Shown here in pieces: positions 1 to 64,000 of a stretch of 64,000 nt of DNA (positions within the stretch are counted from its first letter, which is position 1; every line of letters starts with the position of its first letter). Position numbers and translations under genes: made by a program. The notes beneath the pieces are model-generated. The model did not search any database, had not been told where the DNA came from, and saw only the letters and a program-made list of their open reading frames with translations. The DNA is from Centroscyllium fabricii (lineage: Eukaryota): NCBI GenBank assembly GCA_051313645.2, contig JBNRSN020000014.1:152086001-152150000 (forward strand), written 5' to 3'.

Positions 1-3000
1 AGAGGATTGACTGAGAGAGAACTGACTGTGAGATGATTGACTGAGGGAGGTTTGACTGAGAGAGGATTGACTGAGGGAGGATTGACTGAGAGAGAACTGA
101 CTGAGAGAGGATTGACTGAGAGAGGATTGACTGAGGGAGGATTGAATGAGAGAGAACTGACTGAGAGAGGATTGACTGAGGGAGGATTGACTGAGAGAGG
201 ATTGACTGAGAGAGAACGGACTGAGAGAGGATTGACTGAGAGAGGATTGACTGAGAGAGGATTGACTGAGAGAGGATTGACTGAGGGAGGATTGACTGAG
301 AGAGAACTGACTGAAAGAGGATTGACTGAGGGAGGATTGACTGAGAGAGGATTGACTGAGGGAGAATTGACTGAGAGAGAACTGACTGAGAGAGAACTGT
401 CTGAGAGAGGATTGACTGAGGGAGGATTGACTGAGAGAGGATTGACTGAGTGAGGACTGACTGAGAGAGGATTGACTAAGAGAGAACTGACTGAGAGAGG
501 ATTGACTGAGAGAGGATTGACTGATAGAGGACTGACTGAGGGAGGACTGACTGAGAGAGTATTGACTGAGAAATAATTGACTGAGAGAGGATTGAATGAG
601 GGAGAACTGACTGAGGGAGAACTGACTGAGAGAGGATTGACTGAGGGAGAACTGACTGAGAGAGAACTGACTGAGAGAGAACTGACTGAGAGAGGATTGA
701 CTGAGAGAGGATTGACTGAGAGAGGATTGACTGCGAGAGGACTGACTGAGAGAGAACTGACTGAGGGAGGATTGACTGAGGGAGGATTGACTGAGGGAGG
801 ATTGATTGAGAGAGGATTGACTGAGAGAGGACTGACAGAGAGGACAGACTGAGAGAGGATTGACTGAGAGAGGATTGACTGAGAGAGGATTGACTGAGGG
901 AGGCTTGACTGAGAGAGGATTGACTCAGGGAGGATTGAATGAGAGAGGATTGACTGAGTGAGGATTGACTGAGAGAGAACTGACTCAGAGAGGATTGACT
1001 GAGGGAGGATTGACTGAGAGAGGATTGACTGAGAGAGAACTGACGGAGAGAGGATTGACTGAGAGAGGATTGACTGAGAGAGGATTGACTGAGGGAGGAT
1101 TGACTGAGAGAGAACTGACTGAGAGAGTATTTACTGAGGGAGGATTGACTGAGAGAGGATTGACTGAGGGAGGATTGACTGAGAGAGGATTGACTGAGAG
1201 AGAACTGACTGAGAGAGGATTGACTGAGGGAGAACTGACTAAGAGAGAACTGACTGAGAGAGAACTGACTGAGAGAGGATTGACTGAGAGAGAACTGACT
1301 GAAGGAGGACTGACTGAGAGAGGATTGACTGAGAGAGAACTGACTGAGAGAGGATTGACTGAGGGAGGATTGACTGAGAGAGGATTGACTGAGGGAGGAT
1401 TGACTGAGAGAGAACTGACTGAGAGAGGATTGACTGAGGGAGGATTGACTGAGAGAGGATTGACTAAGAGACAACTGACTGAGAGAGGATTGACTGAGAG
1501 AGGATTGACTGATAGAGGACTGACTGAGGGAGGACTGACTGAGGGAGGACTGACTGAGGGAGGACTGACTGAGAGAGGATTGACTGAGAAATAATTGACT
1601 GAGAGAGGATTGAATGAGGGAGAACTGACTGAGGGAGAACTGACTGAGAGAGGATTGACTGAGGGAGAACTGACTGAGAGAGAACTGACTGAGAGAGAAC
1701 TGACTGAGAGAGGATTGACTGAGAGAGGATTGACAGAGAGGATTGACTGCGAGAGGATTGACTGAGAGGACTGACTGAGAGAGAACTGACTGAGGGAGCA
1801 TTGACTGAGGGAGAATTGACTGAGGGAGGATTGACTGAGGGAGGATTGATTGAGAGAGGATTGACTGAGAGAGGATTGACTGAGAGAGGACAGACTGAGA
1901 GAGGATTGACTGAGAGAGGATTGACTGAGGGAGGCTTGACTGAGAGAGGATTGACTCAGGGAGGATTGAATGAGAGAGGATTGACTGAGGGAGGATTGAC
2001 TGAGAGAGAACTGACTCAGAGGATTGACTGAGGGAGGATTGACTGAGGGAGGATTGACTGAGAGAGGATTGACTGAGAGAGAACTGACGGAGAGAGGATT
2101 GACGGAGAGAGGATTGACAGAGAGGATTGACTGAGAGAGGATTGACTGAGAGAGGATTGACTGAGAGAGGATTGACTGAGGGAGGATTGACAGAGAGAAC
2201 TGACTGAGAGAGGATTGACTGATGGAGAACTGACTGAGAGAGTACTGACTGAGAGAGAACTGACTGAGAGAGGATTGACTGAGAGAGAACTGACTGAGGG
2301 AGGACTGACTGAGAGAGGATTGACTGAGAGAGGATTGACTGAGGGAGGATTGAATGAGAGAGGATTGACTGAGGGAGGATTGACTGAGAGAAGATTGACT
2401 GAGAGAGAACTGACTGAGAGACGATTGACTGAGGGAGGATTGACTGAGAGAGGATTGACTGAGAGAGAACTGACTGAGAGAGGATTGACTGAGAGAGAAT
2501 TGACTGAGAGAGGATTGACTGAGAGAGGTTTGACTGAGAGAGGATTGACTGAGGGAGGATTGATTGAGAGAGAACTGACTGAGAGAGGCTTTACTGAGGG
2601 AGGATTGACTGAGAGAGGATTGACTGAGGGAGGATTGACTGAGAGAGGATTGACTGAGGGAGAACTGACTGAGAGAGGATTGACTGAGGGAGAATTGACT
2701 GAGAGAGTACAGACTGAGAGAGAACTGACTGAGAGAGGATTGACTGAGAGAGAACTGACTGAGAGAGGATTGACTGAGGGAGGATTGACTGAGAGAGGAT
2801 TGACTCAGAGAGGATTGACTGAGGGAGGATTGAATGAGAGAGGATTGACTGAGGGAGGATTGACTGAGGGAGAACTGACTGAGAGATGATTGACTGAGAG
2901 AGGACTGACTGAGAGAGGACTGACTGAGAGATGATTGACTGAGGGAGGATTGACTGAGAGAATATTGACTGAGAGAGGATTTACTAGGAGAGAACTGACT

Positions 3001-5837
3001 GAGAGAGGACTGCCTGAGAGAGGATTGACTGAGAGAGAACTGACTGAGGGAGGACTGACTGAGAGAGGATTGACTGAGAGAGAACTGACGGAGAGGAGAT
3101 TGACTGAAGGAGGACTGACTGAGAAGAACTGACTGAGAGAGGACTGACTGAGAGAGGATTGACTGAGGGAGGATTGACTGAGAGAGGATTGACTGAGAGA
3201 GAACTGACTGAGAGAGGATTGACTGAGGGAGGATTGATTGAGAGAGGATTGACTGAGGGAGGTTTGACTGAGAGAGAACTGACTGAGAGAGGATTGACTG
3301 AGAGAGGATTGACTGAGAGAGGATTGACTGATAGAGGATTGACTGAGGGAGGATTGAATGAGAGAGGATTGACTGAGGGAGGATTGACTGAGAGAAGATT
3401 GACTGAGAGAGAACTGACTGACAGAGGATTGACTGAGAGAGGATTGACTGAGGGAAGATTGACTGAGAGAGGATTGACTGAGAGAGAAGTGACTGAGAGA
3501 GGATTGACTGAGGGAGGATTGAATGAGAGAGGATTGAATGAGAGAGGATTGACTGAGGGAGGATTGACTGAGGGAGAACTGACTGAGGGATAACTGACTC
3601 AGAGAGGATTGACTGAGAGAGGACTGACTGAGAGAGGACTGACTGAGAGAGGATTGACTGAGGGAGGATTGACTGAGAGAGGATTGACTGAGGGAGGATT
3701 GACTGAGAGAGGATTGACTGAGAGAGGATTGACTGAGGGAGGATTGACTGAGAGAAGATTGACTGAGGGAGGATTGACTGAGAGAGGATTGACTGAGAGA
3801 GAACTGACTGAGAGAGGATTGACTGAGGGAGGATTGACTGAGAGAGGATTGACTGAGAGAGGACTGAGTGAGAGAGGATTGACTGAGAGAGAACTGACTG
3901 AGAGAGGATTGAATGAGAGAGGATTGACTGATAGAGGACTGACTGAGAGAGGATAGACTGAGAGAGAACGGACTGAGAGAGGATTGACTGAGAGAGGATT
4001 GACTGAGGGAGGAATGACTGAGAGAGGATTGACTGAGAGAGAACTGACTGAGAGAGGATTGACTGAGAGAGGATTGACTGAGAGAGGATTGACTGAGAGA
4101 GGATTGAGTGAGGGACGATTGACTGAGAGAACTGACTGACAGAGTATTTACTGAGGGAGGATTGACTGAGTGAGGATTGACTGAGTGAGGATTGACTGAG
4201 AGAGAACTGACTGAGAGCAGATTGACTGAGGGAGAACTGTCTGAGAGAGAACTCACTGAGAGAGGATTGACTGAGAGAGGATTGACTGAGGGATGATTGA
4301 ATGAGGGAGGATTGACTGAGGGAGGATTGACTGAGAGAGAACTGACTGAGAGATGATTGACTGAGGGAGGTTTGACTGAGAGAGAACTGACTGTGAGATG
4401 ATTGACTGAGGGAGGATTGACTGAGAGAGGACTGACTGAGAGAGGACTGACTGAGAGAGGATTGACTGAGGGAGGATTGACTGAGAGAGAATTGACTGAG
4501 AGAGGATTGACTGAGAGAGAACTGACTGTGAGATGATTGACTGAGGGAGGTTTGACTGAGAGAGGATTGACTGAGGGAGGATTGACTGAGAGAGAACTGA
4601 CTGAGAGAGGATTGACTGAGAGAGGATTGACTGAGGGAGGATTGAATGAGAGAGAACTGACTGAGAGAGGATTGACTGAGGGAGGATTGACTGAGAGAGG
4701 ATTGACTGAGAGAGAACGGACTGAGAGAGGATTGACTGAGAGAGGATTGACTGAGAGAGGATTGACTGAGAGAGGATTGACTGAGGGAGGATTGACTGAG
4801 AGAGAACTGCCTGAAAGAGGATTGACTGAGGGAGGATTGACTGAGAGAGGATTGACTGAGGGAGAATTGACTGAGAGAGAACTGACTGAGAGAGAACTGT
4901 CTGAGAGAGGATTGACTGAGGGAGGATTGACTGAGAGAGGATTGACTGAGTGAGGACTGACTGAGAGAGGATTGACTAAGAGAGAACTGACTGAGAGAGG
5001 ATTGACTGAGAGAGGATTGACTGATAGAGGACTGACTGAGGGAGGACTGACTGAGAGAGTATTGACTGAGAAATAATTGACTGAGAGAGGATTGAATGAG
5101 GGAGAACTGACTGAGGGAGAACTGACTGAGAGAGGATTGACTGAGGGAGAACTGACTGAGAGAGAACTGACTGAGAGAGAACTGACTGAGAGAGGATTGA
5201 CTGAGAGAGGATTGACTGAGAGAGGATTGACTGCGAGAGGACTGACTGAGAGAGAACTGACTGAGGGAGGATTGACTGAGGGAGGATTGACTGAGGGAGG
5301 ATTGATTGAGAGAGGATTGACTGAGAGAGGACTGACAGAGAGGACAGACTGAGAGAGGATTGACTGAGAGAGGATTGACTGAGAGAGGATTGACTGAGGG
5401 AGGCTTGACTGAGAGAGGATTGACTCAGGGAGGATTGAATGAGAGAGGATTGACTGAGTGAGGATTGACTGAGAGAGAACTGACTCAGAGAGGATTGACT
5501 GAGGGAGGATTGACTGAGAGAGGATTGACTGAGAGAGAACTGACGGAGAGAGGATTGACTGAGAGAGGATTGACTGAGAGAGGATTGACTGAGGGAGGAT
5601 TGACTGAGAGAGAACTGACTGAGAGAGTATTTACTGAGGGAGGATTGACTGAGAGAGGATTGACTGAGGGAGGATTGACTGAGAGAGGATTGACTGAGAG
5701 AGAACTGACTGAGAGAGGATTGACTGAGGGAGAACTGACTAAGAGAGAACTGACTGAGAGAGAACTGACTGAGAGAGGATTGACTGAGAGAGAACTGACT
5801 GAAGGAGGACTGACTGAGAGAGGATTGACTGAGAGAG
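1..5837 (+). repeat. Block duplication inside the satellite: 1-1337 repeated at 4501-5837 (offset 4500)
   Basis: Near line-for-line identity. ORF-track pairs 37/4537, 577/5077 and 965/5465. One visible substitution (310 vs 4810); similarity breaks at 1338/5838. Confidence 0.9.
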
Positions 5838-6968
5838 GATTGACTGAGGGAGGATTGAATGAGAGAGGATTGACTGAGGGAGGATTGACTGAGAGAAGAT
5901 TGACTGAGGGAGGAATGACTGAGAGTGGATTGACTGAGAGAGAACTGACTGAGAGAGGATTGACTGAGAGAGGATTGACTGAGAGAGGATTGACTGAGAG
6001 AGGATTGAGTGAGGGAGGATTGACTGAGAGAACTGACTGACAGAGTATTTACTGAGGGAGGATTGACTGAGAGAGGATTGACTGAGGGATGATTGAATGA
6101 GGGAGGATTGACTGAGGGAGGATTGACTGAGAGAGAACTGACTGAGAGATGATTGACTGAGGGAGGTTTGACTGAGAGAGAACTGACTGTGAGATGATTG
6201 ACTGAGGGAGGATTGACTGAGAGAGGACTGACTGAGAGAGGACTGACTGAGAGAGGATTGACTGAGGGAGGATTGACTGAGAGAGGATTGACTGAGAGAG
6301 GATTGACTGAGAGAGAACTGACTGTGAGTTGATTGACTGAGGGAGGTTTGACTGAGAGAGGATTGACTGAGGGAGGATTGACTGAGAGAGAACTGACTGA
6401 GAGAGGATTGACTGAGAGAGGATTGACTGAGGGAGGATTGAATGAGAGAGAACTGACTGAGAGAGGATTGACTGAGGGAGGATTGACTGAGAGAGGATTG
6501 ACTGAGAGAGAACTGACTGAGAGAGGATTGACTGAGGGAGGATTGACTGAGAGCAGATTGACTGAGAGAGAACGGACTGAGAGAGGATTGACTGAGAGAG
6601 GATTGACTGAGAGAGGATTGACTGAGAGAGGATTGACTGAGGGAGGATTGACTGAGAGAGAACTCACTGAAAGAGGATTGAATGAGGGAGGATTGACTGA
6701 GAGAGGATTGACTGAGGGAGAATTGACTGAGAGAGAACTGACTGAGAGACGATTGACTGAGGGAGGATTGACTGAGAGAGGATTGACTGAGAGAGAACTG
6801 TCTGAGAGAGGATTGACAGAGGGAGGATTGACTGAGAGAGGATTGACTGAGAGAGGACTGACTGAGAGAGGATTGACTAAGAGAGAACTGACTGAGAGAG
6901 GATTGACTGAGAGAGGATTGACTGATAGAGGACTGACTGAGGGAGGACTGACTGAGAGAGGATTGACT

Positions 6969-9900
6969 GAGAAATAATTGACTGAGAGAGGATTGAATGA
7001 GGGAGAACTGACTGAGGGAGAACTGACTGAGAGAGGATTGACTGAGGGAGAACTGACTGAGAGAGAACTGACTGAGAGAGAACTGACTGAGAGAGGATTG
7101 ACTGAGAGAGGATTGACTGAGAGAGGATTGACTGCGAGAGGACTGACTGAGAGAGAACTGACTGAGGGAGGATTGACTGAGGGAGGATTGACTGAGGGAG
7201 GATTGATTGAGAGAGGATTGACTGAGAGAGGACTGACTGAGAGAGGACAGACTGAGAGAGGATTGAATGAGAGAGGATTGACTGAGAGAGGATTGACTGA
7301 GGGAGGCTTGACTGAGAGAGGATTGACTCAGGGAGGATTGAATGAGAGAGGATTGACTGAGGGTGGATTGAATGAGAGAGAACTGACTCAGAGAGGATTG
7401 ACTGAGAGAGGATTGACTGAGGGAGGATTGACTGAGAGAGGATTGACTGAGAGAGAACTGACTGAGAGAGGATTGACTGAGGGAGGATTGCCTGAGAGCA
7501 GATTGACTGAGAGAGAACGGACTGAGAGAGGATTGACTGAGAGAGGATTGACTGAGAGAGGATTGACTGAGAGAGGATTGACTGAGGGAGGATTGACTGA
7601 GAGAGAACTGACTGAAAGAGGATTGAATGAGGGAGGATTGACTGAGAGAGGATTGACTGAGGGAGAATTGACTGAGAGAGAACTGACTGAGAGACGATTG
7701 ACTGAGGGAGGATTGACTGAGAGAGGATTGACTGAGAGAGAACTGTCTGAGAGAGGATTGACTGAGGGAGGATTGACTGAGAGAGGATTGACTGAGAGAG
7801 GACTGACTGAGAGAGGATTGACTAAGAGAGAACTGACTGAGAGAGGATTGACTGAGCGAGGATTGACTGATATAGGACTGACTGAGGGAGGACTGACTGA
7901 GGGAGGATTGACTGAGAAATAATTGACTGAGAGAGGATTGAATGAGGGAGAACTGACTGAGGGAGATCTGACTGAGAGAGGATTGACTGAGGGAGAACTG
8001 ACTGAGAGAGAACTGACTGAGAGAGAACTGACTGAGAGAGGATTGACTGAGAGAGGATTGACTGAGAGAGGATTGACTGCGAGAGGACTGACTGAGAGAG
8101 AACTGACTGAGGGAGGATTGACTGAGGGAGGATTGACTGAGGGAGGATTGATTGAGAGAGGATTGACTGAGAGAGGAATGACTGAGAGAGGACAGACTGA
8201 GAGAGGATTGACTGAGAGAGGATTGACTGAGAGAGGATTGACTGAGGGAGGCTTGACTGAGAGAGGATTGACTCAGGGAGGATTGAATGAGAGAGGATTG
8301 ACTGAGGGTGGATTGAATGAGAGAGAACTGACTCAGAGAGGATTGACTGAGAGAGGATTGACTGAGGGAGGATTGACTGAGAGAGGATTGACTGAGAGAG
8401 AACTGTCTGAGAGAGGATTGACAGAGGGAGGATTGACTGAGAGAGGATTGACTGAGAGAGGACTGACTGAGAGAGGATTGACTAAGAGAGAACTGACTGA
8501 GAGAGGATTGACTGAGAGAGGATTGACTGATAGAGGACTGACTGAGGGAGGACTGACTGAGAGAGGATTGACTGAGAAATAATTGACTGAGAGAGGATTG
8601 AATGAGGGAGAACTGACTGAGGGAGAACTGAATGAGAGAGGATTGACTGAGGGAGAACTGACTGAGAGAGAACTGACTGAGAGAGAACTGACTGAGAGAG
8701 GATTGACTGAGAGAGGATTGACTGAGAGAGGATTGACTGCGAGAGGACTGACTGAGAGAGAACTGACTGAGGGAGGATTGACTGAGGGAGGATTGACTGA
8801 GGGAGGATTGATTGAGAGAGGATTGACTGAGAGAGGACTGACTGAGAGAGGACAGACTGAGAGAGGATTGAATGAGAGAGGATTGACTGAGAGAGGATTG
8901 ACTGAGGGAGGCTTGACTGAGAGAGGATTGACTCAGGGAGGATTGAATGAGAGAGGATTGACTGAGGGTGGATTGAATGAGAGAGAACTGACTCAGAGAG
9001 GATTGACTGAGAGAGGATTGACTGAGGGAGGATTGACTGAGAGAGGATTGACTGAGAGAGAACTGACTGAGAGAGGATTGACTGAGGGAGGATTGCCTGA
9101 GAGCAGATTGACTGAGAGAGAACGGACTGAGAGAGGATTGACTGAGAGAGGATTGACTGAGAGAGGATTGACTGAGAGAGGATTGACTGAGGGAGGATTG
9201 ACTGAGAGAGAACTGACTGAAAGAGGATTGAATGAGGGAGGATTGACTGAGAGAGGATTGACTGAGGGAGAATTGACTGAGAGAGAACTGACTGAGAGAC
9301 GATTGACTGAGGGAGGATTGACTGAGAGAGGATTGACTGAGAGAGAACTGTCTGAGAGAGGATTGACTGAGGGAGGATTGACTGAGAGAGGATTGACTGA
9401 GAGAGGACTGACTGAGAGAGGATTGACTAAGAGAGAACTGACTGAGAGAGGATTGACTGAGCGAGGATTGACTGATATAGGACTGACTGAGGGAGGACTG
9501 ACTGAGGGAGGATTGACTGAGAAATAATTGACTGAGAGAGGATTGAATGAGGGAGAACTGACTGAGGGAGATCTGACTGAGAGAGGATTGACTGAGGGAG
9601 AACTGACTGAGGGAGAACTGACTGAGAGAGAACTGACTGAGAGAGGATTGACTGAGAGAGGATTGACTGAGAGAGGATTGACTGCGAGAGGACTGACTGA
9701 GAGAGAACTGACTGAGGGAGGATTGACTGAGGGAGGATTGACTGAGGGAGGATTGATTGAGAGAGGATTGACTGAGAGAGGAATGACTGAGAGAGGACAG
9801 ACTGAGAGAGGATTGACTGAGAGAGGATTGACTGAGAGAGGATTGACTGAGGGAGGCTTGACTGAGAGAGGATTGACTCAGGGAGGATTGAATGAGAGAG

Positions 9901-12900
9901 GATTGACTGAGGGTGGATTGAATGAGAGAGAACTGACTCAGAGAGGATTGACTGAGAGAGGATTGACTGAGGGAGGATTGACTGAGAGAGGATTGACTGA
10001 GAGAGAACTGACTGAGAGAGGATTGACTGAGGGAGGATTGACTGAGAGCAGATTGACTGAGAGAGAACGGACTGAGAGAGGATTGACTGAGAGAGGATTG
10101 ACTGAGAGAGGATTGACTGAGAGAGGATTGACTGAGGGAGGATTGACTGAGAGAGAACTGACTGAAAGAGGATTGAATGAGGGAGGATTGACTGAGAGAG
10201 GATTGACTGAGGGAGAATTGACTGAGAGAGAACTGACTGAGAGACGATTGACTGAGGGAGGATTGACTGAGAGAGGATTGACTGAGAGAGAACTGTCTGA
10301 GAGAGGATTGACTGAGGGAGGATTGACTGAGAGAGGATTGACTGAGAGAGGACTGACTGAGAGAGGATTGACTAAGAGAGAACTGACTGAGAGAGGATTG
10401 ACTGAGAGAGGATTGACTGATAGAGGACTGACTGAGGGAGGACTGACTGAGAGAGGATTGACTGAGAAATAATTGACTGAGAGAGGATTGAATGAGGGAG
10501 AACTGACTGAGGGAGAACTGACTGAGAGAGGATTGACTGAGGGAGAACTGACTGAGAGAGAACTGACTGAGAGAGAACTGACTGAGAGAGGATTGACTGA
10601 GAGAGGACTGACTGAGAGAGGATTGACTGCGAGAGGACTGACTGAGAGAGAACTGACTGAGGGAGGATTGACTGAGGGAGGATTGACTGAGGGAGGATTG
10701 ATTGAGAGAGTATTGACTGAGAGAGGACTGACTGAGAGAGGACAGACTGAGAGAGGATTGACTGAGAGAGGATTGACTGAGAGAGCATTGACTGAGGGAG
10801 GCTTGACTGAGAGAGGATTGACTCAGGGAGGATTGAATGAGAGAGGATTGACTGAGGGTGGATTGAATGAGAGAGAACTGACTCAGAGAGGATTGACTGA
10901 GGGAGGATTGACTGAGAGAGGATTGACTGAGAGAGAACTGACGGAGAGAGGATTGACTGAGAGAGGATTGACTGAGAGAGGATTGAGTGAGAGAGGATTG
11001 ACTGAGAGAGAACTGACTGAGAGAGTATTTACTGAGGGAGGATTGACTGAGAGAGGATTGACTGAGGGACGATTGACTGAGAGAGGATTGACTGAGAGAG
11101 AACTGACTGAGAGAGGATTGACTGAGGGAGAACTGACTGAGAGAGAACTGACTGAGAGAGAACTGACTGAGAGGATTGACTGAGAGAGAACTGACTGAGG
11201 GAGGACTGACTGAGAGAGGATTGACTGAGAGAGGATTGACTGAGGGAGGATTGAATGAGAGAGGATTGACTGAGGGAGGATTGACTGAGAGAAGATTGAC
11301 TGAGAGAGAACTGACTGAGAGAGGATTGACTGAGGGAGGATTGACAGAGAGGATTGACTCAGAGAGGATTGACTGAGGGAGGATTGAATGAGAGAGGATT
11401 GACTGAGGGAGGATTGACTGAGGGAGAACTGACTGAGGGAGAACTGACTGAGACATATTTGACTGAGAGAGGACTGACTGAGAGAGGACTGACTGAGAGA
11501 TGATTGACTGAGAGATGATTGACTGAGAGAGGATTTACTAGGAGAGAACTGACTGAGAGAGGACTGACTGAGAGAGGATTGACTGAGAGAGAACTGACTG
11601 AGAGAGAACTGACTGAGAGAGGATTGACTGAGGGAGGATTGATTGAGAGAGGATTGACTGAGGGAGGATTGACTGAGAGAGAACTGACTGAGAGGAGATT
11701 GACTGAAGGATGACTGACTGAGAAGAACTGACTGAGAGAGGACTGACTGAGAGAGGATTGACTGAGGGAGGATTGACTGAGAGTGGATTGACTGAGAGAG
11801 AACTGACTGAGAGAGTATTGACTGAGGGAGGATTGATTGAGAGAGGATTGACTGAGGGAGGATTGACTGAGAGAGAACTGACTGAGAGAGGATTGACTGA
11901 GAGAGGATTGACTGAGAGAGGATTGACTGAGGGAGGATTGACTGAGAGAGGATTGACTGAGAGAGAACTGACTGAGAGAGGATTGACTGAGGGAAGATTG
12001 ACTGAGTGAGGATTGACTGAGGGAGGTTTGACTGAGAGAGGATTGACTGAGAGAGGATTGACTGAGAGAGGATTGACTGAGAGAGAACTGACTGAGAGAG
12101 TATTGACTGAGGGATGATTGACTGAGAGAGGATTGACTGAGGGAGGATTGAATGAGAGAGGATTGACTGAGGGAGGATTGACTGAGAGAAGATTGACTGA
12201 GAGAGGATTGACAGAGAGAGAACTGACTGAGAGAGGATTGACTGAGGGAGGATTGACTGAGAGAGGATTGACTGAGGGAGGATTGACTGAGAGAGGATTG
12301 ACTGAGAGAGAACTGACTGAGAGAGTATTGACTGAGGGAGGATTGACTGAGAGAGGATTGACTGAGAGAGGATTGACTGAGGGAGGATTAAATGAGAGAG
12401 GATTGACTGAGGGAGGATTGACTGAGAGAAGATTGACTGAGAGAGGATTGACTGAGAGAGAACTGACTGAGAGAGGATTGACTGAGAGAGGATTGACTGA
12501 GAGAGGATTGACTGCGAGAGGACTGACTGAGAGAGAACTGACTGAGGGAGGATTGACTGAGGGAGGATTGACTGAGGGAGGATTGATTGAGAGAGGATTG
12601 ACTGAGAGAGGACTGACTGAGAGAGGACAGACTGAGAGAGGATTGACTGAGAGAGGATTGACTGAGAGAGGATTGACTGAGGGAGGCTTGACTGAGAGAG
12701 GATTGACTCAGGGAGGATTGAATGAGAGAGGATTGACTGAGGGTGGATTGAATGAGAGAGAAATGACTCAGAGAGGATTGACTGAGAGAGGATTGACTGA
12801 GGGAGGATTGACTGAGAGAGGATTGACTGAGAGAGAACTGACTGAGAGAGGATTGACTGAGGGAGGATTGACTGAGAGCAGATTGACTGAGAGAGGATTG

Positions 12901-14238
12901 ACTGAGAGAGGATTGACTGAGAGAGGATTGACTGAGAGAGGATTGACTGAGAGAGGATTGACTGAGGGAGGATTGACTGAGAGAGAACTGACTGAAAGAG
13001 GATTGAATGAGGGAGGATTGACTGAGAGAGGATTGACTGAGGGAGAATTGACTGAGAGAGAACTGACTGAGAGACGATTGACTGAGGGAGGATTGACTGA
13101 GAGAGGATTGACTGAGAGAGAACTGTCTGAGAGAGGATTGACTGAGGGAGGATTGACTGAGAGAGGATTGACTGAGAGAGGACTGACTGAGAGAGGATTG
13201 ACTAAGAGAGAACTGACTGAGAGAAGATTGACTGAGAGAGGATTGACTGATATAGGACTGACTGAGGGAGGACTGACTGAGAGAGGATTGACTGAGAAAT
13301 AATTGACTGAGAGAGGATTGAATGAGGGAGAACTGACTGAGGGAGAACTGACTGAGAGAGGATTGACTGAGGGAGAACTGACTGAGAGAGAACTGACTGA
13401 GAGAGAACTGACTGAGAGAGGATTGACTGAGAGAGGATTGACTGAGAGAGGATTGACTGCGAGAGGACTGACTGAGAGAGAACTGACTGAGGGAGGATTG
13501 ACTGAGGGAGGATTGACTGAGGGAGGATTGATTGAGAGAGGATTGACTGAGAGAAGACTGACTGAGAGAGGACAGACTGAGAGAGGATTGACTGAGAGAG
13601 GATTGACTGAGAGAGGATTGACTGAGGGAGGCTTGACTGAGAGAGTATTGACTCAGGGAGGATTGAATGAGAGAGGATTGACTGAGGGTGGATTGAATGA
13701 GAGAGAACTGACTCAGAGAGGATTGACTGAGAGAGGATTGACTGAGGGAGGATTGACTGAGAGAGGATTGACTGAGAGAGAACTGACTGAGAGAGGATTG
13801 ACTGAGGGAGGATTGACTGAGAGCAGATTGACTGAGAGAGAACGGACTGAGAGAGGATTGATTGAGAGAGGATTGACTGAGAGAGGATTGACTGAGAGAG
13901 GATTGACTGAGGGAGGATTGACTGAGAGAGAACTGACTGAAAGAGGATTGAATGAGGGAGGATTGACTGAGAGAGGATTGACTGAGGGAGAATTGACTGA
14001 GAGAGAACTGACTGAGAGACGATTGACTGAGGGAGGATTGACTGAGAGAGGATTGACTGAGAGAGAACTGTCTGAGAGAGGATTGACTGAGGGAGGATTG
14101 ACTGAGAGAGGATTGACTGAGAGAGGACTGACTGAGAGAGGATTGACTAAGAGAGAACTGACTGAGAGAGGATTGACTGAGAGAGGATTGACTGATAGAG
14201 GACTGACTGAGGGAGGACTGACTGAGAGAGGATTGACT
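6969..14238 (+). repeat. 945-bp (63-monomer) higher-order repeat region, including one 660-bp truncated unit
   Basis: Marker spacing 6969-7914 (945), -8574 (660), -9519 (945), -10464 (945) and 13294-14239 (945). The order of rare variants (TGCGAG, GGACAG, GGCTTG, GGGTGG, GAGCAG, GAACGG) is conserved between units. Confidence 0.9.
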
Positions 14239-14247
14239 GAGAAATAA

Positions 14248-16411
14248 TTGACTGAGAGAGGATTGAATGAGGGAGAACTGACTGAGGGAGAACTGACTGA
14301 GAGAGGATTGACTGAGGGAGGATTGACTGAGGGAGAACTGACTGAGGGAGAACTGACTGAGACATGTTTGACTGAGAGAGGACTGACTGAGAGAGGACTG
14401 ACTGAGAGATGATTGACTGAGAGAATATTGACTGAGAGAGGATTTACTAGGAGAGAACTGACTGAGAGAGGACTGACTGAGAGAGGATTGACTGAGAGAG
14501 AACTGACTGAGAGAGAACTGACTGAGAGTGGATTGACTGAGGGAGGATTGATTGAGAGAGGATTGACTGAGGGAGGATTGACTGAGAGAGAACTGACTGA
14601 GAGGAGATTGACTGAAGGAGGACTGACTGAGAAGAACTGACTGAGAGAGGACTGACTGAGAGAGGATTGACTGAGGGAGGATTGACTGAGAGTGGATTGA
14701 CTGAGAGAGAACTGATTGAGAGAGGATTGACTGAGGGAGGATTGATTGAGAGAGGATTGACTGAGGGAGGATTGACTGAGAGAGAACTGACTGAGAGAGG
14801 ATTGACTGAGAGAGGATTGACTGAGAGAGGATTGACTGAGGGAGGATTGACTGAGAGTGGATTGACTGAGAGAGAACTGACTGAGAGAGGATTGACTGAG
14901 GGAAGATTGACTGAGTGAGGATTGACTGAGGGAGGATTGACTGAGAGAGGATTGACTGAGAGAGGATTGACTGAGAGAGGATTGACTGAGAGAGAACTGA
15001 CTGAGAGAGTATTGACTGAGAGAGGATTGACTGATAGAGGACTGACTGAGGGAGGACTGAATGAGAGAGGATTGACTGAGAAATTTTTGACTGAGAGAGG
15101 ATTGAATGAGGGAGAACTGACTGAGGGAGAACTGACTGAGAGAGGATTGACTGAGGGAGGATTGACTGAGAGAGGATTGACTGAGAGAGGATTGACTGAG
15201 AGAGAACTGACTGAGAGAGTATTGACTGAGAGAGGATTGACTGATAGAGGACTGACTGAGGGAGGACTGACTGAAAGAGGATTGACTGAGAAATAATTGA
15301 CTGAGAGAGGATTGAATGAGGGAGAACTGACTGAGGGAGAACTGACTGAGGGAGAACTGACTGAGACATGTTTGACTGAGAGAGGACTGACTGAGAGAGG
15401 ACTGACTGAGAGATGATTGACTGAGAGAATATTGACTGAGAGAGGATTTACTAGGAGAGAACTGACTGAGAGAGGACTGACTGAGAGAGGATTGACTGAG
15501 AGAGAACTGACTGAGAGAGAACTGACTGAGAGTGGATTGACTGAGGGAGGATTGATTGAGAGAGGATTGACTGAGGGAGGATTGACTGAGAGAGAACTGA
15601 CTGAGAGGAGATTGACTGAAGGAGGACTGACTGAGAAGAACTGACTGAGAGAGGACTGACTGAGAGAGGATTGACTGAGGGAGGATTGACTGAGAGTGGA
15701 TTGACTGAGAGAGAACTGATTGAGAGAGGATTGACTGAGGGAGGATTGATTGAGAGAGGATTGACTGAGGGAGGATTGACTGAGAGAGAACTGACTGAGA
15801 GAGGATTGACTGAGAGAGGATTGACTGAGAGAGGATTGACTGAGGGAGGATTGACTGAGAGAGGATTGACTGAGAGAGAACTGACTGAGAGAGGATTGAC
15901 TGAGGGAAGATTGACTGAGTGAGGATTGACTGAGGGAGGATTGACTGAGAGAGGATTGACTGAGAGAGGATTGACTGAGAGAGGATTGACTGAGAGAGAA
16001 CTGACTGAGAGAGTATTGACTGAGGGAGGATTGACTGAGAGAGGATTGACTGAGGGAGGATTGAATGAGAGAGGATTGACTGAGGGAGGATTGACTGAGA
16101 GAAGATTGACTGAGAGAGGATTGACTGAGAGAGAACTGACTGAGAGAGGATTGACAGAGGGAGGATTGACTGAGAGAGGATTGACTGAGGGAGGATTGAC
16201 TGAGAGAGGATTGACTGAGAGAGAACTGACTGAGAGAGTATTGACTGAGGGAGGATTGACTGAGAGAGGATTGACTGAGAGAGGATTGACTGAGGGAGGA
16301 TTGAATGAGAGAGGATTGACTGAGGGAGGATTGACTGAGAGAAGATTGACTGAGAGAGGATTGACTGAGAAAGAACTGACTGAGAGAGGATTGACTGAGA
16401 GGATTGACTGA
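14248..16411 (+). repeat. ~1004-bp tandem block duplication in the satellite
   Basis: ORF-track pairs 14413/15417, 14667/15671 and 14922/15926. Shared rare variants GAGACATGTTTG and GGATTTACTAGG. Confidence 0.8.
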
Positions 16412-16654
16412 TAGAGGACTGACTGAGGGAGGATTGACTGAGAGAGAACTGACTGAGAGAGGATTGACTGAGGGAGCATTGACTGAGAGAGGATTGACTG
16501 AGAGTGTCACAGGGTGCCTGTCCCTTTAAAATATCAAAACAGTTTGGTTGTGCTCCACACCTGTTTTGAGAACTGGTTTCCCCTGTTATTCCATTGTCTA
16601 TTCTATTATCGGTGTCAATTGCCTGCGTGTTCCTGTTCTCATTGCCTTCAGCTT

Positions 16655-16726
16655 ATTGGCTAACACCAAATTGTCTGTTTGCCGGTTTTGGTTCATAAGC
16701 TGGAGGTAGTGATGAGAGCAGGGCGG
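16655..16726 (+). promoter_or_regulatory. Candidate U3 promoter motifs in LTR1: inverted CCAAT (ATTGG 16655-16659) and GC box (GGGCGG 16721-16726)
   Basis: Both motifs are conserved with the same spacing in the diverged LTR2 (37792-37796, 37858-37863). Function is inferred only. Confidence 0.4.
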
Positions 16727-16866
16727 GATCATTGAATGAACTGGATTTCTATTACACATTCTACAAGCCACTGGAAGAAGTGGTTACTGCTTCTGTGCTT
16801 CTGGAGAGGCTATGGGTTTGGACTTTCCCTTGCCCGATTGAGGACGGATTCCCTTTGGACCACTCG

Positions 16867-16914
16867 GCTAGAGTGAGACTAGCTGTAGCAGCTAGAGTGA
16901 GACTGGCTGTGGAG
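16867..16914 (+). repeat. 24-bp tandem duplication within LTR1
   Basis: GCTAGAGTGAGACTAGCTGTAGCA followed by GCTAGAGTGAGACTGGCTGTGGAG; not seen in LTR2. Confidence 0.85.
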
Positions 16915-17206
16915 TAGTCTCCTGTGAATTACTATTTGTCATCTGTCGGGACATTGAGTTCAGCCACCGGCAGCACAGGCTGAGTTGCTTAAGAGAGGCA
17001 ATGGGGTGGAGCTCATATCACTCAGCCTTGACATTGCACTCTGCTATCTGGAACTCAGGCATGGACAATTCATATGTTGAGTAAGGGAGTTCCCCTGCTT
17101 GTGGATCTGAATCTACTACTTGGACATTTGTTTCATTTTCATCCGAACCCAGGTTTGGACATTGATGCCTGTTATGCAGAAGCTGTTCCAAAATCCTCTG
17201 ACGAGG

Positions 17207-17302
17207 AGTTGTATTGTGATGTCCTACTCGCAGAGGAAAACTTGTTTTGTTCTCATAAAGCAGTTGTATTGTGATGTCCTGCTTATAGAGGAAGACTTGT
17301 TT
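17207..17302 (+). repeat. 55-bp-period direct repeat within LTR1
   Basis: AGTTGTATTGTGATGTCCT occurs exactly at 17207 and 17262, each followed by ...AGAGGAA.ACTTGTTT. Confidence 0.85.
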
Positions 17303-17485
17303 AAGTTGGACAGTGATACCTGTAATACAGAAGTTTGGACTTGTATTCTTAGGGAAAATGATGCACTTTGCTGCGTAGCATCCCTCCACTCCTTTCTCAC
17401 AACTTTGGGAAGTTCTGTGCCAGACTTTAGCTAAGACTTGTTTAAGATGATTGTTAGATTTATGCTGGTTGTGTGGTATATATTT

Positions 17486-17491
17486 ATTAAA
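17486..17491 (+). terminator. Putative LTR polyadenylation signal ATTAAA
   Basis: About 80 bp from the LTR 3' end with T-rich sequence downstream. The homologous position in LTR2 is AATAAA. Confidence 0.6.
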
Positions 17492-17572
17492 GGAGTTTTT
17501 GCTTTTAAAGGACGTTTCAGTGTCTCTGCATTTGGGCCCCACCCCCATTCCGTTACACCAATTCGGTTTACA

Positions 17573-20500
17573 GAGAGAGAACTGACTGAGAGAGGATTGA
17601 CTGAGAGAGGATTGACTGAGGGAGGATTGACTGAGGGAGGATTGACTGAGGGAGGATTGACTGAGGGAGGATTGACTGAGGGAGGATTGACTGAGGGAGG
17701 ATTGACTGAGGGAGGATTGACTGAGGGAGGATTGACTGAGAGAGGATTGACTGAGAGAGGATTGACTGAGAGAGAACTGACTGAGAGAGGGCTGACTGAG
17801 GGAGGACTGACTGAGAGAGAACTGACTGAGAGAGGATTGACTGAGAGAGGACTGACGGAGAGAGGACTGACTGAGAGAGGACTGACGGAGAGAGGACTGA
17901 CTGAGAGAGGACTGACTGAGAGAGGATTGACTGAGGGAGGATTGACTGAGAGAGGATTGACTGAGGGAGGATTGACTGAGAGAGGATTGACTGAGAGAGA
18001 ACTGACTGTGATGATTGACTGAGGGAGGTTTGACTGAGAGAGGAATGACTGAGAGAGGAATGACTGAGAGAGAACTGACTGAGAGAGAACTGACTGAGAG
18101 AGAACTGACTGAGAGAGGATTGACTGAGGGAGGATTGACTGAGAGGACTGACTGAGAGAGAACTGACTGAGAGAGGATTGACTGAGAGCAGATTGACTGA
18201 GAGAGAACGGACTGAGAGAGGATTGACTGAGGGAGGATTGACTGAGAGGACTGACTGAGAGAGAACTGACTGAGAGAGGATTGACTGAGAGCAGATTGAC
18301 TGAGAGAGAACGGACTGAGAGAGGATTGACTGAGAGGATTGACTGAGAGAGGACTGACTGAGAGAGGATTGACTGAGGGAGGATTGACTGAGGGAGGATT
18401 GACTGAGAGAGGATTGACTGAGGGAGGATTGACTGAGAGAGGATTGACTGAGGTAGGACTGACTGAGAGAGGATTGACTGGGAGAGGATTGACTGGGAGA
18501 GGATTGACTGAGAGAGGATTGACTGAGAGAGGACTGACTGAGAGAGGATTGACTGAGAGAGGATTGACTGAGAGAGGATTGACTGAGAGAGGATTGACTG
18601 AGAGAGGATTGACTGAGAGAGGATTGACTGAGAGAGGATTGACAGAGAGGATTGACTGAGAGAGGATTGACAGAGAGGATTGACAGAGAGGACTGACTGA
18701 GAGAGGATTGAATGAGAAATAACTGACTGAGAGGATTGACTGAAGGAGAACTGACTGAGGGAGAACTGACTGAGAGAGGATTGACTGAGGGAGAACTCAC
18801 TGAGAGAGATCAGACTGAGAGAGAACAGACTGAGAGAGGATTGACTGAGAGAGGATTGACTGAGAGGATTGACTGAGAGAGGATTGACTGAGAGAGGATT
18901 GACTGAGAGAGGATTGACTGAGAGAGGATTGACTGAGAGAGGATTGACTGAGAGAGGATTGACTGAGGGAGGATTGACTGATCGAGGACTGACTGAGAGA
19001 GGACTGACTGAGGGAGGATTGACTGAGAGAACTGACTGAGGGAGGATTGATTGAGAGAGGATTGACTGAGAGAGGACTGACTGAGAGAGGACTGACTGAG
19101 AGAGGATTGACTGAGAGAGGATTGACTGAGAGAGGATTGACTGAGAGAGGATTGACTGAGAGAGGATTGACTGAGAGAGGATTGACTGAGAGAGGATTGA
19201 CTGAGAGAGGATTGACTGATAGAGGACTGAATGAGGGAGGACTGACTGAGGGAGGACTGACTGAGGGAGGACTGACTGAGAGAGGATTGACTGAGAAATA
19301 ACTGACTGAGAGGATTGACTGAGGGAGAACTGACTGAGGGAGAACTGACTGAGGGAGAACTGACAGAGAGAAATCACTGAGAGAACAGACTGAGAGAGAA
19401 CAGACTGAGAGAGAACAGACTGAGAGAGGATTGACTGAGAGGATTGACTGAGAGGATTGACTGAGAGGATTGACTGAGAGGATTGACTGAGAGGATTGAC
19501 TGCGAGAGAATTGACTGAGGGTGGATTGACTGAGGGAGGATTGACTGAGGGAGGATTGACTGAGAGAGGATTGACTGAGAGAGGATTGACTGAGAGAGGA
19601 TTGACTGAGAGAGGATTGACTGAGAGAGGATTGACTGAGAGAGGATTGACTGAGAGAGGATTGACTGAGAGAGGATTGACTGAGAGAGGATTGACTGAGA
19701 GAGGATTGACTGAGAGAGGATTGACTGAGAGAGGATTGACTGAGAGAGGATTGACTGAGAGAGGATTGACTGAGAGAGGATTGACTGAGAGAGGATTGAC
19801 TGAGGGAGGATTGACTGAGAGAGTATTGACTGGGGGAGGATTGACTGAGGGAGGATTGAATGAGAGAGGATTGACTGAGGGAGGATTGACTGAGAGATAA
19901 CTGACTCAGAGAATTGACTGAGGGAGGATTGACTGAGATAGGATTGACTGAGAGAGAACTGACTGAGAGAGGATTGACTGAGGGAGGAATGACTGAGAGA
20001 AGATTGACTGAGAGAGAACTGACTGAGAGGATTTACTGAGGGAGGATTGACTGAGGGAGGATTGACTGGGAGAGGATTGACTGAGGGAGGACTGACTGAG
20101 AGAGGACTGACTGAGAGAGGATTGACTGAGGGAGGATTGACTGAGGGAGGATTGACTGAGAGGATTGACTGAGGGAGGATTGACTGAGGGACGATTGACT
20201 GAGAGATGATTGACTGAGAGAGAACTGACTGAGAGAGGATTGACTGATAGAGGATTGACTGATAGAGGATTGACTGATAGAGGATTGACTGATAGAGGAT
20301 TGACTGATAGAGGATTGACTGATAGAGGACTGACTGAGGGAGGACTGACTGAGAGAGGACTGACTGAGAGAGGACTGACTGAGAGAGGACTGACTGAGAG
20401 AGGACTGACTGAGAGAGGACTGACTGAGAGAGGACTGACTGAGAGAGGACTGACTGAGAGAGGACTGACTGAGAGAGGATTGACTGAGAGAGGATTGACT

Positions 20501-23500
20501 GAGAGAGGATTGACTGAGAGAGGATTGACTGAGAGAGGATTGACTGAGAGAGGATTGACTGAGAGAGGATTGACAGAGAGGATTGACTGAGAGGATTGAC
20601 AGAGAGGATTGACAGAGAGGACTGACTGAGAGAGGATTGAATGAGAAATAACTGACTCAGAGGATTGACTGAAGGAGAACTGACTGAGGGAGAACTGACT
20701 GAGAGAGGATTGACTGAGGGAGAACTCACTGAGAGAGAACAGACTGAGAGAGGATTGACTGAGAGAGGATTGACTGAGAGAATTGACTGAGAGAGGATTG
20801 ACTGAGAGAGGATTGACTGAGAGAGGATTGACTGAGAGAGGATTGACTGAGAGAGGATTGACTGAGAGAGGATTGACTGAGAGAGGATTGAATGAGAGAG
20901 GATTGACTGAGAGAGGATTGACTGCGGGAGGATTGATTGAGGGAGTATTGACTGAGGGAGGATTGACTGAGAGAGGACTGAGAGAGGACTGACTGAGAGA
21001 GGATTGACTGAGGGAGGATTGACTGAGAGAGGATTGACTGAGGGAGGATTGAATGAGAGAGGATTGACTGAGGGAGGATTAACTGAGAGAGAACTGACTC
21101 AGAGAATTGACTGAGGGAGGATTGAAAGAGAGGATTGACTGAGAGAGGATTGACTGAGAGAGAACTGACAGAGAGGATTGACTGAGTGAGGAATGACTGA
21201 GAGGATTGACTGAGAGAGGATTGACTGAGAGAGGATTGACTGAGAGAGGATTGACTGAGAGAGGTTTGACTGAGAGGTTTGACTGAGAGAGGTTTGACTG
21301 AGAGAGGTTTGACTGAGAGAGGATTGACTGAGAGAGGATTGACTGAGGGAGGATTGACTGAGAGAGGATTGACTGAGGGAGGATTGAATGAGAGAGGATT
21401 GACTGAGGGAGGATTGACTGAGGGAGGATTGACTGAGAGAGAACTGACTGAGGGAGGATTGACAGAGAGAGGATTGACTGAGAGAAAACTGACTGAGAGG
21501 ATTGACTGAGTGAGGAATGACTGAGTGAGGATTGACTGAGAGAGAACTGACTGAGAGAGGATTGACTGAGAGAGGATTGACAGAGAGGATTGACTGAGAG
21601 AGGATTGACTGAGAGAGGATTGACAGAGAGGATTGACTGAGAGAGGATTGACTGAGAGAGGTTTGACTGAGAGGTTTGACTGAGAGAGGTTTGACTGAGA
21701 GAAACTGACTGAGGGAGGATTGACAGAGAGAGGATTGACTGAGAGAAAACTGACTGAGAGGATTGACTGAGTGAGGAATGACTGAGTGAGGATTGACTGA
21801 GAGAGAACTGACTGAGAGAGGTTTGACTGAGAGAGGTTTGACTGAGAGAGGATTGACTGATAGAGGATTGACTGAGAGAGAACTGACTGAGGGAGGACTG
21901 ACTGAGTGAGGATTGACTGAGAGAGAACTGACGGAGAGGAGATTGACTGAAGGAGGACTGACTGAGAAGAACTGACTGAGAGAGGACTGACTGAGAGAGG
22001 ACTGACTGAGGGAGGATTGACTGAGGGAGGATTGACTGAGGGAGGATTGACTGAGAGAGAACTGACTGAGAGAGGATTGACTGAGGGAGGATTGATTGAG
22101 AGAGGATTGACTGAGAGAGGATTGACTGAGAGAGGATTGACTGAGAGAGGATTGACTGAGAGAGGATTGACTGAGAGAGGATTGACTGAGAGAGGATTGA
22201 CTGAGGGAGGATTGACTGAGGGAGGATTGACTGAGAGAAGAGTGACTGAGAGAGAACTGACTGACAGAGGATTGACTGAGGGAAGATTGACTGAGAGAGG
22301 ATTGACTGAGAGAAGATTGACTGAGAGAGAACTGACTGACAGAAGATTGACTGAGTGAGGATTGACTGAGGGAGGATTGACTGAGGGAGAACTGACTGAG
22401 GGAGAACTGACTGAGAGAGGACTGACTGAGAGAGGATTGACTGAGAGAGGATTGACTGAGAGAGAACTGACTGAGGGAGGACTGACTGAGAGGATTGACT
22501 GAGAGAGAACTGACTGAGAGAGTATTGACTGAGAGAACTGACTGAGAGAGGATTGATTGAGGGAGGATTGACTGAGAGACGATTGACTGAGGGAGGATTG
22601 ACTGAGAGAGGATTGACTGAGAGAGAACTGACTGAGAGAGGACTGACTGAGAGAGAACTGACTGAGAGAGGATTGACTGAGAGAGGATTGACTGAGGGAG
22701 GAATGACTGAGAGAGGATTGACAGAGAGAACTGACTGAGAGAGGATTGACAGAGAGGATTGACTGAGGGTGGATTGACTGAGAGAGGATTGACTGAGAGA
22801 GGATTGACTGAGGGAGGATTGACTGAGGGAGGATTGACTGAGAGAGAACTGACTGAGGGAGGATTGACTGAGGGAGGATTGACTGAGAGAGGATTGACTG
22901 AGGGAGGATTGACTGAGAGAGAACGGACTGAGAGAGGACTGACTGAGAGAGGACTGACTGAGAGAGGACTGACTGAGAGAGGACTGACTGAGAGAGGATT
23001 GACTGAGTGAGGAATGACTGAGAGGATTGACTGAGAGAGGATTGACTGAGAGAGGATTGACTGAGAGAGGATTGACTGAGAGAGGTTTGACTGAGAGGTT
23101 TGACTGAGAGAGGTTTGACTGAGAGAGGTTTGACTGAGAGAGGATTGACTGAGAGAGGATTGACTGAGGGAGGATTGACTGAGAGAGGATTGACTGAGGG
23201 AGGATTGAATGAGAGAGGATTGACTGAGGGAGGATTGACTGAGGGAGGATTGACTGAGAGAGAACTGACTGAGGGAGGATTGACAGAGAGAGGATTGACT
23301 GAGAGAAAACTGACTGAGAGGATTGACTGAGTGAGGAATGACTGAGTGAGGATTGACTGAGAGAGAACTGACTGAGAGAGGATTGACTGAGAGAGGATTG
23401 ACAGAGAGGATTGACTGAGAGAGGATTGACTGAGAGAGGATTGACAGAGAGGATTGACTGAGAGAGGATTGACTGAGAGAGGTTTGACTGAGAGGTTTGA

Positions 23501-26500
23501 CTGAGAGAGGTTTGACTGAGAGAAACTGACTGAGGGAGGATTGACAGAGAGAGGATTGACTGAGAGAAAACTGACTGAGAGGATTGACTGAGTGAGGAAT
23601 GACTGAGTGAGGATTGACTGAGAGAGAACTGACTGAGAGAGGTTTGACTGAGAGAGGTTTGACTGAGAGAGGATTGACTGATAGAGGATTGACTGAGAGA
23701 GAACTGACTGAGGGAGGACTGACTGAGTGAGGATTGACTGAGAGAGAACTGACGGAGAGGAGATTGACTGAAGGAGGACTGACTGAGAAGAACTGACTGA
23801 GAGAGGACTGACTGAGAGAGGACTGACTGAGGGAGGATTGACTGAGGGAGGATTGACTGAGGGAGGATTGACTGAGAGAGAACTGACTGAGAGAGGATTG
23901 ACTGAGGGAGGATTGATTGAGAGAGGATTGACTGAGAGAGGATTGACTGAGAGAGGATTGACTGAGAGAGGATTGACTGAGAGAGGATTGACTGAGAGAG
24001 GATTGACTGAGAGAGGATTGACTGAGGGAGGATTGACTGAGGGAGGATTGACTGAGAGAAGAGTGACTGAGAGAGAACTGACTGACAGAGGATTGACTGA
24101 GGGAAGATTGACTGAGAGAGGATTGACTGAGAGAAGATTGACTGAGAGAGAACTGACTGACAGAAGATTGACTGAGTGAGGATTGACTGAGGGAGGATTG
24201 ACTGAGGGAGAACTGACTGAGGGAGAACTGACTGAGAGAGGACTGACTGAGAGAGGATTGACTGAGAGAGGATTGACTGAGAGAGAACTGACTGAGGGAG
24301 GACTGACTGAGAGGATTGACTGAGAGAGAACTGACTGAGAGAGTATTGACTGAGAGAACTGACTGAGAGAGGATTGATTGAGGGAGGATTGACTGAGAGA
24401 CGATTGACTGAGGGAGGATTGACTGAGAGAGGATTGACTGAGAGAGAACTGACTGAGAGAGGACTGACTGAGAGAGAACTGACTGAGAGAGGATTGACTG
24501 AGAGAGGATTGACTGAGGGAGGAATGACTGAGAGAGGATTGACAGAGAGAACTGACTGAGAGAGGATTGACAGAGAGGATTGACTGAGGGTGGATTGACT
24601 GAGAGAGGATTGACTGAGAGAGGATTGACTGAGGGAGGATTGACTGAGGGAGGATTGACTGAGAGAACTGACTGACAGAGTATTTACTGAGGGAGGATTG
24701 ACTGAGAGAAGATTGACTGAGAGATGATTGACTGAGGGAGGGTTGACTGAGAGAGGATTGACTGAGAGAGAACTGACTGAGAGAGGATTGACTGAGGGAG
24801 AACTGACTGAGAGAACTCACTGAGAGAGGATTGACTGAGAGAGGATTGACTGAGGGAGGTTTGACTGAGAGAGGTTTGACTGAGAGGTTTGACTGAGAGA
24901 GGTTTGACTGAGAGAGGATTGACTGAGAGAGGATTGACTGAGAGAGGATTGACTGAGGGAGGATTGACTGAGAGAGGATTGACTGAGGGAGGATTGAATG
25001 AGAGAGGATTGACTGAGGGAGGATTGACTGAGGGAGGATTGACTGCGAGAGAACTGACTGAGGGAGGATTGACAGAGAGAGGATTGACTGAGAGAAAACT
25101 GACTGAGAGGATTGACTGAGTGAGGAATGACTGAGCGAGAATTGACTGAGAGAGAACTGACTGAGAGAGGTTTGACTGAGAGAGGTTTGACTGAGAGAGG
25201 ATTGACTGATAGAGGATTGACTGAGAGAGAACTGACTGAGGGAGGACTGACTGAGAGAGGATTGACTGAGAGAGAACTGACGGAGAGGAGATTGACTGAA
25301 GGAGGACTGACTGAGAAGAACTGACTGAGAGAGGACTGACTGAGAGAGGACTGACTGAGGGAGGATTGACTGAGGGAGGATTGACTGAGGGAGGATTGAC
25401 TGAGAGAGAACTGACTGAGAGAGGATTGACTGAGGGAGGATTGATTGAGAGAGGATTGACTGAGAGAGGATTGACTGAGAGAGGATTGACTGAGAGACGA
25501 TTGACTGAGAGAGGATTGACTGAGAGAGTATTGACTGAGAGAGGATTGACTGAGGGAGGATTGACTGAGGGAGGATTGACTGAGAGAAGATTGACTGAGA
25601 GAGAACTGACTGACAGAGGATTGACTGAGGGAAGATTGACTGAGAGAGGATTGACTGAGAGAAGATTGACTGAGAGAGAACTGGCTGACAGAGGATTGAC
25701 TGAGTGAGGATTGACTGAGGGAGGATTGACTGAGGGAGAACTGACTGAGGGAGAACTGACTGAGAGAGGACTGACTGAGAGAGGATTGACTGAGAGAGGA
25801 TTGACTGAGAGAGAACTGACTGAGGGAGGACTGACTGAGAGGATTGACTGAGAGAGAACTGACTGAGAGAGTATTGACTGAGAGAACTGACTGAGAGAGG
25901 ATTGATTGAGGGAGGATTGACTGAGAGACGATTGACTGAGGGAGGATTGACTGAGAGAGGATTGACTGAGAGAGAACTGACTGAGAGAGGACTGACTGTG
26001 AGAGAACTGACTGAGAGAGGATTGACTGAGAGAGGATTGACTGAGGGAGGAATGACTGAGAGAGGATTGACAGAGAGAACTGACTGAGAGAGGATTGACA
26101 GAGAGGATTGACTGAGAGAGGATTGACTGAGAGAGGATTGACTGAGAGAGGATTGACTGAGGGAGGATTGACTGAGAGAGGATTGACTGAGAGATGATTG
26201 ACTGAGGGAGGGTTGACTGAGAGAGGATTGACTGAGAGAGAACTGACTGAGAGAGGATTGACTGAGGGAGAACTGACTGAGAGAACTCACTGAGAGAGGA
26301 TTGACTGAGAGGATTGACTGAGGGAGGATTGACTGAGAGAACCGACTGAGAGAGGATTGACTGAGAGAGGATTGACTGAGGGAGGATTGAATGAGAGAGA
26401 ACTGACTGAGAGGATTGACTGAGTGAGGATTGACTGAGAGGATTGACTGAGAGAGAACTGACTGAGAGAGAACTGACTGAGAGAGGATTGACTGAGGGAG

Positions 26501-29500
26501 GATTGACTGAGAGAGAACGGACTGAGAGAGGATTGACTGAGAGAGGATTGACTGAGAGAGGATTGACTGAGGGAGGATTGACTGAGGGAGGATTGACTGA
26601 GAGAGAACTGACTGAGGGAGGATTGACTGAGGGAGGATTGACTGAGAGAGGATTGACTGAGGGAGGATTGACTGAGAGAGAACGGACTGAGAGAGGACTG
26701 ACTGAGAGAGGACTGACTGAGAGAGGACTGACTGAGAGAGGACTGACTGAGAGAGGATTGACTGAGAGAGGATTGACTGAGAGAGGATTGACTGAGAGAG
26801 GATTGACTGAGAGAGGATTGACTGAGAGAGGATTGACTGAGAGAGGATTGACAGAGAGGATTGACTGAGAGAGGATTGACAGAGAGGATTGACAGAGAGG
26901 ACTGACTGAGAGAGGATTGAATGAGAAATAACTGACTGAGAGGATTGACAGAAGGAGAACTGACTGAGGGAGAACTGACTGAGAGAGGATTGACTGAGGG
27001 AGAACTCACTGAGAGAGAACAGACTGAGAGAGAACAGACTGAGAGAGGATTGACTGAGAGAGGATTGACTTAGAGAATTGACTGAGAGAGGATTGACTGA
27101 GAGAGGATTGACTGAGAGAGGATTGACTGAGAGAGGATTGACTGAGAGAGGATTGACTGAGAGAGGATTGACTGAGAGAGGATTGACTGAGAGAGGATTG
27201 ACTGAGAGAGGATTGACTGCGGGAGGATTGATTGAGGGAGTATTGACAGAGAGAGGATTGACTGAGAGAGAACTGACTGAGAGAGGATTGACTGAGAGAG
27301 AACTGACTGAGAGAGGATTGACTGAGGGAGGATTGACTGAGGGAGGATTGACTGAGGGAGGATTGACTGAGGGAGGATTGACTGAGGGAGGATTGACTGA
27401 GGGAGGATTGACTGAGGGAGGATTGACTGAGGGAGGATTGACTGAGAGAGGATTGACTGAGAGAGAACTGACTGAGAGAGGATTGACTGAGAGAGAACTG
27501 ACTGAGAGAGGATTGACTGAGGGAGGATTGACTGAGGGAGGATTGACTGAGGGAGGACTGACTGAGGGAGGATTGACTGAGGGAGGATTGACTGAGAGAG
27601 GATTGACTGAGAGAGAACTGACTGAGAGAGGATTGACTGAGAGAGAACTGACTGAGAGAGGATTGACTGAGGGAGGATTGACTGAGGGAGGATTGACTGA
27701 GGGAGGACTGACTGAGGGAGGATTGACTGAGAGAGGATTGACTGAGAGAGAACTGACTTAGAGAGGATTGACTGAGAGAGGACTGACTGAGGGAGGATTG
27801 ACTGAGGGAGGATTGACTGAGGGAGGATTGACTGAGGGAGGATTGACTGAGGGAGGATTGACTGAGGGAGGATTGACTGAGGGAGGATTGACTGAGGGAG
27901 GATTGACTGAGGGAGGATTGACTGAGAGAGGATTGACTGAGAGAGAACTGACTGAGAGAGGATTGACTGAGAGAGAACTGACTGAGAGAGGATTGACTGA
28001 GGGAGGATTGACTGAGGGAGGATTGACTGAGGGAGGACTGACTGAGGGAGGATTGACTGAGAGAGGATTGACTGAGAGAGAACTGACTTAGAGAGGATTG
28101 ACTGAGAGAGGACTGACTGAGGGAGGACTGACTGAGAGAGAACTGACTGAGAGAGGATTGACTGAGAGAGGATTGACTGAGAGAGAACTGACTGAGAGAG
28201 GATTGACTGAGGGAGGATTGACTGAGGGAGGATTGACTGAGGGAGGACTGACTGAGGGAGGATTGACTGAGAGAGGATTGACTGAGAGAGAACTGACTTA
28301 GAGAGGATTGACTGAGAGAGGACTGACTGAGGGAGGACTGACTGAGAGAGAACTGACTGAGAGAGGATTGACTGAGAGAGGACTGACTGAGGGAGGACTG
28401 ACTGAGGGAGGACTGACTGAGAGAGAACTGACTGAGAGAGGATTGACTGAGGGAGAACTGACAGAGAGAACTGACTGAGAGAGAACTGACTGAGAGAGAA
28501 CTGACTGAGAGAGGATTGACTGAGGGAGGATTGAATGAGAGAGGATTGACTGAGGGAGGATTGACTTAGAGAAGATTGACTGAGAGTGAACTGACTGAGA
28601 GAGTACTGACTGAGAGAGGATTGACTGAGGGAGGATTGAATGAGAGAGGATTGACTGAGGGAGGATTGACTTAGAGAAGATTGACTGAGAGTGAACTGAC
28701 TGAGGGAGGATTGACTGAGGGAGGATTGACTGAGGGAGGATTGACTGAGGGAGGATTGACTGAGGGAGGATTGACTGAGGGAGGATTGAATGAGAGAGGA
28801 TTGAATGAGGGAGGATTGACTGAGGGAGGATTGACTGAGGGAGAACTGACTGAGAGAGGATTGACTGAGAGAGGATTGAATGAGAGAGGATTGACTGAGT
28901 GAGGATTGACTGAGGGAGGATTGACTGAGGGAGGATTGACTGAGAGAGAATTGACTGAGGGAGGATTGACTGAGGGAGGATTGACTGAGAGAGAATTGAC
29001 TGAGAGAGAACTGACGGAGAGAGGATTGACTGAGGGAGGATTGACTGAGGGAGGATTGACTGAGGGAGGATTGACTCAGAGAGGATTGACTGAGGGGATT
29101 GACTGAGGGAGGATTGACTGAGGGAGAACTGACTGAGGGAGAACTGACAGAGAGGATTGACTGAGAGAGGACTGACTGAGAGAGGACTGACTGAGAGAGG
29201 ACTGACTGAGAGAGGACTGACTGAGAGAGGACTGACTGAGGGAGGATTGACTGAGAGAGGATTGACTGAGAGAGGATTGACTGAGACAGAACTGACTGTG
29301 ATGATTGACTGAGTGAGGTTTGACTGAGAGAGGAATGACTGAGAGAGGAATGACTGAGAGAGAACTGACTGAGAGAGAACTGACTGAGAGAGAACTGACT
29401 GAGAGAGGATTGACAGAGAGGATTGACTGAGGGAGGATTGAATGAGAGAGAACTGACTGAGAGAGGATTGACTGAGGGAGGATTGACTGAGAGGACTGAC

Positions 29501-32500
29501 TGAGAGAGAACTGACTGAGAGAGGATTGACTGAGAGCAGATTGACTGAGAGAGAACGGACTGAGAGAGGATTGACTGAGAGGATTGACTGAGAGAGGATT
29601 GACTGAGAGAGGACTGACTGAGGGAGGATTCACTGAGGGAGGATTGACTGAGAGAGGATTGACTGAGGGAGGATTGACTGAGAGAGGATTGACTGAGAGA
29701 GGACTGACTGAGAGAGGATTGTCTGGGAGAGGATTGACTAGGAGAGGATTGACTGAGAGAGGATTGACTGAGAGAGGATTGACTCAGAGAGGACTGACTG
29801 AGAGAGGACTGACTGAGAGAGGACTGACTGAGGGAGGACTGACTGAGGGAGGATTGACTGAGGGAGGATTGATTGAGAGAGGATTGATTGAGAGAGGATT
29901 GACTGAGAGAGGATTGACTGAGAGGATTCACTGAGAGAGGATTGACTGAGAGAGGATTGACTGAGAGAGGATTGACTGAGAGAGCATTGACTGAGAGAGG
30001 ATTGACTGAGAGAGGATTGACTGAGAGAGGATTGACTGAGAGAGGATTGACTGAGAGAGGATTGACTGAGAGAGGATTGACTGAGAGAGGATTGACTGAG
30101 AGAGGATTGACTGAGAGAGGATTGACTGAGAGAGGATTGACTGAGGGAGGATTGACTGAGGGAGGACTGACTGAGAGAGGACTGACTGAGGGAGGATTGA
30201 CTGAGAGAACTGACTGAGAGAGACTTGACTGAGGGAGGATTGATTGAGAGAGGATTGACTGAGAGAGGATTGACTGAGAGAGGACTGACTGAGAGAGAAC
30301 TGACTGAGAGAGGATTGACTGAGAGAGGATTGACTGAGAGAGGATTGACTGAGAGAGGATTGACTGAGAGAGGATTGACTGAGAGAGGATTGACTGAGAG
30401 AGGATTGACTGAGAGAGGATTGACTGATAGAGGACTGACTGAGGGAGGACTGACTGAGGGAGGACTGACTGAGCGAGGACTGACTGAGGGAGGACTGACT
30501 GAGAGGGGATTGACTGAGAAATAACTGACTGAGAGGTTTGACTGAAGGAGAACTGACTGAGGGAGAACTGACAGAGAGAAATCACTGAGAGAACAGACTG
30601 AGAGAGAACAGACTGAGAGAGAACAGACTGAGAGAGGATTGACTGAGAGGATTGACTGAGAGGATTGACTGAGAGGATTGACTGAGAGGATTGACTGCGA
30701 GAGAACTGACTGAGGGAGGATTGACTGAGGGAGGATTGACTGAGGGAGGATTGACTGAGGGAGGATTGACTGAGAGAGGATTGACTGAGAGAGGATTGAC
30801 TGAGAGAGGATTGACTGAGAGAGGATTGACTGAGAGAGGATTGACTGAGAGAGGATTGACTGAGAGAGAATTGACTGAGAGAGGATTGACTGAGAGTGGA
30901 TTGACTGAGAGAGGATTGACTGAGAGAGGATTGACTGAGAGAGGATTGACTGAGAGAGGATTGACTGAGGGAGGATTGACTGTGAGAGGATTGACTGAGG
31001 GAGGATTGAATGAGAGAGGATTGACTGAGAGATAACTGACTCAGAGAATTGACTGAGGGAAGATTGACTGAGATAGGATTGACTGAGAGAGAACTGACTG
31101 AGAGAGGATTTACTGAGGGAGGAATGACTGAGAGAGGATTGACTGAGAGAGGATTGACTGAGAGAGAACTGACTGAGAGGATTTACTGAGGGAGGATTGA
31201 CTGAGGGAGGATAGACTGGGAGAGAATTGACTGAGGGAGGACTGACTGAGAGAGGACTGACTGAGAGAGGATTGACTGAGGGAGGATTGACTGAGAGAGA
31301 ACTGACTGAGAGGGTTGACTGAGGGAGGATTGACTGAGGGACGATTGACTGAGAGAGGATTGACAGAGAGAACTGACTGAGAGAGGATTGACTGATAGAG
31401 GATTGACTGATAGAGGATTGACTGATAGAGGATTGACTGATAGAGGATTGACTGATAGAGGATTGACTGATAGAGGATTGACTGATAGAGGACTGACTGA
31501 GGGAGGACTGGCTGAGGGAGGACTGACTGAGAGAGGATTGACTAAGAGAGAACTGACGGAGAGAGGACTGACAGAGAGGACTGACTGAGAGAGGACTGAC
31601 TGAGAGAGGACTGACTGAGAGAGGACTGACTGAGAGGATTGACTGAGAGAGGATTGACTGAGTGAGGATTGACTGAGAGAGGATTGACTGAGAGAGGATT
31701 GACTGAGAGAGGATTGACTGAGAGAGGATTGACTGAGAGAGGATTGACAGAGAGGATTGACTGAGAGAGGATTGACTGAGAGGATTGACAGAGAGGATTG
31801 ACTGAGAGAGGATTGAATGAGAAATAACTGACTGAGAGGATTGACTGAAGGAGAACTGACTGAGGGAGAACTGACTGAGAGAGGATTGACTGAGGGAGAA
31901 CTCACTGAGAGAGAACAGACTGAGAGAGAACAGACTGAGAGAGGATTGACTGAGAGAGGATTGACTGAGAGAGGATTGACCTAGAGGATTGACTGAGAGG
32001 ATTGACTGAGAGAGGATTGACTGAGAGGATTGACTGAGAGAGGATTGACTGAGAGAGGATTGACTGAGAGGATTGACAGAGAGGATTGACTGAGAGAGGA
32101 TTGACTGAGAGAGGATTGACTGAGAGAGGATTGACTGCGGGAGGATTGATTGAGGGAGTATTGACTGAGGGAGGATTGACTGAGAGAGGACTGAGAGAGG
32201 ACTGACTGAGAGAGGATTGACTGAGGTTGGATTGACTGAGAGAGGATTGACTGAGGGAGGATTGAATGAGAGAGGATTGACTGAGGGAGGATTGACTGAG
32301 AGAGAACTGACTCAGAGAATTGACTGAGGGAGGATTGACAGAGAGGATTGACTGAGAGAGGATTGACTGAGAGAGGATTGACTGAGAGAGAACTGACAGA
32401 GATGATTGACTGAGTGAGGAATGACTGAGAGGATTGACTGAGAGAGGATTGACTGAGAGAGGATTTACTGAGAGAGGATTGACTGAGAGAGGTTTGACTG

Positions 32501-35500
32501 AGAGGTTTGACTGAGAGGTTTGACTGAGAGAGGTTTGACTGAGAGAGGATTGACTGAGAGAGGATTGACTGAGAGAGGATTGACTGAGGGAGGATTGACT
32601 GAGAGAGGATTGACTGAGGGAGGATTGAATGAGTGAGGATTGACTGAGGGAGGATTGACTGAGGGAGGATTGACTGAGAGAGAACTGACTGAGGGAGGAT
32701 TGACAGAGAGAGGATTGACTGAGAGAGAACTGACTGAGAGGATTGACTGAGTGAGGAATGACTGAGTGAGGATTGACTGAGAGAGAACTGACTGAGAGAG
32801 GATTGACTGAGAGAGGTTTGACTGAGAGAGGTTTGACTGAGAGAGGTTTGACTGAGAGAGGTTTGACTGAGAGAGGATTGACTGAGAGAGGATTGACTGA
32901 GAGAGAACTGACTGTGATGATTGACTGAGGGAGGTTTGACTGAGAGAGGAATGACTGAGAGAGGAATGACTGAGAGAGAACTGACTGAGAGAGAACTGAC
33001 TGAGAGAGAACTGACTGAGAGAGGATTGACAGAGAGGATTGACTGAGGGAGGATTGAATGAGAGAGAACTGACTGAGAGAGGATTGACTGAGAGCAGATT
33101 GACTGAGAGAGAACGGACTGAGAGAGGATTGACTAAGAGGATTGACTGAGAGAGGATTGACTGAGAGAGGACTGACTGAGGGAGGATTGACTGAGGGAGG
33201 ATTGACTGAGAGAGGATTGACTGAGGGAGGATTGACTGAGAGAGGATTGACTGAGAGAGGACTGACTGAGAGAGGATTGACTGGGAGAGGATTGACTGGG
33301 AGAGGATTGACTGAGAGAGGACTGACAGAGAGGACTGACTGAGAGAGGACTGACTGAGAGAGGACTGACTGAGAGAGGACTGACTGAGGGAGGACTGACT
33401 GAGGGAGGATTGACTGAGGGAGGACTGACTGAGAGAGGACTGACTGAGAGAGGACTGACTGAGAGGATTGACTGAGAGAGAATTGACTGAGTGAGGATTG
33501 ACTGAGAGAGGATTGACTGAGAGAGGATTGACTGAGAGAGGATTGACTGAGAGAGGATTGACTGAGAGAGGATTGACAGAGAGGATTGACTGAGAGAGGA
33601 TTGACAGAGAGGATTGACTGAGAGAGGATTGAATGAGAAATAACTGACTGAGAGGATTGACTGAAGGAGAACTGACTGAGGGAGAACTGACTGAGAGAGG
33701 ATTGGCTGAGGGAGAACTCACTGAGAGAGAACAGACTGAGAGAGAACAGACTGAGAGAGGATTGACTGAGAGAGGATTGACTGAGAGAGGATTGACTGAG
33801 AGGATTGACTGAGAGAGGATTGACTGAGAGAGGATTGACTGAGAGAGGATTGACTGAGAGAGGATTGACTGAGAGGATTGACAGAGAGGATTGACTGAGA
33901 GATGATTGACTGAGAGAGGATTGACTGAGAGAGGATTGACTGCGGGAGGATTGATTGAGGGAGTATTGACTGAGGGAGGATTGACTGAGAGAGGACTGAG
34001 AGAGGACTGACTGAGGGATGATTTACTGAGGGGCGATTGACTGAGAGAAGATTGACTGAGGGAGGATTAAATGGGAGAGGATTGACTGAGGGAGGATTGA
34101 CTGAGAGAGAACTGACTCAGAGAATTGACTGAGGGAGGATTGACAGAGAGGATTGACTGAGAGAGGATTGACTGAGAGAGAACTGACAGAGAGGATTGAC
34201 TGAGTGAGGAATGACTGAGAGGATTGACTGAGAGAGGATTGACTGAGAGAGGATTTACTGAGAGAGGATTGACTGAGAGAGGGTTGACTGAGAGGTTTGA
34301 CTGAGAGAGGTTTGACTGAGAGAGGATTGACTGAGAGAGGATTGACTGAGAGAGGATTGACTGAGAGAGGATTGACTGAGAGAGGATTGACTGAGAGAGG
34401 ATTGACTGAGAGAGGATTGACTGAGAGAGGATTGACTGAGAGAGGATTGACTGAGAGAGGATTGACTGAGAGAGGATTGACTGAGAGAGGATTGACTGAG
34501 AGAGGATTGACTGAGGGAGGATTGACTGAGGGAGGACTGACTGAGAGAGGACTGACTGAGGGAGGATTGACTGAGAGAACTGACTGAGAGAGACTTGACT
34601 GAGAGAGGATTGATTGAGAGAGGATTGACTGAGAGAGAACTGACTGAGAGAGGATTGACTGAGAGCAGATTGACTGAGAGAGAACGGACTGAGAGAGGAT
34701 TGACTAAGAGGATTGACTGAGAGAGGATTGACTGAGAGAGGACTGACTGAGGGAGGATTGACTGAGGGAGGATTGACTGAGAGAGGATTGACTGAGGGAG
34801 GATTGACTGAGAGAGGATTGACTGAGAGAGGACTGACTGAGAGAGGATTGACTGGGAGAGGATTGACTGGGAGAGGATTGACTGAGAGAGGACTGACAGA
34901 GAGGACTGACTGAGAGAGGACTGACTGAGAGAGGACTGACTGAGAGAGGACTGACTGAGAGAGGACTGACTGAGAGGATTAACTGAGAGAGAATTGACTG
35001 AGTGAGGATTGACTGAGAGAGGATTGACTGAGAGAGGATTGACTGAGAGAGGATTGACTGAGAGAGGATTGACTGAGAGAGGATTGACAGAGAGGATTGA
35101 CTGAGACAGGATTGACAGAGAGGATTGACTGAGAGAGGATTGAATGAGAAATAACTGACTGAGAGGATTGACTGAAGGAGAACTGACTGAGGGAGAACTG
35201 ACTGAGAGGGGATTGACTGAGGGAGAACTCACTGAGAGAGAACAGACTGAGAGAGAACAGACTGAGAGAGGATTGACTGAGAGAAGATTGACTGAGAGAG
35301 GATTGACTGAGAGGATTGACTGAGAGAGGATTGACTGAGAGAGGATTGACTGAGAGAGGATTGACTGAGAGAGGATTGACTGAGAGGATTGACAGAGAGG
35401 ATTGACTGAGAGATGATTGACTGAGAGAGGATTGACTGAGAGAGGATTGACTGCGGGAGGATTGATTGAGGGAGTATTGACTGAGGGAGAATTGACTGAG

Positions 35501-37642
35501 AGAGGACTGAGAGAGGACTGACTGAGGGATGATTTACTGAGGGACGATTGACTGAGAGAAGATTGACTGAGGGAGGATTAAATGAGAGAGGATTGACTGA
35601 GGGAGGATTGACTGAGAGAGAACTGACTCAGAGAATTGACTGAGGGAGGATTGACTGAGAGGATTGACTGAGAGAGGATTGACTGAGAGAGAACTGACAG
35701 AGAGGATTGACTGAGTGAGGAATGACTGAGAGGATTGTCTGAGAGAGGATTGACAGAGAGATGATTTACTGAGAGAGGATTGACTGAGAGAGGTTTGACT
35801 GAGAGGTTTGACTGAGAGCGGTTTGACTGAGAGAGGATTGACTGAGAGAGGATTGACTGAGAGAGGATTGACTGAGGGAGGATTGACTGAGAGAGGATTG
35901 ACTGAGGGAGGATTGAATGAGAGAGGATTGACTGAGGGAGGATTGACTGAGGGAGGATTGACTGAGAGAGAACTGACTGAGGGAGGATTGACAGAGAGAG
36001 GATTGACTGAGAGAGAACTGACTGAGAGGATTGACTGAGTGAGGAATGACTGAGTGAGGATTGACTGAGAGAGAACTGACTGAGAGAGGATTGACTGAGA
36101 GAGGTTTGACTGAGAGAGGTTTGACTGAGAGAGGTTTGACTGAGAGAGGTTTGACTGAGAGAGGATTGACTGATAGAGGATTGACTGAGAGAGAACTGAC
36201 TGAGGGAGGACTGACTGAGAGAGGATTGACTGAGAGAGAACTGACGGAGAGGAGATTGACTGAAGGAGGACTGACTGAGAAGAACTGACTGAGAGAGGAC
36301 TGACTGAGAGAGGACTGACTGAGGGAGGATTGACTGAGGGAGGATTGACTGAGAGAGAACTGACTGAGAGAGGATTGACTGAGGGAGGATTGATTGAGAG
36401 AGGATTGACTGAGAGAGGATTGACTGAGAGAGGATTGACTGAGAGAGGATTGACTGAGAGAGGATTGACTGAGAGAGGATTGACTGAGGGAGGATTGACT
36501 GAGGGAGGATTGACTGAGGGAGGATTGACTGAGGGAGGATTGACTGAGAGAAGATTGACTGAGAGAGGATTGACTGAGGGAGGATTGACTGAGAGAGAAC
36601 TGACTGACAGAGGATTGACTGAGAGAGGATTGACTGAGGGAGGATTGACTGAGAGAGGATTGACTGAGGGAGGATTGACTGAGAGAGAACTGACTGACAG
36701 AGTATTGACTGAGAGAACTGACTGAGAGAGGATTGATTGAGGGAGGATTGACTGAGGGAGAACTGACTGAGGGAGAACTGACTGAGGGAGAACTGACTGA
36801 GAGAGGACTGACTGAGAGAGGATTGACTGAGAGAAGATTGACTGAGAGAGAACTGACTGAGGGAGGACTGACTGAGAGAGGATTGACTGAGAGAGAACTG
36901 ACTGAGAGAGTATTGACTGAGAGAACTGACTGAGAGAGGATTGATTGAGGGAGGATTGACTGAGAGACGATTGACTGAGGGAGGATTGACTGAGAGAGGA
37001 TTGACTGAGAGAGAACTGACTGAGAGAGGACTGACTGAGAGAGAACTGACTGAGAGAGGATTGACTGAGAGAGGATTGACTGAGGGAGGAATGACTGAGA
37101 GAGGATTGACAGAGTGAACTGACTGAGAGAGGATTGACAGAGAGGATTGACAGAGAGGATTGACAGAGAGGATTGACTGAGAGAGGATTGACTGAGAGAG
37201 GATTGACTGAGAGAGGATTGACTGAGAGAGGATTGACTGAGGGAGGATTGACTGAGGGAGGATTGACTGAGAGAACTGACTGACAGAGTATTTACTGATG
37301 GAGGATTGACTGAGAGAGGATTGACTGAGAGAGGATTGACTGAGGGAGGGTTGACTGAGAGAGGATTGACTGAGAGAGAACTGACTGAGAGAGGATTGAC
37401 TGAGGGAGAACTGACTGAGAGAACTCACTGAGACAGGATTGACTGAGAGAGGATTGACTGAGGGAGGTTTGACTGAGAGAGAACTGACTGAGGGAGGATT
37501 GACTGAGGGAGGATTGACTGAGAGAGGATTGACTGAGAGAGGACTGACTGAGAGAGGACTGACTGAGAGAGGACTGACTGAGAGAGGACTGACTGAGAGA
37601 GGACTGACTGAGAGAGGATTGACTGAGAGAGGATTGACTGAG
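17573..37642 (+). repeat. 15-bp satellite array, domain B (rich in 13-bp deletion monomers)
   Basis: Same consensus. Marker GAGAAATAACTGACT at 18714, 19293, 20643, 26923, 30516, 31819, 33635 and 35146. Frequent GAACAGACT, GGTTTGACT and GAGTGAGGAATG variants. Confidence 0.98.
21190..24660 (+). repeat. 1821-bp tandem block duplication, with a third degenerate copy to ~26100
   Basis: ORF-track pairs 21279/23100, 22017/23838 and 22553/24374 have identical translations. Related segments at 24889, 25366 and 25902. Confidence 0.88.
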
Positions 37643-37867
37643 TGTCACAGGGGGCCTGTTCCTTTAAGAATGAAGAACAGTTTTTGCTGTGCTTCACAGC
37701 TGTTTTGAGGACTGGGTTTCCTTGTTATGTCATTAATTATTCTATTATCTGTCTATTGCTAGTTGTGTCCTGCTCTCATTGCCTCCAAGTTATTGGCTAT
37801 CACCAAAGGGTTTGCTTGCTGGTTTTAGTTCTTAAACTGGAGGTAGGCTTGAGAGCAGGGCGGGATC

Positions 37868-37902
37868 ATTGTATTGTATTGTATTGCATTGTATTGTAAT
37901 GT
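37868..37902 (+). repeat. (ATTGT)~7 microsatellite inside LTR2
   Basis: ATTGT ATTGT ATTGT ATTGC ATTGT ATTGT AATGT. LTR1 has only ATTGAATG at the homologous site. Confidence 0.9.
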
Positions 37903-38271
37903 GTTACTGAACTGGACTTCTACCACACATTCTTCAGGCCACTGGACGAAGTGGTTACTGCTGCTGAGCTGAGTGGCCGTCAGAGGCAAGGAGGTTTGGA
38001 GATCGACTGACTCAGCCTTTACTTTGCACTCTGCTATTTCAGGTGCTCAGGCTGAGTTGCCCGACAGGGGCATTGGGGTGGAACTCATATCACTCTGCCT
38101 TGACAGTGCGCCCTGCTATCGGGAACCCAGCAATGGACAACTCATATGTGGAGTAAGGGCGTTCCCCTGCTTGTGGATCTGAATCCACTACTTGGACATT
38201 CGTTTCTTCATCCGAATCCAGGTTTGGACATTTGATACCTGTATGCAGAAGCTGTTCCCAAATCCTCTACG

Positions 38272-38371
38272 AAGTATTTGGATTGTGATGTCCTACTCGC
38301 AGAGGAGGACTTGTTCGTTTCTCTTTAAGTATTTGGATTGGGATGTCCTGCTTCTAGAGGAGAGCTCGTTT
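38272..38371 (+). repeat. 55-bp-period direct repeat within LTR2
   Basis: AAGTATTTGGATTG(T/G)GATGTCCT at 38272 and 38327. Confidence 0.85.
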
Positions 38372-38543
38372 AAGTTGGACAGTTATGCCTGGACTTGTGT
38401 TCCTCGGGAGAATGACGCGCTTGGTTGCGTGGCACCCCTCTATCCATTACTCACTATTTTGGGAAGCTTGTGCCAGTCTTTAGATAAGACTTGTGTTTCA
38501 ATATGTTTCTTATATATTTGTATGCTATTTTATGGGGTTGTGT

Positions 38544-38549
38544 AATAAA
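38544..38549 (+). terminator. Putative LTR polyadenylation signal AATAAA
   Basis: Canonical hexamer 78 bp upstream of the LTR 3' end; position conserved with LTR1. Confidence 0.65.
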
Positions 38550-38627
38550 GGAGTTTAGTCATATTAGACGTTTCAGTGTATCTGCATTTGGGCCCCGCCC
38601 TCATTCCATTTACACCTACCCGTTACA

Positions 38628-41600
38628 CTGAGAGAGGATTGACTGAGAGAGGATTGACTGAGAGAGGATTGACTGAGAGAGGATTGACTGAGGGAGGATT
38701 GACTGAGAGAGGATTGACTGAGAGAGGATTGACTGAGAGAGGATTGACTGAGAGAGGATTGACTGAGAGAGGATTGACTGAGAGAGGATTGACTGAGGGA
38801 GGATTGACTGAGAGAACCGACTGAGAGAGGATTGACTGAGAGAGGATTGACTGAGGGAGGATTGAATGAGAGAGAACTGACTGAGAGGATTGACTGAGGG
38901 AGGATTGACTGAGAGGATTGACTGAGAGAGAACTGTCTGAGAGAGAACTGACTGAGAGAGAACTGACTGAGAGAGGATTGACTGAGAGAGGATTGACTGA
39001 GAGGATTGACTGAGAGAGGATTGACTGAGAGAGGATTGACTGAGAGAGGATTGACTGAGAGGATTGACAGAGAGGATTGACTGAGAGATGATTGACTGAG
39101 AGAGGATTGACTGAGAGAGGATTGACTGCGGGAGGATTGATTGAGGGAGTATTGACTGAGGGAGGATTGACTGAGAGAGGACTGAGAGAGGACTGACTGA
39201 GAGAGGATTGACTGAGGGAGGATTGAATGAGAGAGGATTGACTGAGAGAGAACTGACTCAGAGAATTGACTGAGGGAGGATTGACAGAGAGGATTGACTG
39301 AGAGAGGATTGACTGAGAGAGAACTGACAGAGAGGATTGACTGAGTGAGGAATGACTGAGAGGATTGACTGAGAGAGGATTGACTGAGAGAGGATTTACT
39401 GAGAGAAGATTGACTGAGAGAGGTTTGACTGAGAGGTTTGACTGAGAGAGGTTTGACTGAGAGAGGATTGACTGAGAGAGGATTGACTGAGAGAGGATTG
39501 ACTGAGGGAGGATTGACTGAGAGAGGATTGACTGAGGGAGGATTGAATGAGAGAGGATTGACTGAGGGAGGATTGACTGAGGGAGGATTGACTGAGAGAG
39601 AACTGACTGAGGGAGGATTGACAGAGAGAGGATTGACTGAGAGAGAACTGACTGAGAGGATTGACTGAGTGAGGAATGACTGAGTGAGGATTGACTGAGA
39701 GAGAACTGACTGAGAGAGGATTGACTGAGAGAAGATTGACTGAGAGAGGTTTGACTGAGAGAGGTTTGACTGAGAGAGGTTTGACTGAGAGAGGATTGAC
39801 TGATAGAGGATTGACTGAGAGAGAACTGACTGAGGGAGGACTGACTGAGAGAGGATTGACTGAGAGAGAACTGACGGAGAGGAGATTGACTGAAGGAGGA
39901 CTGACTGAGAAGAACTGACTGAGAGAGGACTGACTGAGAGAGGACTGACTGAGGGAGGATTGACTGAGGGAGGATTGACAGAGAGAGAACTGACTGAGAG
40001 AGGATTGACTGAGGGAGGATTGATTGAGAGAGGATTGACTGAGAGAGGATTGACTGAGAGAGGATTGACTGAGAGATGATTGACTGAGAGAGGATTGACT
40101 GAGAGACGATTGACTGAGCGAGGATTGACTGAGGGAGGATTGACTGAGGGAGGATTGACTGAGGGAGGATTGACTGAGAGAAGATTGACTGAGAGAGGAT
40201 TGACTGAGGGAGGATTGACTGAGAGAGAACTGACTGACAGAGGATTGACTGAGAGAGGATGGACTGAGGGAGGATTGACTGAGAGAGGATTGACTGAGGG
40301 AGGATTGACTGAGAGAGAACTGACTGAGGGAGAACTGACTGAGGGAGAACTGACTGAGAGAGGACTGACTGAGAGAGGATTGACTGAGAGAGGATTGACT
40401 GAGAGAGAACTGACTGAGGGAGGACTGACTGAGAGAGGATTGACTGAGAGAGAACTGACTGAGAGAGTATTGACTGAGAGAACTGACTGAGAGAGGATTG
40501 ATTGAGAGGATTGACTGAGAGACGACTGACTGAGGGAGGATTGACTGAGAGAGGATTGACTGAGAGAGAACTGACTGAGAGAGGACTGACTGAGAGAGAA
40601 CTGACTGAGAGAGGATTGACTGAGAGAGGATTGACTGAGAGAGGAATGACTGAGAGAGGATTGACAGAGAGAACTGACTGAGAGAGGATTGACAGAGAGG
40701 ATTGACTGAGAGAGGATTGACTGAGAGAGGATTGACTGAGAGGATTGACTGAGAGAGGATTGACTGAGAGAGGATTGACTGAGAGAGGATTGACTGAGGG
40801 AGGATTGACTGAGGGAGGATTGACTGAGAGAACTGACTGACAGAGTATTTACTGAGGGAGGATTGACTGAGAGAGGATTGACTGAGAGAGGATTGACTGA
40901 GGGAGGTTTGACTGAGAGAGGATTGACTGAGAGAGAACTGACTGAGAGAGGATTGACTGAGGGAGAACTGACTGAGAGAACTCACTGAGACAGGATTGAC
41001 TGAGAGAGGATTGACTGAGGGAGGTTTGACTGAGAGAGAACTGACTGAGGGAGGATTGACTGACGGAGGATTGACTGAGGGAGGATTGACTGAGAGAGGA
41101 CTGACTGAGAGAGGACTGACTGAGAGAGGACGGACTGAGAGAGGACTGACTGAGAGAGGATTGACTGAGAGAGGATTGACTGAGAGAGGATTGACTGAGA
41201 GAGGATTGACTGAGAGAGGATTGACTGAGGGAGGATTGACTGAGAGAGGATTGACTGAGAGAGGATTGACTGAGAGAGGATTGACTGAGAGAGGATTGAC
41301 TGAGAGAGGATTGACTGAGGGAGGATTGACTGAGAGAACCGACTGAGAGAGGATTGACTGAGAGAGGATTGACTGAGGGAGGATTGAATGAGAGAGAACT
41401 GACTGAGAGGATTGACTGAGGGAGGATTGACTGAGAGGATTGACTGAGAGAGAACTGACTGAGAGAGAACTGACTGAGAGAGGATTGACTGAGGGAGGAT
41501 TGACTGAGAGAGAACGGACTGAGAGAGGATTGACTGAGAGAGGATTGACTGAAAGAGGATAGACTGAGGGAGGATTGACTGAGGGAGGATTGACTGAGAG

Positions 41601-44206
41601 AGAACTGACTGAGGGAGGATTGACTGAGGGAGGATTGACTGAGAGAGGATTGACTGAGGGAGGATTGACTGAGAGAGAACTGACTGAGAGAGGATTGACT
41701 GAGGGAGGATTGACTGAGAGAGGATTGACTAAGAGAGAACTGACTGAGAGAGGATTGACTGATAGAGGATTGACTGATAGAGGACTGACTGAGGGAAGAC
41801 TGACTGAGGGAGGACTGACTGAGGGAGGACTGACTGAGAGAGGATTGACTGAGAAATAATTGACTGAGAGAGGATTGAATGAGGGAGAACTGACTGAGGG
41901 AGAACTGACTGAGAGAGGATTGACTGAGGGAGAACTGACTGAGAGAGAACTGACTGAGAGAGAACTGACTGAGAGAGGATTGACTGAGAGGGGATTGACT
42001 GAGAGAGGATTGACTGCGAGAGGATTGACTGAGAGGACTGACTGAGAGAGAACTGACTGAGGGAGGATCGAGTGAGGGAGGATTGACTGAGGGAGGATTG
42101 ACTGAGGGAGGATTGATTGAGAGAGGATTGACTGAGAGAGGATTGACTGAGAGAGGACAGACTGAGAGAGGATTGACTGAGAGAGGATTGACTGAGAGAG
42201 GCTTGACTGAGAGAGGATTGACTCAGGGAGGATTGAATGAGAGAGGATTGACAGAGGGAGGATTGACTGAGAGAGAACTGACTCAGAGAGGATTGACTGA
42301 GGGAGGATTGACTGAGAGACGACTGACTGATAGAGAACTGACGGAGAGAGGATTGACGGAGAGAGGATTGACAGAGAGGATTGACTGAGAGAGGATTGAC
42401 TGAGAGAGGATTGACTGAGAGAGGATTGACTGAGGGAGGATTGACAGAGAGAACTGACTGCGAGAGGATTGACTGAGAGAGAACTGACTGAGAGAGAACT
42501 GACTGAGAGAGGATTGACTGAGAGAGAAATGACTGAGGGAGGACTGACTGAGAGAGGGTTGACTGAGAGAGGATTGACTGAGGGAGGATTGAATGAGAGA
42601 GGATTGACTGAGGGATGATTGACTGAGAGAAGATTGACTGAGAGAGAACTGACTGAGAGAGGATTGACTGAGGGAGGATTGACTGAGAGAGGATTGACTC
42701 ATAGAGGATTGACTGAGGGAGGATTGACTGAGAGAGGATTGACTGAGGGAGGATTGACTGAGGGAGAACTGACTGAGGGAGAACTGACTGAGAGATGATT
42801 GACTGAGAGAGGACTGACTGAGAGAGGACTGACTGAGAGAGGACTGACTGAGAGAGGACTGACTGAGAGAGGACTGACTGAGAGAGGACTGACTGAGAGA
42901 TGATTGACTGAGAGATGATTGACTGAGAGAATATTGAATGAGAGAGGATTGAATGAGAGAGGATTGACTGAGGGAGGATTGACTGAGGGAGAACTGACTG
43001 AGAGATGATTGACTGAGAGAGGATTGACTGAGGGAGGATTGACTGAGGGAGGATTGACTGAGAGAGAACTGACTGAGAGGAGATTGACTGAAGGAGGACT
43101 GACTGAGAAGAACTGACTGAGAGAGGACTGACTGAGAGAGGACTGATTGAGAGAGGATTGACTGAGGGAGGATTGACTGAGAGAGGATTGACTGAGAGAG
43201 AACTGACTGAGAGAGTATTGACTGAGGGAAGATTGACTGAGAGAGGATTGACTGAGGGAGGATTGACTGAGGGAGGATTGACTGAGAGAGGATTGATTGA
43301 GAGATGATTGATTGAGAGAGGATTGACTGAGAGAGGATTGACAGAGAGGATTGACTGAGAGAGAACTGACTGAGAGAGGATTGACTGAGAGAGGATTGAC
43401 TGAGGGAGGATTGAATGAGAGAGGATAGACTGAGGGAGGATTGACTGAGAGAAGATTGACTGAGAGAGGATTGACTGAGAGAGAACTGACAGAGAAGATT
43501 GACTGAGGGAGGATTGACTGAGAGAGGATTGACTGAGGGAGGATTGACTGATAGAGGATTGACTGAGAGAGAACTGACTGAGAGAGTATTGACTGAGGGA
43601 GGATTGACTGAGAGAGGATTGACTGAGAGAGGATTGACTGAGGGAGGATTGAATGAGAGAGGATTGACTGAGGGAGGATTGACTGAGAGAAGATTGACTG
43701 CGAGAGGATTGACTGAGAGAGAACTGACTGAGAGAGGATTGACTGAGAGAGGATTGACTGAGAGAGGATTGACTGAGAGAGGATTGACTGAGAGAGGAAT
43801 GACTGAGAGACGATTGACTGAGAGAGAACCGACAGAGAGGATTGACTGAGGGAGGATTGACTGAGAGAGGATTGACTGAGAGAGGATTGACTGAGAGAGG
43901 ATTGACTGAGAGAGGATTGACTGAGGGAGGATTGACTGAGAGAGGATTGACTGAGAGAGAACTGACTGTGAGATGATTGACTGAGGGAGGATTGACAGAG
44001 AGAGGATTGACTCAGAGAGGATTGACTTACGGAGGATTGAATGAGAGAGGATTGACTGAGGGAGGATTGACTGAGGGAGAACTGACTGAGGGAGGACTGA
44101 CTGAGGGAGGACTGACAGAGAGAACTGACTGAGAGAGAACTGACTGAGAGAGAACTGACTGGAAGAGAACTGACTGAGAGAGAACTGACTGAGAGAGGAT
44201 TGACTG
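38628..44206 (+). repeat. 15-bp satellite array (domain-B type to ~41.6 kb, then domain-A type)
   Basis: Tandem 15-mers. The domain-A marker GAGAAATAATTGACT reappears at 41851. Confidence 0.98.
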
Positions 44207-44207
44207 G

Positions 44208-44699
44208 TACAGGGCACTGGTGAGACCACACCTCGAGTACTGTGTGCAGTTTTGGTCGCCTCATCTGAGGAAGGATGTTCTTGCCATGGAAGGAGTGCAG
44301 CGGCGATTCACCAGGCTGATACCAGGAATGGCAGGAATGACCTATGAGGAGAGACTATGTAGTTTGGGGATGTACACACTGGAGTTTAGAAGATTGAGAG
44401 GGGATCTCATAGAAACATATAAAATTCTGACAGGCCTGGACAGACTAGATGCAGAAGGAATGTTTCCGATGGCAGAAGAGTACAGAACTAGGGGACACAG
44501 TTTAAGGATAAGGGCTAAACCATTTAGGACAGAGATGAGGAGGAATTTCTTCACCCAGAGAGTGGTGAACCTGTGGAACTCACTGCCACAGAGGGCAGTG
44601 GACGCCAGCTCATTAAATATATTTAAGAGGGAATTAGATATATTTCTGCAGGCAAAAGGGGTTAAAGGTTACGGAGAGAAGGCAGGGACGGGATACTGA
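44208..44699 (+). pseudogene. CR1 ORF2 (endonuclease-reverse transcriptase) C-terminal remnant, 163 uninterrupted codons, no RT catalytic core
   Basis: Open frame from TAC at 44208 to TGA ending at 44699 (ORF track 44220..44699). The 5' end is fused directly to satellite. Confidence 0.9.
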
Positions 44700-44732
44700 A
44701 CGGAAGGATCAGCCATGATCTCATTGAATGGC

Positions 44733-44771
44733 GGAGCAGGCTCGAAGGGCCGAATGGCCTACTCCTGCTCC
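44733..44771 (+). other. CR1 3' UTR stem-loop (putative RT recognition structure)
   Basis: GGAGCAGG (44733-44740) pairs with CCTGCTCC (44764-44771), enclosing an inner GGCC-GAAT-GGCC hairpin. Confidence 0.75.
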
Positions 44772-44775
44772 TATC

Positions 44776-44799
44776 ATCTATGTATCTATGTATCTATGT
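44776..44799 (+). repeat. CR1 3'-terminal octamer tail (ATCTATGT)3
   Basis: Three exact 8-mers immediately before the satellite resumes. 8-bp terminal repeats are typical of CR1 elements. Confidence 0.9.
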
Positions 44800-47700
44800 A
44801 ACTGACTGTGAGAGTACTGACTGAGAGAGGATTGACTGAGAGAGGATTGACCGAGGGAGGATTGAATGAGAGAGGATTGACTGAGGGAGGATTGACTGAG
44901 AGAAGATTGACTGAGAGAGAACTGACTGTGAGATGATTGACTGAGGGAGGATTGACAGAGAGAGGATTGACTCAGAGAGGATTGACTTACGGAGGATTGA
45001 ATGAGAGAGGATTGACTGAGGGAGGATTGACTGAGGGAGAACTGACTGAGGGAGAACTGACTGAGAGAGGATTGACTGAGAGAGGACTGACTGAGGGAGG
45101 ACTGACTGAGAGAGGATTGACTGAGGGAGGACTGACTGAGAGAGAACTGACTGATAGATGATTGACTGAGAGAGAACTGACTGAGAGAGGATTGACTGAG
45201 GGAGGATTGATTGAGAGAGGATTGACTGAGGGAGGATTGAATGAGAGAGAACTGACTGAGAGAGGATTGACTGAGAGAGGATTGACAGAGAGAACTGATT
45301 GAGAGAGGATTGACTGAGGGAGGATTGACTGAGAGAGGATTGACTGAGAGAACTGACAGAGAGGATTGACTGAGAGAGGATTGACTGAGAGAGGATTGAC
45401 TGAGAGAGGATTGACTGAGGGAAGATTGACTGAGAGAGGATTGACTGAGAGAGGATTGACTGAGAGAGGATTGACTGAGAGAGGATTGACTGAGGGAGGA
45501 TTGACTGAGAGAGGATTGACTGAGGGAGGATTGACTGAGAGAGGATTGACTGAGTGAGAACTGACTGAGAGAGTATTGACTGAGGGAGGATTGACTGAGA
45601 GAGAACTGACTGAGGGAGGATTGACTGAGAGACGATTGAATGAGGGAGGATTGACTGAGAGAGGATTGACTGAGAGAGAACTGACTGAGAGAGGATTGAC
45701 TGAGGGAGGATTGACTGAGAGACGATTGACTGAGAGAGAACTGACTGAGAGAGGATTGACTGAGGGAAGGATTGACAGAGAGGATTGGCTGAGAGAGGAT
45801 TGACTGAGAGAGGATTGACTGAGGGAGGATTGACTGAGAGAGAACTGACTGAGAGGATTGATTGAGGGAGGATTGACTGAGAGACGATTGACTGAGGGAG
45901 GATTGACTGAGAGAGGATTGACTGAGAGAGAACTGACTGAGAGAGGATTGACTGAGGGAGGATTGACTGAGAGAGGATTGACTGAGAGAGAACTGACTGA
46001 GAGAGGATTGACTGAGGGAGAACTGACTGAGGGAGAACTGACTGAGAGAGGATTGACTGAGAGAGGATTGACTGAGAGAGGATTGACTGAGAGAGGATTG
46101 ACTGAGAGAGGATTGACTGAGAGAGGATTGACTGAGAGACGATTGACTGAGAGACGATTGACTGAGAGAGGATTGACTGAGAGAGGATTGACTGAGAGAG
46201 AACTGACTGAGAGAGGATTGACTGAGTGAGGAATGACTGAGAGAGGATTGACTGAGAGAGGATTGACTGAGAGAGGACTGACTGAGAGAATATTGACTGA
46301 GAGAGGATTGACTGAGAGAGAACTGACTGAGAGAATATTGACTGAGAGAGGATTGACTGAGAGAGGACTGACTGAGAGAGGACTGACTGAGAGAGGACTG
46401 ACTGAGAGAGGACTGACTGAGAGAGAACTGACGGAGAGGAGATTGACTGAAGGAGGAATGACTTAGAAGAACTGACTGAGAGAGTACTGACTGAGAGAGT
46501 ACTGACTGAGAGAGGATTGACCGAGGGAGGATTGACTGAGAGAGGATTGACTGAGAGAGAACTGACTGAGAGAGTACTGACTGAGAGAGTACTGACTGAG
46601 AGAGGATTGACCGAGGGAGGATTGACTGAGAGAGGATTGACTGAGAGAGGATTGACTGAGAGAGGATTGACTGAGGGAGGATTGAATGAGAGAGGATTGA
46701 CTGCTGGAGGATTGACTGAGGGAGGATTGACTGAGAGAAGATTGACTGAGAGAGAACTGACTGACAGAGGATTGACTGAGGGAAGATTGACTGAGAGAGG
46801 ATTGACTGAGGGAGGATTGACTGAGGGAGGATTGACTGAGGAAGTACTGACTGAGAGAGGATTCACTGAGAGAGAACTGACTGAGAGAGGATTGACTGAG
46901 AGAGAATTGACTGAGAGAGGATTGACTGAGAGAGGATTGACTGAGAGAGGATTGACTGAGGGAGAACTGACTGAGGGATGATTGACTGAGAGAGGACTGA
47001 CTGAGAGAGGACTGACTGAGAGATGATTGACTCAGGGAGGATTGACTGAGAGAATATTGACTGAGAGAGGATTTACTAGGAGAGAACTGACAGAGAGGAC
47101 TGACTGAGAGAGGACTGACTGAGAGAGGACTGACTGAGAGAGGACTGACTGAGAGAACTGACTGAGGGAGGACTGACTGAGAGAGGATTGACTGAGAGAG
47201 AACTGACGGAGAGGAGATTGACTGAAGGAGGACTGACTGAGAAGAACTGACTGAGAGAGTACTGACTGAGAGAGTACTGACTGAGAGAGGATTGACTGAG
47301 GGAGGATTGACTGAGAGAGGATTGACTGAGAGAGAACTGACTGAGAGAGGATTGACTGAGGGAGGATTGATTGAGAGAGGATTGACTGAGGGAGGATTGA
47401 CAGAGAGAACTGACTGAGAGAGGATTGACTGAGAGAGGATTGACTGAGAGAGGATTGACTGAGGGAGGATTGAATGAGAGAAGATTGACTGAGGGAGGAT
47501 TGACTGAGGGAGGATTGACTGAGAGAAGATTGACTGAGAGAGAACTGACTGACAGAGGATTGACTGAGGGAAGATTGACTGAGAGAGGATTGACTGAGGG
47601 AGGATTGACTGAGGGAGGATTGACTGAGAGAGTACTGACTGAGAGAGGATTGACTGAGAGAGGACTGACTGAGAGAGGACTGACTGAGAGGATTGACTGA

Positions 47701-49026
47701 GGGAGGATTGACTGAGAGAGGATTGACTAAGAGAGGACTGACTGAGAGAGAACTGACTGAGGGAGGATTGACTGAGGGAGGACTGACTGAGAGAGAACTG
47801 ACTGAGAGAGGACTGACTGAGAGAGGATTGACTGAGAGAGAACTGACTGAGGGAGGATTGACTGTGAGAGTATTGACTGAGGGAGGACTGACTGAGAGAG
47901 AACTGACTGAGAGAGGACTGACTGAGAGAGGATTGACTGAGGGAGGATTGACTGAGAGAGGATTCACTGAGAGAGAACTGACTGAGAGAGGATTGACTGA
48001 GAGAGAATTGACTGAGAGAGGATTGACTGAGAGAGGATTGACTGAGAGAGGATTGACTGAGAGAGGATTGACTGAGAGAGGATTGACTGAGGGAGGATTG
48101 ACTGAGAGAGAACTGACTGAGAGAGGATTGATTGAGGGAGGATTGACTGAGAGACGATTGACTGAGGGAGGATTGACTGAGGGAGGATTGACTGAGGGAG
48201 AACTGACTGAGAGAGTATTGACTGAGAGAGGATTGACTGAGGGAGGGTTGACTGAGGGATGATTGACTGAGAGAGGATTGACTGAGGGAGGATTGAATGA
48301 GAGAGGATTGACTGAGGGAGGATTGACTGAGAGAAGATTGACTGAGAGAGAACTGACTGAGAGAGGATTGACTGAGAGAGGATTGACTGAGGGAGGAATG
48401 ACTGAGAGAGGATTGACTGAGAGAGGATTGACTGAGAGAGGATTGACTGAGAGAGAACTGACTGAGAGTGAACTGACTGAGAGAGGATTGACTGAGAGAG
48501 GATTGACTGAGAGAGGATTGACTGAGAGAGGATTGACTGAGAGAGGATTGACTGAGAGAGGATTGACTGAGAGAGGATTGACTGAGAGAGGATTGACTGA
48601 GAGAGGATTGACTGAGAGAGGATTGACTGAGGGAGGATTGACTGAGAGAACTGAGAGGATTGACTGAGGGAGGATTGACTGAGGGAGGATTGACTGAGAG
48701 GATTGACTGAGAGAGAACTGACTGAGAGAGAACTGACTGAGAGAGAACTGACTGAGAGGATTGACTGAGAGAGGATTGACTGAGGGATGATTGACTGAGA
48801 GAGGATTGACTGAGAGAGGATTGACTGAGAGAGGATTGACTGAGGGAGGATTGACTGAGAGAACTGAGAGGATTGACTGAGGGAGGATTGACTGAGGGAG
48901 GATTGACTGAGAGGATTGACTGAGAGAGAACTGACTGAGAGAGAACTGACTGAGAGAGAACTGACTGAGAGAGGATTGACTGAGGGAGGATTGAATGAGA
49001 GCGGATTGACTGAGGGAGGATTGACT
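44800..49026 (+). repeat. 15-bp satellite array
   Basis: Tandem 15-mers, enriched in GAGTACTG and GAGACGATTG variants. Confidence 0.98.
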
Positions 49027-49354
49027 CATATTAATATCATATGTCTGGGAGAAACACCAAAACTTCTCGAGTTAGCTGCAGAATACGTGACAGCATGCCA
49101 TGACGCAAGAGAACACTTGAACATTGGACATCCCAGTCCCAATCAGATCACAGTTAAACCACTGTGACAAACTGCGTTTAAACTATATATCTCTTAATAT
49201 AATTACGGATGCTGTTATATATATTCTGTTTGTACTGTTGTTATTATGTCTATTAATATACTATTTTTTAATGTATATTACAATGCTTTGGCAACAAAGG
49301 TTGATACCATTCATGCCAATAAAGCTTTTTGAATTTGTATTTGAATTTGCATTT
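49027..49354 (+). mobile_element. 5'-truncated non-LTR retrotransposon 3' end (328 bp), RTE-X-like, copy 1
   Basis: Frame ...[24 protein letters not shown]... (stop at 49167) resembles the LGE...AA.(F/Y)V..CH..R C-terminus I recall from fish RTE-X elements. AT-rich 3' UTR; GCTTTGGCA...CATGCCAATAAAGC hairpin and polyA signal; (TTTGNA)4 tail. 8-9 bp TSD GGATTGACT (49018-49026 and 49355-49363). Confidence 0.8.
49285..49325 (+). other. 3'-end hairpin overlapping AATAAA (49318-49323) of the RTE-X-like element
   Basis: TTGGCA/TGCCAA and GCTTT/AAAGC complementary arms. Confidence 0.6.
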
Positions 49355-52300
49355 GGATTGACTGAGGGAGGATTGACTGAGGGAGAACTGACTGAGAGAT
49401 GATTGACTGAGAGATGATTGACTGAGAGAGGACTGACTGAGAGAGGACTGACTGAGAGATGATTGACTGAGAGAATATTGACTGAGAGAGGATTTACTAG
49501 GAGGGAACTGACTGAGAGAGGACTGACTGAGAGAGGATTGACTGAGAGAGAACTGACTGAGAGAGAACTGACTGAGAGAGGATTGACTGAGGGAGGATTG
49601 ATTGAGAGAGGATTGACTGAGAGAGGATTGACTGAGAGAGGATTGACTGGGAGAGAACTGACTGAGAGGAGATTGACTGAAGGAGGACTGACTGAGAAGA
49701 ACTGACTGAGAGAGGACTGACTGAGAGAGGATTGACTGAGGGAGGATTGATTGAGAGAGGATTGACTGAGAGAGAACTGTCTGAGAGAGGATTGACTGAG
49801 AGAGGATTGACTGAGAGAGGATTGACTGAGGGAGGATTGACTGAGAGAGGATTGACTGAGAGAGAACTGACTGAGAGAGGATTGACTGAGGGAAGATTGA
49901 CTGAGAGAGGATTGACTGAGGGAGGATTGAATGAGAGAGGATTGACTGACAGAGGATTGACTGAGAGAGGATTGACTGAGAGAGAACTGACTGAGAGAGT
50001 ATTGACTGAGGGAGGATTGTCTGAGAGAGGATTGACTGAGGGAGGATTGAATGAGAGAGGATTGACTGAGGGAGGATTGACTGAGAGAAGATTGACTGAG
50101 AGAGGATTGACTGAGAGAGAACTGACTGAGAGAGGATTGACTGAGGGAGGATTGACTGAGAGAGGATTGACTGAGGGAGGATTGACTGAGAGAGGATTGA
50201 CTGAGAGAGAACTGACTGAGAGAGTATTGACTGAGGGAGGATTGACTGAGAGAGGATTGACTGAGAGAGGATTGACTGAGGGAGGATTGAATGAGAGAGG
50301 ATTGACTGAGGGAGGATTGACTGAGAGAAGATTGACTGAGAGAGGATTGATTGATAGAGGACTGACTGAGGGACGATTGACTGAGAGAGAACTGACTGAG
50401 AGAGGATTGACTGAGGGAGGATTGACTGAGAGAGGATTGACTGAGAGAGAACTGACTGAGAGAGGATTGATTGAGGGAGGATTGACAGAGAGGATTGACT
50501 GAGAGAGAACTGACTGAGAGAGGATTGACTGAGAGAGGATTGACTGAGAGAGGGCTGACTGAGAGAGGATTGACAGAGAGAACTGACTGAGAGGATTGAC
50601 TGAGAGAGGACTGACTGAGGGAGGACTGACTGAGGGAGGACAGACTGAGGGAGGACTGACTGAGGGAGGACTGACTGAGAGAGAACTGACTGAGAGAGGA
50701 TTGACTGAGGGAGAACTGACTGAGAGAGAACTGACTGAGAGAGAACTGACTGAGAGAGGATTGACTGAGAGAGAACTGACTGAGAGAGTACTGACTGAGA
50801 GAGGATTGACTGAGAGAGGATTGACTGAGGGAGGATTGAATGAGAGAGGATTGACTGAGGGAGGATTGACTGAGAGAAGATTGACTCAGAGGATTGACTG
50901 AGGGAGGATTGACTGAGGGAGGATTGACTGAGGGACGATTGACTGAGGGAGGATTGACTGAGGGAGAACTGACTGAGAGAGGATTGACTGAGAGAGGACT
51001 GACTGAGAGAGGATTGACTGAGGGAGGATTCACTGAGAGGATTGACTGAGAGAGGATTGACTGAGGGAGGACTGAGTGAGAGAGGATTGACTGAGAGAGA
51101 ACTGACTGAGAGAGGATTGACTGAGAGAGAATTGACTGAGAGGTTACTGACTGAGAGAGGATTGACTGAGAGAGGATTGACTGAGAGAGGATTGACTGAG
51201 AGAGGATTGACTGAGAGAGAACTGACTGAGAGAGGATTGACTGAGAGAGGATTGACTGAGAGAGGATTGTTTGAGAGAGGATTGACTGAGGGAGGATTGA
51301 CTGAGAGAGAACTGACTGGGAGAAGATTGACTGAGAGAGGATTGACTGAGAGGATTGACTGAGGGAGGATTGACTGAGAGAGGATTGACTGAGAGAGAAC
51401 TGACTGAGAGGATTGACTGAGCGAGGATTGACTGAGAGAGGATTGACTGAGAGAGAACTGACTGAGAGCGGATTGACTGAGGGAGGATTGACTGAGAGAG
51501 GATTGACTGAGGGAGGATTGACTGAGAGAGAACTGACTGAGAGAGGATTGACTGAGAGAGGATTGACTGAGAGAGGATTGACTGAGAGAGGATTGACTGA
51601 GAGAGGATTGACTGAGGGAGGATTGACTGAAAGAGGATTGACTGAGAGAGAACTGACTGAGAGAGGATTGACTGAGGGAGGATTGACTGAGAGAGGATTG
51701 ACTGAGGGAGGATTGACTGAGGGAGGATTGACTGAGCGAGGATTGACTGAGAGGATTGACTGAGAGAGGATTGACTGAGAGAACTGACTGAGAGAGTATT
51801 GACTGAGGGAGGATTGACTGAGAGAGGATTGACTGAGTGAGGATTGAATGAGAGAGGATTGACTGAGGGAGGATTGACTGAGAGAGGATTGACTGAGGGA
51901 GGATTGACTGAGGGAGGATTGACTGATAGAGGACTGACTTAGAGAGGACAGACTGAGAGAGGATTGACTGAGGGAGGCTTGACTGAGAGAGGATTGACTC
52001 AGGGAGGATTGACTGAGGGAGGATTGACTGAGGGAGGATTGACTGAGAGAGGATTGACTGAGGGAGGATTGACTGAGGGAGGATTGACTGAGGGAGGATT
52101 GACTGATAGAGGACTGACTTAGAGAGGACAGACTGAGAGAGGATTGACTGAGGGAGGCTTGACTGAGAGAGGATTGACTCAGGGAGGATTGACTGAGGGA
52201 CGATTGACTGAGGGAGGATTGACTGAGAGAGAACTGACTCAGAGAGAATTGACTGAGGGAGGATTGACTCAGGGAGGATTGAATGAGAGAGGATTGACTG

Positions 52301-54889
52301 ACAGAGGATTGACTGAGAGAGGATTGACTGAGAGAGAACTGACTGAGAGAATATTGACTGAGGGAGGATTGTCTGAGAGAGGATTGACTGAGGGAGGATT
52401 GAATGAGAGAGGATTGACTGAGGGAGGATTGACTGAGAGAAGATTGACTGAGAGAGGATTGACTGAGAGAGAACTGACTGAGAGAGGATTGACTGAGGGA
52501 GGATTGACTGAGAGAGGATTGACTGAGGGAGGATTGACTGAGGGAGGATTGACTGAGAGAGGATTGACTGAGAGAGGATTGACTGAGGGAGGATTGAATG
52601 AGAGAGGATTGACTGAGGGAGGATTGACTGAGAGAAGATTGACTGAGAGAGGATTGATTGATAGAGGACTGACTGAGGGACGATTGACTGAGAGAGAACT
52701 GACTGAGAGAGGATTGACTGAGGGAGGATTGACTGAGAGAGGATTGACTGAGAGAGAACTGACTGAGAGAGGATTGATTGAGGGAGGATTGACAGAGAGG
52801 ATTGACTGAGAGAGAACTGACTGAGAGAGGATTGACTGAGAGAGGATTGACTGAGAGAGGGCTGACTGAGAGAGGATTGACAGAGAGAACTGACTGAGAG
52901 GATTGACTGAGAGAGGACTGACTGAGGGAGGACTGACTGAGGGAGGACAGACTGAGGGAGGACTGACTGAGGGAGGACTGACTGAGAGAGAACTGACTGA
53001 GAGAGGATTGACTGAGGGAGAACTGACTGAGAGAGAACTGACTGAGAGAGAACTGACTGAGAGAGGATTGACTGAGAGAGAACTGACTGAGAGAGTACTG
53101 ACTGAGAGAGGATTGACTGAGAGAGGATTGACTGAGGGAGGATTGAATGAGAGAGGATTGACTGAGGGAGGATTGACTGAGAGATGATTGACTCAGAGGA
53201 TTGACTGAGGGAGGATTGACTGAGGGAGGATTGACTGAGGGACGATTGACTGAGGGAGGATTGACTGAGGGAGAACTGACTGAGAGAGGATTGACTGAGA
53301 GAGGACTGACTGAGAGAGGATTGACTGAGGGAGGATTGACTGAGAGGATTGACTGAGAGAGGATTGACTGAGGGAGGACTGAGTGAGAGAGGATTGACTG
53401 AGAGAGAACTGACTGAGAGAGGATTGACTGAGAGAGGATTGACTGAGAGGTTACTGACTGAGAGAGGATTGACTGAGAGAGGATTGACTGAGAGAGGATT
53501 GACTGAGAGAGGATTGACTGAGAGAGAACTGACTGAGAGAGGATTGACTGAGAGAGGATTGATTGAGAGAGGATTGACTGAGGGAGGATTGACTGAGAGA
53601 GAACTGACTGGGAGAGGATTGACTGAGAGAGGATTGACTGAGAGGATTGACTGAGGGAGGATTGACTGAGAGAGGATTGACTGAGAGAGAACTGACTGAG
53701 AGGATTGACTGAGGGAGGATTGACTGAGAGAGGATTGACTGAGAGAGAACTGACTGAGAGCGGATTGACTGAGGGAGGATTGACTGAGAGAGGATTGACT
53801 GAGGGAGGATTGACTGAGAGAGAACTGACTGAGAGAGGATTGACTGAGAGAGGATTGACTGAGAGAGGATTGACTGAGAGAGGATTGACTGAGAGAGGAT
53901 TGACTGAGGGAGGATTGACTGAAAGAGGATTGACTGAGAGAGAAGTGACTGAGAGAGGATTGACTGAGGGAGGATTGACTGAGAGAGGATTGACTGAGGG
54001 AGGATTGACTGAGGGAGGATTGACTGAGCGAGGATTGACTGAGAGGATTGACTGAGAGAGGATTGACTGAGAGAACTGACTGAGAGAGTATTGACTGAGG
54101 GAGGATTGACTGAGAGAGGATTGACTGAGTGAGGATTGAATGAGAGAGGATTGACTGAGGGAGGATTGACTGAGAGAGGATTGACTGAGGGAGGATTGAC
54201 TGAGGGAGGATTGACTGATAGAGGACTGACTTAGAGAGGACAGACTGAGAGAGGATTGACTGAGGGAGGCTTGACTGAGAGAGGATTGACTCAGGGAGGA
54301 TTGACTGAGGGAGGATTGACTGAGGGAGGATTGACTGAGAGAGAACTGACTCAGAGAGAATTGACTGAGGGAGGATTGACTGAGGGAGGATTGACTGTGA
54401 GAGGATTGACTGAGAGAGAACTGACGGTGAGAGGATTGACTGAGAGGATTGACTGAGAGAGGATTTACTGAGGGAGGATTGACTGAGAGAGAACTGACTG
54501 AGAGAGTATTTACTGAGGGAGGATTGACTGAGGGAGGATTGACTGAGGCAGGATTGACTGAGGGAGGATTGACTGAGAGAGGATTGACTGAGAGAGAACT
54601 GACTGAGGGAGAACTGACTGAGAGAGAACTGACTGAGAGAGAACTGACTGAGAGGAGATTGACTGAGAGAGAACTGACTGAGGGAGGACTGACTGAGAGA
54701 GGATTGACTGAGAGAGGATTGACTGAGAGAGGATTGACTGAGGGAGGATTGACTGAGAGAAGATTGACTGAGAGAGAACTGACTGAGAGAGGATTGACTG
54801 AGGGAGGATTGACTGAGAGAGGATTGACTGAGAGAGGATTGACTGAGGGAGGATTGAATGAGAGCGGATTGACTGAGGGAGGATTGACT
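49355..54889 (+). repeat. 15-bp satellite array containing a ~2.3-kb internal duplication
   Basis: ORF-track pairs 50596/52903 and 51042/53349 (offset 2307) and 51413/53705 (offset 2292). Shared rare variants GAGGGCTG, GAGGTTACTG and GAGAGCGG. Confidence 0.95.
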
Positions 54890-55217
54890 CATATTAATAT
54901 CATATGTCTGGGAGAAACACCAAAACTTCTCGAGTTAGCTGCAGAATACGTGACAGCATGCCATGACGCAAGAGAACACTTGAACATTGGACATCCCAGT
55001 CCCAATCAGATCACAGTTAAACCACTGTGACAAACTGCGTTTAAACTATATATCTCTTAATATAATTACGGATGCTGTTATATATATTCTGTTTGTACTG
55101 TTGTTATTATGTCTATTAATATACTATTTTTTAATGTATATTACAATGCTTTGGCAACAAAGGTTGATACCATTCATGCCAATAAAGCTTTTTGAATTTG
55201 TATTTGAATTTGCATTT
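54890..55217 (+). mobile_element. RTE-X-like LINE 3' end, copy 2 (duplicate of 49027-49354)
   Basis: No differences seen by eye from copy 1. Same 5' truncation point, tail, TSD and flanks; offset 5863. Confidence 0.85.
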
Positions 55218-58200
55218 GGATTGACTGAGGGAGGATTGACTGAGGGAGAACTGACTGAGAGATGATTGACTGAGAGATGATTGACTGAGAGAGGACTGAC
55301 TGAGAGAGGACTGACTGAGAGATGATTGACTGAGAGAATATTGACTGAGAGAGGATTTACTAGGAGGGAACTGACTGAGAGAGGACTGACTGAGAGAGGA
55401 TTGCCTGAGAGAGAACTGACTGAGAGAGAACTGACTGAGAGAGGATTGACTGAGGGAGGATTGATTGAGAGAGGATTGACTGAGAGAGGATTGACTGGGA
55501 GAGAACTGACTGAGAGGAGATTGACTGAAGGAGGACTGACTGAGAAGAACTGACTGAGAGAGGACTGACTGAGAGAGGATTGACTGAGGGAGGATTGATT
55601 GAGAGAGGATTGACTGAGAGAGAACTGTCTGAGAGAGGATTGACTGAGAGAGGATTGACTGAGAGAGGATTGACTGAGGGAGGATTGACTGAGAGAGGAT
55701 TGACTGAGAGAGAACTGACTGAGAGAGGATTGACTGAGGGAAGATTGACTGAGAGAGGATTGACTGAGGGAGGATTGAATGAGAGAGGATTGACTGACAG
55801 AGGATTGACTGAGAGAGGATTGACTGAGAGAGAACTGACTGAGAGAGTATTGACTGAGGGAGGATTGTCTGAGAGAGGATTGACTGAGGGAGGATTGAAT
55901 GAGAGAGGATTGACTGAGGGACGATTGACTGAGAGATGATTGACTGAGGGAGGATTGACTGAGAGAGGATTGACTGAGGGAGGATTGACTGAGAGAGGAT
56001 TGACTGAGAGAGAACTGACTGAGAGAGTATTGACTGAGGGAGGATTGACTGAGAGAGGATTGACTGAGAGAGGATTGACTGAGGGAGGATTGAATGAGAG
56101 AGGATTGACTGAGGGAGGATTGACTGAGAGAAGATTGACTGAGAGAGGATTGATTGATAGAGGACTGACTGAGGGACGATTGACTGAGAGAGAACTGACT
56201 GAGAGAGGATTGACTGAGGGAGGATTGACTGAGAGAGGATTGACTGAGAGAGAACTGACTGAGAGAGGATTGATTGAGGGAGGATTGACAGAGAGGATTG
56301 ACTGAGAGAGAACTGACTGAGAGAGGATTGACTGAGAGAGGATTGACTGAGAGAGGGCTGACTGAGAGAGGATTGACAGAGAGAACTGACTGAGAGGATT
56401 GACTGAGAGAGGACTGACTGAGGGAGGACTGACTGAGGGAGGACAGACTGAGGGAGGACTGACTGAGGGAGGACTGACTGAGAGAGAACTGACTGAGAGA
56501 GGATTGACTGAGGGAGAACTGACTGAGAGAGAACTGACTGAGAGAGAACTGACTGAGAGAGGATTGACTGAGAGAGAACTGACTGAGAGAGTACTGACTG
56601 AGAGAGGATTGACTGAGAGAGGATTGACTGAGGGAGGATTGAATGAGAGAGGATTGACTGAGGGAGGATTGACTGAGAGAAGATTGACTCAGAGGATTGA
56701 CTGAGGGAGGATTGACTGAGGGAGGATTGACTGAGGGACGATTGACTGAGGGAGGATTGACTGAGGGAGAACTGACTGAGAGAGGATTGACTGAGAGAGG
56801 ACTGACTGAGAGAGGATTGACTGAGGGAGGATTGACTGAGAGGATTGACTGAGAGAGGATTGACTGAGGGAGGACTGAGTGAGAGAGGATTGACTGAGAG
56901 AGAACTGACTGAGAGAGGATTGACTGAGAGAGGATTGACTGAGAGGTTACTGACTGAGAGAGGATTGACTGAGAGAGGATTGACTGAGAGAGGATTGACT
57001 GAGAGAGGATTGACTGAGAGAGAACTGACTGAGAGAGGATTGACTGAGAGAGGATTGATTGAGAGAGGATTGACTGAGGGAGGATTGACTGAGAGAGAAC
57101 TGACTGGGAGAGGATTGACTGAGAGAGGATTGACTGAGAGGATTGACTGAGGGAGGATTGACTGAGAGAGGATTGACTGAGAGAGAACTGACTGAGAGGA
57201 TTGACTGAGGGAGGATTGACTGAGAGAGGATTGACTGAGAGAGAACTGACTGAGAGCGGATTGACTGAGGGAGGATTGACTGAGAGAGGATTGACTGAGG
57301 GAGGATTGACTGAGAGAGAACTGACTGAGAGAGGATTGACTGAGAGAGGATTGACTGAGAGAGGATTGACTGAGAGAGGATTGACTGAGAGAGGATTGAC
57401 TGAGGGAGGATTGACTGAAAGAGGATTGACTGAGAGAGAACTGACTGAGAGAGGATTGACTGAGGGAGGATTGACTGAGAGAGGATTGACTGAGGGAGGA
57501 TTGACTGAGGGAGGATTGACTGAGCGAGGATTGACTGAGAGGATTGACTGAGAGAGGATTGACTGAGAGAACTGACTGAGAGAGTATTGACTGAGGGAGG
57601 ATTGACTGAGAGAGGATTGACTGAGTGAGGATTGAATGAGAGAGAATTGACTGAGGGAGGATTGACTGAGAGAGGATTGACTGAGGGAGGATTGACTGAG
57701 AGAGGATTGACTGAGAGAGAACTGACTGAGAGAGTATTGACTGAGGAAGGATTGACTGAGAGAGGATTGACTGAGAGAGGATTGACTGAGGGAGGATTGA
57801 ATGAGAGAGGATTGACTGAGGGAGGATTGACTGAGAGAGGATTCACTGAGGGATGATTGACTGAGAGAGGATTGACTGAGAGAGAACTGACTGAGAGAGG
57901 ATTGACTGAGAGAGGATTGACTGAGAGAGGACTGACTGAGAGAGGACTGGCTGAGAGAGAACTGACTGAGGGAGGATTGACTGAGAGAGGATTGACTGAG
58001 AGAAAACTGACTGAGAGAGGATTGACTGAGAGAGGATTGACTGAGAGAGGACTGACTGAGAGAGGATTGACTGAGAGAGGACTGACTGAGGGAGGACTGA
58101 CTGAGGGAGGACTGACTGAGAGAGAACTGACTGAGAGAGGATTGACTGAGGGAGAACTGACTGAGAGAGAACTGACTGAGAGAGAACTGACTGAGAGAGG

Positions 58201-61200
58201 ATTGACTGAGAGAGAACTGACTGTGAGTGTACTGACTGAGAGAGGATTGACTGAGGGAGGATTGACTGAGGGAGGATTGACTGAGGGATGATTGAATGAG
58301 AGAGGATTGACTGAGGGAGGATTGACTCAGAGAAGATTGACTGAGAGAGAACTGACTGAGAGACTATTAACTGAGTGAGGATTGACTGAGAGAGGATTGA
58401 CTCAGAGAGGATTGACTGAGGGAGGATTGAATGAGAGAGGATTGACTGAGGGAGGATTGACTGAGGGAGAACTGACTGAGGGAGAACTGACTGAGAGAGG
58501 ATTGACTGAGAGAGGACTGACTGAGAGAGGACTGACTGAGAGATGATTGACTGAGGGAGGATTGACTGAGAGAAGATTGACTGAGGGAGGATTGATTGAG
58601 AGAGGATTGGCTGAAGGACGATTGACTGAGGGAGGACTGACTGATAGAGGACTGACTGATAGAGGATTGACTGAGAGAGGATTGATTGAGAGAGGATTGG
58701 CTGAGGGAGGATTGATTGAGTGAGGATTGACTGAGAGAGAATTGGCTGAGGGAGGATTGATTGAGAGAGGATTGACTGAGAGAGGATTGACTGAGGGAGG
58801 ATTGACTGAGGGAGTACTGACTGAGAGAGGATTGACTGAGAGAGGACTGACTGAGAGTGGACTGACTGAGAGGATTGACTGAGGTAGGATTGACTGAGAG
58901 AGGATTGACTGAGAGAGGACTGACTGAGAGAGAACTGACTGAGAGAGGATTGACTGAGGGAGGACTGACTGAGAGAGAACTGACTGAGAGAGGACTGACT
59001 GAGAGAGGATTGACTGAGAGAGAACTGACTGAGGGAGGATTGATTGTGAGAGTATTGACTTAGGGAGGACTGACTGAGAGAGAACTGACTGAGAGAGGAC
59101 TGACTGAGAGATGATTGCCTGAGGGAGGATTGACTGAGAGAGGATTCACTGAGAGAGAACTGACTGAGAGAGGATTGACTGAGAGAGGATTGACTGAGAG
59201 AGGATTGACTGAGAGAGGATTGACTGAGAGAGGATTGACTGAGAGAGGATTGACTGAGAGAGGATTGACTGAGGGAGGATTGACTGAGAGAGAACTGACT
59301 GAGAGAGGATTGATTGAGGGAGGATTGACTGAGAGACGATTGACTGAGGGAGGATTGACTGAGGGAGGATTGACTGAGGGAGAACTGACTGAGAGAGGAT
59401 TGACTGAGAGAGGATTGACTGAGAGGATTGACTGAGAGAGGATTGACTGAGAGAACTGACTGAGAGAGTATTGACTGAGGGAGGATTGACTGAGAGAGGA
59501 TTGACTGAGTGAGGATTGAATGAGAGAGAATTGACTGAGGGAGGATTGACTGAGAGAGGATTGACTGAGGGAGGATTGACTGAGAGAGGATTGACTGAGA
59601 GAGAACTGACTGAGAGAGTATTGACTGAGGAAGGATTGACTGAGAGGATTGACTGAGAGAGGATTGACTGAGGGAGGATTGAATGAGAGAGGATTGACTG
59701 AGGGAGGATTGACTGAGAGAGGATTCACTGAGGGATGATTGACTGAGAGAGGATTGACTGAGAGAGAACTGACTGAGAGAGGATTGACTGAGAGAGGATT
59801 GACTGAGAGAGGACTGACTGAGAGAGGACTGGCTGAGAGAGAACTGACTGAGGGAGGATTGACTGAGAGAGGATTGACTGAGAGAAAACTGACTGAGAGA
59901 GGATTGACTGAGAGAGGATTGACTGAGAGAGGACTGACTGAGAGAGGATTGACTGAGAGAGGACTGACTGAGGGAGGACTGACTGAGGGAGGACTGACTG
60001 AGAGAGAACTGACTGAGAGAGGATTGACTGAGGGAGAACTGACTGAGAGAGAACTGACTGAGAGAGAACTGACTGAGAGAGGATTGACTGAGAGAGGATT
60101 GACTGAGAGAGAACTGACTGAGAGGATTGACTGAGGGAGGATTGACTGAGAGAGGATTGACTGAGAGAGAACTGACTGAGAGCGGATTGACTGAGGGAGG
60201 ATTGACTGAGAGAGGATTGACTGAGGGAGGATTGACTGAGAGAGAACTGACTGAGAGAGGATTGACTGAGAGAGGATTGACTGAGAGAGGATTGACTGAG
60301 AGAGGATTGACTGAGAGAGGATTGACTGAGGGAGGATTGACTGAAAGAGGATTGACTGAGAGAGAACTGACTGAGAGAGGATTGACTGAGGGAGGATTGA
60401 CTGAGAGAGGATTGACTGAGGGAGGATTGACTGAGGGAGGATTGACTGAGCGAGGATTGACTGAGAGGATTGACTGAGAGAGGATTGACTGAGAGAACTG
60501 ACTGAGAGAGTATTGACTGAGGGAGGATTGACTGAGAGAGGATTGACTGAGTGAGGATTGAATGAGAGAGAATTGACTGAGGGAGGATTGACTGAGAGAG
60601 GATTGACTGAGGGAGGATTGACTGAGAGAGGATTGACTGAGAGAGAACTGACTGAGAGAGTATTGACTGAGGAAGGATTGACTGAGAGAGGATTGACTGA
60701 GAGAGGATTGACTGAGGGAGGATTGAATGAGAGAGGATTGACTGAGGGAGGATTGACTGAGAGAGGATTCACTGAGGGATGATTGACTGAGAGAGGATTG
60801 ACTGAGAGAGAACTGACTGAGAGAGGATTGACTGAGAGAGGATTGACTGAGAGAGGACTGACTGAGAGAGGACTGGCTGAGAGAGAACTGACTGAGGGAG
60901 GATTGACTGAGAGAGGATTGACTGAGAGAAAACTGACTGAGAGAGGATTGACTGAGAGAGGATTGACTGAGAGAGGACTGACTGAGAGAGGATTGACTGA
61001 GAGAGGACTGACTGAGGGAGGACTGACTGAGGGAGGACTGACTGAGAGAGAACTGACTGAGAGAGGATTGACTGAGGGAGAACTGACTGAGAGAGAACTG
61101 ACTGAGAGAGAACTGACTGAGAGAGGATTGACTGAGAGAGATCTGACTGTGAGTGTACTGACTGAGAGAGGATTGACTGAGGGAGGATTGACTGAGGGAG

Positions 61201-64000
61201 GATTGACTGAGGGATGATTGAATGAGAGAGGATTGACTGAGGGAGGATTGACTCAGAGAAGATTGACTGAGAGAGAACTGACTGAGAGACTATTAACTGA
61301 GTGAGGATTGACTGAGAGAGGATTGACTCAGAGAGGATTGACTGAGGGAGGATTGAATGAGAGAGGATTGACTGAGGGAGGATTGACTGAGGGAGAACTG
61401 ACTGAGGGAGAACTGACTGAGAGAGGATTGACTGAGAGAGGACTGACTGAGAGAGGACTGACTGAGAGATGATTGACTGAGGGAGGATTGACTGAGAGAA
61501 GATTGACTGAGGGAGGATTGATTGAGAGAGGATTGGCTGAAGGACGATTGACTGAGGGAGGACTGACTGATAGAGGACTGACTGATAGAGGATTGACTGA
61601 GAGAGGATTGATTGAGAGAGGATTGGCTGAGGGAGGATTGATTGAGTGAGGATTGACTGAGAGAGAATTGGCTGAGGGAGGATTGATTGAGAGAGGATTG
61701 ACTGAGAGAGGATTGACTGAGGGAGGATTGACTGAGGGAGTACTGACTGAGAGAGGATTGACTGAGAGAGGACTGACTGAGAGTGGACTGACTGAGAGGA
61801 TTGACTGAGGTAGGATTGACTGAGAGAGGATTGACTGAGAGAGGACTGACTGAGAGAGAACTGACTGAGAGAGGATTGACTGAGGGAGGACTGACTGAGA
61901 GAGAACTGACTGAGAGAGGACTGACTGAGAGAGGATTGACTGAGAGAGAACTGACTGAGGGAGGATTGATTGTGAGAGTATTGACTTAGGGAGGACTGAC
62001 TGAGAGAGAACTGACTGAGAGAGGACTGACTGAGAGATGATTGCCTGAGGGAGGATTGACTGAGAGAGGATTCACTGAGAGAGAACTGACTGAGAGAGGA
62101 TTGACTGAGAGAGGATTGACTGAGAGAGGATTGACTGAGAGAGGATTGACTGAGAGAGGATTGACTGAGAGAGGATTGACTGAGAGAGGATTGACTGAGG
62201 GAGGATTGACTGAGAGAGAACTGACTGAGAGAGGATTGATTGAGGGAGGATTGACTGAGAGACGATTGACTGAGGGAGGATTGACTGAGGGAGGATTGAC
62301 TGAGGGAGAACTGACTGAGAGAGGATTGACTGAGAGAGGATTGACTGAGAGGATTGACTGAGAGAGGATTGACTGAGAGAACTGACTGAGAGAGTATTGA
62401 CTGAGGGAGGATTGACTGAGAGAGGATTGACTGAGTGAGGATTGAATGAGAGAGAATTGACTGAGGGAGGATTGACTGAGAGAGGATTGACTGAGGGAGG
62501 ATTGACTGAGAGAGGATTGACTGAGAGAGAACTGACTGAGAGAGTATTGACTGAGGAAGGATTGACTGAGAGGATTGACTGAGAGAGGATTGACTGAGGG
62601 AGGATTGAATGAGAGAGGATTGACTGAGGGAGGATTGACTGAGAGAGGATTCACTGAGGGATGATTGACTGAGAGAGGATTGACTGAGAGAGAACTGACT
62701 GAGAGAGGATTGACTGAGAGAGGATTGACTGAGAGAGGACTGACTGAGAGAGGACTGGCTGAGAGAGAACTGACTGAGGGAGGATTGACTGAGAGAGGAT
62801 TGACTGAGAGAAAACTGACTGAGAGAGGATTGACTGAGAGAGGATTGACTGAGAGAGGACTGACTGAGAGAGGATTGACTGAGAGAGGACTGACTGAGGG
62901 AGGACTGACTGAGGGAGGACTGACTGAGAGAGAACTGACTGAGAGAGGATTGACTGAGGGAGAACTGACTGAGAGAGAACTGACTGAGAGAGAACTGACT
63001 GAGAGAGGATTGACTGAGAGAGAACTGACTGTGAGTGTACTGACTGAGAGAGGATTGACTGAGGGAGGATTGACTGAGGGAGGATTGACTGAGGGATGAT
63101 TGAATGAGAGAGGATTGACTGAGGGAGGATTGACTCAGAGAAGATTGACTGAGAGAGAACTGACTGAGAGACTATTAACTGAGTGAGGATTGACTGAGAG
63201 AGGATTGACTCAGAGAGGATTGACTGAGGGAGGATTGAATGAGAGAGGATTGACTGAGGGAGGATTGACTGAGGGAGAACTGACTGAGGGAGAACTGACT
63301 GAGAGAGGATTGACTGAGAGAGGACTGACTGAGAGAGGACTGACTGAGAGATGATTGACTGAGGGAGGATTGACTGAGAGAAGATTGACTGAGGGAGGAT
63401 TGATTGAGAGAGGATTGGCTGAAGGACGATTGACTGAGGGAGGACTGACTGATAGAGGACTGACTGATAGAGGATTGACTGAGAGAGGATTGATTGAGAG
63501 AGGATTGGCTGAGGGAGGATTGATTGAGTGAGGATTGACTGAGAGAGAATTGGCTGAGGGAGGATTGATTGAGAGAGGATTGACTGAGAGAGGATTGACT
63601 GAGGGAGGATTGACTGAGGGAGTACTGACTGAGAGAGGATTGACTGAGAGAGGACTGACTGAGAGTGGACTGACTGAGAGGATTGACTGAGGTAGGATTG
63701 ACTGAGAGAGGATTGACTGAGAGAGGACTGACTGAGAGAGAACTGACTGAGAGAGGATTGACTGAGGGAGGACTGACTGAGAGAGAACTGACTGAGAGAG
63801 GACTGACTGAGAGAGGATTGACTGAGAGAGAACTGACTGAGGGAGGATTGATTGTGAGAGTATTGACTTAGGGAGGACTGACTGAGAGAGAACTGACTGA
63901 GAGAGGACTGACTGAGAGATGATTGCCTGAGGGAGGATTGACTGAGAGAGGATTCACTGAGAGAGAACTGACTGAGAGAGGATTGACTGAGAGAGGATTG
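55218..64000 (+). repeat. 15-bp satellite array with 2926-bp and 1882-bp higher-order duplications; runs off the right window edge
   Basis: ORF-track pairs 57201/60127, 57632/60558, 58875/61801 and 59115/62041 (offset 2926); 57857/59739, 60783/62665 and 61801/63683 (offset 1882). Confidence 0.96.

Follow-up and report, generated by a model that had tools for sequence, protein, structure and literature searches.

Two solo long terminal repeats (LTRs) of one family interrupt a satellite array in the 64-kb stretch of DNA that was analysed (the window), raising the question of whether that family directs its integration to this satellite or its chromatin. The array is GA-rich with a 15-bp monomer and spans the window (1..64000, + strand) in about 4290 copies at 84% matches, with near-identical internal duplications at offsets of 1-6 kb. 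Interruptions make up 5.2% of the window. LTRs inside satellite arrays are common in chordates, where transposons account for a mean of 7% of such arrays (10.64898/2026.09.17.752431, text available in part), compared with 5% here. The available part of that study finds that LTR elements show the strongest enrichment of any class within satellite arrays across taxa and documents their invasion of satellites across eukaryotes, including chordates; 'shark' and 'Chondrichth' have 0 occurrences in its main text as available. Words of the 15-bp monomer were not found in the literature searched, and no Rfam family was found within the window.

LTR1 (16505..17572, + strand, 1068 bp) runs from TGTCACAG to GGTTTACA, its orientation being taken from its poly(A) signal, and is flanked by the 5-bp target site duplication (TSD) GAGAG at 16500..16504 and 17573..17577 (+). 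LTR2 (37643..38627, + strand, 985 bp) has the same orientation, runs from TGTCACAG to CGTTACA, and is flanked by CTGAG at 37638..37642 and 38628..38632 (+). Both have TG..CA ends and short imperfect inverted termini. Contigs of four of the nine listed public runs (three studies, the runs probably being from other species) were aligned to the LTR, and position 16505 is the exact alignment start of two long contigs from two studies. The ends and the perfect TSDs that an earlier note on this DNA gave for each element are exact. Its claim that excision restores the monomer phase also stands: among duplication lengths of 0-10, a length of 5 alone matches and restores the 15-bp spacing, in both elements. 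A 5-bp match would arise by chance from a blunt break at 8 of 60,589 positions in the array, and from random pairing of left and right sides in 4.4% of cases.

Two further independent insertions bring the window to the four that had been counted before. One is the 5'-truncated end of a CR1-type LINE (44207..44799, + strand) with the tail of an open reading frame and a (ATCTATGT)n tail; the best named relative of this piece is from Chiloscyllium punctatum, at 74%, which makes a cartilaginous fish the likely host. The other is a 326-bp non-LTR-like 3' end (49029..49354, + strand), and a 5863-bp duplication of the array carries a second, identical copy of it (54892..55217, + strand). The 46-aa frame of this insert has only atlas matches at 0.80 and one sub-threshold Pfam row, neither of them informative.

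By sequence comparison, LTR1 and LTR2 inserted independently and represent two subfamilies of one LTR family: they are about 82% identical in their alignable blocks and have no rare flank words in common. The three blocks (293, 444 and 59 columns) have identities of 81.6%, 83.1% and 83.1%, and two poorly aligned parts have 41% and 50%. Of the rare 24-mers in the 1.5-kb flanks, 0 are common to LTR1 and LTR2 on the left or on the right; for the two copies of the 326-bp insert, the figure for the right flank is 249 of 249. Both results agree with the earlier view that diverged LTRs with an unalignable middle are subfamilies and not a local duplication. A block found only in LTR1 (16800..16972, + strand) has family-level coverage in each of the four public runs, which makes it a subfamily trait and no private insertion. 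In LTR2 the place of this block is taken by a second, diverged copy (37982..38052, + strand) of the unit that follows, at 16994-17060 in LTR1; the copy is 77% alike over 71 bp, and the two blocks account for the unalignable middle. The start of the second copy is the loose end of four contigs in run X5, so it too is a subfamily trait. LTR2 also has an (ATTGT)7 expansion (37868..37902, + strand) that is missing from LTR1. One old insertion could instead have been duplicated within the array and then have diverged or been converted by another subfamily, which would account for the shared orientation and near-identical phase in an array that does duplicate inserts, as the 326-bp pair shows. This is extremely improbable given the differing TSDs, the flanks, the divergence of about 18%, and the presence of the diagnostic blocks of both subfamilies in the public runs. 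Local duplication of a single LTR is largely refuted by these and is rejected on the flank words.

The LTR features point to a likely Sushi-like chromoviral Gypsy, an assignment that rests on the terminal motifs, a poly(A) signal close to the 3' end and a motif in U5. The Sushi 5' att motif TGTYANR fits both LTRs, and the 3' motif CNTNACA fits LTR2 and is off by one base in LTR1. Likely poly(A) signals are ATTAAA in LTR1 (17486..17491, + strand), 81 bases before the 3' end, and AATAAA in LTR2 (38544..38549, + strand), 78 bases before it. Each is followed by a GT-rich U5, and the U3 of both is T-rich (39-40% T in the first 200 bases). The two U5 regions have in common the motif TGCATTTGGG (17527..17536, + strand), and the depth of its bin in the public runs is 7-9 times that of the median internal bin, so this motif is probably common to a wider group of LTR families; by contig depth it is estimated to be on 25,000-64,000 copies. 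Among the published LTR ends available for comparison, GCNNNTGGR follows the poly(A) signal in six of eight fish Sushi ends and in 0 of 2 fungal ends, and TGCATTTGGG itself is present in one fish Sushi end. The one LTR frame searched for protein relatives had none, and three LTR frames gave nothing above the cut-off in Pfam (Sec1, at E 0.073, was below it).

A 5-bp TSD is typical of chromoviruses, and it weighs against a Gmr1-type Gypsy, a class III (spuma-like) ERV or a BEL element, any of which would lack a chromodomain and leave the two copies as passive residents of a tolerant region. The rGmr1 5' motif TGTNANR does fit both LTRs and its 3' motif CGTNACA fits LTR2, the lengths of 985-1068 bp fall inside the range for rGmr1 (294-1160 bp in the LTRs listed), and the class III motifs (TGT/ACA) are present, though trivially. 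The match to fish Sushi LTRs in the U5 motif and in the position of the poly(A) signal, in a comparison that covered Sushi and fungal ends, points the other way, and BEL is reported absent from the elephant shark in the part of the source available. A class of this kind is improbable. The 5' att motifs of Gamma-type ERV, Mag C and CsRN1 each fit neither LTR.

The family is abundant and has many subfamilies. It is matched by 514-2050 contigs per run, with all 30 bins covered in all four runs and a word depth of single contigs of up to 1453, and variants of both the LTR1 and LTR2 subfamilies are present. None of the 24 loose ends listed, of 312, lies at either LTR terminus, so these rows show no flank of another copy. 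Very roughly, there may be 3,400-7,100 copies (3,000-7,000 in round figures), a figure that reflects contig depth and not true copy number in runs probably from other species. The earlier note had regarded a family that is abundant and spread genome-wide, with no enrichment in the satellite and no target-phase bias, as counting against targeting, and the abundance at least is evident. At 10 of 40 listed places, LTR1 departs from at least 90% of the family depth in each of the four runs, and its best share of words in the runs is 0.52 (about 2% distance). These place it about 1-2% from everything sampled and suggest that it is probably no fresh copy. Metagenome contigs, viral contigs and prokaryote genomes yielded 0 loci when scanned by exact motif for flanked members of the family. 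A gapped U5 pattern matched two viral contigs by chance, with no LTR similarity past the motif (best E 0.32).

Another reading is that the monomer itself is recognised. An integrase or host factor that reads CTGAGAG would insert at a fixed phase, and the TSDs CTGAG and GAGAG do overlap within the monomer, 2 bases apart and in the same orientation, as had been noted before. Fish non-LTR elements offer a precedent for microsatellite targeting in Kibi, on TC, and Koshi, on TTC (PMC3812793, as far as available). The overlap is genuine, but the joint chance of such phase and orientation is about 1/6, no more than chance level, and the two cuts are out of phase with each other; target-phase bias was accordingly dropped as evidence for targeting. 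Over the satellite to the right of the LTR, depth amounts to only 3.5-9.6% of the value for the final LTR bin in all four runs, a figure that includes pure-satellite contigs and is only a weak bound, because that final bin is common to sister families. No satellite-junction indel was seen among the 12 of 39 indel rows listed. Recognition of the monomer is very improbable.

Two copies in one window exceed what an even distribution of 5,000-10,000 copies would produce, by a rough Poisson check. If 5,000 copies were spread evenly over an assumed genome of 3-5 Gb, a 64-kb stretch should hold 0.06-0.11 of them and the probability of two or more is 0.002-0.005, giving a point enrichment of 19-31 fold with a lower 95% bound of 2-4 fold; with 10,000 copies the probability is 0.008-0.02. 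The excess over even spread is suggestive, at P 0.002-0.02 before allowing for hindsight. CR1 makes up 21.8% of the whale shark genome in the available part of the source but only about 0.9% of the window, so the array clears out or avoids the most common element, and yet it has two copies of the LTR family.

Such an excess could reflect strong chromatin-directed targeting, with the integrase tethered through a group I chromodomain (H3K9me2/3) or a CENP-A-seeking C-terminal tail and the density of copies in satellite or centromeric heterochromatin raised 10-fold or more. In vertebrates, the family would then parallel MAGGY, CRM or Tal1. In line with this, two of the four independent insertions come from a family of only a few thousand copies, the even-spread probability is low, and the LTR features point to chromoviruses, which in vertebrates have group I chromodomains, that of MAGGY binding H3K9me2/3 (PMC3350952, in the part available). 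The bias would also have outlasted a divergence of about 18% between the two subfamilies. On the other side, n=2 is a hindsight pick from one window, and several sister families could give the same pattern, as the depth of the U5 bin indicates. No intact or nested family copy is present in the 64 kb, both copies being solo and LTR1 lying about 1-2% from sampled sequence in runs that may be from other species. Notothenioid Gypsy families that group with sushi-ichi/Amn-ni are scattered by FISH with no clear accumulation, while DIRS1 has centromeric hot spots (PMC5941688, available text). A centromeric site for the array is only hypothetical, and simple tandem repeats of sharks are richer on small chromosomes, according to the available part of the source, which also weighs against strong targeting. 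Targeting of this strength is possible but doubtful. It is likewise a tentative, rather unlikely proposal that a chondrichthyan chromovirus family might have a chromodomain steering integration into GA-rich satellite heterochromatin, with at least 10-fold enrichment kept across subfamilies 18% apart. The literature searched held no chromatin-targeted LTR integration family in sharks.

The reading preferred here, with a probability of roughly 0.55, is that the two LTRs, of two subfamilies and flanked by different 5-bp TSDs, inserted separately, and that their family is likely an abundant genome-wide Sushi-like Gypsy (a vertebrate chromovirus) which likely builds up only to a modest extent in satellite arrays instead of targeting the 15-bp satellite. 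A presumed integrase would have cut the array at two sites with the 5-bp stagger that the TSDs and the restored phase record. Each full-length copy would later have lost its interior by LTR-LTR recombination, an established route to a solo LTR. Turnover of the array by the observed 1-6 kb duplications likely purges old insertions, so those that remain would reflect families active in the recent past. Any excess over even spread would likely come from a soft bias to gene-free silent chromatin and from tolerance of insertions there, with no recognition of the monomer; if the family is Sushi-like, a chromodomain would supply that bias. Such an ordinary history would contribute a Sushi-like LTR family from the shark lineage, together with two dated markers within a fast-turning satellite. 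Were targeting true, the locus would provide a family-level, mechanism-ready case of chromatin-targeted LTR integration in a vertebrate, bearing on whether the vertebrate chromovirus chromodomain directs integration to heterochromatin, as that of MAGGY does in a fungus.

Among known systems, the two LTRs resemble the fish Sushi/Amn (V-clade) chromoviral Ty3/Gypsy LTRs, such as zebrafish Gypsy107_DR (PMC3601003, in the part available), in the TGTYANR (2/2) and CNTNACA (1/2) motifs, the T-rich U3 and the poly(A) signal near the 3' end followed by a TGCATTTGGG-type motif. They exceed in length every one of the 24 Sushi training LTRs of that study (137-898 bp), the host is likely a cartilaginous fish, and the family is known here from LTRs alone. 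Fish rGmr1-type Gypsy LTRs are alike in TGTNANR (2/2), CGTNACA (1/2), the T-rich U3 and the length range, but in the available descriptions rGmr1 is defined by its INT-before-RT order without a chromodomain, whereas the likeness here is one of LTR features alone. Notothenioid Gypsy families are likely of the same clade and also from fish, but theirs are scattered on chromosome arms (PMC5941688, available text). Centrophilic families are marked by intact, young copies in the available part of 10.64898/2026.09.17.752431, unlike the solo LTR1 and LTR2, the former about 1-2% from sampled sequence. The plant elements CRM, ATHILA and Tal1 and the fungal MAGGY were recognised as such, as far as the sources available describe, from their enrichment across the genome, from young copies that are intact or from assays of targeting, compared with two solo LTRs here. 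They are alike in having integrase-type insertions inside a satellite array, and the chromodomain of MAGGY belongs to the same group as those of the vertebrate chromoviruses (PMC3350952, in part).

LTR1 (16505-17572, 1068 bp) and LTR2 (37643-38627, 985 bp), the two solo LTRs of the family, share the start TGTCACAG and the end TTACA. When duplication lengths from 0 to 10 are compared, 5 is the only one that both matches on the two sides and brings back the 15-bp spacing, at both elements (GAGAG and CTGAG); after a blunt break in the array, a 5-bp match would arise at 8 of 60,589 positions. The elements are real, and the earlier note described them well, including target-site duplications (TSDs) that restore the 15-bp phase. 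Identity is 82-83% across three alignable blocks. The middles differ, as had been claimed: of the two, only LTR1 has the block 16800-16972, in whose place LTR2 carries the following unit a second time, in diverged form. Differences between the two LTRs show no transition bias, with 105 transitions to 116 transversions in total and 38 to 37 within the best block, an unusual pattern for simple decay. An imperfect tandem duplication of ~45 bases, seen by eye at 17213-17305, lies in the 3' half of both LTRs and is a typical U3 enhancer-like repeat.

The 1.5-kb flanks of LTR1 and LTR2 have no rare 24-mer in common, which makes it very improbable that one insertion was duplicated within the array. 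Together with the 5-bp TSDs and the subfamily differences, the unrelated flanks point to two independent integrase-type insertions, in agreement with the earlier note. The 5-bp stagger and the independence of the events are observed, as are subfamily structure and array turnover; LTR-LTR recombination would then have produced the solo LTRs, and the family may have a soft chromatin bias. The agreement in phase and orientation, previously offered as evidence, is not significant, since phases within 2 of 15 bases plus equal strand occur by chance at ~1/6, and targeting of the satellite sequence itself is accordingly unlikely.

The family was sampled in nine public runs from three studies, which may come from related species. 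Each of the nine carries some of LTR1, with at most 52% of its sampled words present, and none has this exact copy. Contigs of four runs were aligned to LTR1 plus 30 flanking bases, giving 1549, 2050, 1002 and 514 contigs over 30 of 30 bins, with likeness from >99% down to <90% and word depth in single contigs reaching 1453. The 5' boundary is supported by two long contigs, from two studies, whose alignments begin exactly at 16505; none of the 24 loose ends listed, of 312, falls at an LTR terminus. The runs' alternative letter is that of LTR2 in 24 of the 40 difference rows listed (3 of the 24 in the unalignable part), and three LTR2-only words occur among contig loose ends, so both subfamilies exist beyond the window. 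In each of the four runs, at least 90% of depth disagrees with LTR1 at 10 of the 40 rows listed; LTR1 lies ~1-2% from the sampled family sequence, through either age or species difference. Motif-pattern scans of metagenome contigs, viral contigs and prokaryote genomes found no true family member.

Chromoviruses typically have a 5-bp TSD. Against the att motifs in the available part of PMC3601003 (Table 3), both LTRs fit Sushi, the vertebrate chromoviral Gypsy group, and rGmr1, a Gmr1-type Gypsy, at the 5' end, and neither fits Gamma, Mag C or CsRN1; at the 3' end LTR2 fits Sushi and rGmr1 and LTR1 is one base off. The poly(A) signal 78-81 bases before the LTR end and the U3 with 39-40% T resemble the near-end signal and T-rich U3 described there for Sushi. 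GCNNNTGGR, scored by eye in 10 of the 24 Sushi training-set 3' ends with no rGmr1, BEL or ERV control set, follows the poly(A) signal in six of eight fish and neither of two fungal ends (PMC3601003), and Gypsy107_DR of that set has the same TGCATTTGGG as LTR1 and LTR2. LTR length points mildly to rGmr1. The best call from these motifs is that both work like a Sushi/V-clade chromovirus LTR and are putative members; another LTR class residing passively in the array is improbable.

Contig depth is not copy number, and the following estimates are a rough guide. With single-copy word depth near 6 and 10, from contig saturation between two runs, and overcount through contig overlap taken as 2-4 fold, the median internal bin gives roughly 3,400-7,100 copies. 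Per-position figures are ~300-7,000, the best conserved bins reaching ~3 times the median bin. The stretch 17501-17538, with the U5 motif near the LTR 3' end (17527-17536), is 7-9 times deeper than the median internal bin, which suggests that related LTRs number in the tens of thousands. Its motif is also present in zebrafish Sushi LTRs, and the stretch appears to be a terminal motif that is conserved in a wide range of LTR families.

The entire window is a purine-rich tandem array of a 15-bp unit (~4290 copies, 84% matches), with extreme strand asymmetry (GC skew ~0.63). Recent internal duplications have offsets of 1.0-5.9 kb and are densest past 48 kb. Related variants are present in three runs (X1, X6 and X8); a text search of the literature for monomer words found none. 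Simple repeats in sharks are richer on small chromosomes (10.1101/2022.10.17.512540, available text), and no evidence puts the present array at a centromere. Interruptions make up 5.2% of the window, in five islands: the two LTRs, a CR1-type LINE end and two identical 326-bp pieces. The 326-bp pair is a single insertion, its second piece made by a 5863-bp array duplication, so the independent insertions number four and the statement that two of them belong to one family holds.

The 5'-truncated CR1 end (44207-44799) keeps its final 163 codons open, carries a (ATCTATGT)n tail and lacks a clean TSD. Its best match is 88% identical and its best named match, a Chiloscyllium punctatum protein, 74%; several unnamed matches score equal to or above the latter, and birds and turtles reach 46-55%. 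This pattern would fit a cartilaginous-fish host. The 326-bp pieces (49029-49354 and 54892-55217) are a non-LTR-like 3' end in which a short open frame is followed by AATAAA and by TTTGAA-type repeats, with an apparent 9-bp target duplication; Pfam and atlas searches gave no useful match. The insert presumably resembles fish non-LTR elements that reside in GA/TC repeats. TC repeats are the target of Kibi (PMC3812793, in part), and this insert may be a better candidate than the LTRs for sequence targeting in the array.

With even spread in an assumed 3-5 Gb genome, 5,000 copies give 0.06-0.11 per 64 kb and a probability of two or more of 0.002-0.005, rising to 0.008-0.02 at 10,000 copies and 0.06-0.14 at 30,000. 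These figures favour some excess of the family in the window, and the case is strengthened because in the whale shark CR1 makes up 21.8% of the genome (PMC8455134, available part), and here ~0.9% of the window. Several points speak against taking the excess for targeting: the window was chosen in hindsight, sister families could have produced the same pattern, and with 5,000-10,000 copies chance alone would put two in 150-900 windows per genome. Of the proposed integration preference, some excess over even spread is favoured (P 0.002-0.02 at those copy numbers), and the satellite-targeting interpretation, drawn from two solo LTRs, is weakly supported. The preferred reading (probability about 0.55) is an ordinary, abundant family whose bias is modest at most. 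In a literature search that took in few subscription journals and neither Dfam nor Repbase, no LTR family of cartilaginous fishes was described as satellite-targeting.

Strong chromatin targeting by the family, for which the two copies in 64 kb also speak, is a tentative alternative. It is plausible since vertebrate chromoviruses have group I chromodomains and that of MAGGY, a fungal LTR element, binds H3K9me2/3 (PMC3350952, in part). In the accessible part of a 325-genome survey, transposons average 7% of satellite arrays in chordates, next to the 5.2% of interruptions in this window, and no class is more enriched than LTR elements; array copies there are younger and more intact than outside copies (10.64898/2026.09.17.752431), whereas both LTRs in the window are solo. 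Against strong targeting, notothenioid Gypsy families that group with sushi-ichi are scattered by FISH, unlike DIRS1, which has centromeric hot spots in the same fishes (PMC5941688, available text).
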